A stretch of 64,000 nucleotides of DNA, from assembly GCF_022448665.1 (NCBI RefSeq), contig NZ_JAKUUO010000004.1; one strand, given 5' to 3'. Within the stretch, counting starts at the first letter, position 1, and each line of letters opens with the position of its first letter. This stretch comes from Candidatus Thalassarchaeum betae. Its GTDB lineage: Archaea > Thermoplasmatota > Poseidoniia > Poseidoniales > Thalassarchaeaceae. Below the pieces are notes generated by a model that saw only the letters and a list, made by a program, of their open reading frames with translations, did not search any database and was not told where the DNA came from. Shown piece after piece: positions 1-64,000 of this stretch. The position numbers and the translations under genes were made by a program.

Positions 1-1
1 G

Positions 2-2539
2 GGTGAGTGGGTAGTCACAATCGACGCCTTCGAGACCTCTCCGGGCGTCGAGGAGATCCTGCGTGACTTGATTTCCGTTTCAGCGGACACCGCTTCAGAA
101 GATCTGGTTTTCTCTACGGGCGAGGTCGCTAGATTCTCGATCACGCTCTACGAGGACTACTCGGAGGGGGCGATGGAAGGAATTTCACTAGACCTTGTCT
201 CAGGAGACGGGCTCGGTTTGGTCCACCTCGACTCGACCGACTCCTCAGGCCAGATCCCTATCAGAGTGGCCCCTGGCGCCTGGAACGTTGAGTTCAATCT
301 CACTGAAGACCGAGTGCGTTGGACGGTCGAATCCACGAACGAGTCAGCTTTCGAACTTGTTGCCGGCGACAACCCCGATGTCAACGTAACTGCCTCCAAA
401 TTTATTGAGACAGGCTCTAACGTGTTCTGGGACTTCGATGATGACAACCGTTCGGATGTGGGTGAAGGAGTCTCTAATGTTACTATTCACCTCAGTTCGG
501 AAGATAGCGACCTAACCACAGTTACCAACCTAACCACAGTTACCAACAATAATGGTGATTGGAGGGCCTTTGTCCCTGCAGGAAGCTTTTGGGAGTTGCA
601 TACTGAAATCGCAGGATTCGCCGATCAGCATAACCTATTGCAGATGGTCATTGACCCCGCTTGGACCGATATTGAACTAACTGCGGGAGAGGTAGAGGTC
701 AAAGGCAATGTCTCATACATCAATGAACAGCAATTCTCGCTAATCAGTGACTCTATTATTCTGAAGCTTCTCCCGGTTAGTGGCTTCGAGCGTGATACAA
801 TTGTTCCCGACAAGATTCTGATTAATGGCTCTTGGACGGGGGGATGGGAAGCACAGATTGAACCCGGTAATTGGGTTCTAAGAGTGACCTCAGTGGAAAA
901 CAACCTGGTTGCCATGGCCTTAGTGGAAGCAGGTGTTGTCGAAGGAGCGGAGATTGATGTCGAATTGAAAGTTGGTGGGTGGCTGAATCTCCCAACATCA
1001 TGGATAGACTACGAAGGAGATGAGCACACATTAGCGGTTCTGGAAACCGAAAACGCAGAGATAATCAATTCTCCCGACCCAATAATCAACATAGGGGCCG
1101 GGATGAGTTGGAATTCTTCGGTCGATGAGGAGGGCAATCTTAGGATACTACTACCGAGCGGAAGAATTGACGTATCGTGTACGGCACTGATTGTCCAGCG
1201 GAATCTCACCATGGAGTACGAAGGCGAGCAAGGAGTGGATATTCGTGTCAACCAAGAAACTCCTCCCACAACGCTGAATCTCATTAGGGAGGCGAGTCAA
1301 TACATCATCAGTTACATGATCAATAATTCTCAATGGAATGAATCCGAGGATTTTGATGTTGACATTACTACTTCCCTTCCAACTGACAATGGTGGCTATG
1401 AAGCAGTGTACTATCACTTGGGCGTGCAGTACGATGGACACGAAACATTCCAGACATATACTGCCTACCCGTTACTTGAGGGAGGAACCGCCGGCCTGCC
1501 CCTCAATGAAGGCGACGGTGGTTGGACGGTCGAACTCCACAACGGCTCGGGAATCTGGGGCGAGGAGACCAATATCTCGATGGGCTTGGATTCAATAACC
1601 AACTTCACCGAATTGCACGTCCGCATAATACCCCCAAATCAGAGTGTTGCCCACTATATAGAAGGGGGTGGACAGGTCACGATTTTCTTCAAGGATAACC
1701 CAGTTACATATTTCCACAATTACCACGACATCCGTGTCAACATCCCACAATTACACGGTTTCGAACTTACCGAACCGATGGCTGAGACTTATGGAATTTA
1801 TCCGGGAACCTCTTCTGGAATTGGAGTGAAACTCACTAATTCCGGCAATGGAGATGAGATGTTCACCTTCGAGTTCGACGACTCGGAGTTGCCCGATTAT
1901 TGGGAGAGGACTGGACCCATCACGCATACGCTGGGAGCTTTTGTCCAGACAACACACACTGTGACGATCAGGGCACCTGCAAACGCCAGTGATGAGGATT
2001 TCAAGATTTACGTGACCGTCCGTGACAGCGCTAACAACACCTACTCGGATGTCGAGATACACATTCAGACCTCTCGACCCGTACTGAGTATCGATTTCCA
2101 TCAGCTCTATGGCGGCGGAATAGATTTGGTCTCCGGGCAGACAGCGCTGTACTACGTGAATGTCACGAACTCGGGGCTAATCGATGCCATAATGGTGCAG
2201 TTGAACGGGACGCTGTGCAGTGACGTCAACTGCAATTCGGCGCTCCCCGTGAAGGGGACAGATATCGGGGACATAGCCGCGTCCTCTACGGTAACCTTCG
2301 AGATATTACTCGACCTGTCGGATATCGATCCGGCCACGTACTACGTGCAGTTCGAAATCAATGCGACAGGATTCGACTCCGTCGAGGAATACGACTCTCA
2401 GCAGGTCAAGGTCCGCTCGGCTCCGATCGAGGAGACGACGGACTGGATCACTTGGCTGCTGGGTGGCCTGCTGGTGGTGGCTCTGCTGCTGTTGACTAGG
2501 AGCGGCGGCGGAAGGCGAAGGTCGAGCGCCCCCTTCTGA
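2..2539 (+). CDS. Large secreted/surface protein, 5'-partial. Single C-terminal TM helix plus short Arg-rich tail (..WITWLLGGLLVVALLLLTRSGGGRRRSSAPF). Many N-x-S/T sequons.
   Basis: The frame of ORF 68..2539 stays open back to nt 2, so the gene continues beyond the window. GC3-rich codons. A C-terminal hydrophobic stretch is followed by a basic tail. About 20 N-x-[ST] sequons suggest a heavily N-glycosylated ectodomain. No recognisable catalytic motif. Confidence 0.6.
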   Translation, partial: GEWVVTIDAFETSPGVEEILRDLISVSADTASEDLVFSTGEVARFSITLYEDYSEGAMEGISLDLVSGDGLGLVHLDSTDSSGQIPIRVAPGAWNVEFNLTEDRVRWTVESTNESAFELVAGDNPDVNVTASKFIETGSNVFWDFDDDNRSDVGEGVSNVTIHLSSEDSDLTTVTNLTTVTNNNGDWRAFVPAGSFWELHTEIAGFADQHNLLQMVIDPAWTDIELTAGEVEVKGNVSYINEQQFSLISDSIILKLLPVSGFERDTIVPDKILINGSWTGGWEAQIEPGNWVLRVTSVENNLVAMALVEAGVVEGAEIDVELKVGGWLNLPTSWIDYEGDEHTLAVLETENAEIINSPDPIINIGAGMSWNSSVDEEGNLRILLPSGRIDVSCTALIVQRNLTMEYEGEQGVDIRVNQETPPTTLNLIREASQYIISYMINNSQWNESEDFDVDITTSLPTDNGGYEAVYYHLGVQYDGHETFQTYTAYPLLEGGTAGLPLNEGDGGWTVELHNGSGIWGEETNISMGLDSITNFTELHVRIIPPNQSVAHYIEGGGQVTIFFKDNPVTYFHNYHDIRVNIPQLHGFELTEPMAETYGIYPGTSSGIGVKLTNSGNGDEMFTFEFDDSELPDYWERTGPITHTLGAFVQTTHTVTIRAPANASDEDFKIYVTVRDSANNTYSDVEIHIQTSRPVLSIDFHQLYGGGIDLVSGQTALYYVNVTNSGLIDAIMVQLNGTLCSDVNCNSALPVKGTDIGDIAASSTVTFEILLDLSDIDPATYYVQFEINATGFDSVEEYDSQQVKVRSAPIEETTDWITWLLGGLLVVALLLLTRSGGGRRRSSAPF
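511..546 (+). repeat. Perfect in-frame 18-bp tandem duplication (cctaaccacagttaccaa x2) encoding LTTVTN-LTTVTN inside the first surface-protein gene
   Basis: Direct reading: 511..528 and 529..546 are identical. Confidence 0.9.
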
Positions 2540-2604
2540 GGCCTCGATGACCACCTATAGGGCTATGACTCGTCTAACCCGCGCGTGAAGGCGGAGCGGT
2601 CGAG

Positions 2605-3843
2605 ATGCAGCCCAAGGACAACCTCGAACTGCTGCCCGAGCCAGAAGAGCCGAGGATGCTGACCACAATCGACTCCGACGCTCCCGGATACCCGGGCGAG
2701 GCCTACGGCATCACAGATGAGGAGGCCAAGGAACTCAGATGGCCTGCGACCCCGCTAAGGAAGATTCTGTGGCCTTGGGGTGCGATTACCTTCGCTGTAG
2801 GGACCGTCTTCCTCCTAGTCGTGATGCCGTACATCAATGCCTATCTGGCTCCTGTTCTGCCTGAGTCCGAATGGGCCTACGAGTCCACAGGGATCAGGGA
2901 ACTGCAAGACTCAGGACTCACCGGTGAAGGGGTCCATGTCTGCATTGTGGACACAGGCATCGACCTCGAACATCCCGATTTCGAGAACCTCAGCCTCGCC
3001 GGGTTCCGTGACTTCTACGAGGGCCAGCACGATGACATCAGGGACATCGGGGAGGAGTTCCACGGTACTATGATGGCCGGTCTGCTGGTAGCCGACGGCA
3101 AGTACTACGGTGCAGCCCCAGGGGTCGACCTATCGATCGCCCTGGCACTCAGTCCTGCTGGTACCTCCGGCCAGGAGGACAGGGTCGCACAGGCGATCAG
3201 ATGGTGCAGGATCACCCAGGGGGCCGACATAATCAGTCTGAGCCTAGGCAGCGACCCCGGCAGCGGGATGGGCATTCAGTCCGAGACCGTCATGGCCGTC
3301 CAAGAGGCGTTGGACGCTGGCATCTTCGTGGTCGCCGCAGCGGGAAACACAGGTGATGACGACAGCATCGGGGACGTTTCTACGCCAGCGAACCTCGAGG
3401 GGGTCATCGCAGTGGGCGCATCGAGCAGGAACGGGAACGCCTGGTCAGCCAGCGCCGAGGGATCGCTCCTAGACCCCTACACAGGGGAGAACAGGTCCTA
3501 CCCCAATCAGAAGCCGGAGGTCTCCGCCCCCGGCGTCCTTCTGTTCTCCACAGCCTCGACTGAGATATCCCCTCCCTACGCCTACTCCTCCGGGACCAGT
3601 GACTCCACTGTACTGGTCACCGGGGCCCTCGCGCTGATCTTGGAACTGCACGGCGAGGCACTGGCTGGAGACGACGGGACCTTCGATTCAACCGAGATGG
3701 CCATCGTGAAGAGAGCCCTCGCGAGTTCCTGCGACAAACAAGCCATCGGAGGGAGTCCGCATGACCCCAATGGCGGCTATGGGCTTCTGGATGCCGTTCA
3801 GTGGGCATCTGAAATAGCATTCGAACTCAATCTGGACGTTTAG
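2605..3843 (+). CDS. Subtilisin-like serine peptidase (S8 family) with an N-terminal signal-anchor TM helix
   Basis: Catalytic-triad motifs read in order: Asp HVCIVDTGID, His HGTMMAGLL, Ser GTSDSTVLVTGA. A hydrophobic segment WPWGAITFAVGTVFLLVVMPYI sits near the N-terminus. Confidence 0.8.
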   Translation: MQPKDNLELLPEPEEPRMLTTIDSDAPGYPGEAYGITDEEAKELRWPATPLRKILWPWGAITFAVGTVFLLVVMPYINAYLAPVLPESEWAYESTGIRELQDSGLTGEGVHVCIVDTGIDLEHPDFENLSLAGFRDFYEGQHDDIRDIGEEFHGTMMAGLLVADGKYYGAAPGVDLSIALALSPAGTSGQEDRVAQAIRWCRITQGADIISLSLGSDPGSGMGIQSETVMAVQEALDAGIFVVAAAGNTGDDDSIGDVSTPANLEGVIAVGASSRNGNAWSASAEGSLLDPYTGENRSYPNQKPEVSAPGVLLFSTASTEISPPYAYSSGTSDSTVLVTGALALILELHGEALAGDDGTFDSTEMAIVKRALASSCDKQAIGGSPHDPNGGYGLLDAVQWASEIAFELNLDV

Positions 3844-3927
3844 AAGCGTCAATTGTGCTTCACTGCCTTGCAATCAAAGACTTCTCCTCATTTTTCCTAA
3901 TGCGAGCCTACGGCTCGATACTACCCT

Positions 3928-6900
3928 ATGATTAAATCCGTTCCCGATTCCCCACGACGCATGCCTCGCAGTCAGAGAAGGCGCAGTCACTTCATCGTCA
4001 TGCTGATGCTGACGAGCCTGTTCGTCGCTCTCGTTGGTCCGGCAGCCCCGGTCTCAGCCAACAACGAGACGACCTCAGGGACCATCTCCGGCACCGAGAC
4101 CTGGTGGGGCAACCACGACCTGACCGGCGACGTCGTGATAGCATCCGGGGCCAAGCTTATCATCCAGCCTGGAACGAATGTCAACTTCCCCAACGGCACT
4201 CACCTCGATGTCCGCGGCAACCTGTGTGCTGGGGTCATGAACTGCGGAGCCGCAGGCAATGCCAACACCGCGCAGAGGATCAACTTCCACTGGAACGACC
4301 CTGCAAACAGCAGCGCCACCGGCGAGTGCTATGGCATGAGCCATGGGAACCAGGAGATCTTTGTGAGGGACCCCTCCTGCTACGAAGGCGTACTGATCCG
4401 CAACTCAATCGACCTGTCCGAGAGTGGATTCAGGTACATCAGGATCGACGGGGCGTGGGGAATACCCATGTACATTCAGTCAGTCTACGAATGGCGCTAC
4501 GGCGCACTGGTCATCGATGGTGCCAGCCCCACATTGACCGAGATCGAGTTCACTGACATCAACACTACCAGCCTGCTGACCACGAACCTCGCTCAGCCCC
4601 GGCTCGTCGGCGGCGAGTACACGGTCGGAACCGACGACGAGAGCGATGTGAGGGGCTCGGCGGTGCAGATCTACAGTTCGGGCACTCCGGTTACGCCGTT
4701 GATACTCGAGTCGCCGAACTTCATCGGGACCAACGTCGGCTGTGGCCGATGGGACCCGAGCCGACCAGTGCTCTGGGCCGAGGACACTTTCATCGAGGTT
4801 GACGGTGCGACCGCTGTCGGTGACTACGGCCTGAGCCTGCGTCACTCCTCGGGCAGTATCACAAACTCGGAGCTGAACGTCAACTGCAATGGGATAGACA
4901 TCAACAGCAGGAAGTCTGTCGGTAACGTGGATTACTCCATCGATGTAATCTCCAATGAGATCACAACTGCTGACGGCTCCCCCATCACCGTCTTCGACGG
5001 CGGTCTTGTTCGCATCGCGGACAATGACCTCCAAGGCGCGGACGAAGCTTCGGGGATATCGATTGAGTCGAGCGAGGTACAGGTCCTCAACAACGACATC
5101 GGCCCGATTGGCGGCTGGAACGGGCTGTGGATGCTCGGCTCATTCGACGTGGTGGCCGAGAACAACACCATCCACGACACTGCTAGGGAGCCTATACGTG
5201 CAGGAGAGTACGGCTCCCAATCACCAAACCCCCAGGCAGCGCGAGTCTATCTGGCCAACAACTCGATCACCTCTGACGGGACGGGCTCCTGTCAGGCCAC
5301 CAAGTACGATGACTGGGGTGGTGACTTCACCTGCCCTGCGGTCCACGCTTACAGGACCGGAGTCTCGATGTTCGACAACACCATCAACATCCCCGACACC
5401 GGTGACGCCGACGGAATCAGGGCCGTGGGCGCGCTTCTGGACATCCAGCGGAACACCTTCAACATACCAGGCACAGGTGCAATCGTCACGAACTACGACG
5501 ACGGCTATGCAGGCTCACAGCAGTACGGCACCCTCGCCTTCTTCTCACAGAACTCATGGGCGGGAGTCGGGATGACGTACAACGTCACCAAGAGCTCGAT
5601 TACAGTGCAGTCGGAGTACATCCCGAGCCCGCCTCCTGGCGAGTACCCGGTCCGGCTGCTCTGGTCCGATCAAGAGGCGTACCCTCCCAACGACTACCAG
5701 ACGAACATCCGTCCGACGTTCGTCAAAGACTGCGCCAACTGCGCCAACATGACCCCACGGGGGTTCCCGCTCGCCATTAACATGGACAACAACTCGACTA
5801 CCTTCACCTTCGCCAACCTGTCCAATCTCGACCGCAGCAAGATCTACATCGACACCACACCCTCGCCTCCGACGGTTCAGGTTCGTGTTGCCACGATGGT
5901 TCGCTTCCAGACTCTGGTCAATGGCGAACGGGTCGCTGGTGCTAATGTGCTGATCGAGGACGCACTGGGCAACGACATGTACTCCCTGTACACGAAAGGC
6001 GATGGCTACACACAGTGGTTCGCCCTACCATCGAACTTCCATCTCGACATCAGAGGCCTAGGGGGTGGCGACAACCCTAACCACTTCGCCATGGACGAGT
6101 ACGAGGACTCCTGTTCAGACGGGATCGATAACGACGGCGACCTGACGATTGACACCGCTGACGAAGACTGCGACACGCTATCTGGAACCCGGGAACTCTC
6201 TCGCTACTACTACACCGCCTACAGCTTCGGCTTCGGCTACGACCAGGGAGAATTCACCTTGACAGATACCACCCTGCAGGACACAATCAACCTCCTCAAC
6301 ATGGCCCCGACGGTCTTTGTCACGCAGTCTGACGGCCATTCCTACCGTAGAGTGGTCAACGTATCTGGCAGCGCCCATGACGGACAGCTGGCCGGAATCT
6401 ACGCCACCGACGAGTTGGCTCAGTGGGACCAAGGCGGCTACGTCCACGAAGTGCAGGTCAAAGACCCCTTCACGAGCGAGTGGAGCAATGCGGGACTGGC
6501 CGTGGACACCAGCGGAATGGACAGGGGACAGGTCACTAGGACAAACAGGCCGTTCAGCTCATGGTACTACGAGATCGACATGAGCCACCGGGAAGAGGGC
6601 GACTACGTCTTCGAGTTCAGGGCATTCGACGGTATTGACTACAGCCCGGTCATCTCCAAGATCATCAAACTCAACACCCAGCCCCCGACCATCACTGTGA
6701 CGTCCCCGAGCTCGTTCTCGACACACTCGGAGGGAACTGTGACCTTCGAGGGCACCGCTTTCGACTACTACGGCTGCCCAATACAGTGCAGCGTCGACAT
6801 CCAGGACATCTTCTTCCATATCGAAGGCCCCGATTTCGACATCACCACCCCTGCCGAAGGAGGCCCTGATTGGAGTTGGACTTGGGACTTCAGCGGCCAG

Positions 6901-8310
6901 CCCCGCCAGAGCGCAACTTACACGTTCACAGTTTGGGCCTCGGACACCGACTTCTGCGAGAGCGTGGTCGACGAATGCGTTCCAGTGGTCCTAACTCTGA
7001 CCATCGACAACTCGAACAGCCCGCCGTTCATCAGCATCATCACCCCGCAGGACGGGCAGAGGCTCTCGGTCTCCGAGGGGACCGTGTTCGAGGGCGTCGC
7101 CCGCGACAACGACGGGGCTATCTCCAGGGTCGACATTGAAGTCCAGGACGTCGCAAACGGTTATCTCTTGGTGTACTCCAACTCGGTGTCCGATTTCGCC
7201 CCCAACGGCGCTTGGTCGCTGGAATGGGACTCCACGCATCTGATGCATGACCAGCAGTACCTGATGCGATTCCGGTCTTACGACGGCTACGACTACAGTG
7301 ATTGGTCCGAACTGTTCATCGTCGCTGACAATCCTCCTGATGCGGGCAACAGCCAGCCTACTTTCGACCAGACTGGCTGGAGCAGCGAGATCAACCTCTA
7401 TTGCGAGACTAACTCGCAGGCTCAGGATCGCTGTACTAGGGCTGAGATCAACCTGTTGGACTATTTCGAGGACCCTGACCCCGGACAGGAACTGATCCTG
7501 GCCGTTTACGATGATGAGGGGACCATTTCAGACGACCACTTCGGTATGGTGATCAACGTCGGCATGGACGGGATGGCGATCTACAACCCAGTATCGATGT
7601 TCTTCTACGACACCGACATGACCACGTGGACCCTAGAAAACGTCGTCTTCGTCGCTACAGACACGTACGGCTCGAAGATCAACTCCAACCCAATCACCTT
7701 CTCTGTCACAGGGATAGCGTTCGACATTTCACCTCCTGATGACACCTCGGTGCCCTCTAACGGAGTCGCGGTCTTCACCGGTGTCGGACTCCCTGGCAAG
7801 ACGGTCACCGTGACTATCGCTGGGAACAACGTCAACAACACCGTCGTGGGCGAGGATTCGTTCTGGTCACTGGGAATCCCGGCATCGAGGATAGACGGCT
7901 CGGCCACCCCGGTCTTCAAGTACGGTGGCGAGGACTTCCACGAGGACGACTTCGACAACGACGACTGGACCATCAGAGTGGGCGGCTCTGGCGGAGGCGG
8001 TATGGGGATGGGCACAATCCTACTCATTCTGTTGGTGGTGATTGCAGCCATTGGCGGATTCGTTTACTTCTTCGTCGAGCTGGAGGAGGACGAGGACGAG
8101 GAGCTCGATGGCACTTCTGAAGTCAAGGAGGAGGCCGAGTCCGAGGACGCCTACGCATGGGCCAAGGAGGCTTACGCGGAACCCGGCATTACAGAGGAGT
8201 CCCCTCCTGAACCCGAATCGAGGCTGCAGGAGCACGATGAGCACCCCGGATGGCTCTGGGACCCCGATAACGAGGAATGGGTGCCCGATTCGGACCACTC
8301 TGACGCGTGA
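3928..8310 (+). CDS. Giant (1460 aa) surface protein. Signal peptide with an RR motif, right-handed parallel beta-helix (PbH1-like) repeats, beta-sandwich-like repeats, one C-terminal TM helix and a roughly 90-aa acidic Trp-containing cytoplasmic tail.
   Basis: N-terminus MPRSQRRRSHFIVMLMLTSLFVALVGPAAPVSA. Repeated NN-[ST]-I / GxxxxNN beta-helix-like segments (e.g. NNDIGPIGGWNGLWMLGSFDVVAENNTIHDT). C-terminus GTILLILLVVIAAIGGFVYFFV followed by LEEDEDEEL...HPGWLWDPDNEEWVPDSDHSDA. Confidence 0.75.
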   Translation: MIKSVPDSPRRMPRSQRRRSHFIVMLMLTSLFVALVGPAAPVSANNETTSGTISGTETWWGNHDLTGDVVIASGAKLIIQPGTNVNFPNGTHLDVRGNLCAGVMNCGAAGNANTAQRINFHWNDPANSSATGECYGMSHGNQEIFVRDPSCYEGVLIRNSIDLSESGFRYIRIDGAWGIPMYIQSVYEWRYGALVIDGASPTLTEIEFTDINTTSLLTTNLAQPRLVGGEYTVGTDDESDVRGSAVQIYSSGTPVTPLILESPNFIGTNVGCGRWDPSRPVLWAEDTFIEVDGATAVGDYGLSLRHSSGSITNSELNVNCNGIDINSRKSVGNVDYSIDVISNEITTADGSPITVFDGGLVRIADNDLQGADEASGISIESSEVQVLNNDIGPIGGWNGLWMLGSFDVVAENNTIHDTAREPIRAGEYGSQSPNPQAARVYLANNSITSDGTGSCQATKYDDWGGDFTCPAVHAYRTGVSMFDNTINIPDTGDADGIRAVGALLDIQRNTFNIPGTGAIVTNYDDGYAGSQQYGTLAFFSQNSWAGVGMTYNVTKSSITVQSEYIPSPPPGEYPVRLLWSDQEAYPPNDYQTNIRPTFVKDCANCANMTPRGFPLAINMDNNSTTFTFANLSNLDRSKIYIDTTPSPPTVQVRVATMVRFQTLVNGERVAGANVLIEDALGNDMYSLYTKGDGYTQWFALPSNFHLDIRGLGGGDNPNHFAMDEYEDSCSDGIDNDGDLTIDTADEDCDTLSGTRELSRYYYTAYSFGFGYDQGEFTLTDTTLQDTINLLNMAPTVFVTQSDGHSYRRVVNVSGSAHDGQLAGIYATDELAQWDQGGYVHEVQVKDPFTSEWSNAGLAVDTSGMDRGQVTRTNRPFSSWYYEIDMSHREEGDYVFEFRAFDGIDYSPVISKIIKLNTQPPTITVTSPSSFSTHSEGTVTFEGTAFDYYGCPIQCSVDIQDIFFHIEGPDFDITTPAEGGPDWSWTWDFSGQPRQSATYTFTVWASDTDFCESVVDECVPVVLTLTIDNSNSPPFISIITPQDGQRLSVSEGTVFEGVARDNDGAISRVDIEVQDVANGYLLVYSNSVSDFAPNGAWSLEWDSTHLMHDQQYLMRFRSYDGYDYSDWSELFIVADNPPDAGNSQPTFDQTGWSSEINLYCETNSQAQDRCTRAEINLLDYFEDPDPGQELILAVYDDEGTISDDHFGMVINVGMDGMAIYNPVSMFFYDTDMTTWTLENVVFVATDTYGSKINSNPITFSVTGIAFDISPPDDTSVPSNGVAVFTGVGLPGKTVTVTIAGNNVNNTVVGEDSFWSLGIPASRIDGSATPVFKYGGEDFHEDDFDNDDWTIRVGGSGGGGMGMGTILLILLVVIAAIGGFVYFFVELEEDEDEELDGTSEVKEEAESEDAYAWAKEAYAEPGITEESPPEPESRLQEHDEHPGWLWDPDNEEWVPDSDHSDA

Positions 8311-8377
8311 ATCACGTTCCGCCCTCGTCTCGCTAACATTCTTGAGTGGACGATTGCGCTCACGGCACGTGACAAGC

Positions 8378-10897
8378 ATGGCCGTACCCCGTCCAGGGGT
8401 CCAAGAGCGGATTCTCCTGCACCTGCGCGATTACATCGATCATGCAGACAAGGTAGAGGTCCCATTCGCTTTGTCCCAGATGGGAATCGCCAACGCTGTG
8501 GCCATAGCCCGCTCCAATGTTCCTCGTGCAATAGCTGGGATGAGGGAGCAGGGGCACCTCATAGAGAGACAGGCTCACGTCACCGGGGTGTCGCGCAAGA
8601 GGAAGGCGTACTTCCTGACCGAGGATGGCGCCAACATTGCCAACGACATCTGGTCCAAGGTCAGTACCCAATCCGTCCGTCTGGTACATCCCGATGGCCG
8701 CTCCGAGACGTTAGAGCTCGCACAGGCTCTCGAGGCGACTGACCTGCCCCTGCGACACGTCGATTTCCTCAGGTACATCGACGACACTGGGACTGTCGAC
8801 CTCTCGACTCTCTCTGCTGAACTGATTGAGAGGGATCTGTCCAAGCACATCGAGAAGCAACTCGTCACCTCGCTGAACGACCTGCCGAAGACCCGCCGCT
8901 TTTTCGGCAGGGAGAACGAGTTGCAAAACATGGTCGCTCTTCTTGAGGACCAGTCGAGCTCCATACTGATACCGGGAATCGCCGGAATCGGGAAGACGGC
9001 TCTGGCCGGCAAGCTGGTTGAGCGCTTCACTCACAGGCGAAACCTGCTGTATCACCGATGCCAGGACTGGGAGGGCTCGAGGGCTTTCCTCGAAGCCATC
9101 TCGGAGTGGCTCTCCGCCATAGGTCACAATGACCTATCGGACTACCTTGCTGCCACTCCGGTGCCTCAGGCGTCGATGGCGGTAAATCTGATTTTCGAAG
9201 GCCTGCAGGACTCTCCTTCGCTGATTGTCATCGACGACCTGCACAAGGTCGGTGACGAGACTCTGATTTCTGCTCTGAGATCCCTCACACTAAAGGTACC
9301 AGAGCTCGATGACGTGGGTCTAGTGATGTTCTCACGCTCATTCAGGATGGTCGTCCCCGAATCGGACTCGTCAGGCCGAATAGTGACGCTAGTCATGCCT
9401 CTGGAGGGTCTAGACCAGGAGTCCAGCAGACAGATTCTGACTGCCATGCCCAATCTAGAGATGGCTCAGTTCCTACACATCTACACTCTGTCCAGAGGAC
9501 ACCCCCTGGTACTGGAACTCATCAATCGAGGAAACGTAGGAGAGACCTTCCACGCGACGCTAGAGGCTTTCGTCGAGCAGGAGATCTTCAGTAGGCTCTC
9601 TGGCTCCGAGAAGAGACTGCTCGGAGCCATCGCTGTGTTCCGCGAACCGATGCCACTGGAGGCTATCATCGGGATCGAGGCTGAGACGGACCTTCTCGAC
9701 AGCCTCGTTGAGAAGGGCCTTGCACGTCAGGCTGACAGTGAGAACTATGACGTCCACGACCTAGTCAGGGAGTTCCTAACCAGATCCATGGACGAGTCGT
9801 TGCGCCAAGAGCTCCATGCCAACGCAACAGTCTGGTACCGATCCAGACACGGCATTGCTGCAGAGAGGATAGAATACATCCATCACCTCAACGAATCCGG
9901 AGACACAGACAGTCTCGCTGAGGTACTCACCGCCGAAGGCCACGGTCTCGTCAGCGCAGGGCACACCGAGCTGCTGGGAATTCTGAGGCCGCTCGAGCGC
10001 GAGGGATTCGGACCCAGAAGCTGGTGCGTAATCAGGGAACTGCGAGGGGATATCCTGTCCATACAGGGACAATGGGACGAGGCCGAGGCCGAGTACAACG
10101 CGGCTGTACCGCTCGCCAGCAAGCACAAGATGAACAGGGTACTCGCCCGCTTGCTGTCAGCTAGGGCCGACATTGCCGTCAAGCGCGGGGCGATGGACGA
10201 TGCCCTTGAGATGCACCGCAAGGCGTTGGAGATCCAGATTGCCTTGAGAGACGCCGTGGGCGCTGCCCGCTCCTACAACAACATGGGCTACATCTACCGA
10301 CGCAGGAAGGACAACCGACATGCGCTCGAGGTGTATGGCAACGTCGAGGACCTACTTGAGGCTGAGGACAACCTCGAGTTGTGCGATGCGCGCATCCGCC
10401 TCGCATCCGCATTCTTGGAGATGGGAGAGCTCGATCGAGCCAGAGACCATGCGATGCTCGCTTTTGAGGAAACTGAGGACAATGGCATGGATATCTACCA
10501 CGCACGCGCCCGAGCGGTCTTGGGGAGTTACTATGCCCGATCGAAGGAGAACGAACTTGCGATGCAGTACTACTCTGGAGCGCTTGAGATACTTTCGGAG
10601 CAAGCAGATCCGAACAGTGCCGTCGAACTTGAGATGCTGCTGGGGCAGGTACTGAGCGACGCCGGTCGCAAGGATGAGGCTGCAGAACACTACCTAGACG
10701 GCCTCGCCCTGGCCGAGGCCAACGACTTCAGGATGCTCCAAGGGGAACTTCTCGCACGCTTAGGGGAGGTCGAGAGTGACCGCTCACAGAAGATGGAGTA
10801 CCTACAGCGCTCGCTATCCGTGTTCAGAGAACTCGGCGCGGTCGACAGGATGCGAGAGGTCCAGACCTCAGTCCACATAGCGGTCATGGGGCACTAG
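8378..10897 (+). CDS. Signal-transduction ATPase. N-terminal winged-helix HTH, then Arch_ATPase/STAND-type P-loop NTPase, then C-terminal TPR repeats.
   Basis: ATG at 8378 is in frame with ORF 8042..10897. The upstream part of that ORF overlaps the preceding gene, so it is rejected. HTH-like segment ERILLHLRDYIDH..FALSQMGIANAVAIARSNVPRAIAGMREQGHLIE. FFGRENELQNMVALLED followed by Walker A ILIPGIAGIGKTALAGKLV, and Walker B SLIVIDDLHKV. C-terminal TPR-like repeats (ARSYNNMGYIYRRRKDNRHALEVY.., HARARAVLGSYYARSKENELAMQYY). Confidence 0.7.
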   Translation: MAVPRPGVQERILLHLRDYIDHADKVEVPFALSQMGIANAVAIARSNVPRAIAGMREQGHLIERQAHVTGVSRKRKAYFLTEDGANIANDIWSKVSTQSVRLVHPDGRSETLELAQALEATDLPLRHVDFLRYIDDTGTVDLSTLSAELIERDLSKHIEKQLVTSLNDLPKTRRFFGRENELQNMVALLEDQSSSILIPGIAGIGKTALAGKLVERFTHRRNLLYHRCQDWEGSRAFLEAISEWLSAIGHNDLSDYLAATPVPQASMAVNLIFEGLQDSPSLIVIDDLHKVGDETLISALRSLTLKVPELDDVGLVMFSRSFRMVVPESDSSGRIVTLVMPLEGLDQESSRQILTAMPNLEMAQFLHIYTLSRGHPLVLELINRGNVGETFHATLEAFVEQEIFSRLSGSEKRLLGAIAVFREPMPLEAIIGIEAETDLLDSLVEKGLARQADSENYDVHDLVREFLTRSMDESLRQELHANATVWYRSRHGIAAERIEYIHHLNESGDTDSLAEVLTAEGHGLVSAGHTELLGILRPLEREGFGPRSWCVIRELRGDILSIQGQWDEAEAEYNAAVPLASKHKMNRVLARLLSARADIAVKRGAMDDALEMHRKALEIQIALRDAVGAARSYNNMGYIYRRRKDNRHALEVYGNVEDLLEAEDNLELCDARIRLASAFLEMGELDRARDHAMLAFEETEDNGMDIYHARARAVLGSYYARSKENELAMQYYSGALEILSEQADPNSAVELEMLLGQVLSDAGRKDEAAEHYLDGLALAEANDFRMLQGELLARLGEVESDRSQKMEYLQRSLSVFRELGAVDRMREVQTSVHIAVMGH

Positions 10898-11703
10898 GCT
10901 GCCTTACCCACTCCCTCAGGCTCCACTTGGCCCAGCCAGTGGCTGAATTCGGGGCCGTCCTGTTTCGAGATTGAAAGGTCACCTGAGAAACGCTCGTCGA
11001 TGTGCAGAAGCACCTCGCTCTCAGCCAGATGTGGGGCGTTGTTCTTCTCAGACAGGTGACAGAGCACGATGCTGTCCATTCCCGGGTGTAGGATCTCGGT
11101 CAGCATCTCAGCAGTCTGTGAGTTCGACAGGTGACCCCCTCTGCCGGAGATTCTCCTCTTGAGCGAGTCTGGGTAAGGCCCGTTCATCAGACGCTGGAGG
11201 TCGTGGTTCGCCTCGACGGAGACGTGGCTGCATCCGCTGAGATGCTTCTTCAACTCAACTGTTGGCTCGCCGAGATCGGTCACGATTCCGGCTCTGCGCC
11301 CGTCTCCGTTGGTGGCGATAACAGCAACGTTGGCAGCACCCTCGTGCGGGACCGGTATCGGAAGCAGACTGAGCTCGTCGGAGACGCTAATCCTGTCCAA
11401 GTCCCCGAAGGTCCTGCACTCGGAGACAGGCTCCCACCCCATCTTCGTCGCCGTCTGGAGATTGGCGTGCAGAGCCGAGTCCCACTTCTTCGCGGCCTGC
11501 AACGCGGAGCGCGAGTGGTCGGAGTGGTGATGAGTGACGAAAATGGCGTCTATCAAAGCCGGCTTGACTCCCGCTAGTCCCAATCTGACCTCCATCTGGC
11601 GCAGCGAGAATCCGCAATCCACCAGAACCAGGGTGCCACCCGATCTCAGTAGCGTGGAGTTGCCTCTGCTGCCCGAGCCTAGATGGGTAATCTCCATTCC
11701 CAC
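10894..11703 (-). CDS. Metallo-beta-lactamase-fold hydrolase
   Basis: N-terminus MGMEITHLGSGSRGNSTLL..LVLVDCGFS. Metal-binding motif FVTHHHSDHS (HxHxDH). Converges on the STAND gene with a 4-nt tail-to-tail overlap. Confidence 0.75.
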   Translation of the reverse strand: MGMEITHLGSGSRGNSTLLRSGGTLVLVDCGFSLRQMEVRLGLAGVKPALIDAIFVTHHHSDHSRSALQAAKKWDSALHANLQTATKMGWEPVSECRTFGDLDRISVSDELSLLPIPVPHEGAANVAVIATNGDGRRAGIVTDLGEPTVELKKHLSGCSHVSVEANHDLQRLMNGPYPDSLKRRISGRGGHLSNSQTAEMLTEILHPGMDSIVLCHLSEKNNAPHLAESEVLLHIDERFSGDLSISKQDGPEFSHWLGQVEPEGVGKAA

Positions 11704-11890
11704 GACAATCGAGACTATCCGGCCATCTGCCCCCCTTGAATGAATCCGTTAAGCAGATTCTGCTACCGCGATTTGGGTCTCTCGACGGCTACGCCGTCGC
11801 GCGTGAAGGGCCTCGACGTGTCCGAACGGCGCTCCATCATCATCATAAGTCAGCCAAGGGCGCTCAAATCCGTCTAGACGAGGTCATATC

Positions 11891-14800
11891 ATGCGTCGCA
11901 AGCAGACAGCGCTACTCATGACGATACTGCTCCTGGGCAGTTTGGCTTTCGTCTCGCAGACTCGCCCTCAGTCATCCGTCTCCTCGACCGATCCGATTAC
12001 AGCAGACAGAGGGGGCCCTCCCGTGACCGATGAGGACGGCGACAGGATACCCGATCTGCACGAGTCGATATTCGGAGATGTCAGGTTGATTGATACCAGC
12101 ACAGGTGTGGTCAGCGTCAGGGGATTGGATCCAACTAATGGGACAGACAACATGTCCGATTACGACAGCGACGGCGCCAGTGCCCTCCTCGAGTTTTGCT
12201 GGCCATACACGCTGGATCGGTGTTTCGACAGACTCTCGCTTACCGGTAAGCCGCCCCAATTCACTGATTCCGGCCTTCGGGAGTATCTCGACCCCCGGAA
12301 TGCCGACACCGACGGCGACGGACTGCCCGACGGTTATGAGATTTACATGTGCACTGAAGGGGGTTTGGGCTATCAGAACGCATCCAATGCATGGCAGTGC
12401 TTGTGGTTCGATCCTCTCGACGCCTCTGACTCGACAGAGGACATCGACCGCTGTGAGGACTTCAGTTTCGGTTGCGGTGACGGCTTCGATGTCAACCGTG
12501 ACGGTTTCATCGACATAGGTGAGCGTTACACGAATTCGGAGGAGTACCTCTACGGCATTCCGGAAGACTGGCTGACCGAGAGGGACGGACTGTGGTGTGC
12601 AGGGGAGATTGCGGGACTCAGCCCCGATTCATGTCAGGGTGATATCGAGAGAGCTACCGGGGACAACGGCTGGCTCGGAAGCGACCCTACTGAGCCGGAC
12701 TCGGACTACTACACTTGGTCGGAGGTGATTGCTATCGGACTCGCCGTTCCCGGAGATGGGATACCTGACGGCTGGGAGGTTCACTACGGCTTGGACCCAC
12801 GGAACTCCAGTGATGCCATAGAGGACACCGACATGGATGGATGGGACCTCGACAGAGACGGCTTCCTGATTCCTGACATCTCCACCTCGACCGCCCACTG
12901 GGGCGAGGCATTCAGCAACTACGAGGAGTACATGGTACACTTCGACGACGGTGCTTGGGTCACTCCCGGACTAAGGGGCGCCCCTTCCTCGCAATCCGAT
13001 GGAGAGGTGATTTCATTCGACCAGAGCACGAGCCCCGGGCTCGTAGATGGAGCAGTCCATACCGTACTGTCCGACTCTGCGAGAGACAGGCTGCTAATCG
13101 GCTCAAGATACGGAATCACCGTCATCGACCCATTCGAGGGCACATCATCGCTGTACCAGCTGCCATCGGGAATGGAGATGCACACCATGATGCGGTGGTC
13201 TCCGAGTGACTCCGACTTCCTGCTTGTCGGCTCCAATCTAGGGTTGCACTGCATCACTCTCGACAACGGACTTCCTGTGATGGAATCAATGTCCGAGTCG
13301 GACATAGGGCCCATTGAGGACATCTACGCCCTGCAGACGGGCAGCGGCGACCTCGATCTGATTTTGTTCGGCAAGGGCTTTGCCACTTGGACAGTCACGG
13401 TGAGGGACCAGGGAGAGGACCAGGACGCTATGGTGGGCGAGCCCGAGTACAACGATGAGATGGCCGACACGCTGTCAGCCGCCGACGCCGAGATCAACAC
13501 GGCCTTGCATGTTCAGATGGATGGCCGAGGCCCACTGCTACTGGTCGGGACCGATGCCGGACTCGTCGCTTGGAATACCACCGACGGCTCGGCCTCCGCC
13601 GGCGACCCATGGTGGGTCTTCGACCGTGAGAACGCAGAGGACTTCGTTCAGCGTGCCGACCTGCTGAACGTCTCTAAGTCCGCCGTAGTCAACGCGCTAG
13701 TCCTCGCTGGCCCCTTGGATGCTGCAGGGGGCGTAGAGGAGGTTACCGGCATCTGGGTCGGCACCGCTGGTGGACTGCACCTGCTAGACCTCGATCTCCT
13801 GATTCAGATGCCATACTCGGCATTCGACTCCGACAGGATGTACAATATCGAGAGGTGGGCAGAAGGGGCCAATGATATCCGCTCAGTACTGCCGATGAAC
13901 GACATGGTAGTCATCGGTTCCAGAGACGGGTCATGGTGCCTCGAGGGCGGCCATTCGGGTGTCCTCGGTTTGTATCTCAACCAGACTAAGATACCCGGGC
14001 TGATAACATCCCTGACCACTCTGGAGCACGGCGGGAACCTGTGGATATTCGCAGGCGTCTCGCCGGGCCGTTACATGAATATCATGCCAATCGACCCGAC
14101 ATCCTTTGATTCGGACCTCGACGGAATGCCCGACGGCTGGGAGTTCGTCTATGGACTCGATCCAACCGACCCCCACGACCGCTACCGCGACGCCGACGCC
14201 GACGGAGTCCACTTCACCTCCGCTGACGGCTTCGAGTTCGACAGGGACTGGACCAACTTGGATGAGTATAGATACGTATCTACCACTGATAACGGCTTCA
14301 ACGGAACCGACCCGAGAGACATAGACTCGGACGGCGATGGACTCACCGATGGCGAGGAGTACTGGGGCTGGTTCGCCGACTCTACCGAATTCGACTGTCA
14401 CTACCTCAATGACGAGTATATCTGTGACGAAGACACCGGCGCACTGGCAGAACAGGTCCACCTGGAAGGGTGGCTGGGCTCAGGCGCGGGCGGAGGAACC
14501 GATGGCCCCACTGACCCGACCAACCCAGATACCGACGGTGACGGGATGCCTGATGGCTGGGAGATGGAGCATCGCAGGTGGGTAGGCGATGCTTACAACG
14601 GCGGCAACCTCTGGACCCTGGACCCGAGGGATCCTACGGACAGGGACGAGGATGCCGACGGCGACGGGCTCAGCAATCTGTGCGAGTACATGTGGGGGAA
14701 CCTGCTCGAAACGGTACTGCGCGAGGGTCTGCCGACGCATGGGGAGACGGCCGAGGCTGCAATCAATTGGACCAAGACTGATCCCAACGAAATCGATTCT

Positions 14801-17611
14801 GACGGCGACTCCCTGCCCGACGGCTGGGAGGCCCGTTACACCTGCACGTGGAACAAGGACAACTCGGGAATCAACCCGTTGAACGGCTCTGACTACCTCA
14901 ACAACCCCGACGGCGACGGATTCGACGTCAACCACGATGGAGTACTCGACCTAGAGGAGAGTCTGGTCAACTGGCTTGAGTACCACCTAAAGTCCGAGAT
15001 TCTGTATGGCGACCAGACCGCCTCGGGCATGGCGTTCCCAGAGAACTTCACCACTCTGCTGTGGAATGAGACCTGGCTCAACTTCGCAGACGATTCGTTT
15101 GGCCACTTCACCAGCCCTGCTTACCGCAGCCTGGTTAACGGAACCACTCCGCGAGATGTCGGTTCCGCCAATCCATTGAGCGCTGACTCCGATCGCGACG
15201 GTATGCCGGACGGATGGGAGTTTTTCTACGCAAGATGGAGCCTGTTCGACGAGCAGTGGACGCTCAACCCCGTTGACGAGAGGGATCGACTCGGAGACCC
15301 CGACGGCGACGGGATGAACAACTGGGAGGAGTACAACGTCATCGATGGGAACCTCAGCGAGACCGACGAGCTGATTACCGTACCGCAGTTCTACCTCCTC
15401 AGAGTCGGCGGCGAAATACTCGCTTCGCCATGGCTCTCTGCCGAATCCGCTTCCTCATTCGGCATGTTCCTGTCTGACGAGCAAGTCAACAAGAGCGGGA
15501 GGACCGCCGATCCAAACAACCCCGACACCGATGGCGATGGTCTGCTCGACGGCATCGAACTGATATTCACACGTTGGAACTCGACGGACGAGGTCTGGAC
15601 ACTCAACCCCCTTGTCGCGGGTGATGGGAACTACGACTCGGACCGCGACGGCATCACCGACCTCGTCGAACTCAATCTGACTCATAACAACCCGGCCAAC
15701 GGCGGGCTATCACCGCCCGACGCGCCGCGTATGTGGGAGGAGGCTGAGCAGCTTGATCCCGATGAGGCCGTGAACAGAGTCTACAGAATCCTGTTCAACA
15801 AGGAGGGCAGGGCTGAACTCGCCATTGCGCAGTTCCAGGAGTGGCAGCAAGGCATGCCCGCCAAACCGGTTATCTCAGCGCTGCTAGGGGCCGCGGATCC
15901 GAATGCTGAGGACACCGACAGGGACGGTATGAGCGACGGCTACGAATACTGGTTCACAGAGTGGGACCTCGAGGAGAATATCTGGGAGATGAACCTCCTG
16001 ACCGACAGTGACATCCACGCGGACGCGGACGACGACTCTTTCGACTGCAATGGCGACGGCCACATCTCCGATTCCGAGTCCTATGACAACCTCGCCGAGT
16101 ATGACGCTAGAGTCTACGGCAAGCGTTCCGCCATCGACACCATCCCCAACGGCACAGGCCTGGTATCCTACGGCGCCGACGCGGTCACCGCGCAGATTGA
16201 CGAGAACGGGATGTCGTACGAGGCCGCCTTCGGACAGTTGTACGTCATGTTCTCCACCAAGAGCCTGGTCTCAGCAGAGCGCGCCGGCCTGATCAACGAG
16301 ATTGACCCTGACACATTCAACTACAGCTTAGCCGGAGTAAGTGACCCGACAGACGATGACTCGGACAGGGACGGGATGCCTGATGGCTGGGAGTTCTGCT
16401 ATTCCATCTACGGCGAGTTCCTCCCCGTCAACGCGTACCGCTGGTCGATGAACCCAATCAACCCCCTCGACATCGCTTACGATCCCGACGCCGACGGCTG
16501 GTATGACAGGACCTGGGGGGATGCCCCGGCCGAGCAGGGTACTTGGGAGGACAGGCAGTTCACACCTGCGCCGGTGGACCAGCAGATCGGACAGGGCTTC
16601 ATCGGTCTGTACTTCAGCAACCTGATGGAGTATGATAACGGCACGCATCCTCTTGACCCCGACACCGATGACGATTCTATGGTGATGGAACCGATTATGC
16701 AGAATGGCGCCGTCATCGACTATGTCCAGAACACCAATCTGTCGGACGGCCGTGAGGTGTTCAAGTACGGCACCAACCCGCTCGACAACGACACTGACGG
16801 CGACATGATGCCCGACTTCTATGAGTACTACAGGGGATGGAACGAGGCCAATGACAATTGGTCGTCCTATCTCAGAATCTCAGTGGTGTGGCAGCAGATT
16901 ACCGCGACCAACTTGAAGCCGGTCAACATCTCAGGCGCCAACATAGCAAGGCCCGACTTGGACTGGGTTTGGTTCACTCATGATGCGACCGACCCGTCCG
17001 ATGCCGGCCAAGACGCCGACAACGATGGCGGTTGGGACTGCTCCAGCGGCAACTGCGTCTATGTCCCGTACAACAATTTCCAGGAGTACTACGGCCTTGT
17101 CAACGCCTCCCTCGCCTCCCCAACACTGGTCAGGCAGGCAAACCTCTACGATTGCTCGGGCAACATCGTCCAAGAATGGTGGCAACTGCGCGAGTCCCTG
17201 CTGGGTACTTGCTCGGGCAGTGCGGCACTCGCGTCCAACTACTTCCGCATGTACAGGGTGAACAACGCCGACATGCTCTATGCCCTGATTGTGAAAGACA
17301 ACGATGATCACTATGAGGACATCGACACCAGTGACGACGAAGTCATGGTGAACGGCGCTTGGGCCGACGAGTACCACAGATTCGCCGGCGATCAGTACCA
17401 TTTGCCGAACACTGGCTTGGGTGAGTACGTCTACGGATGGTGGATAATCGACATCGACGGCGATCAGATTGCCGATGGCACCGATCCGACCAACTGGGAT
17501 ACCGACGGCGACTGGCTGAACGACTTCTTTGAGATCGAGGATGACATGCTCGATGGCGTCCGTGGTAACAGCGGCTCTCCCATCAGGTATGACGACCGGA
17601 CAACGTCGTGA
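11891..17611 (+). CDS. Giant (1906 aa) secreted calcium-binding protein with about 18 thrombospondin type-3-like repeats (DxDxDGxxDxxE). Sec-type signal peptide, no C-terminal TM.
   Basis: Signal peptide MRRKQTALLMTILLLGSLAFVSQT. Repeats read directly: DPRNADTDGDGLPDGYE, DPTNPDTDGDGMPDGWE, DPNNPDTDGDGLLDGIE, DDDSDRDGMPDGWE, NDTDGDMMPDFYE, WDTDGDWLNDFFE and others. The C-terminus IRYDDRTTS is not hydrophobic. Confidence 0.75.
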   Translation: MRRKQTALLMTILLLGSLAFVSQTRPQSSVSSTDPITADRGGPPVTDEDGDRIPDLHESIFGDVRLIDTSTGVVSVRGLDPTNGTDNMSDYDSDGASALLEFCWPYTLDRCFDRLSLTGKPPQFTDSGLREYLDPRNADTDGDGLPDGYEIYMCTEGGLGYQNASNAWQCLWFDPLDASDSTEDIDRCEDFSFGCGDGFDVNRDGFIDIGERYTNSEEYLYGIPEDWLTERDGLWCAGEIAGLSPDSCQGDIERATGDNGWLGSDPTEPDSDYYTWSEVIAIGLAVPGDGIPDGWEVHYGLDPRNSSDAIEDTDMDGWDLDRDGFLIPDISTSTAHWGEAFSNYEEYMVHFDDGAWVTPGLRGAPSSQSDGEVISFDQSTSPGLVDGAVHTVLSDSARDRLLIGSRYGITVIDPFEGTSSLYQLPSGMEMHTMMRWSPSDSDFLLVGSNLGLHCITLDNGLPVMESMSESDIGPIEDIYALQTGSGDLDLILFGKGFATWTVTVRDQGEDQDAMVGEPEYNDEMADTLSAADAEINTALHVQMDGRGPLLLVGTDAGLVAWNTTDGSASAGDPWWVFDRENAEDFVQRADLLNVSKSAVVNALVLAGPLDAAGGVEEVTGIWVGTAGGLHLLDLDLLIQMPYSAFDSDRMYNIERWAEGANDIRSVLPMNDMVVIGSRDGSWCLEGGHSGVLGLYLNQTKIPGLITSLTTLEHGGNLWIFAGVSPGRYMNIMPIDPTSFDSDLDGMPDGWEFVYGLDPTDPHDRYRDADADGVHFTSADGFEFDRDWTNLDEYRYVSTTDNGFNGTDPRDIDSDGDGLTDGEEYWGWFADSTEFDCHYLNDEYICDEDTGALAEQVHLEGWLGSGAGGGTDGPTDPTNPDTDGDGMPDGWEMEHRRWVGDAYNGGNLWTLDPRDPTDRDEDADGDGLSNLCEYMWGNLLETVLREGLPTHGETAEAAINWTKTDPNEIDSDGDSLPDGWEARYTCTWNKDNSGINPLNGSDYLNNPDGDGFDVNHDGVLDLEESLVNWLEYHLKSEILYGDQTASGMAFPENFTTLLWNETWLNFADDSFGHFTSPAYRSLVNGTTPRDVGSANPLSADSDRDGMPDGWEFFYARWSLFDEQWTLNPVDERDRLGDPDGDGMNNWEEYNVIDGNLSETDELITVPQFYLLRVGGEILASPWLSAESASSFGMFLSDEQVNKSGRTADPNNPDTDGDGLLDGIELIFTRWNSTDEVWTLNPLVAGDGNYDSDRDGITDLVELNLTHNNPANGGLSPPDAPRMWEEAEQLDPDEAVNRVYRILFNKEGRAELAIAQFQEWQQGMPAKPVISALLGAADPNAEDTDRDGMSDGYEYWFTEWDLEENIWEMNLLTDSDIHADADDDSFDCNGDGHISDSESYDNLAEYDARVYGKRSAIDTIPNGTGLVSYGADAVTAQIDENGMSYEAAFGQLYVMFSTKSLVSAERAGLINEIDPDTFNYSLAGVSDPTDDDSDRDGMPDGWEFCYSIYGEFLPVNAYRWSMNPINPLDIAYDPDADGWYDRTWGDAPAEQGTWEDRQFTPAPVDQQIGQGFIGLYFSNLMEYDNGTHPLDPDTDDDSMVMEPIMQNGAVIDYVQNTNLSDGREVFKYGTNPLDNDTDGDMMPDFYEYYRGWNEANDNWSSYLRISVVWQQITATNLKPVNISGANIARPDLDWVWFTHDATDPSDAGQDADNDGGWDCSSGNCVYVPYNNFQEYYGLVNASLASPTLVRQANLYDCSGNIVQEWWQLRESLLGTCSGSAALASNYFRMYRVNNADMLYALIVKDNDDHYEDIDTSDDEVMVNGAWADEYHRFAGDQYHLPNTGLGEYVYGWWIIDIDGDQIADGTDPTNWDTDGDWLNDFFEIEDDMLDGVRGNSGSPIRYDDRTTS

Positions 17612-18120
17612 GCGCAGACTGCATTCATGTGCCACGACTAGCTCCGGCAGCCATGGCAGACGACGCGCTCCCGGCCCCGGACTCACCGGTCGAGGAGCGA
17701 CTGCTATTCCTACAGGAGAACATGGTCAGTTTCACCACCCAGTTCAGCATGCCCATCGTCGAAGTCTCACTGGTTCTCTCGAAGTACATTCGGATACTCC
17801 TCGAATCACTCGAGACAGCAGCCTCCCGGAACGACGAGGAGCTGCCTGCGAGACTCACTGAGACGTGGGAGGTGGACGTCGAAGGCGAGGCCCCGGGGAT
17901 TGACTCGTTCCCCCTCGAGACACTCCTAGGCAGTCTTGATGAGGACAGGATGGATATTCTTGATACCCTAATCAGGACTATTCTGAACGAGACTCGTCTG
18001 CCGTTCGCACCTGCTTTGACGCTACTCAGGGAGTGGGAATCGATGGTTAGGGTGCAACTGACCAACGCCAGCGGTCCCGGGCAACTGTTCAGCCCAATCG
18101 AACTGCCTGAAGGCTTCTGA
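17608..18120 (+). CDS. Small acidic hypothetical protein, translationally coupled to the TSP3-repeat gene (GTG start overlaps its TGA stop)
   Basis: GTGA overlap at 17608..17611. GC3-rich frame. Alternative ATG at about 17653. No recognisable motif. Confidence 0.4.
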   Translation: MSADCIHVPRLAPAAMADDALPAPDSPVEERLLFLQENMVSFTTQFSMPIVEVSLVLSKYIRILLESLETAASRNDEELPARLTETWEVDVEGEAPGIDSFPLETLLGSLDEDRMDILDTLIRTILNETRLPFAPALTLLREWESMVRVQLTNASGPGQLFSPIELPEGF

Positions 18121-18152
18121 ATCTGCGAGAATTAACATCACATTCGTGATTA

Positions 18153-18485
18153 TCAACTGTTTTCTGCTTTAGCGACAATGCCGCTGGAAACCCACCAGGC
18201 GTCCGCAATGGACCAGACGAAGAGGACGGGCCAGAGAACCACTGACAGAATCAGTGGCAGTTGGATGACGAACCAGCCGAATCCTTTGCTGTGTTGCCGG
18301 TTGAAGTGCTGGCCGAGGAACAGGAAAGGGACCAGGGACAGTGCCAGAGCCACAAGAGGCCGCAGAGTCCCCCACGGTCCGATTCCCCCGCTCAACTCGT
18401 TCCAGATGACACCGACGACGCCTAGGGCACTGGCTCCTCCCGGCTCCTCGTCTGGTACGACACTCACCGCGTACTCCTCTGCCAT
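18153..18485 (-). CDS. Small hypothetical membrane protein (2-3 TM helices)
   Basis: Hydrophobic segments LVALALSLVPFLFLG and FVIQLPLILSVVLWPVLFVWSI. It occupies the gap between neighbouring genes. The overlapping + frame 18178..18507 looks non-coding. Confidence 0.35.
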   Translation of the reverse strand: MAEEYAVSVVPDEEPGGASALGVVGVIWNELSGGIGPWGTLRPLVALALSLVPFLFLGQHFNRQHSKGFGWFVIQLPLILSVVLWPVLFVWSIADAWWVSSGIVAKAENS

Positions 18486-18507
18486 CAGTCGGCCACCCTA
18501 TGTCGCG

Positions 18508-19575
18508 ATGCATGAATCTGACGCCGACAGGCTCGGCGAAAAGGCGAACAGCACCTCTCGACACCGATGCCACGTGGGCGAGCCGCGAATCCTTGTCACG
18601 GCATTCCCGCCGTTTTCCGATTTTGAGACCAATGTCTCTCAATCCGTCTTGGAACGGCTCCATGTTGACGGTATTGATGGACTAGACGTGGTTACGTGGA
18701 TGCTGAGTGTCGACGAGGCCGGCTCAGGCGCTGTGGCTGCTGAAATCAGAGCCGGCATCGAGGTGGATGGCGTACTCCACCTCGGCCTTGCTGCTGGGAG
18801 GACGGGAATATCCCTAGAGAGGATCGCTCGCAACAGGTACTCGATGACAGAGCCTGACAACTCAGGAAGGCTGCAGGAGTCCGGCAGTATCGTTCTCGGA
18901 GGCCCTGAGACGCTGGAGACGACGGCCCCACTCCACATTCTGGATGAGGAGTTCGAGCATGACACCGACGTGCAGTGGAGCGATGACGCGGGCGGCTATG
19001 TGTGCAATGAGACCATCTACAGGACGCTGAATGAACTGCAAGCCAGCAGCGGGCCCGCATTGCCCGCGATATTCGTGCATCTGCCCCCCGAGAGCGAAGT
19101 CCCGCTCGAAGATCAGGTAGCGGCGGTAATCAGAATCGCCAATTGCTTGGTCACCAGACCTAGGTATGAAGTCGCAGCTGCACTGCTTTTCGACGATCAG
19201 GGGAGAATACTGTCGTGCCGCAGGCCCAATGGGGACGCATGGGGTGGCTGGTGGGAGTTCCCAGGAGGAAAGATCAATCCGGGCGAGGATGCTCCAGTGG
19301 CACTGCTCCGCGAACTTGAGGAGGAATTGCGAATATCCCCCGAGCCCAAGGAAAAGGTCGCTCACATCGACTACGACTACGATGACAGATCTGTGAGCCT
19401 GCAGATATGGAACTGCGGAAGCATCGAGCCCACGTCGATCACTCTCGTCGAGCACGATTCGGCTCGTTGGCTATCACGAGACGAACTGCTTCAGGTGAAA
19501 TGGCTACCGGCAGACCTCCCGATTATCGAGAAATGGTCCCAAGAGGGCCTACCGGAGCCTAGTCTTCTCCGCTAG
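18508..19575 (+). CDS. Fusion protein: pyrrolidone-carboxylate (pyroglutamyl) peptidase I (C15) N-terminal domain plus NUDIX hydrolase C-terminal domain
   Basis: C15 motifs ILVTAFPPFSDF (compare the canonical ILVTGFEPF) and DAGGYVCNETIYR (catalytic Cys context). Nudix box GGWWEFPGGKINPGEDAPVALLRELEEELRI (GX5EX7REUXEEXGU). Start is the ATG at 18508, in frame inside ORF 18178..19575. Confidence 0.75.
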   Translation: MHESDADRLGEKANSTSRHRCHVGEPRILVTAFPPFSDFETNVSQSVLERLHVDGIDGLDVVTWMLSVDEAGSGAVAAEIRAGIEVDGVLHLGLAAGRTGISLERIARNRYSMTEPDNSGRLQESGSIVLGGPETLETTAPLHILDEEFEHDTDVQWSDDAGGYVCNETIYRTLNELQASSGPALPAIFVHLPPESEVPLEDQVAAVIRIANCLVTRPRYEVAAALLFDDQGRILSCRRPNGDAWGGWWEFPGGKINPGEDAPVALLRELEEELRISPEPKEKVAHIDYDYDDRSVSLQIWNCGSIEPTSITLVEHDSARWLSRDELLQVKWLPADLPIIEKWSQEGLPEPSLLR

Positions 19576-20071
19576 TGGGGTTTCCCTTGCGGTCAAACCA
19601 CTCGACAGGCTCACCGTCATCAGACATCGCCAAATCGTCTCCAACGCTGCGTGGAATCGAGTTGCGACCGGCGTGCCAGGTTTGCTCCTCGAGCCAGACT
19701 GCCAGGTTCTCTCCAGTCAGGCCGATGCGCATTTCCCCGCCAATCGCCCTCTCATCGATGACGAATGAGACCTTGCCGGCCAGAGCAGCCTGTCTCGATA
19801 GAGCGAATCCAGTCGAGTCGCCTTCGAGTTCCATTGTCATAGCATCGAGGGCAGTATCGAGGATTCTCTGGTTCCTCGCAGACTCTAGCAGCGTGTCCAA
19901 CGACTCGGCAGAGCCGGTGATCAGGACACCCCCTCTCTCGTTCGGGAACGCCGCGTTCTCAGGAATGCGGTCGGGCACCCAGTCCGGGAAGACGGCCTTG
20001 ACCGAATCCACAACCTTCGTTGCATCCTCGTGCGGTTGCACGACAGTGGACACACTGACGAGGGGCGCCAT
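19559..20071 (-). CDS. Conserved archaeal hypothetical protein, possibly UPF0201/PF01877-like RNA-binding family
   Basis: The N-terminus MAPLVSVSTVVQPHEDATKVVDSVKAVFPDW resembles the V-x-V..V-x-PTED..KV...lFP start of that family, from memory only. GC3-rich frame. Convergent with the Pcp-NUDIX gene. Confidence 0.45.
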   Translation of the reverse strand: MAPLVSVSTVVQPHEDATKVVDSVKAVFPDWVPDRIPENAAFPNERGGVLITGSAESLDTLLESARNQRILDTALDAMTMELEGDSTGFALSRQAALAGKVSFVIDERAIGGEMRIGLTGENLAVWLEEQTWHAGRNSIPRSVGDDLAMSDDGEPVEWFDRKGNPTSGED

Positions 20072-20132
20072 ACCTTCTCGTAGGGGCTGTCTGACATGAG
20101 TCCTCTGCCCCGACTCGCTCCCGTGAGCGCGA

Positions 20133-20906
20133 ATGATTCAAACGATGGGCGAAGGGGCCGGTTCCATGGCACAGCGGTCGCCGATGCTCGGAGCAGCACT
20201 CCTCTTGGCTCCAACTATGTGCGTGATAGCGCTGCGCTACGGCCTACCGGCTATCGACGAACTCCTCTCCGAGGATGATACGATGATGTACTCGGTTCAT
20301 GCAGCGGCTCTTCTAATCGGGGTTGTGATGTTCATGAGGTACCGAAAGGTCGAGGATCACGAGTATCACCGCTCCAAGGCGATACGCAAACTCTCCCGGA
20401 CCTACTCCAAGGAGGACAGGGGTCTTTGGGAGAAGGGCGAGGCGGCGATTGAGCGGCTCGAAGCGAAGGCCAGCGAGCCCCGGACCGGAAGGGCGGCGCT
20501 GGAGACGCAGGCACTCAAGTCAGGAACCGTCGGTGCCCTGAACACAGAGCGCTCCGAGGAGGAGATTCCCGAAGATGACCCTGAGCCGCAAGCCATGACG
20601 CAGGTCACCGGAATGAGTACGATGGTGGATGAGCAGGCGATAGCCGAACCCAAAGCTCTTGGATTCCTCTCTAGAATGTCCAATTCCATCAACAGCAGAA
20701 TGGACGCATCTGCCCAGCGCCGTTTGGAGAAGCGCTCTGCCAAAGCAGCGGCCAAGAAGGCCTCCGCGAAAAGCGACTCGGACTCCCAATGGGCGGCTCC
20801 GTCCGCCTCGTCTCTGGCCCGCTCAGTCGTTTCCTGCGCCTCCTGCGGGGCACTGAACAACTCGGGCGCACCCTACTGCACCTCATGCGGCGACTTCCTC
20901 TCCTGA
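20133..20906 (+). CDS. Membrane protein with two N-terminal TM helices, a long charged linker and a C-terminal zinc ribbon
   Basis: TM segments LGAALLLAPTMCVIAL and AAALLIGVVMFM. C-terminus CASCGALNNSGAPYCTSCGDF (CxxC..CxxC). Confidence 0.5.
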   Translation: MIQTMGEGAGSMAQRSPMLGAALLLAPTMCVIALRYGLPAIDELLSEDDTMMYSVHAAALLIGVVMFMRYRKVEDHEYHRSKAIRKLSRTYSKEDRGLWEKGEAAIERLEAKASEPRTGRAALETQALKSGTVGALNTERSEEEIPEDDPEPQAMTQVTGMSTMVDEQAIAEPKALGFLSRMSNSINSRMDASAQRRLEKRSAKAAAKKASAKSDSDSQWAAPSASSLARSVVSCASCGALNNSGAPYCTSCGDFLS

Positions 20907-20954
20907 GGGGAGGGGTTGAAAACGGTCGACCAAGAGCCCGCGACAGGTGAGCCC

Positions 20955-22100
20955 ATGGCAGGCAAGCGCGACTACTACGATGTACTAGGAGTGTCTAAAG
21001 ACGCCACCGACACCGAGATCAAGAAGGCATTCAGATCGCTCGCGAGGCAGCACCACCCTGACAAGAACCCCGGAGACGACGAATCCGAGAAGCGGTTCAA
21101 GGAGGTCCAAGAGGCGTATGCAGTTCTCTCTGACATGGATGAGCGCAGGAAGTACGACACATTCGGCCACGACCAGCCTGGTGGGTCTCCATTTGGCCCC
21201 GGTGGCTTCCAGGGGATTAACATCAGCATCGACGATATCTTCGGAGGAGGCATCGAGGGTATATTCAGCCAGCTCTTCAGCGGAACCAGAGGAACTCGGA
21301 GAGGCCGTGGTCAGGATCTCCTAGTACGCCACGAAATCCCTTTTGAAGCCGCGATGGAGGGGCTTGAGGACGAGATTGAGATTGACGTGCTGAGGGTCTG
21401 TACAAAGTGCGACGGTATCGGCTCGGAGAGCCAAGACGGGGTTCGCGAGTGCCCCACTTGCGATGGCAGAGGAAGGTTGCAGAGAATCGAGAGGGTCGGC
21501 CCTTTCACCAAGCAGGTCGTATCGGACTGCCCGGCCTGTGAGGGCGAGGGCAGGATAATACAGGACCCCTGCTCTGGTTGCCGGGGACATGGCAGAGCCA
21601 GCCAGTCCAAGCAGGTCAGGTTCATGGTCCCAGCAGGCATCTCAAGCGGCACTAGGCTCCGGATGAGGGGACATGGAGAAGCCCCGAAAGGCAACAGGGG
21701 CGACTCAGGAGACCTCTACATACAGATCGAAGTAGATTCACATCCGTGGTTCGAGAGAGACGGCCCAGACCTGCTCATGGCCCTGCCCCTCGGTTACGTC
21801 GACTTGGTCCTCGGTACTGACATCGAGATCCCTCATATTGACGGGAAACCACTGACCATTAAAGTCCCAGCAGGCTCGAAACCCGGCGAGACTTTGACGA
21901 TAGCCGGACGCGGATTGCCTGGGGGCAGGGGCCGCCGTGGAAGGGGCTCGGTCACAGTACTGCTCAAACTAGACATGCCAAGCAAGGTCCCTCGTGGCCT
22001 TAGGAAGAGTTTGGAGGGTATGCGTGAGGAGATAGGCACGGACATGGATTCGCTTCAGGATCGCATCAGGGAAGAGGCCAGGAATCGTCGCAGAGGCTGA
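20955..22100 (+). CDS. dnaJ: Chaperone DnaJ (J domain, G/F region, 4x CxxCxGxG zinc-finger repeats)
   Basis: DYYDVLGVSKDATDTEIKKAFRSLARQHHPDKN (HPD). CTKCDGIG, CPTCDGRG, CPACEGEG, CSGCRGHG. The ORF track starts at 20916; the internal ATG at 20955 fits the canonical N-terminus. Confidence 0.9.
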   Translation: MAGKRDYYDVLGVSKDATDTEIKKAFRSLARQHHPDKNPGDDESEKRFKEVQEAYAVLSDMDERRKYDTFGHDQPGGSPFGPGGFQGINISIDDIFGGGIEGIFSQLFSGTRGTRRGRGQDLLVRHEIPFEAAMEGLEDEIEIDVLRVCTKCDGIGSESQDGVRECPTCDGRGRLQRIERVGPFTKQVVSDCPACEGEGRIIQDPCSGCRGHGRASQSKQVRFMVPAGISSGTRLRMRGHGEAPKGNRGDSGDLYIQIEVDSHPWFERDGPDLLMALPLGYVDLVLGTDIEIPHIDGKPLTIKVPAGSKPGETLTIAGRGLPGGRGRRGRGSVTVLLKLDMPSKVPRGLRKSLEGMREEIGTDMDSLQDRIREEARNRRRG

Positions 22101-22109
22101 TTACACAGG

Positions 22110-24254
22110 CTAGTCACTCCAGTCAAGAACTCTGTTGGGTACAGCCGCCAGCGGCTGACCGCCAACCAGACCAGAGAGCTGGAAGCCTAGACTGGATGGG
22201 TTCCCTTCCAGAGTCAGGCTGAGGAACATTTTGCTGTCTGCCGGCATCTTATCGAGGAATATCTCGTCCCCTTGGAAGAGGCGGCTTGGGGAGACTGCGG
22301 CTATTCCGACCTTGGCCCCCTCTGGTGCGTGGATCCTCATTGCGGCGAGTTCCCAAGGCTCGTCAGCCACTCGTATTCCCAAGAGCAGTGTTGCATCACC
22401 TTCGCTGATTCGCCAGACGCAGATTTCAATCTGTTCGGTCATGTGGCGCAGTAATGGCTCGCCCCAGTCCTGCACGACAGCCCTCCACGGGCTGTCGCCC
22501 ATCTGCCGAAGGGCGTATTCGACCTCGCTCTCGTCGACTGTCTCCTCGGCCAGAGCCTCGGCCAGCCTCTCACGCAGGCGGCGAAGCCTGCGACGCTCGT
22601 GCTCCTCGATATCCGAGGCGAGAGGAGCGCCGCTGAAGATCGCCCCCCTGTTCCACCAGATCACCAGTAACAATGGGGAGAGCAGGAAGATTCCCGCAAA
22701 GATGTAGAAGTTCTTAGCGCGGTAGGACAAATCCAGGTATTCCCCCCTCTCAGGCTCGTAGGGTCCGTTGTAGGGCAGAGAGAAACGGTATTCGACAGTC
22801 TGATTCGTATCTCCTATCTCGATTACCAACGCGTGGGTTCCGGGAGGCACTATCATCATCGAGCCGTCAGTGGAGTTCTCGACATCCCCCGTCTCCTGAT
22901 TGAGAGTCAGAAGTCGGTATGACGCCGCTGAGTCACCTATCGTGTCGACGCGTACGTACGAACCGTTCTCCTCGGTGATGTTGAATGCGAAAACATCGAC
23001 GAAGTCCCCCGGTCCGAGGTTGCCTTGGAACGAGGGCGGGCCGAGGGTCAGTACCTGCCACCACTGGTCCAGTTCGCCCGGCGCCCAAATGATGTCAGGA
23101 GCGTCCCCGACGAGCGAACCGTCGCCAGAATCGTCGGCCCTCAGGCTGATGCCCCATGCTATCGCCCCTACGGAAGTAATCCTGAATTCGATCGATTCTG
23201 TCTGTTCAGTGGTCTGAATCGAATCGGGACATGAATATGCGTTCTGAGTAACGACGACCGTCGAACCATCGCGCTCATGGAGCACGATGTCCAGATTCAC
23301 GGCCCCTTGACCACCCGTGAACATGCAATTCGGCTCGATGTGCATCTTGGGCCCAGAATCGATTAGCAATGAGTCGCCTTCAGGATCCTCGCCGGCGATG
23401 TGCCCGTAGTAGAGGAGCGAGGAATGACCATAGAAGGGAAGGGGATTGCCGTGAGTCCACGGGTTACTCAATTCGCCGCCTCCGGGAGCCTCCGTGTCGT
23501 CGTCATAGCGTATGACTTCGAATTCGTAAGGAGAATAGTCAGCTTCAGTAGCGTGAACCAATCGGAGCCAGAGATCCCCTTCCGGAGGGTAGTCGAAGTA
23601 ATGGGATTCGAGTTCATCAGAGGAGATGCTTTCGAGAAGAATCTTGGAATCCGTGTTTCTCTGCCATATCTCCATGTTCATCTCTTCCGGCCCTCTCAGG
23701 CTGTTGAGCAGCATAACGTCACCCGCGTCGCCTACTATGCGCAATGCGTCCTTGTCGCTCAGGTTCTCTAGCGCGCCGACGTAGAGCACACCCTCTGACA
23801 ACAGGTCGATTGCGGCGCAGTGGTGCAACTGGCACGGCGAAACAGTGTCGATCTGAGGGTACTCCCCCTGTGCACCAGGGGGCGGTACGATGTTTGGTAG
23901 GTCGTCGTACTCTGTCCAGTCCTCCTGCCAACTCATCACCACTTCGAGGTCGAGGTGGGCCACATCCGTACCGTCCTCGGCCAGCAACGCCCAGGAGACG
24001 GTTTCGTCGACCCAGCCTGCCCACTGGACGTGATGGGAGTCAGAATGGCTCGTCTCATTGGCGTCTGCTGTAACAACGAGTTCCATTCCCGGACAACTAA
24101 CCTCAGTGCACGTCACGCTAATCCACACTGGCCCGCTAGTGCTGAACGAATCATCGCGCAGGATTACCCGGTCGTCATCCTGCGCCGTAGTGCAGATGCT
24201 GAACGCTGAGAGCGTCAGAACCACTGCCAAGAGCCACGTTCGCACGCCTTGCAC
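22110..24254 (-). CDS. Hypothetical type-I membrane protein. Signal peptide, roughly 500-aa ectodomain, one TM helix, roughly 170-aa cytoplasmic domain.
   Basis: N-terminus MQGVRTWLLAVVLTLSAFSICTTAQ. Internal TM FYIFAGIFLLSPLLLVIWW followed by a charged coiled region EEHERRRLRRLRERLAEALAEE. Confidence 0.6.
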   Translation of the reverse strand: MQGVRTWLLAVVLTLSAFSICTTAQDDDRVILRDDSFSTSGPVWISVTCTEVSCPGMELVVTADANETSHSDSHHVQWAGWVDETVSWALLAEDGTDVAHLDLEVVMSWQEDWTEYDDLPNIVPPPGAQGEYPQIDTVSPCQLHHCAAIDLLSEGVLYVGALENLSDKDALRIVGDAGDVMLLNSLRGPEEMNMEIWQRNTDSKILLESISSDELESHYFDYPPEGDLWLRLVHATEADYSPYEFEVIRYDDDTEAPGGGELSNPWTHGNPLPFYGHSSLLYYGHIAGEDPEGDSLLIDSGPKMHIEPNCMFTGGQGAVNLDIVLHERDGSTVVVTQNAYSCPDSIQTTEQTESIEFRITSVGAIAWGISLRADDSGDGSLVGDAPDIIWAPGELDQWWQVLTLGPPSFQGNLGPGDFVDVFAFNITEENGSYVRVDTIGDSAASYRLLTLNQETGDVENSTDGSMMIVPPGTHALVIEIGDTNQTVEYRFSLPYNGPYEPERGEYLDLSYRAKNFYIFAGIFLLSPLLLVIWWNRGAIFSGAPLASDIEEHERRRLRRLRERLAEALAEETVDESEVEYALRQMGDSPWRAVVQDWGEPLLRHMTEQIEICVWRISEGDATLLLGIRVADEPWELAAMRIHAPEGAKVGIAAVSPSRLFQGDEIFLDKMPADSKMFLSLTLEGNPSSLGFQLSGLVGGQPLAAVPNRVLDWSD

Positions 24255-24316
24255 GTATCCGCCGACCCGGCTTCACCTTAGAATCCTTCAAGCGAACCGC
24301 GTCAGTCCGACGCGCT

Positions 24317-26101
24317 ATGCCCGAGCGGCCGCTGGCCCGAGGTGTTGCCGCACGTCACCGATTCGGCAGACTGATGTCGCTCGGAGACAGGAATCAGCCC
24401 TCAGCATGGACCCCGGGGCTGGTATTGGATCCCCGGGACCCCGAAATGCCCCTCGCCTTGGCCCCGTTCACAAGCCTCAGGGAGGGGAATTCCCTACCTG
24501 CTGGAATCACCCTTTCGACACGTGCCAACCTGTGTTACCCATTCGACACTGAGGACACTTGGCAGGCGGTCGAGGGCCTAGTGCTCCCTCCAAGCCTCGC
24601 CGAGGCTGATTCGGGTGAGTTCGGTAATGGCTCGCAGGTACTCCCTGTGTCGTGGCAGGCGATGCATCACGACCAGAGTCTCAACGATACCGAACTCGAA
24701 CCATCGGTGGTAGTCTTGGTAGACGCGCCGCAACTGACTAAGCGACCGGGTATGCTCGTCGATGCACTCGACGCGCTGAGGGTGAGATTCCCGTCATCGC
24801 TGCTGTGGACCCCCGGAATCGGCGGTCCCGACAACTGCGCCATGCTAGTTTGGATGGGAGCGGATCTGTTCGATCTGGCGCGTTCGAGGCACGCTTCCTC
24901 GTTAGGCGTCCTCCTATCTGAGGAGGGACCCAGGGAAGTCGAGGAGACTGTGAGTGAGAGCGCGGACATGGATGCCCAATGCGCAGCTTGGACTCGTGCC
25001 CTCGCAGCCACTAGGGCCGCGATCAGGAACGGCTCGCTGCGCGAACTCGCCGAGCGTCAGAGCACCTCAAGCGCTCGCTCGGTAGAACGACTGCGTCGTC
25101 ACGATGCAAAGATGCGGGGGTACGACGGCGGACGCGCCGGTTTGGCAAGAGTAGTAGGCAGTGAGCACACTCTCAGGTGCCATACCTACACCAGCCGCGA
25201 CGACCCGCTCATACACGATTGGCGCAACAGGGTCGCTGACCAGCACGAGCCCCCAGAGCACCAGCGCGACGCACTCGTCCTGCTGCCCTGCTCGGCCACC
25301 AAGCCGTACAGAATCTCCCAGAGCCACAAGAAGTTTCTCAGGTCTCTGCAGTCTAATGGAATTCATCAGGTGATGGTCACGGCCCCTCTGGGACTGGTAC
25401 CTCGAGAATTGGAGGAGATATGGCCCGCGGCGAACTACGACATACCAGTGACCGGCGATTGGGACTCCGACGAGATCACTGTAATCCGCGACATGGTCAC
25501 GCGCTTGGCGACGAGAGTGGGGTATTCGCGAATCATCAACCACTCCGGAGTCGCAATTGAGGTCGAAGGCACCGAAGTCGTCAACACTCGAAACAGCGAT
25601 TCTGCCGGCTCACAGGAGGCGTTGGAGCGCTTGGAGTTGGAAGTTAACCGTGCCGCTGATGATCTGAAGTTGCCAAATCCGAAAACAGGTCATAACAGAC
25701 TGGCTCAGTTGCGGGCGTTGTCTCGATTCCAGCATGGTACCGACGTTTGGCTCGAAGACGCCTCCGTCCTAGGCCGCCCGCCTATATTCACCATCAAGAA
25801 GGAAGGAGTGCAGATCGCGCAGTGGAATCCACGCACAGCCCGCTTCGCCTTCTCGAAGTCCTGTCTACCATTGCTTGACTCCTGCAACGCGCTGCCCCGA
25901 GTATCTCTCAAGATTGGGGTTGATTGGCACGGGGACTTGTTTTCGACGAATGTCGAGAGCGCTGAGGAAGGAATCAGAGCAGGAGACGAGGTGCTGGTCA
26001 TGCAAGACGGTGGACTGGTAGGCTCGGCACGTGCCGAAGCACCCGGGTGGGAGTGGCCCGATGGCCCCGGCAGACTGGCACGCGCACAGCACCGCCTGTG
26101 A
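24317..26101 (+). CDS. arcS: Archaeosine synthase ArcS-like protein (tRNA-guanine-transglycosylase-related, with PC-x3-KPY motif and a C-terminal PUA-like region). Start uncertain.
   Basis: LLPCSATKPYRIS matches the PCX3KPY(S) motif reported for ArcS. Length of about 590 aa fits. The true start may be an internal Met such as MSLGDRN. Confidence 0.55.
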   Translation: MPERPLARGVAARHRFGRLMSLGDRNQPSAWTPGLVLDPRDPEMPLALAPFTSLREGNSLPAGITLSTRANLCYPFDTEDTWQAVEGLVLPPSLAEADSGEFGNGSQVLPVSWQAMHHDQSLNDTELEPSVVVLVDAPQLTKRPGMLVDALDALRVRFPSSLLWTPGIGGPDNCAMLVWMGADLFDLARSRHASSLGVLLSEEGPREVEETVSESADMDAQCAAWTRALAATRAAIRNGSLRELAERQSTSSARSVERLRRHDAKMRGYDGGRAGLARVVGSEHTLRCHTYTSRDDPLIHDWRNRVADQHEPPEHQRDALVLLPCSATKPYRISQSHKKFLRSLQSNGIHQVMVTAPLGLVPRELEEIWPAANYDIPVTGDWDSDEITVIRDMVTRLATRVGYSRIINHSGVAIEVEGTEVVNTRNSDSAGSQEALERLELEVNRAADDLKLPNPKTGHNRLAQLRALSRFQHGTDVWLEDASVLGRPPIFTIKKEGVQIAQWNPRTARFAFSKSCLPLLDSCNALPRVSLKIGVDWHGDLFSTNVESAEEGIRAGDEVLVMQDGGLVGSARAEAPGWEWPDGPGRLARAQHRL

Positions 26102-26104
26102 ACT

Positions 26105-26119
26105 CCACCCTACGGGTGG
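26105..26119 (+). terminator. Hairpin (ccaccc-tac-gggtgg) followed by TTT, 3 nt after the arcS stop
   Basis: Inverted repeat read directly. Archaeal termination normally relies on T-tracts, so this is tentative. Confidence 0.3.
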
Positions 26120-26130
26120 GTTTGCGTAGC

Positions 26131-26138
26131 GATTAAAG
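26131..26138 (+). promoter_or_regulatory. Candidate TATA-box-like element (GATTAAAG) about 40 nt upstream of the rps15 ATG
   Basis: AT-rich octamer in GC-rich DNA. GAGGT lies 8 nt upstream of the ATG. Confidence 0.25.
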
Positions 26139-26176
26139 AGGGAGAGCAGGTCGGCCGGATTCCTGAGGTAGTCGGA

Positions 26177-26632
26177 ATGGCACGTATGCACAGTGGCGGA
26201 AAGGGTCGCAGCGGTTCCAACAAGCCCAGTGTGAGCGAGGCCCCGGCATGGTCGGCCACCGACAAGAAGGAACTCGAGGACCTGATAGTCAGCCTCGCTC
26301 AGGACGGAAACTCGACCGCTATCATCGGGACCATCCTGCGTGACCAGCATGCAGTCCCTGACGTCCGCTTGGTCACCGGAGAGAGAATCTCGCAAACTCT
26401 TGCTCGAAATGGCATCTCACCTAGGTACCCTGAGGACATGATGAACCTCATGCGCCGGGCTTTGAGCCTCATCGACCACCTCGCAGGAAACCGCAAGGAT
26501 CTGCACAACCGTCGCCAACTCGAGCTCTGCGAGTCGAAGATTCGACGTCTTGCTAGGTACTACAAGAGCAATGGCCAACTCGATGAAAACTGGGTCTACA
26601 AGCGCGACCAACTGCGACTGATGGTCGAGTGA
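26177..26632 (+). CDS. rps15: 30S ribosomal protein S15P/S13e (uS15)
   Basis: MARMHSGGKGRSGS N-terminus and the overall S13e/S15P pattern (..LIDHLAGNRKDLHNRRQLELCESKIRRLARYYK). Confidence 0.9.
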   Translation: MARMHSGGKGRSGSNKPSVSEAPAWSATDKKELEDLIVSLAQDGNSTAIIGTILRDQHAVPDVRLVTGERISQTLARNGISPRYPEDMMNLMRRALSLIDHLAGNRKDLHNRRQLELCESKIRRLARYYKSNGQLDENWVYKRDQLRLMVE

Positions 26633-26648
26633 TTCCTGCGTAGGGGAT

Positions 26649-27548
26649 TTGAACCTCGACTGCACAGCCCCCTTAATGCGCGCGCTCCTCGAGCTCGAAC
26701 CGTTCGCTTCCGTTGCCGGTGTTCTCTCACACGCCGCCGACGAGTTGCGCAGTTGCAACGAGACAATTCTCCTGCTCGCAGCACCCTCCTTTCCCGGCGC
26801 TCTGGCTATCGCACCCATAGAAGCGGCACTGGTCGATGCAGGCCTGCCGTACCGACGCCGATTCAGACTCGAGGCCCCTGCCAAGGGGTCATGGGTGCAT
26901 ATCCTCGGTCCGGCTGAAGAAAGTGGCCCTCGTCTCTCCTCAGACCCCCCACAACTCACTCTGGCTAGCGTCGTCGTAGACGGTCTGACCGGACATCAGG
27001 GCGATGCTCGGAAGGGACCGCTCACTGCAGTGGCTCAGGCGCACGCTTTGGCTCAGGCGATATGTCCAGGGGGCTCGAGAGTGCACCGACTCAGGCCTTG
27101 GGCGATTTCGGGCAATTGGCTCCACTCCGCTTTGGATACCACCTACGACCCGGTCTTCACAGCCCTGCGGGACGCTCTGGTTGAGGATGGATCGATACGC
27201 GTCGTCCCTCTACCCGAGGTACCCGAGCCCAACGTCAGCGCAAATTCGTGGATCGACCAGAACGCGCTCGATGCGGTCGCCTCACGATGGGCCACATTGG
27301 ATCTCGAGGGCCGGGCACGCGCCCTCTCTCATCTGATGCGCCCCGCCCTCCCCCGCTCCACTCCATCCACAGCGAGGCTCGAGGAGATCGGCTGGCACTG
27401 CGTGCTGGGTCCTGGTTGGTCCACTGATCTGTCGGGGCAGGTATCATCTGCGGCCGGGCTGTGGAAGGAGAATCCGGCCCCAGTAGCAGCGGGGAAGCTG
27501 GTCGACTCGCTTCTTAGGAGCGGGCAAATGATTACTCTTCGACCCTAA
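26649..27548 (+). CDS. Hypothetical protein. Possibly a degenerate DHH-like phosphoesterase; weak.
   Basis: GC3-rich 299-aa frame directly downstream of rps15, a position where a DHH/RecJ-like gene often sits in archaea. No intact DHH motif seen. Confidence 0.45.
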   Translation: MNLDCTAPLMRALLELEPFASVAGVLSHAADELRSCNETILLLAAPSFPGALAIAPIEAALVDAGLPYRRRFRLEAPAKGSWVHILGPAEESGPRLSSDPPQLTLASVVVDGLTGHQGDARKGPLTAVAQAHALAQAICPGGSRVHRLRPWAISGNWLHSALDTTYDPVFTALRDALVEDGSIRVVPLPEVPEPNVSANSWIDQNALDAVASRWATLDLEGRARALSHLMRPALPRSTPSTARLEEIGWHCVLGPGWSTDLSGQVSSAAGLWKENPAPVAAGKLVDSLLRSGQMITLRP

Positions 27549-29547
27549 GCATGCTCTTACAGTTGGGGCATTCCAGCCTCAGGGGGCGTACGTCAGACTC
27601 CACAGGCACAGAGGTGCCACAGGCTGGGCAATCTATGTGTGGGCCCCCCTTGCGCTTGCTAATCAGTTGCATAGTCTCCTGTTTCGGAGAGACCAGAGCA
27701 ACGGGGAACACCAGCAGCACGGAAGACAAAACCACACCGAGCACTATCGGCATCGGAAGTCCGAGAACATAGATCACCAAGGCCAGACCACCTAGGGCGA
27801 CTACGGTGACCAAGGCGGGCACACTCGCCCTCTTCTTCGTCAGGGACATACCAAGTCCTAGGGAGACAGAGAGTATCAAGACACAGAACATCGCACCGAA
27901 CAGAGAGCTGAACATGGTGTTACCTGAAGGTTGGAACTCCAGTCTGAAATCCAACTCCGGATCGAGTTCTGGCTGGTCGATGGTGATCACCTCGACAATT
28001 AACCATCGCCGGTGAGAATACTCGATTTCATCGGCAGAGACGGCACCTAGGTCCTCCAGCATGGTGGCTCTGATTTCCGCATCCAGATCAACTTCGGTCC
28101 AGTACTCCTCAAGCGAGGAGCGCACGAAGGTCTCGACCAGAACCTGTCTCTCACCGCTTTCGGTGCTGTAGGAAGTGTCGATGACGATAGTTATGGCATC
28201 GGCGCTGAATGCCCTCGTGCCGCCCATGTCGATGATTATCTCGGTCGGCCCGAGGTCGATTGGATTGACCCCGACAATCGCCTCGACCTCGAGTGAGAGG
28301 CCGTTAGACAAGAATGAGCGCATGTTAGATGCGGAACCGGTAAGGTGTCCCTGCAGCGCGAGGAGTTCGGAATCATCGACCCTGCCGTTGTGCTTGTCCG
28401 CAGATGGTACCGAGTCGGAGTACGAGTTCAGGTTGCGCCACCAACTGTTGGAACTGAGACTCTGATTGCCGATGTTGTCCAGACCCCAGCGCATCCACTG
28501 CGACATCGCTCCGTCGAAACTGATTATGACCTCGCGGTCTATCTTGTATCCGTCCCACTTCGCCTCGATGTCGAGGTCCAGTGAGGAGCCGCCGGTTCGC
28601 AGTGGTTCGTTCGCCGGATACCAGCCTCCTGTGTTGCCGGTGTCCTCGCCGATGGTGATTTCATGGGTGCGACTGGTATCGATTCGTAATCCGCTCTGCG
28701 GTATGAGGTGGAAGTCGACACGTACATTGCCTCCTTCTGAGGTCTCCGGCACCTCCCAAACGAAAGTCACTTCAACCCCGTTGTCCAGTCCGGTCGCTAT
28801 CGGCATCTGGCTGACGTCGGCGTTCTGCACCGCAATACCTCCGGTCGAACCAGACCACATGCGGTCATCGAAGCCCGATGTGAGGACGATGGGGAAGTAG
28901 ACCAGCCGCCCGAGGACGCTCGCGTCCTTCATTTCGATGTCAACCAGCGGGAATCTCATCGAGACGTGGGCGTCGTGTTCCTCCGAGCCCCAGAAGAATC
29001 TGATTCCGGCTTCGTCTCCAGGCTGCGCGAACATCAGGCTTCGAACAGTCAGAGTGAGCTCAATCAAATCGCCGTCGCGCACCTCTCCCTGGTCGACTTC
29101 CACGGTGATCTGTAATTCACCAGAACCGGTAAGATACGGGTCGATACCGGAAGTGCCCTCGTAGAACGAGCCACCAATCTTCACCTCTAGGGTCGAGTTG
29201 ATGGTCACGCCGACGGCACCCTCGACATCATAGGGAATCCAAAAGTCCCAGCTGGCGTTGGGGTAACTGCCCTCAATGCCCCAGACCACGCCCCATGTGC
29301 CAATATTAATCTCGCCGAGGATGGAAGGGGTAACCAAGGTCGACTCGGAATCATCCACATCTTCCTCCAAGTCGCCCTCGAACGGCGAGAGCGTCCCGAC
29401 GTCAGCCTCGCCCATCAGGTAGAGGTTGAAGTCGGTGGAGTTGCAGCACGTAACCTCATCTTGAGCGACTACCGTCATTGGGGACATGCTCATGGCCAGC
29501 ATCAGCGCCACCAGAGCAAGGGCGCTGGGCCCGCGTCGATGCGACAT
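27532..29547 (-). CDS. Hypothetical membrane protein. Signal peptide, roughly 520-aa ectodomain, 3-4 C-terminal TM helices and a terminal zinc ribbon.
   Basis: N-terminus MSHRRGPSALALVALMLAMSMSPMTVVAQ. Hydrophobic stretches near the C-terminus. C-terminus IDCPACGTSV..LECPNCKSMLRVEE. Confidence 0.55.
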   Translation of the reverse strand: MSHRRGPSALALVALMLAMSMSPMTVVAQDEVTCCNSTDFNLYLMGEADVGTLSPFEGDLEEDVDDSESTLVTPSILGEINIGTWGVVWGIEGSYPNASWDFWIPYDVEGAVGVTINSTLEVKIGGSFYEGTSGIDPYLTGSGELQITVEVDQGEVRDGDLIELTLTVRSLMFAQPGDEAGIRFFWGSEEHDAHVSMRFPLVDIEMKDASVLGRLVYFPIVLTSGFDDRMWSGSTGGIAVQNADVSQMPIATGLDNGVEVTFVWEVPETSEGGNVRVDFHLIPQSGLRIDTSRTHEITIGEDTGNTGGWYPANEPLRTGGSSLDLDIEAKWDGYKIDREVIISFDGAMSQWMRWGLDNIGNQSLSSNSWWRNLNSYSDSVPSADKHNGRVDDSELLALQGHLTGSASNMRSFLSNGLSLEVEAIVGVNPIDLGPTEIIIDMGGTRAFSADAITIVIDTSYSTESGERQVLVETFVRSSLEEYWTEVDLDAEIRATMLEDLGAVSADEIEYSHRRWLIVEVITIDQPELDPELDFRLEFQPSGNTMFSSLFGAMFCVLILSVSLGLGMSLTKKRASVPALVTVVALGGLALVIYVLGLPMPIVLGVVLSSVLLVFPVALVSPKQETMQLISKRKGGPHIDCPACGTSVPVESDVRPLRLECPNCKSMLRVEE

Positions 29548-29643
29548 CAGTCCCTGTGGCCGGCCAGTCTCCCTTGAATCCGCCGCCTCACGGGACCACC
29601 CTCGCGCGGTTCGCGTGGGCGGCGCCGTAGGCGCCGAACTGGC

Positions 29644-31371
29644 CTATCTATGCAGCCAAAGAAGGCTTGCAGGGCCGTTTTCAGGAAGTTCCTCGAGTTT
29701 AGCGAAACCGACCCTTTCGAGTTGGTAGACCTTTCCGACTTCCAACTCAAAGTCCTCTAGCAGGCCGCTCTCGGAGATTATGCTACCATCCTCAGGTCGA
29801 TGCAGTTTGGCTTCACGTCCCATCTCAAGGGGCAGCCAATGTACTACAGGCCGGTCGTCCGACCTGCCATAAGACTCGACCGCGGCTGACTCTCCGGACA
29901 CCGTGATGTCCGCATACTCCTTCAGTCGGATGCTGCCGACCGCGGCATCAGCGGCCTGGACAGCAACTGAATCTCCCAAGTTCCATTCACGGAAGCCCTC
30001 AACAGTGCCGCCGGGGTGCTTCTGGACGGAAATCCGCGAGCCCGGATTGTCTGTGGCCAAGTTGCTGTCTAAGGACAGGATCACCGGCTCACGGACGAAG
30101 CTGCGTCGCTCGGTCGAGGAGTCGATTCGCTTGGCGTTGAATGCCTCGATCGTCTGCATAGAGATCGAGATGTCCTTCTGGGTCAATCCGAGATCAATCC
30201 AGAAGTCCCGGAGCGATTGCGCCCTGAAACCTCTCCTCCTAAGCGCCCGAAGAGTAGGCAGGCGGGTATCGCCCCAGCCAGAGTGCTCTCCGGCTTCTAT
30301 CGAGGCGCGCATACCAGAAGTGGAGAATCCGCCGAACTCGTGGACTTTTACACGCCCCCAGTACAGCGGTTCTGGATACGTCCATCCGAAGTGTTCGTAG
30401 AGCAGAGTCTGCTTGCGCGTGCTGTCCATCAAATCCTTGCCCCTGACGATGTGTGTGATCCCCTGCTCATGGTCCTCGATGGCGCTCTGAAAGTCGAGCA
30501 GCGGCCACACCTTGTAGCGATCACCGACCATCGGGTGAGGGGCGTGCTGAATCCTCAGGGCAGGCCAGTCGCGCAGAGCCGGGTTAGGCAGAGTCATTTC
30601 CGTCCTCACCCTGACCACTGCATCGCCCTCCTCCATCTCTCCGGCGTTCATCGCCTTCCAGTCGGACAGGCTCTCAGTGGCATCCTTACCTCTGCAGGGG
30701 CAGTCCTGCTTGTCCTCGCGCAGATTCCTGAACGACACCGAACTACAGCGGCATACATAGCCGAATCCTCCGGCGATCATCCGCTCTGCATGCTCAAGGT
30801 AGACCGGCATCCTATCACTGGCGCGGATAACGATGTCGGCAGGGTTTCCTGCCAGCCATTCGTACTCGTCAGCGATCCAGTCGTAGGCATCAGGAATCGG
30901 CGGCTTGACCTTGGTGTCGGTGTCATCGAAGCGTAGCACCACTTTGCCATCGTACACCCTCGCGTACTCGGAGTTGATTGCAACGCCTCTGGAATGCCCC
31001 AGTGTCAGTGGCCCGTTGGGGTTGGGTGCGAATCTCAGGACGACGCCTTGGGAAGTGTCGCCGGGCAATTCCCTCAACCCCACGGCCTTCTGATGCTTCT
31101 CACGTTTGAGCGCCTCTGGAGCAGCCTGCTCGAGCTCGGCTCGCACAGCACCCACCCCCTGGTTTGCCGCTAGTGAGTTTGCAGCAGCTACCTCGGCATC
31201 TACTAGAGGCATTAGATCGCCAGCCATCTGACGCAAATCCCCGCGCTCAGAAAGCAGTCTACCTAGCACGCTGTTGGATCGTCCCTCGCCGCCGTACTCA
31301 ACCGCGTTCTGCAGAGCGTACTTGCGCACGGTCGAGACGATATCGGGGTCCCAATCGGCAGAATCGGCCAT
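29644..31371 (-). CDS. gltX: Glutamyl-tRNA synthetase (class I, archaeal/eukaryal type)
   Basis: HIGH-region VVLRFAPNPNGPLTLGHSRG. The ORF track extends to 31530, but that Arg/Ser-rich extension overlaps rnhB, so the internal Met (MADSADW..) at 31371 is preferred. Confidence 0.8.
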   Translation of the reverse strand: MADSADWDPDIVSTVRKYALQNAVEYGGEGRSNSVLGRLLSERGDLRQMAGDLMPLVDAEVAAANSLAANQGVGAVRAELEQAAPEALKREKHQKAVGLRELPGDTSQGVVLRFAPNPNGPLTLGHSRGVAINSEYARVYDGKVVLRFDDTDTKVKPPIPDAYDWIADEYEWLAGNPADIVIRASDRMPVYLEHAERMIAGGFGYVCRCSSVSFRNLREDKQDCPCRGKDATESLSDWKAMNAGEMEEGDAVVRVRTEMTLPNPALRDWPALRIQHAPHPMVGDRYKVWPLLDFQSAIEDHEQGITHIVRGKDLMDSTRKQTLLYEHFGWTYPEPLYWGRVKVHEFGGFSTSGMRASIEAGEHSGWGDTRLPTLRALRRRGFRAQSLRDFWIDLGLTQKDISISMQTIEAFNAKRIDSSTERRSFVREPVILSLDSNLATDNPGSRISVQKHPGGTVEGFREWNLGDSVAVQAADAAVGSIRLKEYADITVSGESAAVESYGRSDDRPVVHWLPLEMGREAKLHRPEDGSIISESGLLEDFELEVGKVYQLERVGFAKLEELPENGPASLLWLHR

Positions 31372-31403
31372 GATATCCGTAGAGACCGCCGAAAAGCAGC
31401 ATT

Positions 31404-32153
31404 TCACGCTTCGCGTGCTGACCACTCGTCGAGCGACGATTGAACGGTGGCTGCCTCGTCGGCGGACCTCACTGGAACTGGACCTCCGTGGACCTCTTGC
31501 CACGCATCCGAGACTGTGGACCAGCTCCACCGCAGACAGTCGTGCGGCAACCCACCGGAGACCAGTTCTCGGACGGCCTGACGGGTAATCCGGTCAGATG
31601 GGTATCCCGAGCCGAGCCGAATCCCCAGTTCCGACTCCAGTCGGGCTACTTCGGCGTCGCGCTCGATCTTGGCTAGTATGCTCGCAGCCCCGGCTACCCT
31701 GTCGTCAGCATCCATGCCGTGGCGCGCGACCATCTGCCACGAGGACCAGCCATCTCCGAGTCGAGAGGCCAGCCTCCTTGCGAAGCGCTCTTCGTCGACA
31801 TCGCAAGCATCGGCCATGATCCTTCCCTCGCCCTCTCGTGGTGAGGCTGCTTCTATGGCCTCGCCGAAGAGCTCTATCTCGAGACTGTTTAAGTCTGAGG
31901 AGATACTGTTTGAATCGATCCTGCTGGCCTCGCAGACCACGAGGCCGATTCCCCACCCGCGGGTTGCGGCTTCTACGCGAATGCGCTTAGCCACGTCTTC
32001 CCTGCGTTGGCTGCTGAGATCCTTGGAATCCCGCGCGCCGATGCTCTCCAAGACTCCCCTGTCCCCTTCAGGTATGCAAACGGCGCAGACCACCATCGGG
32101 CCGATGACCGGGCCTCTGCCCGCCTCGTCCACTCCCGTGCACAGCGCGCTCAC
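31404..32153 (-). CDS. rnhB: Ribonuclease HII
   Basis: GVDEAGRGPVIGPMVV near the N-terminus and ..ARDSKDLS.. motifs. Confidence 0.85.
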   Translation of the reverse strand: MSALCTGVDEAGRGPVIGPMVVCAVCIPEGDRGVLESIGARDSKDLSSQRREDVAKRIRVEAATRGWGIGLVVCEASRIDSNSISSDLNSLEIELFGEAIEAASPREGEGRIMADACDVDEERFARRLASRLGDGWSSWQMVARHGMDADDRVAGAASILAKIERDAEVARLESELGIRLGSGYPSDRITRQAVRELVSGGLPHDCLRWSWSTVSDAWQEVHGGPVPVRSADEAATVQSSLDEWSAREA

Positions 32154-35014
32154 AGTTCCAATTCGAAGTCCGACGGACCATCATCATCTCTGTGCTTCTT
32201 GGGCACTACCTTGCGAGTCTCGGTTTCTGCGGGGTCGAGCATCACGTTGCTGGGGTGCGGCAGATCTCCCTCTACCATCTCCTCTGCCAGCTCTATGGCC
32301 GCGTCTATCGCATCCTCTGTCTGGTGCTTGTCCAGCACATCACTGGCGGAATCCACCACCTCCTTGTCCGGTCCGATACGAGGCTTCTCCGACGGACCTC
32401 CAGACTTCTCCAAGAACTCTGCAGCGAAGCCCTCCGCCTCCACCTGTGGGCTGTCTACTATCTCGGGCTGCTTCTCGCCGCCTTCCTCGAACTTGGACAT
32501 CCAGTCCTCGGCCTTCTCCTCCGCAGGAGGAGCCGGCCCCCTCAAGGCTAGGTCGCGCTCCTTCCTGATCCGTATTGCTATGACGACCCCGATGCTACCA
32601 GCGATGACCACGACGGCAATCAGGATGAATTCGTGCCATACCTCAAGCCAGCCAATCAGCACCCCCTTCCAGGCGCCTTCCGTAGTCTTTAGCGGAGGCA
32701 CATAGGTAGCAGGGACCAGTGCTGAGTCCTCAGCGGTGAACGAGATGTCGGGCTCGCGCATTGAGCGCACCTCCACCGTCAGCACGACGGTAGTCTCCAC
32801 GGGAGCCTCCAGTGGCACAACCATCCAGGCACTGAAATTCACCGATCCGCCTGCGGGCACGTCCAGTATCTCAAAGGAGCGGGGGGAGCTGGATTCGGTA
32901 CCAGTAGAAGCCCCCTCGGGAGGAATCAAGCCGAACTCTGTAGCCAGATTGACATCCAGATTGACCACTAGGCCATCCGGCTCGTTGCCGGCATTAGTAA
33001 GGGTCCAGTAGGAGGTCAGGTTGTTGTCCTCTCCGAGTTCCGAGGACACCCTCTCGACCAACCAGTTGTACATCTCGCCTACTGATATCTCCAATTCCAC
33101 TTGATTCGGGGACCAGTCATCCAACCACAATCCGATGACTAATCCCCCGACTAGGTCGGCAGGAGTCCCGTTTGCTATCGCGCAAGAGAGGACTATGCCG
33201 CTCATCGACTGACCCGGGCCCAGGGTGATTTGCGAATGCGCCAATTCGACAGAGAGCCATTCAGGAGTATGGCCGATTACCAAATCGAAAGTCGACGACA
33301 CGTCTCCGGTGTTCTGCACACGCAGAGAGCCATGACAAGTTCCTCCAGGGAGGATGTCACCGGTACACCCGTTTTCGACGAGAGTAAGCACACCGCCAGT
33401 GCGCGGGATGATACTCACCCTCTGAGATACGGTGGAGACCTCCTCCGGGGCCGCAGTGCTCCACACTCGGATGTCGAAGAACAGTGTCCCGGGGTAATGA
33501 TTGGGAGACTGGACCTGCAGATGGACCTCGCCAGACCCATTCGGTGACATCGCGGCCAACTGTGCCTTGTTCAGCACGATTGCCGCCCACCCGCCATCGG
33601 AGAATGCCATTCCTGCAATGCCGGTCTGGGAGCCGTTCTCATCTGTCTGCGCGATTTGGATTTCCAGGTCGCGCACCGAGTTGCCGAGGTTCCTCGCTGT
33701 CACAAACAGGTCAATCACCTCGCTAGGTGGGAGTGAGGCATTGCCGCCGCCCTCAACAATAGTGGCAGCGTGGTAGAAACCGTACTCCAGAGAGAAGTTA
33801 TACCAATCACGCATACCATCGGAGACCGTGGTCAGTCGCATGCTGAATCCATGAAGAGATTCGGCTAGCGGATAGCCCTCTGAGACCCCCGGCGCAGTGA
33901 TGGAGAACCCCACCCACTGGGCGGTATCGGAGGGGGCATCGTAGGTGTGGCCGACCTCAGGAGGCTCGGAGTTCGACCACTCAATCGACCAACCCTCGGG
34001 ACCGCTGATATCAACGAGCGCTGTGTCGTCGACCTCGGCGTGGTTGGTGAAATTGAAATTGAGTCCGATGGTCTTGCCTGGATCGATGTCGAAGACCGAA
34101 CCCGAATCCGGACCGAATTCGATGCCCGGGGGTTCGATTTCGAATGGGTAAAGGTAGTCAGCAGTCTCATTGAACACAGTTGCAGCAGCGGTTTCCTGCA
34201 ATTCGAGCGCTCTTGAGGGGGAGATCTGCCCGGGATAGGTGCGTCCTACCGGCGATTCACCTGTGATTACAGCGTGGAAAACGCATGCGGAGAGGTATGT
34301 CCCATCTATCGATGGATGCGAACCGTCGCTAGAATACAGAGTTGAGAATGGAGTCGAACCAGCGCTTGGATCCGCTCCCGTATTGGCGATTGCGTCGTAC
34401 AGATGCTTGTACGCCAAACCTACCGGTGCGATGAAGGCGGGTTCCGATTGCGTAGTGATATTCTCAAGATACATCTCGTACCCCTGCTGCAAATGAAGTT
34501 GCATCGTAGGATAATCCGGGTTTCGCCACTGATTGTTCGAATCACCATCCTTGTAACCCCATGTCATGAACAGAATCGTATTTCCACCGGAGCTCAGGGC
34601 ACGCTGATTAAGGTAAATAGCAGCGTCCCGGCTATCCTGCCAGTATTCGGAGTTTGTTGGGAATGAAGGGACCTGACTCTGGTCTTGAAGAATCACGAAA
34701 TCGTTCGGCTCATTGAGTGAGAAATTCCACTGATTGCCACTTTCCCTCGCCCGGCCTTCGTGTTCGTAGAGTTTCAATCCTCCACCGGTCAATGCGGAGA
34801 CTTCGGCATTCTCCCCGCCATCGGTGAGGATGCTATCGAGTTTTGAAGCGAGATCGTTCTGACTGGTATACGAATTGCCGAGCATCAGCACATCAAGAGC
34901 ACTCGTTTTAGGGGGGGAACTCGCATCTCCAATCGGTGAATCCAAGGTGCTCGGCGAATGGTTGGACGCAATCAGTAAGAAAATGAGAATCATGGCGAGC
35001 CGACGCTCATTCAT
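32150..35014 (-). CDS. Giant (954 aa) surface protein. Signal peptide, large ectodomain, one TM helix and a roughly 180-aa acidic cytoplasmic tail. Its stop overlaps the rnhB start.
   Basis: N-terminus MNERRLAMILIFLLIASNHSPST. TM FILIAVVVIAGSIGVVIAIRI followed by the acidic tail (..AEEKAEDWMSKFEEGGEKQPEIVD..DFELEL). ATGA overlap with rnhB at 32150..32153. Confidence 0.7.
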   Translation of the reverse strand: MNERRLAMILIFLLIASNHSPSTLDSPIGDASSPPKTSALDVLMLGNSYTSQNDLASKLDSILTDGGENAEVSALTGGGLKLYEHEGRARESGNQWNFSLNEPNDFVILQDQSQVPSFPTNSEYWQDSRDAAIYLNQRALSSGGNTILFMTWGYKDGDSNNQWRNPDYPTMQLHLQQGYEMYLENITTQSEPAFIAPVGLAYKHLYDAIANTGADPSAGSTPFSTLYSSDGSHPSIDGTYLSACVFHAVITGESPVGRTYPGQISPSRALELQETAAATVFNETADYLYPFEIEPPGIEFGPDSGSVFDIDPGKTIGLNFNFTNHAEVDDTALVDISGPEGWSIEWSNSEPPEVGHTYDAPSDTAQWVGFSITAPGVSEGYPLAESLHGFSMRLTTVSDGMRDWYNFSLEYGFYHAATIVEGGGNASLPPSEVIDLFVTARNLGNSVRDLEIQIAQTDENGSQTGIAGMAFSDGGWAAIVLNKAQLAAMSPNGSGEVHLQVQSPNHYPGTLFFDIRVWSTAAPEEVSTVSQRVSIIPRTGGVLTLVENGCTGDILPGGTCHGSLRVQNTGDVSSTFDLVIGHTPEWLSVELAHSQITLGPGQSMSGIVLSCAIANGTPADLVGGLVIGLWLDDWSPNQVELEISVGEMYNWLVERVSSELGEDNNLTSYWTLTNAGNEPDGLVVNLDVNLATEFGLIPPEGASTGTESSSPRSFEILDVPAGGSVNFSAWMVVPLEAPVETTVVLTVEVRSMREPDISFTAEDSALVPATYVPPLKTTEGAWKGVLIGWLEVWHEFILIAVVVIAGSIGVVIAIRIRKERDLALRGPAPPAEEKAEDWMSKFEEGGEKQPEIVDSPQVEAEGFAAEFLEKSGGPSEKPRIGPDKEVVDSASDVLDKHQTEDAIDAAIELAEEMVEGDLPHPSNVMLDPAETETRKVVPKKHRDDDGPSDFELEL

Positions 35015-35087
35015 GGGGTACTCTCGTCGTTCTCACTCTTTTATCCCTACTCTCCTTCGATAGTGAATCCTGCGAAGTGTTGATGGT

Positions 35088-35306
35088 GTGGGGTGCTGTT
35101 GCATGCACATGACACCGGTGTGGCCCTTCGGGAAGAAGGCGGCCGAAGCGCGTCAGGCAAAGCCCCCTAAGGCCAGGAAGGTCGTCGAGTACGAGAGGAA
35201 GGCGGACGACTCGTCCATGAAGACGATGACTAACCGTAGTCATCTCGACGACAAGGGCTTCAAGGACGCGATGGCGCTTCTTGGCGATAGTCCGAAGAAG
35301 AAGTAA
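35088..35306 (+). CDS. Small Lys-rich hypothetical protein (about 65-72 aa)
   Basis: Strongly GC3-biased frame (atg aca ccg gtg tgg ccc ttc ggg aag aag ..). No motif. Start ambiguous (MGCCCMHMTPV..). Confidence 0.35.
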   Translation: MGCCCMHMTPVWPFGKKAAEARQAKPPKARKVVEYERKADDSSMKTMTNRSHLDDKGFKDAMALLGDSPKKK

Positions 35307-35312
35307 ACGGGC

Positions 35313-37067
35313 TCAGAGTACTGGGTCCGGTATCAGCCGGCTTATGGCGTCGATGTCGAACTCCCCTGCTTGGATAGGCGACCTGAGTCCGAACTCGTGA
35401 CTCACTGCTGGATCGATCTCTCCGAACTGCCCAATCTCCTCGTTGGACACCATTGCCCTAGCCCCCCTGCCGCCTATCCAAGGCCCGTCTCGATGGTCGA
35501 CCGCTTCAAAGTGGATATCACCTGCCTCTGCTCCAATGTCCCTGAGGAGGGCTTGGGCGATTCCCTTGGCGGCGGTGAAGCCACCTCCGACCTCAGCGCA
35601 CGCCCACGCGACTCTCGTAGCGTTAGCCGAGTCGCGAACTACGGTTCCCAACTCGTACACCTTCTGAGGCAATTCATGGTGTCGGTTTGCTGCTAGCAGC
35701 CTCATCAGCGAAGGAAGCATGTACTGGCGCAGCATAGTGTGGTCGACGGTGATCGGGTTCGCGATAATCGACAAACCCCCTCCTTGCGGCCATCTGATAC
35801 GCTCGAACTGGTCCCTCTCGTTGGATAGCGTGAGGCTCTGAGTCTCTTGGATGCCAAGCGCCCTTAGGCTCGCCCTCACCCTGCGCCTCAAGTGGGATGA
35901 CTTCAGAGGGACAGCATCCAGATGCACAGTAGGTAGTTGTTCGGGCATGTTGTCGTAGCCGTATCCTATGGCGATGTCCTCGACGATATCGATGGGGTGC
36001 ATTATGTCGCTGCGCCATCGTGGCATCGCTACTACGTGTTCGCGCTCCCCGACGGCGCAGTCGGCCCATCTCTCCGCTGAGTTTACTCCGTCAGTGACTG
36101 TCCTGGACTCGACGAGCTGGCCACCCATCCTCGTCAGCGCGGCTGCGATTTCGTCAGATCCGAGGTCTAGGCCCAGCACCTTCTGTATCAGGCGATGCGG
36201 GATACGATGCTGACGTGCATCACCCCGGGGGGTGGAGGCAGTAATGCCGTCGTGACCGGTGACGCGAACACTCTGGACACTTCCTCCTCTCTCTGCAAGT
36301 GAGAGACAGACCAGCATCAGGCAGGCCTCGCAGGCCCTCTGGCTCCACCCAGTGACATCGATGAAGAAGTCGGTGGTCGTCTCGCTGACCGTGGTATGGT
36401 CACCGTTGATGATCGGCGGGAAGGAGAGTATGTCGTCATTGCAATCCAGAATCACCGGAAAGGAGTCCAACTCCTCCATGAGGTGGGCGTACTCCATCCC
36501 CTTGGGATGCTCGCCGAGAATCTGCTCAATACTCATCTCCTCAGTCATAGCCAGAGGCACGAAGGAGTGGGATGAAGGAACTGTGACCACCCTGAACGGC
36601 GCAACCAAGGTCGACAGGTCGTGAACCCCTATCGATGAGAACCTCCGCTTTCTGCCGAGAGTCAGATGCAACTTCTCTTGGTGGTCCATCAGAGACTGGA
36701 TGAACTCGCCCTTCTCCTCACTAGTTTCCCCGGTGTTCACCCCTCTCACGACAGCTGCGAGTATCACAGGCCTGACTTCGGCCAGCGACGCATCCACTGT
36801 CATCTCGATACCACTGTCTGAGACCTCCATAGAAGGATCCTCGACGACTGAGCCGAGAAACGAGCGAGCCGCTCTCGCCATCGTCTCGTGGCTGAGAAGA
36901 TCGGGACGGTCGGGAAAGACCTCGACCACAACGGTGCTATCGTCGTTGCTCTCCACAGGACACCCGATTGCTGGAAGCCAGTCGGACCACCCCGCTCCAT
37001 CGTGGCCAGCGCCGTTGGTCTCCTGTATGTATCTCAGGAGCGCGTGCTGGAGATTTAGAGTAGGCAT
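35313..37067 (-). CDS. pheT: Phenylalanyl-tRNA synthetase beta subunit (archaeal type)
   Basis: B3/4-domain signature ILSFPPIINGDHTTVSETTTDFFIDVTG. Length 584 aa. Confidence 0.8.
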   Translation of the reverse strand: MPTLNLQHALLRYIQETNGAGHDGAGWSDWLPAIGCPVESNDDSTVVVEVFPDRPDLLSHETMARAARSFLGSVVEDPSMEVSDSGIEMTVDASLAEVRPVILAAVVRGVNTGETSEEKGEFIQSLMDHQEKLHLTLGRKRRFSSIGVHDLSTLVAPFRVVTVPSSHSFVPLAMTEEMSIEQILGEHPKGMEYAHLMEELDSFPVILDCNDDILSFPPIINGDHTTVSETTTDFFIDVTGWSQRACEACLMLVCLSLAERGGSVQSVRVTGHDGITASTPRGDARQHRIPHRLIQKVLGLDLGSDEIAAALTRMGGQLVESRTVTDGVNSAERWADCAVGEREHVVAMPRWRSDIMHPIDIVEDIAIGYGYDNMPEQLPTVHLDAVPLKSSHLRRRVRASLRALGIQETQSLTLSNERDQFERIRWPQGGGLSIIANPITVDHTMLRQYMLPSLMRLLAANRHHELPQKVYELGTVVRDSANATRVAWACAEVGGGFTAAKGIAQALLRDIGAEAGDIHFEAVDHRDGPWIGGRGARAMVSNEEIGQFGEIDPAVSHEFGLRSPIQAGEFDIDAISRLIPDPVL

Positions 37068-37075
37068 TTCTCACC

Positions 37076-38617
37076 TCAGTTGCCCAGCCACATCGGCAGC
37101 GGACGATCGTAACCCACGAGGCGCAGACCACTGATAGCCGCCGTGTCGTAGTCCAAAGCGCGCAGGTTGCGGCGGGTGACCTTCTCCAGACCGTCCACGC
37201 CGAGCTCACGCATCCATCCCCTAATGGTGGAATCGAGCCAGACAAGGAGCTCCTCAAGACCCTCTTCTGGAGGTGGCGCCACGATGATAGAGCATCCTGC
37301 CGCGACTGCAATCAGTAGGTCCTCGGCGCTCGGTGCTTCGTCGAGTTCTATCAGCAGTTGGCGCCCTTGCTCGGTCAGGTTCATCGCTCTAGCGGCAAGA
37401 CCGATTCTAGGCAACGCCGATGCCGCACGCCCCCCTCCGGGGGATGCAGCGTCGATTACCGCACCATCAAGGTCCAGATCTACCACCAGTCTGAACAGGT
37501 GGTCAACCCTGTCGACGCAGTCTCGAAGCAGCACGAGAGAGTCCGGTTGCATCCTGCTTGTTATCGATACCAGTACTGCCTCTATCTCGGCGTCGTTGAG
37601 TGGTGGCAGGCTCGCTAGGTCGAGTACGACTCCGGAGCACCCTGCTAGGAGGGTAGCGCAGTCCACAAGCTCCGAATCTCCGATCAGCAGCAAATCACAC
37701 GCACGCGGCGAAGACCTGACCAGAGCAGGTTGCTCTGCTGCCATTCCTACTTCCCACTCGTAGGCCGATTCGCACTCGACCAGCCAGGGCAGTGGGAACA
37801 GCACGCCCCCTTCGTCCGAGCCGAGTGGCATCAGGAGGGTGTAGGGGTCCAAGGAGGAGTGTTCCGTCAGTCGCTCGGAGGTAGACGGGACCAGAGCGAC
37901 ACTCTCAAAGCCCTCGGCGACTGATGTCTCAGGACTCTCGGCCACAGTTGGTGCCGAGTCTGATGGGACCAGGACGAGTGCGTCCTCCTCCAAAGTCAGA
38001 CCCAAGGGCTCCAGGTGCTCTGACAGTTGTGAAATCTCGGAGGCCTCTATGCCTCGCATGGCCACTCCCTCCCCGGGCGGCGGGCAACTGCCTGCGATGA
38101 CCACTCGACCGCCAGTCATGCCTATTCCGGGCTCGGAGCCAACCGAGCCTAGGACGACCAAGGTACCCCCTCTCATCCCTGCTCCAACCATCTTGCCGGC
38201 ATGCCCGCGCACGAGGATAGTGCCTCCGGAAATACCTGCCCCCGCCTCGTCACCAGCTGAGCCTTGGACTGTGATCGCCCCACCTGTCATCCTGTACCCC
38301 AATCGATCACCGACATCCTTCTCGACTACGATACGACCGTTTTGCTGGAACGCCCCGAGCATCGACGTGCTCGAACCCCGGAGGGTGAAGGTTCCGCCGC
38401 GGTTCATTGCCCCAGCGCACTCGCCTAGGTTGCCTAGGAGGAGGACTCTGGATTTCGGTGGCAGATGCGTGATGGCGCCAATCTCCCCCTTCTTGGGCTT
38501 CTCGTCACCTCCGCGCCCCCATCCTATCCTGACTAGGAGATCCCTCTCAAGGGCCTCGGAGAGCATTCCATCGAGGTCCCGATTGAGTTTGATGCTCTTC
38601 ACAGTGACCTCGCGCAT
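37076..38617 (-). CDS. Glutamate-synthase-related protein. N-terminal GXGXG beta-helix domain (GltB C-terminal-domain-like) fused to a C-terminal region resembling the distal part of the GltS FMN domain.
   Basis: Tandem GxxGxG runs: MTGGAITVQGSAGDEAGAGISGGTILVRGHAGKMVGAGMRGGTLVVLGSVGSEPGIGMTGGRVVIAGS. The C-terminal ..SPGGGRAASALPRIGLAARAMNLTEQGRQLLIELDEAPSAEDLLIAVAAGCSIIV.. loosely parallels GltS ..GGTGASP..LPWELGL..DGGL.TGRDVVIAALLGAEE.. Confidence 0.6.
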   Translation of the reverse strand: MREVTVKSIKLNRDLDGMLSEALERDLLVRIGWGRGGDEKPKKGEIGAITHLPPKSRVLLLGNLGECAGAMNRGGTFTLRGSSTSMLGAFQQNGRIVVEKDVGDRLGYRMTGGAITVQGSAGDEAGAGISGGTILVRGHAGKMVGAGMRGGTLVVLGSVGSEPGIGMTGGRVVIAGSCPPPGEGVAMRGIEASEISQLSEHLEPLGLTLEEDALVLVPSDSAPTVAESPETSVAEGFESVALVPSTSERLTEHSSLDPYTLLMPLGSDEGGVLFPLPWLVECESAYEWEVGMAAEQPALVRSSPRACDLLLIGDSELVDCATLLAGCSGVVLDLASLPPLNDAEIEAVLVSITSRMQPDSLVLLRDCVDRVDHLFRLVVDLDLDGAVIDAASPGGGRAASALPRIGLAARAMNLTEQGRQLLIELDEAPSAEDLLIAVAAGCSIIVAPPPEEGLEELLVWLDSTIRGWMRELGVDGLEKVTRRNLRALDYDTAAISGLRLVGYDRPLPMWLGN

Positions 38618-38785
38618 GGCCCTCCCTGCTCGGACGTAGTGCTAGTAGTCTTCATTCTGACGGGCAGTGGAGCTCTGCAAGGGTGCTTAGACGTGTATTC
38701 CCGACCTGCGGGGCAAGGGTCATGTTGATAGAGGGCAGTCAAGGGCGACAAATCGCCGAAAGCGGCACTTTGCGGGGTTATTGGG

Positions 38786-39820
38786 TTGATCAAAGTAGCC
38801 ATTAACGGGTACGGGACAATAGGCAAAAGAGTCGCCGACGCAATTGACGCCCAAGATGACATGACTGTCGTCGGCGTCACCAAGACCGGACCCAGCTTCG
38901 GTTGCAAACTCGCTGCGAAGAAGGGATTCCCCCTGTACTGCACGACCGACGACCCCGAGCGCATCTCCTCGTTCTCCTCAGGCGGCTACCAGTGCCACGG
39001 CGGGCTGTCCGAACTCCTCTCTATCGCCGACATCGTCGTCGACTGCTCACCAGGCAAGACGGGTACCGACAATCTGGCGAAATACAAGGCTGCAGGCATC
39101 AAGCACCTGTTCCAGGGCGGGGAGAAGCACTCTCTGACCGGTCTGTCGTATTCCTCCTGCGCTAATCACGATGAGAACCTCGGCTCAGATGGTTCCCGTG
39201 TGGTCTCATGCAATACCACAGGACTCTCGCGCACACTGGTCCCACTCTATGACCACTGCGGCTCGCTCAAGGTCGAGTGCACAATGATTCGTCGGGCCGC
39301 TGACCCCGGGGACTCGAAGAAGGGCCCCATAAACGCCATCAAACCCGTTCTCAAGGTGCCCAGTCACCACGGCCCAGACGTCATGACCGTCAAGCCTGAA
39401 ATCGAAATCAACTCGTTAGCGGTCGCCGTGCCCACTACTCTGATGCACGTCCACGCCATCATCGCCGACCTACCTGAGGGTCACGGACTGACTACAGAGT
39501 CAATAGTCGAGATGTGGAAGGGGACGCCGAGAGTCATCGTCATGCACGGTCAGGCAGACCGTATTACTACCACCGCCGAGGTTATGGAAATGGCACGCGA
39601 CATAGGCCGCAAGTGGGGCGATCTGCATGAGATATTTGTCTGGGAGGATGGAGTCAGGCTGGTCGGTGACCGGCTGTACTATTTCCAAGCCATCCACCAA
39701 GAGAGCGATGTCATCCCCGAGAACGTTGATTGCATCCGCGCGCTGATGGGCACGGAGCCTAACTGGCGGGCCTCGGTGGCCAAGACCGACAAGGCAATTT
39801 CGGACTACTACGGCATCTGA
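38786..39820 (+). CDS. gap: Glyceraldehyde-3-phosphate dehydrogenase, archaeal type II. TTG start.
   Basis: MIKVAINGYGTIGKRVADAI and VSCNTTGLSRTL (catalytic Cys region). The first in-frame start codon is TTG at 38786. Confidence 0.9.
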   Translation: MIKVAINGYGTIGKRVADAIDAQDDMTVVGVTKTGPSFGCKLAAKKGFPLYCTTDDPERISSFSSGGYQCHGGLSELLSIADIVVDCSPGKTGTDNLAKYKAAGIKHLFQGGEKHSLTGLSYSSCANHDENLGSDGSRVVSCNTTGLSRTLVPLYDHCGSLKVECTMIRRAADPGDSKKGPINAIKPVLKVPSHHGPDVMTVKPEIEINSLAVAVPTTLMHVHAIIADLPEGHGLTTESIVEMWKGTPRVIVMHGQADRITTTAEVMEMARDIGRKWGDLHEIFVWEDGVRLVGDRLYYFQAIHQESDVIPENVDCIRALMGTEPNWRASVAKTDKAISDYYGI

Positions 39821-39858
39821 GAACTACTCACGGTCGCGAGCACGCGCGTACAGCCAGC

Positions 39859-42800
39859 ATGAATGGTCAAAAAGGCCCCGTAAGTCGGCTGTTATGCATG
39901 ACTAGCATACGCTCGGTCATTACTGTACTCTCTGTACTCCTACTCTCCACATGGGGAGGGGTGCTGGCCAGCGCCTCCGACGGTGCAGGAACACCGGTCT
40001 CCGAGGCAGATGATACAGCCTCAGACGAGCACCATTCATGGACCTCGATATCTCTCGCCACCGCCTCGACTTATCCATTGCGAGAGGCCTCTGGGGTGAT
40101 TCACTCTCCGTTCGGCTCATTTGACCCGACAGTGGACATGATTCCACTCGGCCCCGAGAGCCTGTACGACCCCTCTGCCATGCAACGCACTGGGATGATC
40201 CTGGTTCAGTCCAACAGCGCGGACATTAGTGCGCTGCAAGATTCCCTTTCCGACTGGGGCCTCGCTGTAATCGATGTCGTCCCCGACGACACATTGGTCA
40301 TCCGCGTGGACCCCGAGCGCGTTCACGGCATAATCGACGAACTCGGCAAAATGTCCAGCGTTAGGTGGATCGGCCAGCTACCTATCGCTTGGAGAGTCTC
40401 TTCGGAATTGGTTCCGCTGGCAGGTCGTCAGGGGATTGTAGTGGATCTCGATGTCGTTCCGTCACCCGACCTCAGATTCGATGAGCTTGCGGCCCTTTCA
40501 CAGGACCTCGAGTTGATTTCGGGAGAGATTGGCCCCCGGGGTGTCTGTGACGCCTACCTGTGCCAGCCCCGTTCAGTCGATGCCCTTTGGATACCGGTAC
40601 TCGCAATGGACGGCAGGATACTCCACATCGGCTCAGCCTCACAAATCGTCATCCACAACGACAACGCACGTACCATAGGGGGCATCGACTCAGCTCTGCT
40701 GAGCTCTGACGGAACATTGAACGGCAGCGGTGAAGTTCTAGCCATCTCCGACACCGGGCTCGACGGCGACCACGGTGACTTTGAAAACCGCATCCGGGCC
40801 ATATACGACCAGTTCGGCCCTGACAACTCGCATATGGACAGGAACAGCGGGCATGGCACTCACGTGACCGCGACCCTTCTGGGAGACGGCTCGGGAGACT
40901 CGGCCACGATGGGCATGGTCCCTGCCGCGACCTTCCACTTCTACCAGCTCGAGGCTGACAGTTCCGGATTGCTCGCCCGCTGGGGCTCGCTCTACGATAT
41001 GTTCAGTCACTCATGGCAGAACAGCGCGCGAATCCAGACCAACAGCTGGGGCAACGAGAATCTGGTCGGTGAGTACAGCTCCGACTCGAGGTCCGCCGAC
41101 TCCTTCCTCGTGGACTACCCTAGGTTCCTAGTACTCTTCTCCGCAGGCGACTTGGGCTCCAGTGGCGCGAACAGCGTCACGCCCCCCGGGACAGCGAAGA
41201 ACGTCCTGACTGTGGGGGCCTCCACAACGGGTGCTTACGGAAGCACGGCCGAAGGTGCCGTCGCCGGCTCCTCCTCCAGAGGAACCACTCTGGACGGGCG
41301 CATCAAGCCTGACCTAGTCGCGCCCGGTGTGTCGATCTGCTCGGCTAGGGCCGAGGAGGCTCAGTTCGCCAACGGTGGTCCGTGCTCCAGCGCCACTCAC
41401 AGCGATGGCACCACCCCGCTGTACATGACGCTCAACGGCTCTTCGATGGCAACTCCGGTCGTCGCAGGCGCGGCCACCATGGTCCGGCAGTACCTCAGGG
41501 AGTCAGAAGGGATTAGCGAGCCACGCTCTGACCTGATCCGAGCCATACTCATCAATGGGGCCGAAGATCTTGGTAATCCAGATATTCCAAACGCATTAGA
41601 GGGATGGGGGCAGCTAGATCTGCAACAGAGTCTGTATCCATCTTCCAATGACGGTTTTGAAGACTGGAGCCTCGATTTATTCTACGACGACACCAGGGAA
41701 CTCCTCCCGGGCCACAGTTTCGTTTACACATTTGAGATGTCCAATGATGCCAGAATGGGCCTGGACATTACATTGGTATGGAATGACAGGGAGGGTTCAG
41801 CAATCGCTAACCAGAGCGCACCTAGGTTGGTCAATGACCTCGACCTGAGAGTGACCTCACCCAACGGCATTGTCTATGTCGGCAATAGTTTCTCCAACGG
41901 GTTCAGTGCCCCGGGCGGCGGCAGCGAGGACCGGCTCAACAACGTGGAGAGGATACGCCTCCCCACCAACAACGGCGAGGTTCCCGGAACCGGCACTTGG
42001 ACTGTCGAGGTCGGCCACGCCGGGGGGACGCTGCAGGACTACGCTATCGTGCTGACCGGGCTGGCCACCGAGTTGGAGCAGTCGGATCTGACTGTGTTTG
42101 AGGGCTCTCTGTCGAGCTCCGTTGAGAGCCCCCTGCAAGGCGACACCCTCCTCATCGAGGCCGCTTGGAAGAACCAGGCCGCAGCGCCCACCGGCACCTA
42201 CTCGGTCGAGATTGAGGACATCACTGACGGAGTCGTCATGCACACCTCTGAGCAATCCTCGTTGGGCGGGGGGATGCTGGACTCACTGTCGTTCCCGTAC
42301 GCCTTCTCCACCACAGGCCTGCACACGTTGGAGTTGAGGCTGGACTCGACATCAGAGGTCAACGAGTTGAATGACGAGTCTAACGGTGTCGACAACAATC
42401 GCATTCTCCTCCACATCAACGTCTCGCAGATAGGCGTCCGACTCACGCCCCTGATGGAGGATGGCACGGTGCCCAGCACTCCGGCTGAGTTGAGTCAGGC
42501 CAAGACCCGCACACTGGATCCGAGGACGAGTAGCTGGGTGCTGTTCGAGCTCGAGATGCGCAATGAGGGAACCTCGCAGATATCGGTCGGACTGAGCGTC
42601 TCGCCAGTGCAGAGGCTGGACAATGACGGCGTCATGTACCAGCCTCGGGACGAGTGGTGGAAGCTGGTTAACGAGACCGGGCCGTGGACCCTAGCTCCCT
42701 TCGGAGAGGAAGGCGACCGCATCGTGGTCACCCTGAACATGTCCGACATGGACACCGACCTCTCAAATCCAGATGATGCTGTATACGCGCTTCCTGGGAC

Positions 42801-44718
42801 CTTCATTTCCGACTTGAACCTCTTCGATACCAATGCCCCAACTATAGCTCACAGCATCAGACTCACAGCTATAGTGGAACGTGTTGAGGGACTGTTCACG
42901 TTAATCGCCGGCACGGAGGGTCTGGGCGCCGAGCCCGGGGACTTCGCCGTATTCTCGCTCTCCATCAAGAACACAGGCAACGGCCCGACGCAGTACACAG
43001 TCAGCTGCGAAACCCCTGAGCGCTGGACCATACACCTCGGCAACAGCCAGTCTTCCGAACTGACGCTCGAGCCGCTGAACCGTCTGCAGTTCCTGCCACT
43101 GCCGATTCGCATCAGAGTCCCCTCTGCTCAAGACGGAGAGCCTGCGGCAGGAACCACCGAGGATGTCGAGTGCATCACCACCTCGGTCAATGACCCGACT
43201 CTGGAGACAACCGAGCAAACCGTCGTTGCAGTCTTTGAGAGCCTCGACTTCTCTCCGGAGCTGTTCGATTCCGAAGGAGTCGCGTTAGGCCCCCTGGCTC
43301 TCGCCCAGCCCCGCCCAGTCTTGAACAGCGACACCGTCACAACTGAACTGGTCGTCTCCAATGACGGCAACGTGCCGATGCAGTTCGTAGTACAGGCATT
43401 CTCGTCCCTGAACACCTGGCCCATCCAGCTCACCGAGGGCTCCAACGTGCAATCCGAGGAGATCGCATTTGCCATCCCCGCTGGCTCGTCGGCGACCGTC
43501 TCCATCGTCACCATCGTCCCCCCTGCTGCAGAGATGGGGGACTCTAACACCATCACCATACGGACGACCCTCGCTGACGGCCCTACCGTAACCAACGCCA
43601 CCCGCCTCATGGTACAGGAGATAGCGGCTCTGGACCTATCATGGAACTACACCATGTTAATCGCTCTAGGAGTGCCCGGGATCGCAGACATACACGCACA
43701 CAACACCGGCAATGTCGAGCTCGATGTCAGCCTGACAATGGGGACCCTTCCTGCAGACTGGTCAGGCGGATTCCTGTCCGGCAGGGACTTCTCGATGGGG
43801 ATGAACCAAGAGGCCACCATAGCAGTGGGCATCGACCTGCCGGGAAGCCTGCCAGCAGGTCCTCTTGAACAGATTGTCTCAGTCATCATCGAAGCCACAA
43901 CCCCAAGCGGCGAGACCTCCGTATACACTGTCGAGATGACCGTCGAGGTTGTCCCTTCGATCTGGATCGTCCTATCTTGCGAATCGACTTCAATCGAGGA
44001 CATCTCCTCCGATGGCGACACCTTCGAAGTAGTAGTTACCAATCGCGGCAACTCTTTCGCAGAGGTGCTGCTAGTGGGGATCGGCCCCACTGATTGGGAC
44101 GTTCAATTAAGTCAGGGACTAATCTCATTGGATGCTGGGGAATCTGCTGCGGTGACAGTATCAGCAACCCCTAGTGATGACGCCGCAAATGGTCTGACTG
44201 AGATAACATTCGTTGCAAACGCTACCGGTTCCCAGGGCGGTCTTGCTACGATTACTGATGGAACTCTGCAGGTCGGGATTAGTAAGTCTAGGGACTCGAC
44301 TAGTGGCGGCCTCGGCGGCCTGCTTGATTACCTAGGTCTACCTAGTTGGACCTTGGCGCTCATCTTCCTCGTTCTGCTGGGCTCGGCGGTGGCCACAGGC
44401 GTCAGGATGCGCAGATCCTCTGAGTCGTCGCTTAGGCCCGAGGAGGAGTTGATTCCACCCGGCTCCGCCCTTCTAGCCGGAAGCCAGTCCGAGCGCAAGG
44501 CGGCTGCTCTGGACACTTCCGTCTCGGGTGAGGTATTGACTGGCGGAGTCAGTGACGAGGAGATACAATCCACCATCGCCCAGTCGTCACCGTCTCTGAA
44601 GCCACCTTCGTCCTCGGAAGGGGCCCCTCCGCTTCCGATCGGCGGGCTCCCTGAGGGCTGGACAATGGAACAGTGGGTAGCCTACGGCCACCTGTGGTGG
44701 GAGCAGAACAAGCCATAG
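39859..44718 (+). CDS. Giant (1619 aa) subtilisin-like serine peptidase (S8). Signal peptide, catalytic domain, multiple beta-sandwich/adhesion-like domains, a C-terminal TM helix and a roughly 95-aa cytoplasmic tail.
   Basis: Asp DTGLDGDHGDF, His HGTHVTATLLG, Ser GSSMATPVVAGAATMV. TM TLALIFLVLLGSAVATGV followed by RMRRSS..GLPEGWTMEQWVAYGHLWWEQNKP. Confidence 0.85.
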   Translation: MNGQKGPVSRLLCMTSIRSVITVLSVLLLSTWGGVLASASDGAGTPVSEADDTASDEHHSWTSISLATASTYPLREASGVIHSPFGSFDPTVDMIPLGPESLYDPSAMQRTGMILVQSNSADISALQDSLSDWGLAVIDVVPDDTLVIRVDPERVHGIIDELGKMSSVRWIGQLPIAWRVSSELVPLAGRQGIVVDLDVVPSPDLRFDELAALSQDLELISGEIGPRGVCDAYLCQPRSVDALWIPVLAMDGRILHIGSASQIVIHNDNARTIGGIDSALLSSDGTLNGSGEVLAISDTGLDGDHGDFENRIRAIYDQFGPDNSHMDRNSGHGTHVTATLLGDGSGDSATMGMVPAATFHFYQLEADSSGLLARWGSLYDMFSHSWQNSARIQTNSWGNENLVGEYSSDSRSADSFLVDYPRFLVLFSAGDLGSSGANSVTPPGTAKNVLTVGASTTGAYGSTAEGAVAGSSSRGTTLDGRIKPDLVAPGVSICSARAEEAQFANGGPCSSATHSDGTTPLYMTLNGSSMATPVVAGAATMVRQYLRESEGISEPRSDLIRAILINGAEDLGNPDIPNALEGWGQLDLQQSLYPSSNDGFEDWSLDLFYDDTRELLPGHSFVYTFEMSNDARMGLDITLVWNDREGSAIANQSAPRLVNDLDLRVTSPNGIVYVGNSFSNGFSAPGGGSEDRLNNVERIRLPTNNGEVPGTGTWTVEVGHAGGTLQDYAIVLTGLATELEQSDLTVFEGSLSSSVESPLQGDTLLIEAAWKNQAAAPTGTYSVEIEDITDGVVMHTSEQSSLGGGMLDSLSFPYAFSTTGLHTLELRLDSTSEVNELNDESNGVDNNRILLHINVSQIGVRLTPLMEDGTVPSTPAELSQAKTRTLDPRTSSWVLFELEMRNEGTSQISVGLSVSPVQRLDNDGVMYQPRDEWWKLVNETGPWTLAPFGEEGDRIVVTLNMSDMDTDLSNPDDAVYALPGTFISDLNLFDTNAPTIAHSIRLTAIVERVEGLFTLIAGTEGLGAEPGDFAVFSLSIKNTGNGPTQYTVSCETPERWTIHLGNSQSSELTLEPLNRLQFLPLPIRIRVPSAQDGEPAAGTTEDVECITTSVNDPTLETTEQTVVAVFESLDFSPELFDSEGVALGPLALAQPRPVLNSDTVTTELVVSNDGNVPMQFVVQAFSSLNTWPIQLTEGSNVQSEEIAFAIPAGSSATVSIVTIVPPAAEMGDSNTITIRTTLADGPTVTNATRLMVQEIAALDLSWNYTMLIALGVPGIADIHAHNTGNVELDVSLTMGTLPADWSGGFLSGRDFSMGMNQEATIAVGIDLPGSLPAGPLEQIVSVIIEATTPSGETSVYTVEMTVEVVPSIWIVLSCESTSIEDISSDGDTFEVVVTNRGNSFAEVLLVGIGPTDWDVQLSQGLISLDAGESAAVTVSATPSDDAANGLTEITFVANATGSQGGLATITDGTLQVGISKSRDSTSGGLGGLLDYLGLPSWTLALIFLVLLGSAVATGVRMRRSSESSLRPEEELIPPGSALLAGSQSERKAAALDTSVSGEVLTGGVSDEEIQSTIAQSSPSLKPPSSSEGAPPLPIGGLPEGWTMEQWVAYGHLWWEQNKP

Positions 44719-44759
44719 GCTGCGCTTGACTTATCACCCACGCCACTCCCGTCGAGCCG

Positions 44760-45386
44760 ATGAGCGGCTCGATTGTACTGTTCGGCCCCCCCGGCGCGGG
44801 CAAGGGCACCCAGGCGGGCAGAATCACCGTACTGACCGGGAAGCCCTGGGTATCTACGGGCGATATGCTCCGCGCGGCCGTGGCCGCCGGCTCCGAGCTT
44901 GGGACAGAAGCCAAGGGCTACATGGACGCCGGACTGCTCGTTCCCGATGGCATCATCATCGGTCTGATCGTCGAGCGGCTGCAACATGATGATGCATCAT
45001 CAGGGGTTCTGCTCGACGGCTACCCCCGTACAATCCCCCAGGCCGAGGCCCTGTCGGAGGTGGCAGTGGTCTCCGCTGTCATCTCAATCGAGGTCTCGGA
45101 CGATGCGATAGTCGAACGCATCGTCGGCAGGAGGATGGATCCTGAAACCGGAGGAATCTACCACGTTTCCTTCAACCCACCACCTCCTGAGGTTTCCGGA
45201 CGTCTCATACAGCGTGAGGACGACAACGAGCAGACTGTGAGGAACAGGCTCTCGGCCTACCATGAGCAGACAGCCCCCTTGGCCGAATGGTACGCACAGA
45301 TGGGCCTACTAATCAGCATCAATGGAAACGCCTCGATAGATGAGGTCGGCATGGCAATAGAGGAAGCCCTCTCCGGTGCTCTGTGA
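44760..45386 (+). CDS. adk: Adenylate kinase
   Basis: P-loop IVLFGPPGAGKGTQAG and the ..GDMLRAAV.. region. Confidence 0.9.
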   Translation: MSGSIVLFGPPGAGKGTQAGRITVLTGKPWVSTGDMLRAAVAAGSELGTEAKGYMDAGLLVPDGIIIGLIVERLQHDDASSGVLLDGYPRTIPQAEALSEVAVVSAVISIEVSDDAIVERIVGRRMDPETGGIYHVSFNPPPPEVSGRLIQREDDNEQTVRNRLSAYHEQTAPLAEWYAQMGLLISINGNASIDEVGMAIEEALSGAL

Positions 45387-45393
45387 GGTCAAG

Positions 45394-45732
45394 ATGTCGA
45401 AGCAGCGCCGTAGGAGCAGAGGGGATGCTAAGAGGAAGGGAAGGGCCTTGAGGGCCGTCAATGACCTCTCATCCTTACTGAATGACTCAGATTCCGTCGA
45501 CCCTCGGCTCGCTGATGCCGCTGCTCGGGACATCCTCCGCATAGGCAAGCGTCATGGCGAGCGCCCGGACTCTGACACTTCGAGGTTAATCTGCAGAGGA
45601 TGCGAATCCGCGCTAATACCAGGGCGCACAGCCCGAACCCGAATCTCGAGGGGCAGACTCATCGTTACCTGTGAGAACTGCGGTAGAATCGAACGCTCGG
45701 GCCCGGACTTCTCGAGAGGTGATTCGGATTAG
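45394..45732 (+). CDS. rnp4: RNase P protein component 4 (Rpp21/Rpr2 family zinc-ribbon protein)
   Basis: Basic N-terminus MSKQRRRSRGDAKRKGR. Zinc ribbon ICRGCESALIPGRTARTRI...VTCENCGRIER. The ORF track starts at 45376, overlapping adk; the internal ATG at 45394 is preferred. Confidence 0.6.
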   Translation: MSKQRRRSRGDAKRKGRALRAVNDLSSLLNDSDSVDPRLADAAARDILRIGKRHGERPDSDTSRLICRGCESALIPGRTARTRISRGRLIVTCENCGRIERSGPDFSRGDSD

Positions 45733-46006
45733 TTCCAGCATCCCAGACTCAGTGCTGCGCCAAGCCAAGGACAAGGCGACAGCAGTCACCGTCAGAGTCG
45801 GTAAGGATGGAATCACCGACTCGGTGATCCAAGAACTCAGCGATCAACTCTCCAATCGAGGCCTGGTGAAGGCGAAGGCTAACCGAGGGGTGGCCAATAG
45901 CTCTGCAGAGAGGTCCGAGATGTTCAGACTCCTTGCCGAATCCACCGGTTCCACAATGGTTCACATCCGAGGAAACGTCGCAGTATTCTGGTCTGGCAAG
46001 AACTAG
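45719..46006 (+). CDS. YhbY/CRS1-type CRM-domain RNA-binding protein
   Basis: VRVGKDGITDSVIQELSDQLSNRGLVKAKA matches the YhbY lGsnGlTegVl.Ei..aL..HELiKVKi pattern. GTG start at 45719 overlaps the Rpp21 stop by 14 nt. Confidence 0.6.
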   Translation: MIRISSSIPDSVLRQAKDKATAVTVRVGKDGITDSVIQELSDQLSNRGLVKAKANRGVANSSAERSEMFRLLAESTGSTMVHIRGNVAVFWSGKN

Positions 46007-46024
46007 TTAGTGAAAACTATCCTC

Positions 46025-46044
46025 TGCGAGGATAGCCTGCCATG
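46025..46044 (+). terminator. Hairpin ctatcctc-tgcg-gaggatag (8-bp stem) 18 nt after the yhbY-like stop
   Basis: Perfect inverted repeat read directly. Confidence 0.3.
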
Positions 46045-46079
46045 CTCACTTATTTAGAGGCGTTAAGGCTGGCCGAGCC

Positions 46080-47450
46080 ATGGTGACTGAGCAGCAGGTG
46101 GTTCTCGCGATTTTCATACTATCTTTTGTGCTCATTTTGGCCGAGTATCTCCACCGAACTATTGCAGCATGGTTCGGTTCCATCATCATGCTGCTGTACG
46201 GTCATTGGACCGGAGTCTTCGACACTCATGGCGAATCTCTTGAGCACGCCATGCTAGGCTGGATAGAGTTCGAGGTCATTGGGCTGCTTCTGGGAATGAT
46301 GGTGTTCGCTGCTATTCTCGAGCTTTGCGGATTCTTTGAGTTCATAGCAATAAAAGCAGCAAAGATGAGCGGAGGTGACCCGTGGAAACTCATTGTTCTT
46401 CTCGGTACTTTCACGACTCTTATTTCCCTGGTGATTGACAACGTCACCGCGATAATCATCATCGCGCCCGTGACTCTGAGGATATGCATCCGGATGGAGA
46501 TCAATCCAGTGCCGCCCCTGCTCGCTGAGGCGATTCTGTCTGACACGGGAGGAGTTGCTTCGATGGTGGGCGATCCGCCCAATGTCATGATTGCTGCCGA
46601 GGCGGCGAGTAGAGATATGGACCACTTCGGATTCAACGGGTTCCTATTCCGACTAGGCATGCTGACTCTGATTGCCTGGATCGCTACTCTGGGTTACATG
46701 CGTTGGTACTACCGAGACTGGGCCAAGTCAAAGCCGCATAATGTTGAATCACTGCTGGAGGAGGACGAGTGGAACGCGGTCGACGACAGGAAGTTGATGT
46801 ACACAACGCTGGCTATACTGATGCTGACCGTGGTGATGTTCTCAGCGAAGGAATTCTTTCACCTTGAGATCGAAATCCACGCCATCGCACTGACAGGAGC
46901 AGGTCTGGCGCTTGTCGCCGCCCGCCCCGTGGACCACGAGCTCAGAGGCGGTTTCATGCACATGATCACTGAGAAAATCGAGTGGGCCGCCCTAATGTTC
47001 TTCGTTGGCTTGTTCATCTTAGTCGGAGCTGTCGGCAATGTCGGCTACCTTTCCGATCTCGCTTATTGGATCTACGATAACTTTGGCAGCAATGAGATTA
47101 TGCTGGCGGTGGCAATAGTCTGGGTTTCTGCCATTGCTAGCGCAATAGTTGACAACATCCCTTTCACGGCTGCTATGATTCCGGTGATAGTGAGCATCGG
47201 CGAGGCCAACCCGTCAGTCGACATAGAGCCGCTGTTCTGGGCTCTGGCTATGGGTGCTGGATTCGGTGGCAACGCCACTCCAATCGGCTCCAGCGCCAAC
47301 GTGATGACAGTCGCCATCAGTGAGCGCGGACCGCGGCCTATTACCACCAAGGAGTGGGCTAGGGTTGGTCTGCCCGTGATGGTCATCACATGCATCGTCG
47401 CGACCATTTTCATCATCGTCTTTCACGGAATCCTATACTCCAGTGTATGA
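46080..47450 (+). CDS. Ion transporter of the ArsB/NhaD/citrate-transporter permease superfamily, about 12 TM helices
   Basis: 456 aa, uniformly hydrophobic, with an internal two-fold repeat character (..NVTAIIIIAPVT.. and ..DNIPFTAAMIPVIVSIG..). No soluble domains. Confidence 0.75.
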   Translation: MVTEQQVVLAIFILSFVLILAEYLHRTIAAWFGSIIMLLYGHWTGVFDTHGESLEHAMLGWIEFEVIGLLLGMMVFAAILELCGFFEFIAIKAAKMSGGDPWKLIVLLGTFTTLISLVIDNVTAIIIIAPVTLRICIRMEINPVPPLLAEAILSDTGGVASMVGDPPNVMIAAEAASRDMDHFGFNGFLFRLGMLTLIAWIATLGYMRWYYRDWAKSKPHNVESLLEEDEWNAVDDRKLMYTTLAILMLTVVMFSAKEFFHLEIEIHAIALTGAGLALVAARPVDHELRGGFMHMITEKIEWAALMFFVGLFILVGAVGNVGYLSDLAYWIYDNFGSNEIMLAVAIVWVSAIASAIVDNIPFTAAMIPVIVSIGEANPSVDIEPLFWALAMGAGFGGNATPIGSSANVMTVAISERGPRPITTKEWARVGLPVMVITCIVATIFIIVFHGILYSSV

Positions 47451-47491
47451 GGTTGCAATATACTACTCTCCGACACCGTGAAGCGTGAGCG

Positions 47492-47836
47492 GTGGCAGCG
47501 AGGCCCGTGTACGAATGCCCGATATGCGGGCTGGTGTCATCCGGCCTTCCAGCATGTCCTGCATGTGGTACTGACGATGGCTCAGTTTCAGTTCCGAGCA
47601 TCGGATCAGATCAATCTGAAACCGAATCCTCATCCGAACCTATCGGTCTCCCTTTCGACCTTGAGGGGGATGCCCTCACTTCTCCCTCCTCCGATCTGCC
47701 ATTCGGTTTGGAAGAGGTTCCGGAAGCACCTGCAGATGTCGGTCTGATGTTCGGCCTCGAGGACAGTCCTGAGGAAAACCCCTCGAGCCCATTGGCATTC
47801 GGTCTGGATTACATTCCTGATGATGCTGATGAATAA
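47492..47836 (+). CDS. Small acidic protein. N-terminal zinc ribbon plus four xFGL[ED] repeats.
   Basis: CPICGLVSSGLPACPACG, then LPFDLEGD / LPFGLEEV / LMFGLEDS / LAFGLDYI spaced 12-14 aa apart. GTG start. GC3 is lower than in neighbouring genes. Confidence 0.5.
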   Translation: MAARPVYECPICGLVSSGLPACPACGTDDGSVSVPSIGSDQSETESSSEPIGLPFDLEGDALTSPSSDLPFGLEEVPEAPADVGLMFGLEDSPEENPSSPLAFGLDYIPDDADE

Positions 47837-47857
47837 CCTCTCGCCAGTACCTCTCAC

Positions 47858-47875
47858 CGCCCCCTTTAGGGGGCG
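47858..47875 (+). terminator. Perfect GC hairpin cgccccc-ttta-gggggcg, 22 nt after the stop of the zinc-ribbon gene and upstream of the 23S rRNA
   Basis: 7-bp stem, 4-nt loop, read directly. Confidence 0.35.
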
Positions 47876-48011
47876 TGTGAATCCCGCTTAGTTCAAATAC
47901 CAAAGGTAGGTCGCCCACCTGCATTTAGTGCGCTTTGGTACTATCAGGTACCAAGGTAAGTGGTTGAGGCCGCCCCGCCCTGCGGGGAGACGGGGTGGCC
48001 TGAGATACCTG

Positions 48012-48023
48012 AATTGATATGCC
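48012..48023 (+). other. 5' half of the 23S rRNA processing stem (gaattgatatgc)
   Basis: Perfectly complementary over 12 nt to 50997..51008 (gcatatcaattc) on the other side of the 23S gene. Archaeal pre-rRNA processing stems (BHB sites) flank 23S in this way. Confidence 0.55.
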
Positions 48024-48044
48024 TGGACACCAGAGGACTCACAA

Positions 48045-50965
<2,921 letters not shown>

Positions 50966-50996
50966 CCAAGGCCCTTGTGGGCCTCTGTCCAATAGC

Positions 50997-51008
50997 GCAT
51001 ATCAATTC
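50997..51008 (+). other. 3' half of the 23S rRNA processing stem (gcatatcaattc)
   Basis: See 48012..48023. Confidence 0.55.
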
Positions 51009-51026
51009 AAATTCGAAGGATGAGTT

Positions 51027-51147
51027 GTGCACGGCCACAGCGGAGGGGTTCTACCCGGTCCCATACCGAACCCGGAAGTCAAGCCCTCCTGCGTCGATTC
51101 CTGTACTGTGGCGCGAGAGCCCACGGAAACGTTCGTCGCTGTGCCAC
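51027..51147 (+). rRNA. rrf: 5S ribosomal RNA
   Basis: ..GGCCACAGCGGAGGGGTTCTACCCGGTCCCATACCGAACCCGGAAGTCAAGCCCTCC..CGCTGTGCC. The CCGAACCCGGAAGT.AAGCC loop-C region and the terminal helix (ggccacagcg/cgctgtgcc) match archaeal 5S. Confidence 0.8.
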
Positions 51148-51208
51148 TCTCCTTCCTCCCCGCACCAATTACGATATTACTGGCGGAGCCATAGCTCAGG
51201 ACAACTAG

Positions 51209-51883
51209 GTGGGTGGAACGGTGACGATAACAACTGGAGACATACTTGGCCACACGCAGGTCGGAGTCTACCTGTCCGTGGTGGGCGACATCCTGTTTCA
51301 CCCCCGCGCGCTCGACGATGCGACTGTAGAAGAGTTGGCATCCTCCTTCGATATGGAGATGTATCCGTTCCTCGTGGGTGGCTCGTCTTTGCTCGGCAGC
51401 CTTCTTCGAGGGAACAGTAGGGGCATCGCCGTCGCAGATATCGCCACTGAGGGGGAACTCGACGAACTCACAAGCTTCTGCGATGTAGTCGTGATGGAGA
51501 GCGGCGTCAACGCCGCTGGCAATCTGATAGAGTGCAACGAGCACGGGGCGGTGGTCAGTCCTATCGTTCCTCAGAATGGCGTTGAAATGATTGGCGAGGT
51601 CTTGGGTGTCGATGCAATTCGCTGCAAGGTAGCAGGCTATGACACCGTAGGCAGCATGCTGGTTGCTAACGGCAAAGGAGCCCTCGCTCACCCTGATATC
51701 TCGAAAACCGAGGCCGAGGCCATCGAGGCCGCGATGAAGGTCCCGGTGATGGTTGGGACAGTGACCTTCGGCTCGCCTTACGTAGGTGCGGGGTGCGCAG
51801 CCAGTGACACGAATGCGCTGGTGGGATCGGGCTCGACGGGGCCTGAGTTGAACCGAATCGAAGACGCTCTCGGGCTAATCTAG
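51209..51883 (+). CDS. eif6: Translation initiation factor 6 (aIF6/eIF6)
   Basis: Five-fold repeat pattern with ..TGDILGHTQVGVY.., ..GNSRGIAVADIA.., ..NEHGAVVSP.., ..NGKGALAHPDIS.. Length about 224 aa. GTG start. Sits directly after the 5S rRNA. Confidence 0.8.
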   Translation: MGGTVTITTGDILGHTQVGVYLSVVGDILFHPRALDDATVEELASSFDMEMYPFLVGGSSLLGSLLRGNSRGIAVADIATEGELDELTSFCDVVVMESGVNAAGNLIECNEHGAVVSPIVPQNGVEMIGEVLGVDAIRCKVAGYDTVGSMLVANGKGALAHPDISKTEAEAIEAAMKVPVMVGTVTFGSPYVGAGCAASDTNALVGSGSTGPELNRIEDALGLI

Positions 51884-53103
51884 GTGAAGCGGCTGTAGTC
51901 GATATCAGCGTTTTTGTCGATGAGTGAAGTAACCGCTGGCATGGGGTACTTCAGTCCGGTTGCGGTGTTGAACAGGACGACGGTGTCGTCCCCACCAATC
52001 ATGCCCTTCTCCAGAGAGATCTTGCAAGCAGCCGCCGTTGCAGCGCCCTCCGGGCACATCAGCAACCCGTCTTCGTGCCCGATAGCTTGAACCATTCGGT
52101 GTATCTCCTCGTCGCTGACTGCAATCGCGAATCCCCCAGACTCCCGGACGGCTCGCAGTATGAGGAAGTCCCCCAAAGCGGCAGGAACTCTGATTCCCGA
52201 TGCGTCGGTTTTGGCATCCTCCCAGAATTCGGCGAACTCTTCGCCCTCCTCCCAGGCCTTGACTATCGGGGCGCAGCCGGTGGACTGTACTGCGACCATT
52301 CTGGGAAGCTTGCAGTCTATCCAGCCCAATTCAGTCAGTTCAGCGAAGGCCTTCCACATCCCAATTATTCCTGTGCCTCCCCCTGTGGGGTAGAAGATGA
52401 CATCCGGCAACTGCCATCCCATCTGCTCCGCCAGTTCGATTCCCATGGTCTTCTTTCCTTCAATCCGGTAAGGTTCCTTGAGAGTAGATACGGCGAACCA
52501 GCCAACTTCATCCGAACCCTCGGAGATAATTCGGCCGCACTCTCCAATGAGGCCGTTAATCAGGTGGGTGTCACCGCCTTGGGCCTTCGTCTCTTGCGTG
52601 TTGATCTCAGGCGTGTTGTCCGGGCACAGGACCGTGGTCCTGATGCCTGCCCTACTGGCATAGGCAGCGAGGGCAGAACCTGCATTCCCATTGGTTGGGA
52701 CAGCTAGATGGCCGATGCCGAGTTGCTTGGCCATGGAGACTGCCAGAGCCAGCCCCCTAGCCTTGAACGATCCAGTCGGCAGCCGTGACTCGTCCTTCAC
52801 CAGTACCTTGCCCGGGACGGCCCCTAGGGCCTGAGCCGAGCGTTCGAGGCTTACGAGGGGCGTGACGACCTCCCCTAATGAGACTCGGTTTGCGGGTTCG
52901 CCTACTGGTAGCAAGGGCGAGTACCTCCAGAATCCCGGTTCGGACGAAGACTCGATATCTTCTCTGCGAACCTCAGTACCCAGCCGGCGGAGGTCGTACC
53001 TCACCAACAGAGGCTTGCCCGCATCTGATATGGTGTGCAAACCATCCGCCTCGTAGCGCTGCCCGGTGTACGCGCATTCGAGATGGCTAACGTACGAGGC
53101 CAT
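51880..53103 (-). CDS. thrC: Threonine synthase (PLP-dependent)
   Basis: N-terminus ..LECAYTGQRYEAD..LVRYDL. PLP-lysine motif TGSFKARG. ..GNAGSALAAYA.. Confidence 0.8.
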   Translation of the reverse strand: MASYVSHLECAYTGQRYEADGLHTISDAGKPLLVRYDLRRLGTEVRREDIESSSEPGFWRYSPLLPVGEPANRVSLGEVVTPLVSLERSAQALGAVPGKVLVKDESRLPTGSFKARGLALAVSMAKQLGIGHLAVPTNGNAGSALAAYASRAGIRTTVLCPDNTPEINTQETKAQGGDTHLINGLIGECGRIISEGSDEVGWFAVSTLKEPYRIEGKKTMGIELAEQMGWQLPDVIFYPTGGGTGIIGMWKAFAELTELGWIDCKLPRMVAVQSTGCAPIVKAWEEGEEFAEFWEDAKTDASGIRVPAALGDFLILRAVRESGGFAIAVSDEEIHRMVQAIGHEDGLLMCPEGAATAAACKISLEKGMIGGDDTVVLFNTATGLKYPMPAVTSLIDKNADIDYSRFT

Positions 53104-53142
53104 GCACCGACTGTTCGGGATGATTCGATGAACATACCGCAG

Positions 53143-53373
53143 TCAGATGGCAGTTGGGGCGACGTGATCATCGTCCTTGTTCTCTGACTTCCTGACTCTG
53201 TTCCACACCGAGGTCATCAGTTCATCGTGATGATCCTCGCAGTAGTGGAACCTGCGGTAGGCCTCTCTGAACGAATAGGCCTTGCTGCCTGTGGCGACTA
53301 GGAATCCGTCCGGCGAGAGGCGACTGATCTGAACTCCTCCCTCCTCGCATTCTGGGTAGTCGCACTTCGGCAT
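53143..53373 (-). CDS. Small Cys/His-containing hypothetical protein (76 aa), possibly metal-binding
   Basis: MPKCDYPECEEGG...FHYCEDHHDE. Sits between the BCCP gene and thrC on the same strand. Confidence 0.4.
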   Translation of the reverse strand: MPKCDYPECEEGGVQISRLSPDGFLVATGSKAYSFREAYRRFHYCEDHHDELMTSVWNRVRKSENKDDDHVAPTAI

Positions 53374-53422
53374 GCAAATTCCTCCGAATCACCACTATTG
53401 AACTCTCTGAACATCCCTCGCT

Positions 53423-53821
53423 TTACTCAGGTGGCTCGATCACCACCAGCGGGGTATTGGCTTCGACGCTGTCTCCCGATTCGCAGTTCACCTCGGTTAC
53501 TGTCCCCAAGAGGGGCGCTCGAATCTCGTTTTGCATCTTCATCGCCTCGAGTATCATCAGTACATCGCCCTCTTTGACCTCGTCACCCACTGAGACGTGT
53601 AACGAGACGACTTTTCCGGGGATTGTCGAGGATATGATTCCGGAGCGCTTCTTCCTGCGCCCACCGCCAGCAGATCGCCTAGACGGACCTGAAAGCGATT
53701 CCCCCGAGACTCGTATTGAGAAACTCCTCCCTCCGACCTCTACATTCCAGACGTCCCCGTCTCTTTCGAGGTCGACTTCGAACTCCTCACCATCGACGGT
53801 TACCTTGCGCTTCTTGCCCAC
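53423..53821 (-). CDS. Biotin carboxyl carrier protein / biotinyl-domain subunit of an acyl-CoA carboxylase
   Basis: The biotinyl-lysine motif EAMKM in ..DVLMILEAMKMQNEIRAP.. Confidence 0.8.
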   Translation of the reverse strand: MGKKRKVTVDGEEFEVDLERDGDVWNVEVGGRSFSIRVSGESLSGPSRRSAGGGRRKKRSGIISSTIPGKVVSLHVSVGDEVKEGDVLMILEAMKMQNEIRAPLLGTVTEVNCESGDSVEANTPLVVIEPPE

Positions 53822-54035
53822 TGGTTCACCTCGGAGTGCTTCTACGCGTGCGTGCGCGGAAGAGATTACGTCTACCTATCAGCACACGTCGATGGTCGCG
53901 CGACCAGGCATCTCCCCCGTCGCGAGGTGCCGAGGGACTCAGGGCCTCACCCTCGAAAGACTCCAGCAGCACAGCAACCACAGCAGCGGCCCGCAACTTC
54001 GCACCCCTGTCCGCTTTCCTGCCCATGCCTCTACC

Positions 54036-55589
54036 TCATAGCGGGATGTTGCCGTGCTTGCGAGCAGGGCGAATCTCCTCTTTGTCCAGCAGGGCACCCA
54101 GCGCGCGAATCAGGACAGCCCTGCTCTGGTGCGGCTGAATCACATCATCGAGGTATCCCAGCGCCGCAGCTCTGTACGGGTTGGCAAAAGTCTCCTCGTA
54201 GTCATCAACCAGCCTCTCTCGCTCTTGCTCAGGATTGCCAGCGGTCTGAATTCTCGTTCTGTGGATGATTTGTACGGCCCCGTCAGCACCCATGACCGCA
54301 AGCCGGGCAGTTGGCCAAGCGATGTTGTAGTCGCCTCTGATGTGCTTGGAGGACATGACGTCGTAAGCCCCGCCGTAGGCCTTGCGGGTGATGACGGTGA
54401 GTTTGGGGACAGTAGCCTCGGCGTAGGCGTAGAGCAGTTTGGCACCGTGCCTGATGATGCCCCCCCACTCTTGGCTGGCCCCAGGGAGGAATCCCGGCAC
54501 GTCGACGAAAGTCAGGATTGGTACGTTGAAGGCGTCACAGAAGCGGATGAACCGAGCGGCCTTGACCGAGGCATCGATGTCGAGGCAACCGGCAAGCACC
54601 TTCGGCTGATTGGCCACGACTCCGACGGTGTGCCCGCCCAGTCGGCCGAAGCCGACGACTATGTTGTTCGCGAATTCTGCTTGAACTTCAAGGAAGGCGC
54701 CGTCGTCGAGCACCTCCTCGATGGCAGTGACGATATCGTAAGGGTGACTGGGGTTCTCCGGCACCAGCGTGTCCAGAACATCACAGAGCCGGTCATGAGG
54801 ATCAGAGGTCGGTCTGACCGGAGCCTTCTCCAGATTGTTGGAAGGCATCAGCCCTACTAACTCCCTGACAATCCCTATGGCGTCGTCGTCGTCGCTAGCG
54901 GTGAAGTGAGTCACACCAGAGCGGGTGGAGTGGGTCGAGGCCCCTCCGAGATCCTCAAAGGTCACCTCCTCATTGGTCACCGTCTTGATGACTTCTGGGC
55001 CAGTGATGAACATGTGAGCGGTCTGGTCGACCATGATAACAAAGTCGGTGATAGCTGGTGAGTACACAGCTCCACCAGCACAGGGTCCCATGATTACGGA
55101 AATCTGCGGGATGACCCCGCTGGCTCTGACGTTCCTGAAGAATATTTCAGCGTAGGAGCCGAGGCTGGCCACACCCTCCTGTATTCGGGCCCCGCCGCTG
55201 TCATTCAGGCCGATGACCGGCGCACCGGTCTTCAGCGCCATGTCGAGAATCTTACAAATCTTGAGTCCGTGCATCTCACCTAGGGAGCCGCCGTAGACCG
55301 TGAAGTCCTGAGCGAAGCAGTACACCGTCCTCCCGTCTATCGTGCCATGCCCGCAGACTACCCCGTCTCCGGGAATCACGTTACGGTCCATGTCGAAATC
55401 ACGGCATCTGTGCTCGACCAGTGTGTCGACTTCCATGAACGAGTCTTCATCGAGGAGTCGCTCGACTCTCTCTCTCGCAGTCATCTTCCCTTTGGCATGC
55501 TGCGCAGTGACCCGTGCTTGGCCACCACCTGTCTCCGCCTGCGTCTTCCTCCGCCGGAGATCCTCGATACGGTCATCCACGCCTGCCAT
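54036..55589 (-). CDS. pccB: Acyl-CoA (propionyl/methylmalonyl-CoA) carboxyltransferase subunit (PccB-like)
   Basis: N-terminus from the internal Met: [46 protein letters not shown], the canonical carboxyltransferase start. The ORF track extends to 55655. Confidence 0.8.
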
Positions 55590-55700
55590 GGTACACCGTG
55601 TGTTCGCAAAACCCCGCCAATGAGCATTCCCCATAGGAATGCTTGCTCTTTTCACGCCTCATCGGTTGCTTGAAGGGTCCCCACTAACTCGACTGCTTCG

Positions 55701-56144
55701 ATGGGAATGCGCATAGTAATGGCCAAACCCGGGCTAGACGGGCACGACAGAGGCGCTAAAGTAATCGCTAGGGCGCTCAGGGACGGCGGGCATGAAGTCG
55801 TGTACACTGGACTGCGCAAGACTCCTGAAGAAATCGTTAGAATCGTGATGGACGAAGACGCCGCCGCACTGGGCCTATCCACACTCTCAGGCGCCCATGA
55901 CGTCCTCTTGCCGGCCATCTGTGAGGGACTCAGGCGAGAGGGCCTCACTGAAGTCGTCGTCTTCGCCGGAGGAATCATTCCCAGTGGGGATCACGAATCA
56001 CTGCATGAGGATGGAGTCAGGGCAATTTTTGGCCCCGGCACCCGGACTACTGAGATACTGGACTTCCTAGAGGCCGCCAGACAGCGAATCGAGGGCGGCG
56101 AGCCCGTGGGCGTGGGTGAGAACTCGGGATGGCGATGGGAGTGA
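55701..56144 (+). CDS. Methylmalonyl-CoA mutase, small (B12-binding) subunit
   Basis: MGMRIVMAKPGLDGHDRGAKVIA (the DxHxxG B12-binding motif) and a Rossmann-like remainder. Confidence 0.8.
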   Translation: MGMRIVMAKPGLDGHDRGAKVIARALRDGGHEVVYTGLRKTPEEIVRIVMDEDAAALGLSTLSGAHDVLLPAICEGLRREGLTEVVVFAGGIIPSGDHESLHEDGVRAIFGPGTRTTEILDFLEAARQRIEGGEPVGVGENSGWRWE

Positions 56145-57007
56145 TTCCCGCCAATCTCCTTGACTCAGCTCTGACCGGCAATCGCAGGGACTTAGCGAGG
56201 ATGCTGACAGTGATAGAGAACGGAGGGGCGTTCGACATCCCGGAGCAATCCTCCTGGACCCTCGGTGTCACAGGCCCACCGGGGGTCGGCAAGTCGACCC
56301 TGATAGGCAGACTGATTTCCAATTGGGCCGACAGGGGGGAGAGAATCGCCGTCCTCGCTGTCGATCCGTCTTCTCCGCGCAGCGGTGGAGCGCTGCTAGC
56401 CGATAGAATGAGGATGAGCACAGCCGACTCCAATGATTCAGTCTTCGTACGTTCTCTGGCGACTAGGAACCACCCGGGAGGGTTGGTCTCCTGTCTATCT
56501 CCAATGATTGATGCTCTGGCAGCATGCGGCTGGAGCCGCATAGTCATCGAGACGGTAGGGGCGGGTCAAGCCGAGATAAGAGTCGTGGCGTTCGCTGACC
56601 GCATCTTACTGGTCGATGGCCCTGACAGAGGGGACATCGTCCAAGCGGAGAAGGCCGGAATCATGGAGCTGGCCGATATCGTGGCAATCAACAAGTCAGA
56701 TCTCCCTAATTCCCAGCAGGCCGCAGACTCGGTTCGCTCGGCGCTTGAGGTAGGTGGCGATTCCAGCGTCACTGTCCACTTGGTCTCTGCTCACGACGGG
56801 AGTGGAATCATTGAGTTGCTCGATGCCATCGAATCATGTCCAGCCTCAGGTGCCAGAGACCGTCTGAGGGTTCGCGAGCGTCTTCTTTCGGCATGGGACT
56901 CCCGCTTGCTCGCACACCCGCGGCTAAACGAGGTAATCGACGCTCTCGAAACCGGAAGTATAACGCTCGATGAGGCCGTCGAAATCGTCGGATTGAGTGA
57001 GGATTAG
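56129..57007 (+). CDS. meaB: MeaB/ArgK-type GTPase (methylmalonyl-CoA mutase accessory protein)
   Basis: Walker A LGVTGPPGVGKSTLIGRLI, ..VDPSSPRSGGALLADRMRM.., ..INKSDL.. Overlaps the preceding gene by 16 nt. Confidence 0.8.
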   Translation: MAMGVIPANLLDSALTGNRRDLARMLTVIENGGAFDIPEQSSWTLGVTGPPGVGKSTLIGRLISNWADRGERIAVLAVDPSSPRSGGALLADRMRMSTADSNDSVFVRSLATRNHPGGLVSCLSPMIDALAACGWSRIVIETVGAGQAEIRVVAFADRILLVDGPDRGDIVQAEKAGIMELADIVAINKSDLPNSQQAADSVRSALEVGGDSSVTVHLVSAHDGSGIIELLDAIESCPASGARDRLRVRERLLSAWDSRLLAHPRLNEVIDALETGSITLDEAVEIVGLSED

Positions 57008-57021
57008 GGGCAGTTGAGCGC

Positions 57022-57675
57022 ATGGATGTACCAAAGACCCAGTTCGACATCGACCATGTCGAGCACTCGGTAGGTGGCCTCGGAGGGCATGCTTTCAGAC
57101 GTATAACGCACGTATCCATGGCGCTGATTCCGGTAATCTACTATTCCAGAGGAGAGGAAATCGCTGGTTACTTCTCAGTCAGCCTCCCTGAGTTCGTCAG
57201 TTACGTCTTCTTCGCAATCCTAGCAATCGAAGTCGTCAGGCTGAGGTTCGGAATCGTGATAGTAGGGCAGAGGGAGTATGAGTCCAAGCAGATATCCGCC
57301 CTCGCATGGGGGGCCTTCGCCGTATGCCTCGCACTGTTGGTAACCGGAATGGAGCCCTTTACCTCCGGGACCGGCTTCGAGGCAGGCATCTACGGCTTTC
57401 CTCTGATCTTCGGACTGACCTTCGTCGACCCCATCATGGGCGAGATAAAGCGTATCAAGCGCGACATGAAGGTGGCAATCGCTGTAGGAATGGTGACGTC
57501 CTACATTGTCTGGATAGGGTGCAGTCTCTGGCTGGGGACTCCAATGTGGGTCTGCATACTGCTTGCTCCGCTGACTGTCCTCGGCGAGTTACCTCCGGTG
57601 AAGTACATCGACGACAACGCTACGATGATTCTTTTCCCGCTCTCCGGGCTTCTGCTGCTGAGCCCGTTCCTCTGA
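57022..57675 (+). CDS. Hypothetical polytopic membrane protein (about 6 TM helices)
   Basis: Hydrophobic throughout. No soluble domain or diagnostic motif I can name. Confidence 0.55.
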   Translation: MDVPKTQFDIDHVEHSVGGLGGHAFRRITHVSMALIPVIYYSRGEEIAGYFSVSLPEFVSYVFFAILAIEVVRLRFGIVIVGQREYESKQISALAWGAFAVCLALLVTGMEPFTSGTGFEAGIYGFPLIFGLTFVDPIMGEIKRIKRDMKVAIAVGMVTSYIVWIGCSLWLGTPMWVCILLAPLTVLGELPPVKYIDDNATMILFPLSGLLLLSPFL

Positions 57676-57893
57676 AGGCAACATCCCGTCATCTTTACAA
57701 TCCGGCTTCATGTGGACGGGTCGGTAACATGGTGGATGAGGGAAGTTCTGGCGACATAGTGGAGTCCACTCTTTCGCAAAACGTCTACGTCCTGATATGG
57801 GCCATCGCCTCACTGGTGTCCTTCGCGATATTCGTGGTATACTTCTGATTGCCCACCCATCAGGATAATGGGCAGGCAGTTTCACGCCCCTCT

Positions 57894-59696
57894 GTGTGCG
57901 GAATAGCAGGTATGCTAGGGCATGCCGACCAGACCACGGCGTCATCGATGTCATCGTGCTTGAGCCATCGTGGTCCCGACGGTTCGGGTGGCTTCTACGA
58001 GCAGTTCGAGGGCGGCGGCGTGGCGTTCGGTCACGCTAGACTCTCCATCGTCGATATCGCAGGCTCTCCCCAGCCGATAGGCTCTGATCACGGTGCGGTC
58101 CTCATACAGAACGGAGAGATTTACAACCAAGTGGAACTCCGTTCACAGAACGCGGGCTACCCTTGGAGGACCTCCGGCGACAGTGAGGCCATACTGGCCA
58201 TGCACCGCTCAGCAACAAGAACTCTAGGTGACTCTCCCGATAACCCCGCCGAGGCCCACGTCGAGTGGCTCTCGCAACTAGATGGAATCTGGGGTTTCTC
58301 ACTGTGGGACCCCTCTCGGCGTGAGTTGATCCTTAGCAGAGACCCCATGGGAGTCAAGCCGCTAGTGCGCACCTTACTGCCTGATGGCACACTCCTCTTT
58401 GCCTCAGAGGTCAAGGCTTTCAGAGCTCATCCGGACTTCAGGGCTGAGCCTGATGTTGACGCTCTCGCGGTCCGACTGGCATATGAGTACCCTCTAGACA
58501 GGACGACGCTATTCAAGGGCGTCACGCAAGTTTCTCAGGGTACGATCGAAACGTGGTCTCTCGATGCACAGGGCCAGGCGTCTCTCACTGGAGTCGCCCG
58601 ATATTCTCGGGACATCATCGCTCCGGAGAAGGAATGGGATCCAGCGAGTCAGGCATTGACGCTTCTGGATAGCTTCCGCTCTGGACTCGAGGACCGTCTG
58701 ATGTCGGACGTGCCTGTGGGAATAGTCCTTTCAGGGGGGCTGGATTCTAGCATGGTCGCTGCTCTGGCTCATCAGGCGGCAGAGAGCACCGGAAAACCGG
58801 TTCCGGGATGCTGGACTGTGGCCGGCAGCGAGGACAACCCTGACTTCAGGGCCGCCGAACTGGTCGCCCAGCACCATGAGCTAAACCATCATACTAGGAT
58901 AATTCCTGAGGATGCCTTTTGGACGGATTTGCCGCAATTCACGTGGTTCGGCGAGGACCTCGATATCACCGTGCTATTCTGGCAGACCCTATTCGAGGAG
59001 ATGTCCCAGCATGTCTCAGTAGGCCTTTGCGGGCAGGGCGCGGACGAGTTGCACGCAGGATACTCCCGCTATCGTAATCTGGCAGGTCATGCCAGATTGA
59101 TAACAGACAGGCTCTCATTGGCTCGAGGTCTAGATCCATCAAAGTTTGAGCACGGGCCCGGTCAGCCTTGGGAGGACACCGCCATCACCCCGCACTCTCA
59201 TTTCGTGGACCTAACCTCGGCCTTGCAGTTCGAAATCGATCGGGGGCAACTCTCGAACTTCCAACTCAGGCTAGCAGACAGACACAGCATGGCCCATGGG
59301 CTCGAAGTCCGAGTACCGTTCCTGAGCTCGCAGCACAGGGCCGAGTCCAACAGGCTGCCGATGGACTGGAAACTATCCGCGGATTCGGAGAAGATGGCGC
59401 TGCGCGAGGCCGCGGCACTCACCAATCTCCCTGAAGAGATAGTCCAACGACCCAAATTGCCGGCGGGAACCGCGACAGCACCCGCGCTCGTAGGCTCTCT
59501 GATAGACGAGTTGACCCCCCATGCCCTTGAGTGGGCGAACGACTACGGCAGACTCTCCGATCAACTAAGGGACCAGCCTGAAATGGCAATAGGGATGCGG
59601 CTGTTCCACGCCATCCACTTCACCGACGACCCGCAGTCGAGAGCGACGAAACCTCTGATGGAACTTCTGGAGGACGTCGGTGACTGGCCTGCTTGA
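57894..59696 (+). CDS. asnB: Asparagine synthase (glutamine-hydrolysing)
   Basis: N-terminal nucleophile (GTG)-CGIAGMLGH, so Cys must be residue 2 and the GTG at 57894 is the start. PP-loop SGGLDSSMVAAL. Confidence 0.85.
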   Translation: MCGIAGMLGHADQTTASSMSSCLSHRGPDGSGGFYEQFEGGGVAFGHARLSIVDIAGSPQPIGSDHGAVLIQNGEIYNQVELRSQNAGYPWRTSGDSEAILAMHRSATRTLGDSPDNPAEAHVEWLSQLDGIWGFSLWDPSRRELILSRDPMGVKPLVRTLLPDGTLLFASEVKAFRAHPDFRAEPDVDALAVRLAYEYPLDRTTLFKGVTQVSQGTIETWSLDAQGQASLTGVARYSRDIIAPEKEWDPASQALTLLDSFRSGLEDRLMSDVPVGIVLSGGLDSSMVAALAHQAAESTGKPVPGCWTVAGSEDNPDFRAAELVAQHHELNHHTRIIPEDAFWTDLPQFTWFGEDLDITVLFWQTLFEEMSQHVSVGLCGQGADELHAGYSRYRNLAGHARLITDRLSLARGLDPSKFEHGPGQPWEDTAITPHSHFVDLTSALQFEIDRGQLSNFQLRLADRHSMAHGLEVRVPFLSSQHRAESNRLPMDWKLSADSEKMALREAAALTNLPEEIVQRPKLPAGTATAPALVGSLIDELTPHALEWANDYGRLSDQLRDQPEMAIGMRLFHAIHFTDDPQSRATKPLMELLEDVGDWPA

Positions 59697-60197
59697 CTAC
59701 CTGATCAGCCGCTGCTCGGAATCGAATCTGTTACCTTCGTGGCAGAGCAGCCACATCTTGCTGGTTCTTCCCTCACAGCCGCTGTAGTTGCCCACTCTGC
59801 CATCGCTGCGTACGACCCGGTGGCATGGTACCAGCAGGGCCCACGGGTTGCCTGCCATCACCGAGCCGACAGCTCTGCTGGCACCGCTCGAGCCGGATGC
59901 GGATGCCAAACCCCCGTACGAGACAACCCCTCCGAATGGGGCGACTTCGGATAGGGTTCCGAGTACCTTGTCCTGGAATGCAGTGAGTCCGGAGCGATCA
60001 AGTTCTGGAGGAGGGGCAGAACGGTGTTCGAAGAATGCCCTGACCCACACCTCCGTGTCTTCGATGTGATTCTGTCCGGTCGTGTAATCGTTCTCCCGGG
60101 CATCGCTCCAGCCGAGGCTGGTCAGCCCCCTTTCACTTGCGACTGCCACCATTTTTCCGAGGGGGGTTTCAATCGCCCTGATTGAATGCACGTTCAC
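59697..60197 (-). CDS. ogt: Methylated-DNA--protein-cysteine methyltransferase (Ogt/MGMT)
   Basis: Active-site LLVPCHRVVRSDGRVGNYSG (PCHR). Confidence 0.85.
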   Translation of the reverse strand: MNVHSIRAIETPLGKMVAVASERGLTSLGWSDARENDYTTGQNHIEDTEVWVRAFFEHRSAPPPELDRSGLTAFQDKVLGTLSEVAPFGGVVSYGGLASASGSSGASRAVGSVMAGNPWALLVPCHRVVRSDGRVGNYSGCEGRTSKMWLLCHEGNRFDSEQRLIR

Positions 60198-60508
60198 TGC
60201 TGCTCTTCAGGGTTCATAGGTGATTCGGAGGGATGGTCTTCTGTATGTTCTTCGATATCCTCCATACCAACTATCTCGTAGTTGGAGGGGAACAAGGCAA
60301 CGACCACGCCGGCGACGATACAGGCGAGTCCGAGCCAGAACGATTGTTGGACCACCATCAGCTCAAGTCCGATGACGAACAGCACTAAGCCACCTAGGTT
60401 CGACACCCATACTAGTGTCTTGAACGTTGAAAGGGAGACTCCGCTGGACCGCTCGGTCCTCTTCGGCCCGAACTCGGCGCCAAACCTGATGGGTTCCTCT
60501 TCCTCCAT
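60194..60508 (-). CDS. Small hypothetical membrane protein (2 TM helices)
   Basis: LVLFVIGLELMVVQQSFWLGLACIVAGVVVALF. Start overlaps ogt by 4 nt on the same strand. Confidence 0.45.
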   Translation of the reverse strand: MEEEEPIRFGAEFGPKRTERSSGVSLSTFKTLVWVSNLGGLVLFVIGLELMVVQQSFWLGLACIVAGVVVALFPSNYEIVGMEDIEEHTEDHPSESPMNPEEQQ

Positions 60509-60516
60509 GGTACCGC

Positions 60517-60849
60517 CTACCTGTCAATCATGATTATCGCATCGGTGGGACACCCTAGGGCGCATAGCCTGCAACCGGTGCACTCGTCGCGGAGTATCTT
60601 CGCCTTCCTGTTCACCTCGACATCCATGATGGGGCTAGCCATCGGAGTGTCGTAGAGTTCGATGGCGTCGTCGTCACACACTATTGTGCATTGGTCACAA
60701 CCTATGCACAATTCCTCTTTGACCCATGCAACAGCATCTTCCCCTCCTTTGAGTTTAGCCTCCTCTTCGGCGCGCATTGCATTGAGGAGCTTCCTGATGC
60801 GGCTCTGCTCAGCCGCGCGCCGTGCAAGCAGGTCGGGTATCTCCGTCAC
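60517..60849 (-). CDS. 2x[4Fe-4S] ferredoxin with a roughly 45-aa charged N-terminal extension
   Basis: CIGCDQCTIVCDDDAI and CTGCRLCALGCPTDAI. Confidence 0.75.
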   Translation of the reverse strand: MTEIPDLLARRAAEQSRIRKLLNAMRAEEEAKLKGGEDAVAWVKEELCIGCDQCTIVCDDDAIELYDTPMASPIMDVEVNRKAKILRDECTGCRLCALGCPTDAIIMIDR

Positions 60850-60955
60850 GATTCACACCAAGGCTAACCCATTCTCAATGTATGCTTCCTGCCGCCACTT
60901 AGGACAAGCTGTCATGGAGTGCTAGCGGGAGTGTCTGCTTACTACGCGTTCGTAG

Positions 60956-63739
60956 CTACCGCCTAGAATTCACTTGGCGGGCGAGGAAGCTGACAACGTC
61001 GAGAATCTCGAAATCGTGCCGAGGATCGCCCTCGAACTTCAGGCATTCGAAGTGTGCAACGCACTTCGGGCAGGTAGTAAGCATGATGTCGGCACCAGTA
61101 GCATTTACTTCGTCGAAACGCTGCAGACGCAGGGCCCTGCTGTTCTCGTTGCAGGCCATCATACTGGAGACCCCACAGCACAACGCGTCCTCGCCATGGT
61201 GCTCCATCTCGACCAGATCGACGCCGTCGACAGCCCGCACGAGGTCGCGTGGCTTGTCGTAGAGGTTCATCTGCCTACCGAGCCTGCAGGGATCGTGATA
61301 GGTCACGGTGACATCGTCATCGGTCGCTAGTTCCATGTCGAACCCCTTCTCGACAAGATACTCGGTAGTGTGCATGACCTTCATGTCGTCCAATTCGTAA
61401 TCCAGAGCGAAGGTACGGAAGCACTCGGCACAGGAGGTAACGAGAGTGTCTATACCGCTGTCTCCAAGCTTCTTCTGGTTGTACGCCTTGAGTTTCTCGA
61501 ATACCTCGGACAGTCCTTGCCACTTCTGGTCGTGGCCGCAGCACTTGAGGAAGTCACGGCCGAGGTAGGTGACATCCTCGTTCATCTCCTCGAACAGGGT
61601 GAAGGCCGCGGTCGTGGTCTCGCCGAGGTCCATCGTGCCCTCGTTGACATGGCTGAAGATCATCTCTTGGTCAATGTAGTCGACGCAACCCGGGTAGTAC
61701 CCGACGTTGGAGTCTAGAGGGTAGTCCTCAACTGAGATGAATGCCTCGTCGGCATCCTCCTCTGCCTCGGCCGCGAGAAGAGCCTGTAGCAGGGTGTGAG
61801 GTATCTCCGCAGCGGGCGGGCCACCGACGATTAGGTTGCGTCGGATGTCGATGTACGAGTCGTAGTCGACCAACTGCGGGCAGGCGTTGGTGCAGGCGGT
61901 GCAAGTCAGACAGGAGTACAGAGGGACACCGTCATCCTCGTTGTTCCAAGTGTTGTAGATGATATTCAGCTTGTCTCCAGCGGTGAACAGGCGGACCGGG
62001 CAGGCATCATCGCACAAGTCGCATCCGTAGCACTTGTTCATCTCCCACTCGTAACCTCGAGCCATGCTCCGCATGACTAGGAAGACGATAGCGCCTACTC
62101 CGAGGCACGGTATGAAAAGCGTGTAGATGAGTTTGGCATCCAATGTTTTCGGGTTTTTGTGATAAGTTGGATTCTCGACCGAGAGCACCACCAACTCCTC
62201 TAGGCTCAGACTGGATTCCGAGCGAGTCAATGCAGTGCCGTCCTCAGCCAGCATAAGTGGCTGGTACGCAACAGCAGAGAAGTCCGCGATCATTGAAACA
62301 GAGTCGTCAGCACCATCCGATGAGGATGAGAAACTCACAGTGTAACTGGCACCCGATGGCAGGTATAGGGTGGTGGATTGGCAAACACCACCCTCATTCT
62401 GCCACAGTATGCTGCCTGAGGAGTCGGTGAGTGAGATGCTCTGCGTGTGAGTGCCTGCCCCCCTAACCGTGGTTCTGAAGTTGCACCACACATCCGCAGG
62501 GACACTTGAGACACCTAGGTCCTCTACCTCAAAAGTTCTGCTCTCGCCGACCGTCAACAAAGAACCATCAGCGTTTCCAACATAGGTGATTTCCATTCCC
62601 CCGTAATTCCTTCCGGTTTCGGAATCAGCGTGTCCATTATCACCAGCGAAGTCAATCAGGACGGTTCGCGTAGGCTGGTAGATCCCCCAATTCACCCAAT
62701 TCGCAGCAGCTATCAGGCACCAGTCATCCGTATCCTCGTCATTACCCAAATCATCCCACGCGGCTTGCCCCATCGTCTCGGAGTATGGTAGGCAATCGTC
62801 CTCCCATTCTGCCCAGACATTTCCTTTGCCTTGGTGCACGAGGGTGTCCGAGGGTTGTCCCCTCATGGCATCCAATTGAGAGACGTCATCCATCGCGCCT
62901 AGTCCGCCGTAGTCCCAGAAACCGTCGTCGTAGATAGGCCACGTGACCACAGAAATCAGAACCGCAGCAATCAAGGAACCAATCGCAATCTGCCTTCCCA
63001 TAACGGGATTGAGCCTCGCCCCAATGGAATTGAGGGTGAACCACCTCACGCCGAAGTAGATGACGGCGAAGACGAAGATGCCAGTCAGCACCCAGGGTAT
63101 GGCGTTGAACACCTCTGCCGTCCATGGGGCCTGCCTCCCGCAGAACAGAGCGCTGTGTGAATTGATCCAGCAGTAGTTGCTCAGGTCCTTGGAGTACAGT
63201 TCGAGGAAGATGTTGATCGAGAACACCGAGATGAACCAGACGTGGGCCAGATAGACCGCGCCCGCGGTGGCGAACCACGGATCCTCGACACCACGCTTCT
63301 CTCTCCCCCCGAGGAACGGGGGCAGAGCGAGAATGCCTACGGGGAAACCGGTCAGGAAGGCGCCCCACCAACCGGCGTTCCATGCTATCACGGGCGTACC
63401 GAAGAAGGCCCCTATGGGTCCAGCTGGAATCACGTACTGAGGGAGATACTCCCCCCATCTCAGGTACCCATAGGAGAACAGCACGTACCAGTCAGGGAAG
63501 ACGAAGCCCGCTTGGGCGAACGGATCTGCTGCGCTGTGCAGCGGAGGGGGGATTATCCACGAGTAGAACGCGATGACTGCCATCATCGCAGCCAGTATGA
63601 TACTGTCACGAAGCACCTCAGTGGGCCAGAAGGAGTGCCCGACGAACACCCTTTTCCTTTCTTCGTCGGCCTCGAGCAACTGGTCCCTCTCGCTGATGTA
63701 GGTGTCAGCAATCCTCCCGAACTTGTCTATCATCCCCAT
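60956..63739 (-). CDS. Fusion protein (927 aa). Cytochrome b C-terminal half (subunit-IV-like), extra TM helices, a roughly 270-aa Cys-containing soluble domain, a TM helix, then an HdrD/GlpC-like module (2x CxxCxxCxxxCP and 2x CCG domains).
   Basis: ..PFAQAGFVFPDWYVLFSYGYLRWGEYLP (the PEWY-type motif). CYGCDLCDDACP and CLTCTACTNACP. CCG domains ..YYPGC..FLKCCGHD..TSCAECF and ..YHDPC..ALCCGVSS..TTCPKCV. Confidence 0.7.
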   Translation of the reverse strand: MGMIDKFGRIADTYISERDQLLEADEERKRVFVGHSFWPTEVLRDSIILAAMMAVIAFYSWIIPPPLHSAADPFAQAGFVFPDWYVLFSYGYLRWGEYLPQYVIPAGPIGAFFGTPVIAWNAGWWGAFLTGFPVGILALPPFLGGREKRGVEDPWFATAGAVYLAHVWFISVFSINIFLELYSKDLSNYCWINSHSALFCGRQAPWTAEVFNAIPWVLTGIFVFAVIYFGVRWFTLNSIGARLNPVMGRQIAIGSLIAAVLISVVTWPIYDDGFWDYGGLGAMDDVSQLDAMRGQPSDTLVHQGKGNVWAEWEDDCLPYSETMGQAAWDDLGNDEDTDDWCLIAAANWVNWGIYQPTRTVLIDFAGDNGHADSETGRNYGGMEITYVGNADGSLLTVGESRTFEVEDLGVSSVPADVWCNFRTTVRGAGTHTQSISLTDSSGSILWQNEGGVCQSTTLYLPSGASYTVSFSSSSDGADDSVSMIADFSAVAYQPLMLAEDGTALTRSESSLSLEELVVLSVENPTYHKNPKTLDAKLIYTLFIPCLGVGAIVFLVMRSMARGYEWEMNKCYGCDLCDDACPVRLFTAGDKLNIIYNTWNNEDDGVPLYSCLTCTACTNACPQLVDYDSYIDIRRNLIVGGPPAAEIPHTLLQALLAAEAEEDADEAFISVEDYPLDSNVGYYPGCVDYIDQEMIFSHVNEGTMDLGETTTAAFTLFEEMNEDVTYLGRDFLKCCGHDQKWQGLSEVFEKLKAYNQKKLGDSGIDTLVTSCAECFRTFALDYELDDMKVMHTTEYLVEKGFDMELATDDDVTVTYHDPCRLGRQMNLYDKPRDLVRAVDGVDLVEMEHHGEDALCCGVSSMMACNENSRALRLQRFDEVNATGADIMLTTCPKCVAHFECLKFEGDPRHDFEILDVVSFLARQVNSRR

Positions 63740-63751
63740 CTCATTACCTCC

Positions 63752-64000
63752 TCAATGCGGCTCCGCTATGCCCTGAACCCAGACTATGAACAGATGGGCG
63801 AGAATCAGCGCGGTCACAATCACAGGCAGGATGAACACGTGAAGGAAGTACATTCTGACGACGGTCTGTGCAGACAGGGTCGTGCCGGCGAACAGGGCTT
63901 TGGCCACCCAACTCCCAATCAACGGAGTCGAGTTGGCCATGTTGATGCCAATGGTAGCCGCGCCGAATGCGAGACTGTCCCAAGGCAGCAGGTAACCCGA
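63752..64000 (-). CDS. Cytochrome b, N-terminal (b6-like) heme-binding half. 5'-partial: it runs off the window end.
   Basis: The reverse frame is open to nt 64000: ..SGYLLPWDSLAFGAATIGINMANSTPLIGSWV..VRMYFLHVFILPVIVTALILAHLFIVW matches cyt b helices C-D (LPWGQMSFWGATVITN.. / RFFAFHFILPF..HLLFLH). Stop lies 13 nt before the next gene. Confidence 0.75.
   Translation of the reverse strand, partial: SGYLLPWDSLAFGAATIGINMANSTPLIGSWVAKALFAGTTLSAQTVVRMYFLHVFILPVIVTALILAHLFIVWVQGIAEPH

Follow-up and report, generated by a model that had tools for sequence, protein, structure and literature searches.

A PH0952-type STAND ATPase in a conserved surface-protein locus of Marine Group II archaea: a probable regulator of its neighbouring genes

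The DNA analysed here, a stretch of 64,000 nucleotides termed the window, comes from Candidatus Thalassarchaeum betae, a Marine Group II archaeon (Poseidoniales, family Thalassarchaeaceae). The genes of the locus under study are as follows.

1..2539, plus strand: giant AglB/STT3-fusion protein, C-terminal part, running off the 5′ end of the window
2605..3843, plus strand: membrane-anchored S8 subtilase (Peptidase_S8, E = 7e-38; synteny)
3928..8310, plus strand: giant surface protein 1 (giant1), 1460 aa, with Big_7 (Pfam, hydropathy scan)
8378..10897, plus strand: STAND gene, 839 aa, encoding a winged helix, a small middle domain, NOD, arm and TPR sensor
10894..11703, minus strand: MBL-fold hydrolase gene, 269 aa (Lactamase_B, E = 3e-14; Lactamase_B_2, E = 1.5e-11)
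11891..17611, plus strand: giant surface protein 2 (giant2), 1906 aa, with TSP3-like repeats and a signal peptide (profile searches, hydropathy scan)

According to a preliminary description of this DNA, STAND and MBL are flanked on either side by a giant gene for an exported protein, and this holds; the flanking products, of 1460 aa and 1906 aa, have N-terminal signal/anchor segments. In giant1 the hydropathy scan shows a C-terminal transmembrane segment in addition, and Beta_helix matches are found in its orthologues (Pfam). The S8 subtilase has a transmembrane segment at residues 54–72 and belongs to a conserved row of co-oriented genes. The AglB-fusion fragment displays a terminal transmembrane segment followed by an RRRR anchor (hydropathy scan), and orthologues of this gene encode proteins of 2756–3257 aa with an STT3 domain. 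The wider surroundings contain genes for tRNA synthetases, GAPDH, adenylate kinase, DnaJ and rRNA.

The STAND open reading frame (8378–10897, plus strand) begins with ATG and translates into 839 aa. It is not a chance reading frame, because many full-length relatives are present in the databases: the best 120 of 771 relatives are full-length and 74–97% identical. At E < 1e-30 there are 393 cluster representatives, and most of the best 150 of these cover query residues 8–480. Domains and motifs of the protein are located as follows, all on the plus strand.

8399..8662: winged-helix DNA-binding domain, residues 8–95
8459–8533: H2, turn and recognition helix of the winged helix, VPFALSQMGIANAVAIARSNVPRAI
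8663..8842: small alpha/beta middle domain, residues 96–155 (AF2 secondary structure)
8894..9802: NOD, consisting of NBD, helical domain and WHD, residues 173–475 (alignment to PH0952; motifs)
8900–8923: FFGRENEL, residues 175–182
8975–9010: Walker A, GIAGIGKTALAG, residues 200–211
9221–9241: Walker B, LIVIDDL, residues 282–288
9497–9508: GHPL motif of the NOD
9752–9760: VHD of the NOD, with His460
within the NOD: sensor-1 Arg320 (family alignments)
9803..10894: arm (residues 476–545) and TPR sensor (residues 546–839) (AF2, Pfam, Foldseek)

Reading frame, Pfam matches and motif coordinates all agree with the earlier account of an 839-aa protein with winged helix, NTPase and TPR array, and its assignment to the STAND NTPases with a TPR sensor is likewise borne out. 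The P-loop signatures of the superfamily are present, Walker A GxxxxGK[ST] as GIAGIGKT and Walker B hhhhDD as LIVIDD, together with the STAND-specific NOD elements, i.e. the sensor-1 Arg, GxP (G374-H-P376) and the MHD-like His of the WHD. AAA_16 passes its gathering cut-off of 32.6 bits with a score of 36.2. Two family alignments, of 30 and 36 members, show no variation at K206, D286, D287, R320, G374 and P376; H460 of the VHD is likewise invariant in one of them, and in the other its conservation is at least 90%. Judged from sequence, the NTPase motifs are intact and consistent with a working NTPase. The C-terminal repeat sensor typical of the superfamily is represented by a TPR_12 match (E = 9e-18), with several further TPR models matching residues 553–808 and TPR_MalT matching weakly in the TPR region, and by AF2 helices: 15 helices over residues 546–837 form ∼7 repeats (pLDDT ∼88–97), and the protein ends in TPR helices. 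The label Arch_ATPase given earlier is not sustained, since PF01637 reaches 25.0 bits against a Pfam cut-off of 33.2. Weak or full matches to this model (Arch_ATPase/ATPase_2) are on record for some orthologues and distant relatives.

At the N-terminus, the predicted structure (whole-model mean pLDDT 83) shows a canonical winged-helix fold like that of the MarR, PadR and ArsR regulators, and Pfam gives a weak match to a Crp-like HTH at residues 11–65. The protein has no nuclease, protease or other effector domain, and the earlier reading of this segment as DNA-binding-like rather than nuclease-like is upheld. In the orthologue alignment the winged helix is the best-conserved region, with 75% identity, and 92% in the wing, vs 53% overall; therefore, a conserved DNA target is implied. 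The middle domain that follows has the order E-E-H-H-E-H (pLDDT ∼85–94 in the N-terminal AF2 model) and leads into a disordered linker at about residues 156–172 (pLDDT <50). It is kept throughout the family but is poorly conserved, with 38% identity.

The closest characterized relative is PH0952 of Pyrococcus horikoshii (PDB 6MFV), a predicted transcription factor that defines the PH0952 clade of STAND ATPases (Lisa et al., 2019; PMC6468293). It is the best PDB match by sequence (phmmer, E = 2.3e-28, residues 169–474), the remaining matches all being TPR-only, and also by fold (Foldseek, 6mfv_A, E = 6e-21 over 684 columns, the next match being at 6.6e-10). The protein is thus nearest to PH0952 over other STAND clades by both sequence and structure, and it carries an N-terminal ArsR/MarR-like winged-helix effector. 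Both proteins are archaeal and have the same domain order (N-terminal winged helix, NOD, arm, TPR), and the expected mechanism is shared, i.e. an ADP-bound resting form, double autoinhibition and multimerization on induction. They differ in that identity is just ∼19% over the structural alignment, and the STAND protein has a ∼60-residue middle domain between winged helix and NOD; the PH0952 crystal construct is without the N-terminus. In addition, the STAND protein is a conserved orthologue with a fixed position in the Poseidoniales surface-protein locus. It is an addition to the already known PH0952-type STAND family.

The NOD superposes on those of PH0952, APAF1, CED-4 and MalT (Foldseek), and MalT ranks third among the structural matches. 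MalT of Escherichia coli (PDB 8BOB, 1HZ4) activates the maltose regulon with maltotriose as ligand. Like the STAND protein, this STAND activator has NOD, arm and a TPR-like sensor; it multimerizes with ATP and inducer and then binds repeated promoter boxes. MalT is, however, bacterial, and has a C-terminal LuxR-type HTH in place of the N-terminal winged helix. The large AfsR/SARP regulators of Streptomyces, which are pathway-specific activators of adjacent gene clusters, also have an N-terminal DNA-binding domain, a STAND NTPase and C-terminal TPRs. Their DNA-binding part is an OmpR-type winged helix followed by BTAD, whereas Pfam gives no match to BTAD or Trans_reg_C in the STAND protein. Membership in either family was considered and rejected. 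The MalT model NF003420 gives 41 bits where 537 are required, and the protein has no C-terminal HTH; the AfsR model NF053617 gives 38 bits where 1430 are required, in the TPR region only. With these equivalog scores, the designation SARP/MalT-like used previously is imprecise.

The Avs antiviral sensors (Avs1–4 and later families) raise a different question. They too have a STAND NTPase core and a C-terminal repeat sensor and oligomerize on activation, and the preliminary description left open an Avs-like defence role. The NTPase-plus-TPR architecture is common to both, Avs3 and Avs4 are among the weaker Foldseek matches (E = 1e-9 to 2e-6), and in the literature STAND clades with and without a defence role are intermixed (PMC13581612). 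However, Avs proteins have a killing effector at the N-terminus, such as a nuclease or a protease, and occur sporadically, in defence islands, in contrast to the STAND protein with its winged-helix N-terminus. TM-scores to Avs proteins are 0.18–0.20, and a PADLOC search of the protein against defence models yields nothing meaningful: a partial match of 19.7 bits and a generic TPR match are all it gives. The best 80 genome loci belong to as many different species of Poseidoniales, with one orthologue found per genome, at a fixed position amid housekeeping and surface-protein genes. An antiviral role is accordingly extremely unlikely, and that branch of the earlier proposal is abandoned. The protein provides another clear non-defence STAND, useful as a negative control where TPR-STAND proteins are annotated as Avs candidates.

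The position of the gene is phylogenetically conserved. Wherever the contig is long enough among the 80 loci, the gene order is AglB-fused giant, S8 peptidase, giant, STAND, MBL, giant; this order is the same in MGIIa and MGIIb as far as the contigs reach, and giant2 is syntenic in every locus that extends to it. Giant1 immediately precedes the STAND gene in the same orientation, with a stop-to-start gap of 11–105 nt across loci. The gap is just 11–21 nt in several MGIIa genomes, and in one deep MGIIb genome (L047) the two reading frames overlap, which argues for co-transcription of giant1 and STAND. Among distant relatives in other Thermoplasmatota (24–30% identical), large surface-type genes (A2M, cadherin/filamin, PKD, SBBP) are adjacent or within ∼5 kb in six of eight loci, a raw count. 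The exceptions are a locus whose sole surface-type gene is ∼9.6 kb away (L086) and one whose neighbours are mainly housekeeping genes (L087).

The preliminary description had favoured a dedicated regulator of the flanking genes. The part concerning architecture and neighbourhood stands, as the protein is PH0952-like and has surface-protein or peptidase neighbours at all 80 orthologous loci where the contig reaches; regulation of the flanking genes is what we infer from these findings. On balance, the STAND protein is probably a PH0952-type transcription factor dedicated to its surface-protein locus, a reading to which we give somewhat better than even chances. Conserved order within one taxonomic order could partly reflect inheritance rather than functional linkage.

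Two short intergenic sequences near the STAND and giant2 genes are relevant to this assignment.

8335..8350, plus strand: AACATTCTTGAGTGGA, a TATA-like block ∼30–45 nt upstream of the STAND start codon (MGIIb conservation)
11819..11849, plus strand: 31-nt element TGTCCGAACGGCGCTCCATCATCATCATAAG, ∼40–70 nt upstream of the giant2 ATG (order-wide conservation)

The TATA-like block is conserved as AACATTATTGAGTGGA across MGIIb orthologous loci and is a candidate promoter of the STAND gene. The 31-nt element adjoins, just upstream, the TATA-like ATAAG of giant2. Invariant across the order and specific to giant2, it is present in 67 of 69 loci by regular-expression search. A position-weight scan finds, in 73 loci, one site per locus, always in the spacer between MBL and giant2, with no second copy near other genes of the locus. 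The window contains a single full match. In a metagenome scan, 112 of 120 exact matches are upstream of giant2, and the remaining eight are chance occurrences inside unrelated open reading frames. Dyad or repeat symmetry is not obvious within the 31 nt. The element is the best candidate operator for the STAND protein; alternatively, these 31 nt may serve as a strong gene-specific promoter, or another factor may bind there.

This raises the question of whether the protein is a STAND transcription factor with its regulon elsewhere in the genome, its fixed position being inherited gene order. The family and fold evidence would be the same in that case. In MGIIb a TATA-like block precedes the STAND gene itself, surroundings vary among the distant homologues and in one case are mainly housekeeping genes, and the 31-nt element occurs once per locus without the symmetry expected for a multimeric factor. 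However, synteny persists across MGIIa and MGIIb despite divergence of the giants to 37–41% identity, the giant1–STAND gaps and the overlap point to a common transcript, and no intergenic DNA within ∼10 kb on each side of the STAND gene is more conserved than that found beside it. A regulon elsewhere is therefore considered rather unlikely.

If the protein is a dedicated locus regulator, its mode of action may be outlined by analogy with PH0952 and MalT. At rest it would be a closed, ADP-bound monomer, kept inactive because arm and TPR sensor both contact the NBD. Binding of a ligand to the TPR sensor would open the NOD, and exchange of ADP for ATP in the NOD would permit head-to-tail multimerization. 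The winged helices, as the presumed DNA-binding effectors, would then be clustered and bind promoter DNA, altering transcription in one direction or the other. Context suggests as targets the AglB-fused giant, the S8 peptidase, the two giants, the MBL gene and, in the likely ancestral layout described below, pilin-like genes; the best candidate site would be the 31-nt element just upstream of the giant2 TATA-like box.

Archaea of Marine Group II rank among the most abundant archaea of the plankton. To our knowledge they have never been cultured, and because of this their gene regulation is essentially unknown. The probable regulator described here is of a STAND type with known structure and is fixed, order-wide, beside giant surface, peptidase and glycosylation genes and, where the layout is the likely ancestral one, pilin-like genes, and together with its candidate operator it forms a hypothesis that can be tested in vitro without culture. 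If true, it would also provide the first biological context for the PH0952 clade.

A possible partner of the TPR sensor is suggested by the cytoplasmic tail of giant1, which has two motifs.

8146–8166, plus strand: DAYAWAK, giant1 cytoplasmic tail
8245–8283, plus strand: HPGWLWD....WVPD, giant1 cytoplasmic tail

These motifs, in the forms (D/E)xYAWAK and HPGWLWD....WVPDP, are conserved in 59 distinct orthologues, despite whole-protein identity of just 37–41% between families, and within the window they are unique to giant1. TPR domains commonly bind short peptides, and the STAND gene comes directly after giant1. Perhaps the protein is a cytoplasmic scaffold or quality-control factor in the biogenesis of surface proteins, its TPR domain binding the giant1 tail and its action consisting mainly of protein contacts, with or without a transcriptional output. 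Yet no region of the protein is conserved as well as the winged helix, whose fold is canonical for DNA binding, and a scaffold role is quite improbable. A related speculation retains the transcription factor: the TPR sensor would read the Trp-rich acidic tail, and the oligomer would bind the 31-nt element and control giant2, forming an envelope feedback loop. Tail availability, from giant1 that is unexported, unassembled or cleaved, would here drive ATP-dependent oligomerization. We regard this loop as a long shot; if it exists, it would represent a STAND receptor for the tail of a self surface protein and not for a metabolite or virus.

Convergent with the STAND gene is that of the MBL-fold hydrolase. 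Lactamase_B and Lactamase_B_2 are above their Pfam cut-offs, and HHHSDH at residues 58–63 provides the HxHxDH motif, which with downstream His, Asp and His makes up the full metal-ligand set of the superfamily. Residues H58, H60, D62, H63, H120, D143, H191 and H216 are invariant in 23 MBL orthologues. Assignment as an Apyc1 anti-Pycsar phosphodiesterase was rejected (PF23023, 15.1 bits vs a cut-off of 50), and in a PDB profile search the Apyc1 match is limited to a generic N-terminal MBL stretch of ∼70 residues.

The palindrome CTAG at 10894–10897 serves both stop codons; therefore, the genes overlap tail to tail by 4 nt, as previously described. In all MGIIa and deep MGIIb lineages, however, three pilin-like genes (∼3.6–4.1 kb) separate STAND and MBL, and there the MBL gene heads a minus-strand row with the pilin-like genes. 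This layout is likely ancestral, and because of it the 4-nt overlap is seen as the product of a lineage-specific deletion. The functional coupling implied by the overlap is thus not supported, and MBL counts as a neighbour and, at most, a candidate partner of STAND.

A STAND–MBL functional pair, in which for example MBL degrades a nucleotide or small-molecule signal sensed by the STAND protein, could be proposed from several observations. The genes are no more than 4 kb apart in every locus that reaches MBL, they overlap in the window, and precomputed annotations of MBL orthologues contain Apyc1-type Pfam matches. On the other side, the genes cannot share a transcript because they converge, the pilin-like genes intervene, and both the Apyc1 score of the window MBL protein and its PDB match to the generic N-terminal stretch only speak against the pair. 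An adjacent MBL gene is found in none of the eight distant STAND loci; in one of these (L090), two MBL genes are 1.4–5 kb upstream of the STAND gene with another gene between. Such a pair is very unlikely. Upstream of the MBL gene is a candidate promoter element.

11733..11747, minus strand: conserved block c.TTGAA...A.C, ∼30–45 nt upstream of the MBL start codon (intergenic alignment)

This block is conserved order-wide in the alignment of MBL-to-giant2 intergenic regions, and it is likely a promoter element for the MBL gene.

At the amino acid level, the STAND protein has the length and the three ATPase motifs attributed to it in the preliminary description, at these places:

8378-10897, + strand: STAND ORF, ATG start, 839 aa
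STAND residues 175-182: FFGRENEL motif
STAND residues 200-211: Walker A, GIAGIGKTALAG
STAND residues 282-288: Walker B, LIVIDDL

Pfam matches are AAA_16 (36.2 bits, above the threshold of 32.6), TPR_12 (E = 9e-18) and a weak Crp-like HTH match at residues 11-65. The label 'Arch_ATPase' originally applied to the protein falls short at Pfam's own threshold, ATPase_2 scoring 25.0 bits against 33.2. Orc1/Cdc6 identity is also rejected (19 bits against a cut-off of 181), the match being taken as generic AAA+ similarity. In distant family members, Lys206 of Walker A, Asp286 and Asp287 of Walker B, the sensor-1 Arg320 and the GHP motif are invariant; His460 of the WHD is invariant in one family alignment and at least 90% conserved in a second. 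On the basis of this conservation, the NTPase looks functional. No STAND paralogue was found elsewhere in the 64-kb window.

Of the solved structures, only PH0952 of Pyrococcus horikoshii (6MFV) matches strongly (E = 2.3e-28, residues 169-474). An AlphaFold2 model of the STAND protein (alignment of 36 sequences, mean pLDDT 83) was compared with the PDB by Foldseek; 6mfv_A ranks first (E = 6e-21, 684 columns), followed by LGN TPRs, MalT, Avs3, APAF1 and CED-4, all at E ~1e-9 or weaker. PH0952 is the nearest solved relative both by sequence and by predicted fold, and the protein is a new member of an already known type, the PH0952-type STANDs. STAND residues 1-480 were searched with HMMER against the full set of 1.84 billion cluster representatives, which returned 2267 hits; 393 have E-values under 1e-30. 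Of the 150 matches listed, most span residues 8-480 at ~30% identity, and thus the winged helix, middle domain and NOD are family-wide. Distant members that carry names are from Thermoplasmatota. The window itself is archaeal; going by the names of the nearest protein relatives, it belongs to Candidatus Poseidoniales (Marine Group II), family Thalassarchaeaceae. A scan of genome contigs (one genome per GTDB species, query from a 7-sequence alignment) yielded 306 confirmed relatives, the best 80 of which come from 80 different Poseidoniales assemblies. Identity to the window protein is 61-94% in Thalassarchaeaceae (MGIIb) and 57-60% in Poseidoniaceae (MGIIa). The STAND gene is an order-wide conserved orthologue and not a patchy accessory gene.

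The gene was described at the outset as lying between two giant exported-protein genes, and both neighbours do have signal/anchor segments. Giant1 (1460 aa) has one at its N-terminus, together with a C-terminal transmembrane segment and an acidic cytoplasmic tail; giant2 (1906 aa) has one at its N-terminus. Synteny was determined by tblastn, with the window neighbours as queries against all 85 loci. Every contig that is long enough has the same order: an AglB/STT3-fused giant (+), an S8 subtilase (+), giant1 (+), STAND (+), the metallo-beta-lactamase-fold (MBL) gene (-) and giant2 (+). The first gene of the row joins an STT3/AglB oligosaccharyltransferase to an extracellular region of great size. 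Its orthologues encode 2756-3257 aa (for example L002:1-4290, a locus from another genome); window positions 1-2539 hold the C-terminal 823 aa of the protein only. This fragment is dense in N-glycosylation sequons, at 2.6 per 100 aa. One complete Poseidoniales locus, L068 (NZEQ01000036.1), is titled 'Verrucomicrobiales bacterium' and is probably in the wrong genome bin. Literature searches found no published account of this Poseidoniales locus.

Across loci, 11-105 nt separate the stop of giant1 from the start of STAND. The gap is only 11-21 nt in several MGIIa genomes, and in the L047 locus the two ORFs overlap, which points to co-transcription of giant1 and STAND, at least in these lineages. 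Two short motifs, (D/E)xYAWAK and HPGWLWD....WVPDP, lie in the cytoplasmic tail of giant1 and are found in the window in giant1 alone:

8146-8166: DAYAWAK, giant1 tail
8245-8283: HPGWLWD....WVPD, giant1 tail

Both motifs are kept order-wide, in 59 distinct orthologues of a protein that as a whole is just 37-41% identical between families. Such retention suggests a conserved cytoplasmic binding partner. TPR domains commonly bind short peptides; it may therefore be speculated that the tail is a ligand of the STAND sensor encoded directly after it.

On the downstream side, as was noted from the sequence at first, a gene with an HHHSDH motif meets the STAND gene tail to tail, and the CTAG at 10894-10897 is common to both stop codons:

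10894-11703, - strand: MBL ORF, 269 aa, HHHSDH; Lactamase_B and Lactamase_B_2 matches

The MBL protein has a full set of metal ligands (H58, H60, D62, H63, H120, D143, H191, H216) and a conserved RISGRGGHLSN segment. None of the specific-family models reaches threshold: Apyc1 scores 15 bits against a cut-off of 50 and the RNase Z models score far under theirs, so that both identities are rejected. A profile search of the PDB matches only the generic N-terminal stretch. The protein is a generic MBL-fold hydrolase, probably a phosphodiesterase.

Two layouts of the STAND-MBL junction exist. In the short layout, found in the window and most MGIIb genomes, the two genes abut with a spacing of -14 to +38 nt. 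In the long layout, found in all MGIIa and in deep MGIIb genomes, they are separated by a 3.6-4.1 kb segment with three minus-strand genes of ~155, 740 and 360 aa (L062:12516-16281 and L047:12508-16282), whose N-termini resemble archaeal type IV pilin signal peptides (DUF7289, Pilin_N). The MBL gene stands at the head of this pilin-like row, and no pilin-like gene was found anywhere in the 64-kb window. Comparison of the layouts shows the tail-to-tail overlap to be a product of lineage-specific loss. The MBL gene is tied by position to the pilin-like row and not to the STAND gene, and the convergence is incidental and not a conserved coupling.

Within the STAND protein, conservation is highest in the winged helix, as 70 distinct Poseidoniales orthologues show. 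In this domain the MGIIa members share 75% identity with the window protein, and 92% in the wing, compared with 53% overall, 38% in the middle domain and 32% in the arm; the H2-turn-H3 segment, VPFALSQMGIANAVAIARSNVPRAI, is nearly invariant. This pattern predicts a DNA target that is itself conserved order-wide. A candidate is a conserved, gene-specific element of 31 nt in the divergent MBL-giant2 spacer:

11819-11849, intergenic, ~40-70 nt upstream of the giant2 ATG: tGTCCGAAC..CGCTCCATCA...T.ATAAG, also written TGTCCGAAC..CGCTCCATCA...T.ATAAG

The element is nearly invariant across MGIIa and MGIIb; the giant2 protein is only ~41% identical between these families. A regular expression matches 67 of 69 loci, and in 73 loci a position-weight scan detects a single site each, every time in the MBL-giant2 spacer; the 64-kb window has one full match. 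Of 120 exact matches in metagenomes, 112 are upstream of giant2, and the other eight, inside ORFs of unrelated organisms, were judged to be chance. With no second site in the position-weight scan of 85 loci and the off-giant2 metagenome matches due to chance, a regulon for the element is rejected. The 3′ end resembles a TATA box, and archaeal activator sites usually lie where the 5′ two-thirds of the element sit relative to such an end. The element could be an operator plus TATA box, or it could be an RNA element. Its link to the STAND protein, as candidate operator, is circumstantial.

TGATAY arrays upstream of giant1 were also considered. These consist of 3-5 direct repeats at ~20 nt spacing that fill the S8-giant1 spacer (L062:5403-5470; L054:5497-5574; L040:5394-5534). 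They occur only in long-layout lineages, and the window spacer has one CGATAC (3916-3921) and no array; therefore they cannot be the operator here.

Eight loci with STAND relatives of 24-30% identity, from other Thermoplasmatota, were examined for neighbours. In two the gene is divergent from an alpha-2-macroglobulin gene (~1480 aa), in one it converges on a gene for a 1098-aa filamin/cadherin-like protein, and in another it is set among PKD, TSP3, CARDB and SBBP protein genes. In three loci the STAND homologue overlaps at its start with a DUF835 gene, the two making up a conserved operon (L086:9342-12604; L088:9348-12622; L089:7339-10592) next to a GT4 glycosyltransferase and PAN ATPase; two of these have PKD or SBBP protein genes within ~5 kb, and in L086 the sole surface-type gene is ~9.6 kb away. 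The eighth has a tandem pair amid housekeeping genes. The recurrence of surface-protein neighbours is suggestive, and no defence gene adjoins a STAND homologue in the eight loci. The rest of the window is housekeeping in nature (DnaJ, archaeosine synthase, Glu/Gln- and Phe-tRNA synthetases, GAPDH, adenylate kinase, rRNA), and a PADLOC scan gave nothing meaningful. An Avs-like defence protein, the alternative initially entertained, is rejected. Fold, family and conserved context all speak for the regulator reading favoured from the start.

Homology with PH0952 and MalT suggests a mechanism. In the resting state the protein would be a closed monomer with bound ADP, kept in autoinhibition by the contacts that its arm and sensor make with the NBD. 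Ligand binding to the TPR sensor would open the protein and allow ADP to be exchanged for ATP; the ATP form may then assemble into head-to-tail multimers, which would bring the N-terminal winged helices together on promoter DNA. The analysis establishes the fold and family of the protein, the integrity of its motifs, how its conservation is distributed, the synteny and a conserved, gene-specific cis element. From these we infer that the STAND protein binds DNA, answers to a ligand and either activates or represses certain promoters, presumably those of this locus. The interest is modest, and has two sources: the gene keeps a fixed place order-wide in the surface-protein locus of an archaeon that is abundant and uncultured, and the 31-nt element is a testable candidate operator.

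Several other features of the window were observed. Complete 23S and 5S rRNA genes are at 48062-51147 without an adjacent 16S gene; what lies upstream of them instead is a gene for a citrate/arsenite-type transporter (46080-47450). A second giant S8 subtilase (39859-44718, 1619 aa) has CARDB and NEW3 domains and a transmembrane segment, which is followed by a Trp-rich C-terminal tail. The ORF at 18178-19575 encodes a fusion of pyroglutamyl peptidase (C15) and NUDIX domains; some related genomes have the NUDIX part annotated as a gene of its own (L001).

Follow-up and report, generated by a model that had tools for sequence, protein, structure and literature searches.

A single gene of the archaeon Candidatus Thalassarchaeum betae joins a pyroglutamyl peptidase I-like (family C15) domain to a MutT/NudG-type Nudix domain. 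In our judgment, the product is probably one cytoplasmic polypeptide that carries two catalytically competent, functionally separable modules: a pyroglutamate (pGlu) peptidase and a (d)NTP hydrolase. This conclusion draws on the identities of the two domains, their intact active sites, the conservation and synteny of the gene, the purifying selection that acts on it, and the secondary loss of one domain in several species. The bifunctional, two-domain protein proposed in the original prediction is thus borne out by alignment as far as its active sites are concerned; the activities themselves are predicted ones.

The gene and its start

The fusion is encoded on the plus strand of the window (the whole 64,000-nucleotide stretch of DNA that was analyzed) by a single uninterrupted open reading frame. 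The frame is open from an ATG at position 18508 and closes with a TAG at 19573-19575. The motifs of pyroglutamyl peptidase (Pcp) and the Nudix box that had been reported in this frame (ILVTAFPPF, DAGGYVCNETIYR and GGWWEFPGGKINPGEDAPVALLRELEEELRI) are all found in the translation from ATG 18508, and Pfam places both domains above its cut-offs.

The annotated ATG at 18508 would yield a protein of 355 amino acids. Most likely, however, the true start is a GTG at 18574, which gives a gene spanning 18574..19575 (+) and a protein of 333 amino acids plus the stop codon; the conserved position of this start and the Pfam calls for both domains agree with these boundaries. We prefer the GTG on three grounds. 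First, the start codon is conserved: the aligned position is ATG or GTG in most of about 60 related loci, and in the nearest relatives (L001-L006 and L008) the aligned GTG is the sole candidate start found upstream of the domain. Second, in the close relative L001, a stop codon closes the frame upstream of the conserved GTG. Third, ATG 18508 falls within a conserved non-coding DNA motif. Hence, the frame originally drawn from ATG 18508 is indeed open to 19575, but the comparison of loci makes the downstream GTG the likelier beginning of the protein. Residue numbers given here follow the 355-residue numbering.

The non-coding motif is bipartite, consisting of ATGAATCTGACG and, after about 14 nt, CGAAAAGGCGAACA. 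It occupies 18512..18549, with no strand assigned, in a divergent intergenic region, 25-62 nt upstream of GTG 18574. A single copy is present in the 64-kb window, and the motif is kept across Marine Group IIb loci that differ widely in GC content, where it is read in different frames. The motif may represent a pair of back-to-back core promoters.

The frame had also been described as rich in GC at third codon positions (GC3). While it is uninterrupted, its GC3 of 0.66 (0.67 for the Pcp part, 0.63 for the Nudix part) is only moderately high beside the 0.67-0.74 of the neighboring genes, and there is no break in composition at the domain junction. An Rfam scan of positions 17500-20300 returned nothing beyond a SECIS_3 match inside the coding region, which we rejected as being at chance level (E 0.49; 19.8 bits against a gathering score of 63).

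The two domains and their active sites

The N-terminal half of the protein is a Peptidase_C15 domain. Pfam aligns PF01470 to residues 27-196 (E 1.4e-20; 74.6 bits against a gathering cut-off of 22.7), taking in profile positions 2-171 of 204. Together with sequence matches in the PDB and Foldseek comparisons, the latter at target-normalized TM scores of about 0.8 over about 204 alignment columns, this alignment delimits a domain of residues 27-218 (18586..19161, +) that includes a C-terminal helix. In the PDB, the sequence matches 2ebj, 6ltq and 1aug, and the residues of the triad line up. In particular, Glu104 (codon 18817..18819, +; LERIARN) aligns with the Glu of LERLAVN in 2ebj, the nucleophile Cys166 (19003..19005, +; GGYVCNET) with the Cys of SYLCNQ, and His191 (19078..19080, +; FVHLPP) with the His of FLHLPP; the corresponding LER, CN and HLP motifs are aligned in 6ltq as well. 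A triad of Glu, Cys and His defines family C15 (PMC12445089). All three residues are invariant among 63 of 63 Poseidoniales sequences; the loss of catalytic residues that could have overturned the assignment is seen in none of them. Other Pcp motifs are conserved too, namely the aromatic residues of the TGFxPF segment (F33 and F36), DNSGR, and GxF/Y-V-CNE.

Compared with the characterized pyroglutamyl peptidases I (MEROPS clan CF, family C15; for example, 2ebj from T. thermophilus, 1aug from B. amyloliquefaciens and 1iof from P. furiosus), this half has the same fold and the same Glu-Cys-His triad, and it has the PDNxG(R) and GxF/YxCN motifs in common with them. Unlike those enzymes, which are stand-alone proteins of roughly 190-220 amino acids and are reported to form dimers or tetramers, its C-terminal helix runs on into the Nudix domain. 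Further, its identity to solved Pcp structures is only 24-37%. The best NCBIfam models for this half are those of pyroglutamyl-peptidase I, all far under their curated cut-offs: TIGR00504 (pyro_pdase) scores 79.2 against 201.75, the subfamily model PRK13197 scores 86.1 against 199, and the equivalog cut-offs, including those of PRK13194-6, are not reached. The N-terminal half is therefore a divergent member of family C15, below the curated level of pyroglutamyl-peptidase I equivalogs.

Such divergence, with 74.6 bits in Pfam, 79-86 bits in NCBIfam against cut-offs of about 200, and identities of 24-37% to the solved structures, would also suit a C15-fold cysteine hydrolase that has been retargeted to another N-blocked or cyclized amide, or a domain that serves as an oligomerization scaffold for the Nudix partner. 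We hold either role to be unlikely. The invariance of the triad speaks against both, and the persistence of the Pcp part on its own after loss of the Nudix domain (see below) speaks against a pure scaffold. The presumed substrate pocket may be retained as well. Ito and co-workers are said to have described, in 2001, the residues of the pGlu pocket in the Bacillus enzyme; we take those of B. amyloliquefaciens Pcp to be Phe10, Phe13, Phe142 and Val143, corresponding by the offset with 1aug to F33, F36, Y164 and V165. At these candidate positions, the aromatic residue at 33 is conserved, F36 is kept in 63/63 sequences, and all 63 likewise have F or Y at position 164 and V, I or L at position 165.

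The C-terminal half is a MutT/NudG-type Nudix domain spanning residues 219-350 (19162..19557, +), as delimited by Pfam, NCBIfam, PDB matches and Foldseek. The Pfam NUDIX profile (PF00293) aligns to residues 222-336 (E 2.6e-18; 66.8 bits against a cut-off of 21.1), and NUDIX_4 scores 65.6 bits against 35; the two together reach residue 341. The Nudix box has the consensus GX5EX7REUXEEXGU and contains catalytic Glu residues. Here, it reads G254-X5-E260-X7-R268-E269-L-E-E272-E273-L-R275-I276 (19267..19335, +). G254, E260, R268, E269, E272 and E273 are kept in all of the 50-51 family sequences that span the box. The penultimate Gly of the box, a non-catalytic residue, is replaced by Arg in this copy; the position is variable in the family, with Gly in 26 of 50 sequences.

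Sequence matches in the PDB for this half are to 5x1x (‘MutT’), 3r03 and E. coli NudG/Orf135 (2rrk). Set against the MutT/NudG group as a whole (2rrk, MutT 1mut, 5x1x, 3r03 and M. smegmatis MutT2 5zrc), the Nudix box and its WEFPGGK context are the same; unlike these enzymes, the domain is joined to a peptidase and scores under the equivalog cut-offs. The half closes with a WLPAD motif comparable to that of E. coli NudG (APADIP). Indeed, a C-terminal ‘PAD(L/I)P’ motif is common to the Nudix half and its closest solved relatives, and in its general form, P-A-D-hPhh, the motif is as in NudG. The Asp of WLPAD, residue 336, presumably occupies the position of Asn119 in E. coli MutT, the reader of 8-oxoguanine. 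Among the 49 family sequences that have this position, 46 have Asp, as in the APAD of NudG, and three have Asn. The Asp would point towards a NudG-like rather than a strict MutT specificity.

The best NCBIfam matches of the C-terminal half are PRK08999 (104.9 against a cut-off of 245), NudG (NF007834; 76.2 against 156) and MutT (TIGR00586; 73.9 against 97.9), all far below the curated equivalog thresholds. Taken together, these comparisons place the half in the MutT/NudG group of (d)NTP pyrophosphohydrolases, a group-level assignment that does not extend to a specific enzyme. By the same comparisons, it is not a Nudix domain of the ADP-ribose, CoA or NAD type, which act on NDP-X conjugates. 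Because the scores of both halves lie so far below the NCBIfam equivalog cut-offs, neither can be equated with a characterized enzyme by curated criteria, and their substrates could differ from those of the known enzymes.

AlphaFold2, supplied with a 76-sequence alignment, predicts a compact two-domain protein (pLDDT 94.1, pTM 0.83). In Foldseek searches, the N-terminal half of the model matched 34 Pcp chains with target-normalized TM scores of 0.76-0.83 over about 200 columns, i.e., over the whole fold including the last helix. The C-terminal half matched Nudix enzymes of the MutT, NudG, MutT2 and BdRppH types (target-normalized TM 0.80-0.89), with scores of 0.85-0.89 for the MutT/NudG structures. 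Among the solved structures searched, no chain covered both halves, and the best query-normalized TM score was 0.53. In the model, the last Pcp helix (residues 200-215) leads through a short R/K-P turn into the first Nudix strand with no flexible linker between them. The absence of such a linker and the confident, compact model would also fit a functionally important, fixed interface between the domains.

Distribution, origin and domain loss

The fusion is widespread among relatives of the organism. All of the 120 listed clusters at 90% identity, which are 46-93% identical to the query, contain both domains according to Pfam, a result confirmed with HMMs of the half-domains. Representatives at 50% identity added 149 listed proteins (P0121-P0269) to P0056, and 45 of the 149 carry both domains. 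When one genome of each GTDB species was scanned, 60 loci from Poseidoniales (Marine Group II) were among the best 80 of at least 594 matches. About 50 of these 60 encode both domains in one uninterrupted open reading frame, at identities down to about 30%; Thalassarchaeaceae (IIb) and Poseidoniaceae (IIa) are both represented. The sources of the divergent fused clusters, wherever they are named, are Thermoplasmatota, Poseidoniales or Euryarchaeota, and one further divergent fused cluster, on a 3.0-Mb contig, has the same gene neighborhood as the Poseidoniales loci. Among the listed sequences of named origin, the fusion was thus seen only in Poseidoniales and related Thermoplasmatota; the genome scan, which took in the top 80 of at least 594 matches seeded by a pattern, leaves room for a Pcp-Nudix fusion outside Poseidoniales. 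Given these relatives, the window itself derives from an archaeon of Marine Group IIb.

The position of the gene is as well conserved as its architecture. On its left, the order-wide gene order comprises a giant, secreted-looking protein (+), a 170-amino-acid ORF (+) and a divergent gene for a 110-amino-acid protein (-). The product of the last gene (18153..18485, -), which is syntenic in essentially all related loci, had no match in the Pfam search and, from a reading of its translation alone, looks like a membrane protein. On the right of the fusion gene (+), the order continues with a convergent gene (-) for a 170-amino-acid protein resembling PF01877 (RNA_binding), a zinc-ribbon/DUF7577 protein and DnaJ. 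The PF01877-like gene (19559..20071, -) overlaps the fusion gene by 17 nt at its 3' end; its Pfam score of 26.6 bits is just under the cut-off of 26.9. This neighbor, too, is syntenic in related loci. The fusion gene occupies one syntenic slot in Marine Group IIa and IIb genomes alike.

These observations bear on whether two adjacent genes might have been joined artificially by mis-assembly, a frameshift or a lost stop codon. We see virtually no chance of this. More than 120 protein clusters and about 50 independent assemblies show the same uninterrupted reading frame, codon composition does not change at the junction, and purifying selection is evident on either side of it. No stop or frameshift at the junction appears in any of the dozens of independent assemblies whose loci were compared. 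Since the same fusion sits in the same syntenic slot in some 50 independently assembled Poseidoniales genomes, the comparison confirms it as a real single gene. The continuity of the junction on which the original prediction depended accordingly holds in related genomes.

In the few pairs that gave usable estimates, dN/dS ranges from 0.07 to 0.24 in both halves; in most pairs, synonymous sites are saturated. Both halves of the fusion are under purifying selection.

In nine species (loci L041, L045, L047, L048, L051, L052, L053, L058 and L065), the slot contains a protein of about 200 amino acids with the Pcp domain only. These proteins stop just after the C-terminal helix, and the convergent PF01877-like gene directly adjoins the shortened gene. 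All nine retain the triad. In a tree of the Pcp domain, the Pcp-only sequences nest within the fused IIb clade, and the fused protein of locus L021 falls among them. The simplest reading is that the domains were fused once, long ago, and that the Nudix domain was later cleanly deleted in one or two sub-lineages of Marine Group IIb. The clean loss of the Nudix domain from an intact Pcp at the same locus argues that the two modules are separable, and the retention of the triad leads us to predict that the peptidase works without its Nudix partner. Three Pcp positions (T139, D146 and E147) are conserved in fused IIb proteins and changed in the Pcp-only proteins. They might mark an interface between the domains, although three positions are too few for a conclusion.

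In a neighbor-joining tree, bacterial NudG-like proteins were placed beside the IIb Nudix domains and not beside those of IIa. We do not take this arrangement to indicate two independent fusions: IIa and IIb share both the junction and the synteny, the Nudix tree is midpoint-rooted and distance-only, and its bacterial sample was picked with a pattern derived from IIb (GWWEFPGG).

Both kinds of domain have other companions elsewhere. Among the database matches, MutT-like Nudix domains are also fused to HAD (P0220) or to 5-FTHF cyclo-ligase (P0195), and Pcp is also fused to a methyltransferase or to itself. The nearest stand-alone relatives, where named, are ordinary bacterial proteins, annotated as pyroglutamyl-peptidase I for the one half and as (deoxy)nucleoside triphosphate pyrophosphohydrolase for the other. 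The 315-position ‘Nudix family hydrolase’ model PRK08999, the best NCBIfam match, aligns with the Nudix part only (model positions 5-127). Proteins of the PRK08999, HAD-Nudix and 5-FTHF-cyclo-ligase-Nudix types resemble the present fusion in that a MutT-type Nudix domain is combined with an unrelated enzyme. They differ from it in partner and in domain order, and none contains a C15 peptidase.

Predicted function and significance

On reading the fusion protein sequence, we found no obvious signal peptide, and the protein would presumably act in the cytoplasm. Peptides that begin with pyroglutamate otherwise resist aminopeptidases. Most likely, His191 and Glu104 activate Cys166, and the activated residue cleaves pyroglutamate from the N-terminus of peptides, which would unblock them for aminopeptidases in protein-degrading heterotrophs; members of Marine Group II are inferred to live on proteins and peptides. 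The Nudix box would bind Mg2+, and the domain would hydrolyze (d)NTPs to (d)NMP and PPi. Its substrates could be canonical or damaged (d)NTPs, most likely non-canonical, excess pyrimidine or oxidized nucleotides, in keeping with a ‘house-cleaning’ role in the nucleotide pool. The two activities would be independent of each other. The fusion would have arisen once, at or before the ancestor of Poseidoniales, and have been retained at one syntenic locus. Most plausibly, it reflects that two ‘clean-up’ enzymes are expressed together in a streamlined genome.

The original prediction offered two accounts of the pairing: a substrate that carries both a pyroglutamyl-like lactam and a nucleotide diphosphate moiety, or two activities that are simply co-regulated. 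The first belongs to a broader class of explanations in which the domains are obligatorily coupled, whether by one molecule or pathway (for instance, a metabolite in which a 5-oxoprolyl group or another lactam or amide is combined with a nucleoside diphosphate) or by allostery. Such coupling could account for the order-wide retention of the fusion in one architecture with a short, rigid junction, for the confident compact model (pTM 0.83), and for the conservation of positions 139, 146 and 147 only alongside the Nudix domain; further, scores under the equivalog cut-offs in both halves leave non-canonical substrates possible. Yet in nine species it is precisely the Nudix domain that is gone from the locus, and a Pcp with its triad intact remains there. 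The Nudix half is like the plain (d)NTP pyrophosphohydrolases rather than the ADP-ribose or CoA types. Moreover, both types of domain have other partners elsewhere, and none of the neighboring genes, by Pfam and by the comparison of synteny, points to a pathway common to either domain. We also know of no metabolite that joins a lactam or 5-oxoprolyl group to a nucleoside diphosphate. Obligatory coupling thus strikes us as very unlikely.

The hybrid substrate in particular is disfavored because the Nudix domain is separable and because both domain types are fused to unrelated partners elsewhere; the MutT/NudG character of the Nudix half and its nine losses count against it as well. On the same grounds, two simply co-regulated activities fit the evidence best. 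The long, order-wide retention of the fusion nevertheless hints at a selective advantage beyond chance. We would regard it as a long shot that Pcp and Nudix, as one rigid body, also function as one unit, either acting on a shared, nucleotide-linked conjugate of an N-blocked or cyclized amino acid or peptide, or allowing one domain to gate the other. If it were true, such a unit would tie peptide catabolism to control of the nucleotide pool in the most abundant planktonic Euryarchaeota.

A full-text literature search gave us no account of a fusion between Pcp and Nudix, nor of a C15 peptidase from Marine Group II/Poseidoniales. The names given to the protein in public records are ‘NUDIX domain-containing protein’, ‘8-oxo-dGTP diphosphatase’ or ‘hypothetical protein’, and they miss the peptidase half. 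As a domain architecture, the Pcp-Nudix protein is hence undescribed yet no surprise: each of the two domains is canonical, and their pairing is visible in precomputed Pfam annotations. To call it unusual, as was done initially, is apt with respect to the literature, yet public marine metagenomes contain the fusion in abundance.

The Poseidoniales, or Marine Group II, have yet to be cultured and rank among the most abundant archaea of the surface ocean, and their main inferred lifestyle is the degradation of proteins and peptides. For this group, an order-wide fusion of single origin between a peptide-unblocking and a nucleotide-sanitizing enzyme would constitute a synapomorphy-like marker of the lineage. 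The peptidase half should be added to the Nudix-only names under which these proteins are now recorded. The protein also makes an easy choice for heterologous expression from a group not yet in culture. Coupling of its two activities would add a new link to metabolism. Should they be independent, as we favor, the gene would exemplify the fusion of house-keeping enzymes in a streamlined genome, followed by the loss of a domain.

A conserved intergenic motif upstream of the fusion gene

The intergenic DNA between the minus-strand gene ending at 18485 and the likely GTG start of the Pcp-Nudix fusion gene at 18574 contains a bipartite motif (18512-18549) that is conserved in the loci of Marine Group IIb. 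Its halves read ATGAAT[C/A]TGAC[G/T] and, after a gap of about 14 nt, CGAAAAGGCGAACA. The motif is retained across these loci despite their widely differing GC content, and it occurs only once in the 64-kb window. The reading frame that passes through it varies from locus to locus, and in one of the related loci, L001, a stop codon closes the frame around it. The motif is therefore conserved as DNA, not as protein. Its presence also accounts for the spurious in-frame ATG at 18508. The element may be a back-to-back pair of core promoters for leaderless divergent transcripts, or it may be a regulator site.

Neighboring genes

Upstream of the fusion gene lies a plus-strand gene (11891-17611) for a highly Asp-rich protein of 1906 amino acids, which has a hydrophobic segment at its N-terminus and numerous DxDxDG-type repeats (e.g. 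DTDGDGxPDGWE). These repeats resemble the calcium-binding thrombospondin-type-3 repeats; a Pfam search with the protein returned no match at E<1e-4. In most of the IIb loci, this gene is kept 5' of the fusion gene, with identities of 45-86%. On the other side, the 3' end of the fusion gene overlaps by 17 nt (19559-19575) that of a convergent PF01877-like (RNA_binding) gene, whose match to this family (26.6 bits) falls slightly under the cut-off of 26.9. Further afield, the window encodes a metallo-beta-lactamase-fold protein (10894-11703, minus strand), a 713-residue ORF for which no Pfam match was found (22110-24254, minus strand) and a 594-residue protein with a DUF5591 domain (24317-26101, plus strand; E 8e-40).

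Variation in architecture and in the Nudix half

The two-domain arrangement is not universal at this position. In nine Poseidoniales species (loci L041, L045, L047, L048, L051, L052, L053, L058 and L065), a stand-alone Pcp of about 200 amino acids replaces the fusion at the syntenic site, matching at about 6001-6590 in most, and the Nudix domain is cleanly deleted. Other multi-domain relatives are found among the database cluster representatives: Pcp is fused to a class-I methyltransferase in P0188 (444 residues) and is present in tandem or duplicated form in P0168 (603) and P0199 (512), and Nudix is joined to a 5-FTHF cyclo-ligase in P0195 and to a HAD domain in P0220.

The fusion protein of the window carries Arg275 (codon 19330-19332) where the Nudix-box consensus (...EEXGU) has its penultimate Gly. 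Across the family, this position is occupied by Gly (n=26), Glu (n=9) or Ser (n=5), and Asn and Asp also occur; therefore, it is unconstrained here. In a comparison of the Nudix domains of L061-L080 with those of L030-L060, for which the sampling is skewed by the search pattern, a crude neighbor-joining tree and HMM scores place the IIb Nudix domain nearer to bacterial NudG-like proteins than to its counterpart in the fused proteins of IIa and basal members. The bacterial proteins (from Bacteroidales and Treponema) score 105-132 bits, versus 50-127 bits for the IIa and basal domains. The nearness of the IIb domains to the bacterial proteins could reflect an acceleration of rate in IIa or a replacement of the domain.

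Follow-up and report, generated by a model that had tools for sequence, protein, structure and literature searches.

We find that this locus carries the genes for the cytoplasm-facing half of a Rieske/cytochrome b6 complex of b6f type in a Marine Group II (MGII) archaeon; in this complex a subunit IV (SUIV) homologue continues, within one 927-aa polypeptide, into an ectodomain and an Hdr-like Fe-S module. This SUIV-Hdr-like fusion looks like an uncharacterised variant of the photosynthesis-type respiratory complex III. Going by sequence, our best explanation, to which we give about an even chance, is that the module may act as an Fe-S wire between low-potential carriers and the n-side heme/quinone site, with electrons most likely moving inward. 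Of a conserved archaeal operon, the window (the whole 64,000-nucleotide stretch analysed) includes the 3' half; the full gene order is anchored ectoprotein, DUF7318 protein, Rieske protein, cytochrome b6, 927-aa fusion, RnfB-like ferredoxin and small membrane protein. The features concerned are:

63752..64000, minus strand: 3' end of a cytochrome b6-like gene (last 82 codons and stop; frame cut by the window edge)
60956..63739, minus strand: 927-aa fusion of SUIV-like part, ectodomain and Fe-S module (open reading frame; Pfam CCG 3.6e-22 in two stretches, Fer4_8 2.8e-07)
63185..63739, minus strand: fusion residues 1-185, SUIV / cytochrome b C-terminal homologue with helices E, F and G (homology searches)
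63485-63496, minus strand: PDWY motif of the Qo loop, residues 82-85
62915..63184, minus strand: residues 186-275, an outside loop followed by two extra transmembrane (TM) helices (hydropathy, long-vs-short alignment, conservation)
62135..62914, minus strand: residues 276-535, extracytoplasmic beta-sandwich (AF2 pLDDT 85-95, largely beta strands)
62054..62134, minus strand: residues 536-562, last TM helix, running from outside to inside (hydropathy and alignment)
61820..62053, minus strand: residues 563-640, HdrC-like ferredoxin domain (Pfam Fer4_8, Fer4_9, Fer4_10)
60959..61819, minus strand: residues 641-927, two HdrB/HdrD-type CCG domains (Pfam CCG)
60517..60849, minus strand: 110-aa RnfB-like 2x[4Fe-4S] ferredoxin with a charged N-terminal helix (open reading frame; Pfam Fer4_21 1.5e-12)
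60194..60508, minus strand: 104-aa predicted two-TM protein (open reading frame, 8 nt past the ferredoxin gene)

The frame at the window edge (translation ..LPWDSLAFGAATIGIN..RMYFLHVFILPVIVTALILAHLF.., stop at 63752) spans the last part of helix C, the cd loop, and helix D, which bears both heme-ligand His residues, and matches Pfam Cytochrom_B_N_2 (4.5e-21) and Cytochrome_B (1.5e-14). On identical contigs the complete gene encodes 288 aa (L001:9122-9988); its nearest relatives are chloroplast and cyanobacterial cytochrome b6 (3.9e-40), all four His are kept, and its YCLGG, the CxGG motif with the heme ci/cn Cys, aligns with the b6 Cys35 region. The same contigs place a Rieske gene directly upstream of cytochrome b6, just past the window edge. 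An earlier note on this DNA had reported no Rieske gene downstream, the upstream side lying beyond the window; the upstream gene completes a full Rieske/cytochrome b6 complex. The four-helix b6 with its four His and CxGG, a separate SUIV with a P(D/E)WY loop and the gene order Rieske, b6, SUIV, with Rieske directly upstream, are all common to the split b6f-type complexes (PetB/PetD/PetC; the heliobacterial, Firmicute and haloarchaeal "green clade"). Unlike in those complexes, SUIV is here extended by three more TM helices, an ectodomain and an Fe-S module of 365 aa on the cytoplasmic side; cytochrome f or c1 is absent, and the operon has instead the DUF7318 protein and an anchored ectoprotein bearing GCxCH.

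Residues 1-185 of the fusion gave no direct Pfam match. Searching the PDB with phmmer returned b6f subunit IV as the sole matches (E 0.011), with PEWY aligned to PDWY, and a family profile (A3) matched 44 PDB chains (best 1.2e-12), all of them cytochrome b C-halves or SUIV, which speaks against the possibility, raised earlier, that this region is unrelated to cytochrome b. Relatives of the fusion at 30-42% identity pass Pfam Cytochrom_B_C (PF00032), and P82, D83 and W84 are invariant in a 60-sequence alignment. By sequence homology, then, the identity of the N-terminal part as a SUIV / cytochrome b C-terminal homologue is established, bearing out the earlier description of a split b6-type cytochrome b whose second half is fused to a CCG module. 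The individual features that description rested on (reading frame, PDWY, hydrophobic segments, four-Cys insert, two CxxCxxCxxxCP motifs, two CCG motifs, ferredoxin) were likewise found where it had placed them.

Hydropathy gives six hydrophobic segments in the fusion (43-65, 125-145, 155-183, 210-235, 246-270 and 537-560), and the predicted topology is N-in with six TM helices, the ectodomain outside and the Fe-S module inside, as had been expected. The AF2 model has a mean pLDDT of 74.7, with low confidence in the TM part. Cys190, His195 and Cys200 are conserved in the outside loop, and the two extra TM helices that follow are missing from short-form relatives. The ectodomain itself is a soluble insert of ~260 aa with Cys316, 341, 419 and 453; its sequence is variable, with only Cys419, Cys453 and His370 conserved. 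It has no Pfam match, the Foldseek matches were all generic beta-sandwiches (GOLD, MAM, subtilisin jelly-roll; ~1e-4), and neither Foldseek nor the conservation analysis revealed a redox signature. The ectodomain is probably structural rather than redox-active.

After the ectodomain, the last TM helix, the counterpart of the fourth helix (helix H) of short forms, returns to the cytoplasm and reaches the first [4Fe-4S] motif within about ten residues. The junction R-G-Y-E-x-x-M/L-N-x-C, running straight into that motif, is common to long and short forms, and L537 and Y563 are invariant. An assembly error or frameshift joining separate SUIV and HdrD genes could be imagined here, as the split form is natural and the CCG part has its own gene in Marine Group III (MGIII). 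This reading is refuted, and we give it practically no chance: at the junction the TM helix is unbroken and the linker conserved, 216 blocks of the sequence collection contain the identical 927-aa protein, on many contigs from independent samples, and Poseidoniales homologues in the hundreds (926-936 aa, 77-100% identity) share the architecture across independent assemblies. The fusion is a natural protein.

In the first part of the Fe-S module CxxCxxCxxxCP occurs twice, at 570 and 610 (C570/573/576/580 and C610/613/616/620), and the eight Cys are invariant across 60 sequences. Both CCG domains have the complete five-Cys HdrB pattern, with CCG at 733 and 854: C685, C733-C734 and C770xxC773 in the first, and C818, C854-C855 and C890xxC893, in addition to C863 and C899, in the second. 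All ten signature Cys are conserved in the same 60 sequences, nine being invariant and C734 present in at least 90%. The nearest solved relative of the module is EtfD of M. smegmatis (9ojn; 4.1e-21 by sequence, 1.2e-14 by fold), followed among fold matches by LutA and HdrB.

Like the fusion, mycobacterial EtfD is adapted to an aerobe and is one polypeptide with TM helices, two cubane and two CCG clusters. Its cluster chain connects the cytoplasm with a heme and quinone in the membrane: electrons of a cytoplasmic donor reach menaquinone via a membrane-proximal [4Fe-4S] lying ~7 A from heme b (9ojn, PMC13083937). Given this kinship and the acyl-CoA dehydrogenases of MGII (PMC6336850), the CCG end might be thought to dock ETF from fatty-acid or amino-acid oxidation, or another dehydrogenase, and pass electrons to the quinone site. 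We regard this as improbable: neither the operon nor its 10-kb flanks contain etf genes, the conserved neighbour is ferredoxin-type and in MGIII is fused to flavodoxin or ferredoxin, and the EtfD-specific cluster ligands are missing. In EtfD the first CCG domain has Cys-Thr and a linear [3Fe-4S], and His583 completes the second cluster, whereas the window protein has CC in both CCG domains and CAEC at the corresponding position; the membrane part of EtfD also differs, being a five-helix mono-haem NarI-like domain.

Because the HdrB-type Cys signature is intact, unlike in EtfD (one Cys lost, His added), a catalytic thiol/disulfide site is possible. A cytoplasmic disulfide, of a small thiol pair or of a carrier of the DsrC or lipoate-protein type, would then be reduced at the two CCG clusters or, in reverse, formed there. 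Electrons would pass between this site and the quinone pool by way of the complex, much as they do through NarI-type cytochromes in HdrDE and DsrMK. Besides the fold match to HdrB, the top NCBIfam match is TfrB, a thiol-dependent fumarate reductase subunit (6e-30, far under the cut-off), and a Geothermarchaeales locus has a GcvH-like gene 3' of a second HdrD-like gene. We still consider such catalysis unlikely, since MGII and MGIII operons share no conserved candidate gene for a thiol/disulfide substrate, their conserved partner being ferredoxin, and some relatives have CVG or CTG for CCG in the first domain, like non-catalytic EtfD. Many aerobic CCG proteins (GlpC, LutA, SdhE) are, moreover, not known to be disulfide reductases. 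With HdrDE, DsrMK, HmeCD and QmoC the fusion shares an HdrC-like 2x[4Fe-4S] and an HdrB-like CCG part on a membrane heme protein. Known CCG membrane modules pair with NarI-type cytochromes, as the earlier note rightly stated; the partner here is instead Rieske/cytochrome b6 plus SUIV rather than a NarI/HdrE-type dihaem cytochrome b, MGII has no methanogenic or sulfate-reducing context, and a ferredoxin is the conserved partner.

Across 77 species loci, three arrangements were observed. The full fusion (8/77) is found in Thermoplasmata, Bathyarchaeia and Geothermarchaeales. A second form (43/77), that of MGIII, pairs SUIV+Fer4 with a CCG protein encoded by its own gene and is accompanied by an RnfB-like protein; haloarchaea have SUIV alone. 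The CCG module, fused or encoded by the next gene, is a real subunit of the complex. It extends across Thermoplasmatota, Bathyarchaeia and Geothermarchaeales, and the fusion represents one of the ways in which its genes are arranged. When archaeal loci whose SUIV reading frame is complete are compared, the heme-ci Cys is confined to those with the Fe-S module (25 loci, against 0 SUIV-only), but Ser replaces it in 30 of the 55 loci carrying the module, and covalent heme ci is therefore not needed for it.

The dedicated ferredoxin noted downstream was confirmed: its gene follows that of the fusion after 106 nt, and the protein scores 47 bits against NCBIfam rnfB, under the 68.7 cut-off. It is a conserved partner gene of the CCG module, with orthologues 3' of the CCG gene in MGII, MGIII and Thermoplasmata, and its MGIII counterparts are fused to flavodoxin (Flavodoxin_1, 9e-27) or a second dicluster ferredoxin, which points to a link between the module and soluble low-potential carriers. 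One Methanosarcinales MAG has a SUIV-Fer4-FrhB fusion, and Bathyarchaeia, Geothermarchaeales and Thermoplasmata relatives have HdrA2-like, MvhD-like and HdrB/HdrC genes directly 3', suggesting cytoplasmic input modules at the same position.

In the wire proposal, the two cubane and two CCG clusters would carry electrons between soluble low-potential carriers (ferredoxin or flavodoxin, docked via the RnfB-like protein) and the n-side heme (bn/ci) or quinone-reduction site, with the variable structural beta-sandwich outside the electron path. Catabolic 2-oxoacid oxidoreductases would supply reduced ferredoxin, whose electrons would enter at the Qi side, and the complex would serve as a proton-motive complex III that oxidises ferredoxin. 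This would resemble a hard-wired version of the ferredoxin-to-heme cn route proposed for b6f cyclic electron flow; in b6f that route is only proposed, and no fused domain mediates it. In EtfD and HdrDE, too, this module lies beneath a membrane heme, and the proposed arrangement is analogous to theirs. If the inward reading is true, ferredoxin would have a direct electron link to complex III.

The sequence itself sets no direction, and the wiring would be identical for the reverse flow, the chain being reversible in principle. Quinol oxidised at Qo would then give one electron to Rieske and the other via bL, bH/ci and the Fe-S clusters to ferredoxin, making the complex a quinone-based electron-bifurcating ferredoxin reductase, which is possible, if doubtful, and less likely than inward flow. 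The MGII Rieske protein carries CICHSSRY, in which the Ser and Tyr positions mark high-potential Rieske proteins; paired with a low-potential quinone, it could let the second electron near the ferredoxin potential. The HdrA/MvhD neighbours are bifurcation modules. But catabolism of proteins and fatty acids yields reduced ferredoxin, which leaves MGII no obvious need for more. To our knowledge, ferredoxin reduction by quinol bifurcation has been shown for no Rieske/cytochrome b complex. To be fused with FrhB, flavodoxin or ferredoxin is typical of an input module, and these fusions, with HdrA/MvhD, fit cytoplasmic input at least equally well, leaving the earlier suggestion that electrons are handed to ferredoxin unsupported. 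MGII archaea are described as aerobic heterotrophs degrading proteins and fatty acids, with cytochrome b and Rieske proteins, an orphan RnfB and no canonical bc1 (PMC6336850).

Anammox Rieske/cytochrome b complexes, which have NAD(P)-linked and multihaem accessory subunits, are bacterial and lack a CCG module, and their proposed function is likewise unproven. They share a core with unusual extra redox partners and a proposed low-potential cytoplasmic acceptor, and are proposed to generate NAD(P)H much as outward flow would reduce ferredoxin (PMC12954380). Closer by phylum are Ca. Angelarchaeales (Thermoplasmata), compared here by a published remark only, with the same gene set near cytochrome b: one sentence mentions hdrD-like and rnfB-like genes near complex III, through which, its authors suggest, reduced ferredoxin may enter (PMC9038741). 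That remark includes no SUIV fusion, domain analysis or distribution, and our literature search found no paper describing a SUIV-CCG fusion. The earlier view that the architecture is undescribed thus stands for the fusion itself, but not for its neighbourhood, and the architecture is not unique to this locus.

Finally, the 104-aa predicted two-TM protein matched no family in a Pfam search; homologues occupy the corresponding place in five loci of MGIII type (L045, L049, L051, L052 and L064), and the protein may, with low confidence, be an extra membrane subunit.

Near the high-coordinate edge of the window (G+C = 57.9%), we observed a minus-strand respiratory operon built around a fusion gene, whose source-named homologues carry the labels Candidatus Poseidoniales, Thalassarchaeum or marine group II/III euryarchaeote (MGII/MGIII), which assigns the window to an MGII archaeon. 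The genes of this region, together with a Rieske gene located beyond the window edge in L001 (a locus from another contig with an identical fusion protein), are as follows.

Genes of the respiratory operon and its immediate neighbours
Stop at 63752, cut by the window edge, minus strand: cytochrome b6-like gene, 3' part (translation ..GYLLPWDSLAFGAATIGIN...RMYFLHVFILPVIVTALILAHLFIVWVQGIAEPH)
63739 to 60956, minus strand: fusion gene, an ORF of 927 aa that begins 13 nt after the cytochrome b stop
60517..60849, minus strand: 2x[4Fe-4S] ferredoxin, 110 aa, 106 nt beyond the fusion gene
60194..60508, minus strand: hydrophobic protein, 104 aa, 8 nt beyond the ferredoxin gene
4-nt overlap with the gene of the 104-aa protein: O6-methylguanine methyltransferase gene
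L001:8258-9112, outside the window: Rieske protein, 284 aa, boxes CPHLCC ... CICHSSRYD, twin-arginine-type N-terminus RREFMRH

The region beyond the window edge was read from 4 contigs of 85-91 kb carrying the identical fusion protein, where the upstream same-strand order is a 271-aa protein, a 149-aa DUF7318 protein, the 284-aa protein and a complete 288-aa cytochrome b. A profile of the 284-aa protein and its orthologues (A4) retrieved 46 chains from the PDB, all of them bc/b6f Rieske subunits or related Rieske proteins (best 7.7e-08). The part of cytochrome b inside the window matches Pfam Cytochrom_B_N_2 (4.5e-21) and Cytochrome_B (1.5e-14) as well as the NCBIfam cytochrome b6 model, and includes helix D with both of its His; the full protein is nearest to chloroplast/cyanobacterial cytochrome b6 (3.9e-40) and keeps all four haem-ligand His, giving the four helices and two His pairs of haems bp and bn. 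Its YCLGG aligns with the YCLGG of b6 that holds Cys35 (the haem cn/ci Cys), marking a predicted attachment site. By its gene content, the locus encodes a complete b6-type Rieske/cytochrome b complex, since both a Rieske gene and a full four-His cytochrome b are found upstream in the identical contigs; the earlier note saw no Rieske gene downstream, with the upstream side outside the window, and it is on that side that the gene adjoins cytochrome b, just beyond the window edge. Cytochrome b is itself extended in three Thermoplasmata loci (L005:4343-6973, L011:1169-3802, L020:5234-7849), where it reaches 870-877 aa with a large N-terminal extension containing Big_5; in one cytochrome b, such a Big_5-containing extension measures about 630 aa.

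No cytochrome c1 or f was found in the operon. Its first gene (L001:6994-7809) encodes the 271-aa protein, which combines a signal peptide and a conserved C-terminal transmembrane anchor with an ectodomain bearing a conserved G-C-x-C-H (GCTCHNE in MGII), and which had no PDB or Pfam match. Homologues are present in L012, L013, L055, L060, L062, L064 and L067, with one Cys of the G-C-x-C-H absent in some, while in L058, L072 and L084 the same anchor bears a cupredoxin-like domain (YYCxIH..M) instead. This anchored GCxCH ectoprotein looks like a candidate for accepting electrons from the complex on the periplasmic side, its redox domain being exchangeable between lineages; CxCH is not the standard haem c motif.

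By hydropathy, the 927-aa fusion protein has six membrane segments (43-65, 125-145, 155-183, 210-235, 246-270 and 537-560), with PDWY at residues 82-85 in the loop behind the first and an acidic soluble stretch of 260 aa (about 276-535) between the fifth and sixth. In the last 365 residues, CxxCxxCxxxCP stands at 570 and 610 and is followed by two CCG domains (matched by Pfam CCG in two stretches, 3.6e-22), in both of which the five-Cys pattern is complete (C685/C733-C734/C770xxC773 and C818/C854-C855/C890xxC893). The predicted topology—N-terminus in, as in subunit IV, soluble insert out and Fe-S module in—is self-consistent, because six helices put the Fe-S module inside, the sole compartment where such clusters are expected, and it agrees with the arrangement that the earlier note had proposed for checking.

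Residues 1-272 and the ectodomain gave nothing against Pfam even at E 10. Searching all PDB sequences with phmmer returned only three hits, all of them cytochrome b6f subunit IV (best E 0.011), in an alignment that places PEWY over PDWY and keeps the WP motif ahead of helix E. Residues 1-290, searched exhaustively with HMMER against 1.84 billion representatives, retrieved only 97 proteins. The distant relatives among them (30-42% identity) score above the Pfam gathering threshold of Cytochrom_B_C (PF00032), and most of these, such as P0180 (543 aa) and P0184 (570 aa), also have Fer4 and two CCG domains. Profile A3, built from the window protein together with three homologues from MGII and seven short forms (relatives lacking the ectodomain), matched 44 PDB sequences, all cytochrome b C-terminal halves or subunit IV, with residues 232-358 of Rhodobacter cytochrome b at 1.2e-12 as the best match and b6f subunit IV at 4e-09. 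The homology of the N-terminal part to the cytochrome b C-terminal half, or subunit IV (SUIV), is thus solid at the sequence level, since the PDB phmmer search, the A3 profile and transitive homologues agree. These results bear out the earlier assignment of this region to cytochrome b, and the fused architecture described in the same note is likewise real; an assembly artefact was rejected, as the identical 927-aa protein occurs on many contigs. An AlphaFold2 model (60-sequence alignment) reached a mean pLDDT of 74.7, with 80-90 in the CCG region, 85-95 in the ectodomain and 45-80 in the transmembrane part, the last being too low in confidence to read the packing between SUIV and the Fe-S domain from the full-length model.

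The ectodomain is modelled as a confident beta-sandwich, with only generic fold matches by Foldseek (GOLD, MAM and subtilisin C-terminal jelly-roll, about 1e-4). Among the 36 MGII long forms, which carry it, the ectodomain is poorly conserved, with only C419, C453 and H370 kept and C316 and C341 lineage-specific, and the loop C190...H195...C200 behind the third helix is conserved. Neither conservation nor fold search revealed a metal- or haem-binding signature, and we rejected a redox ectodomain of cupredoxin-like or cytochrome f-like type given the generic beta-sandwich folds and the conservation of only two Cys and one His in MGII. We therefore read the ectodomain as a probable fast-evolving structural surface domain. 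Beta-sandwich ectodomains seem to have been added repeatedly to membrane subunits of this complex. A separate SUIV relative, P0182, has a Laminin_G_3 domain in place of the Fe-S module.

For the C-terminal Fe-S module, the nearest solved protein by sequence is EtfD of Mycobacterium smegmatis (9ojn, 4.1e-21), followed by an HdrC2 chain, and a Foldseek search of the PDB with the AlphaFold2 model likewise ranked EtfD first (1.2e-14), ahead of LutA and several HdrB chains. In EtfD, the homologous clusters are lined up as a chain that starts in the cytoplasm and reaches a [4Fe-4S] lying about 7 A away from membrane haem b, beside menaquinone (PMC13083937). In the set of 60 long and short forms, none of the eight Fer4 Cys varies, and neither do the CCG Cys except for C734, which is kept in at least 90%. 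The linker between the last transmembrane helix and the Fe-S module (R-G-Y-E-x-x-M/L-N-x-C-Y-x-C) is common to both forms and, because it is conserved, the first cluster must, by analogy with EtfD, lie at the surface of the membrane. The two proteins differ in their membrane parts, which is SUIV-like in the window protein and an N-terminal five-helix NarI-like mono-haem domain in EtfD. They also differ at the first CCG domain, where EtfD has lost one Cys (Cys-Thr, with a linear 3Fe-4S) and uses a His for its second cluster, D2 (PMC13083937), whereas the window protein has C733-C734 and a CxxC of CAEC, i.e., the full HdrB-type signature. This intact HdrB Cys signature is what speaks for a genuine thiol/disulfide site in the module, which we nevertheless consider unlikely. 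The module resembles HdrD/HdrBC in its two CxxCxxCxxxCP motifs, its two CCG domains (CXnCCGXmCXXC) and its fold matches to HdrB chains, but its partner is cytochrome b6/SUIV rather than HdrE (a NarI-type cytochrome b) or HdrA. No HdrA was found in the locus of the window lineage, and HdrA-like genes lie behind the fusion only in distant relatives. No curated NCBIfam cut-off was reached (TfrB, the best, at 104 bits vs. 385, GlpC at 41 vs. 278 and DsrK at 32 vs. 400), and relatives carry generic database names such as 'Fe-S oxidoreductase', 'heterodisulfide reductase-related iron-sulfur binding cluster' and 'Cysteine-rich domain protein'.

A database search seeded with a short form recovered 543-690-aa Cytochrom_B_C + Fer4 + CCG proteins from Thermoplasmata and Geothermarchaeales MAGs. 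A scan for the short-form motif LPDWY[LF][LI]W, which the MGII sequence does not match, covered 185,579 species genomes and yielded 77 loci, annotated by ORF calling and phmmer against reference proteins. The core order across these loci—anchored ectoprotein, DUF7318, Rieske, cytochrome b6, subunit IV—is nearly universal, and three arrangements of the module can be distinguished. The full fusion is found in 8 loci, from Bathyarchaeia, Geothermarchaeales, several Thermoplasmata and unclassified archaea. A gene combining SUIV and Fer4 (340-450 aa), then a separate 295-330-aa CCG protein, characterizes 43 loci of MGIII/Poseidoniia, Thermoplasmata and MAGs labelled Methanomassiliicoccales, with an RnfB-like gene next wherever the contig reaches far enough. 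SUIV stands alone in about 20 loci, from Halobacteriales (including the cultured Halospeciosus flavus), Thermoplasmatales, Hydrothermarchaeota and others. Where CCG is a protein of its own, it matches the fused CCG part at about 1e-70, compared with about 1e-20 against another HdrD-like protein in the data, so that separate and fused forms represent the same subunit. Such a Rosetta-stone pattern argues strongly, on comparative grounds, for the CCG module as a physical component of the complex. By alignment, the MGII form corresponds to the full fusion with two helices and the ectodomain inserted ahead of the last helix. When related genomes were checked for the same genes, as the earlier note had advised, the module proved to be spread widely across Thermoplasmatota and to occur in further archaeal lineages as well. 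MGIII-type operons were also seen in MAGs labelled Chloroflexota and Nitrosomonadaceae (L030 and L034), most likely through binning contamination.

We also counted the haem-ci residue from an alignment of the cytochrome b genes of all loci. The CxGG Cys is present in 25 of the 55 loci having the Fe-S module. YCLGG is the form seen in MGII, in several Thermoplasmata and in some Poseidoniia, whereas YSLGG occurs in 28 module-bearing loci of MGIII type. None of the archaeal loci with a complete SUIV ORF and no module has the Cys, the residues there being YTLGS or YALGS/G (haloarchaea, Thermoplasmatales); of three apparent exceptions, two have an ORF truncated at the end of a contig and one belongs to a Bacillota MAG. 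Since the module occurs both with Cys and with Ser, and Cys is absent where the module is absent, the association is one-sided, and it suggests, though does not prove, that the module is functionally linked to the haem pocket on the n-side.

An RnfB-like dicluster ferredoxin is the next gene in MGII, MGIII and many Thermoplasmata. The window ferredoxin scores 47.2 bits against rnfB TIGR01944, below the cut-off of 68.7, the flanks of the locus contain no rnf genes, and MGII lack RnfACDEG (PMC6336850). In MGIII, the RnfB-like domain is C-terminal to a further carrier domain, which is a flavodoxin in some (L022:9945-10931; Pfam Flavodoxin_1 9e-27) and a second dicluster ferredoxin in others (L013:9802-10647). 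Ferredoxin and flavodoxin are interchangeable low-potential carriers, and these fusions suggest that the RnfB-like domain is an adaptor between such carriers and the module. A Methanosarcinales MAG (L056:7989-9581) encodes, directly behind its Rieske and cytochrome b genes, a 531-aa protein joining SUIV (Cytochrom_B_C 4.2e-11) to two Fer4 motifs and an FrhB/FdhB F420-binding domain (1.4e-38), which would make this an F420-linked Rieske/cytochrome b complex. Downstream genes in full-fusion lineages encode HdrA2-like (989-1071 bits against the HdrA2 model) and MvhD/FlpD-like proteins, joined at one locus by HdrC and an HdrB passing its TIGRFAM cut-off, while Thermoplasmata L005, L011 and L020 have a polyferredoxin-MvhD protein downstream. 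Because HdrD-like, Fer4 and FrhB extensions as well as downstream HdrA/MvhD genes are all seen, the SUIV C-terminus is, on this comparison, a recurrent attachment point for cytoplasmic redox modules, and Rieske/cytochrome b6 complexes appear to have repeatedly gained cytoplasmic redox ports there (HdrD-like, Fer4 only and FrhB).

Starting from this architecture, the predicted topology, the conservation of cluster ligands, the co-inheritance of module and complex and the nature of the partner genes, we infer a function through comparative genomics and structural analogy. The four clusters would form a wire joining a cytoplasmic carrier with the haems of the n-side and with the Qi site, and the direction we favour is electron input, from ferredoxin or flavodoxin into the complex. 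Archaea that degrade proteins and fatty acids aerobically make reduced ferredoxin in 2-oxoacid oxidation. MGII are described as degraders of this kind (PMC6336850), and input is favoured because their catabolism would yield reduced ferredoxin, because FrhB and flavodoxin/ferredoxin fusions are typical of input modules, because the structural precedent, EtfD, runs inward, and because quinone reduction would be the natural exergonic branch where HdrA modules occur. We speculate that Qi in this complex might receive one electron from ferredoxin and one from haem bn, which could give a net reaction from ferredoxin to the periplasmic acceptor with 2 H+ per electron and zero net quinol use. Ferredoxin and haem bn acting together at Qi have long been discussed for b6f cyclic flow.

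The complex might instead be a reversible quinone-based bifurcating machine, in which quinol oxidation at Qo would deliver electrons to ferredoxin or flavodoxin, and whose reverse would be ferredoxin oxidation with extra proton translocation. In the bifurcating mode, the high-potential Rieske/oxidase branch would pull, and the second electron would travel via haem ci and the fused Hdr-like clusters. This mode is thermodynamically conceivable, and the second Rieske box of MGII (CICHSSRY, L001:8258-9112) has the Ser/Tyr pattern that we take to be that of high-potential Rieske proteins. The same box reads CRCHDGIF or CPCHDGIF in HdrA-carrying Geothermarchaeales (L006:594-1262) and L007 loci, and the difference hints at different operating potentials between MGII and HdrA-bearing loci. 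Were the bifurcating reading true, this would be the first Rieske/cytochrome b complex with a defined low-potential cytoplasmic port, and would lend itself naturally as a model of how ferredoxin and haem cn may be connected in b6f cyclic electron flow, a route that is disputed; we judge it improbable, and electron input is the reading we retain.

MGII and MGIII are among the most abundant surface-ocean archaea, with no cultured isolates available (PMC6336850). MGII were described as having cytochrome b and Rieske without a canonical bc1, and RnfB without the rest of Rnf, both left unexplained (Tully 2019, PMC6336850), and a single sentence on an Angelarchaeales genome reported hdrD-like and rnfB-like genes adjoining complex III as a possible ferredoxin entry point (Diamond et al. 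2022, PMC9038741). Our analysis joins the 'MGII-specific complex III' and the 'orphan RnfB', with the RnfB-like protein as a partner of the Hdr-like module within complex III. In the full-text literature, from whose coverage most subscription journals fall outside, we found no description of the SUIV-HdrD fusion, its distribution or its variants, in keeping with the earlier suggestion that the architecture is undescribed; the Methanoperedens 'unusual Rieske/cytb' paper, a cytochrome bc phylogenomics review and haloarchaeal papers do not mention it. The fusion is best filed as an uncharacterised system in which two known kinds are combined, an Hdr-like CCG module for electron transfer being joined to a Rieske/cytochrome b complex of b6f type. 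It bears on the purpose of haem ci, on ferredoxin electron injection at the Qi side and on Rieske/cytochrome b complexes serving low-potential acceptors, as proposed for anammox, and it offers conserved, concrete targets for structural work.

The spacer between the fusion and ferredoxin genes differs in length in L002 and L003, two further loci with the identical fusion protein. An insertion was rejected, as runs of N, representing scaffolding gaps, fall exactly in this spacer (L002:12785-12958 and L003:12785-13045), with a short duplicated stretch in L003. Further downstream in the window, a methylmalonyl-CoA pathway cluster (54036-57007) encodes a carboxyltransferase (539 aa), a B12-binding mutase small subunit and a MeaB GTPase, and between it and the respiratory operon lie a multi-TM protein of 217 aa that falls into no family and an asparagine synthase.
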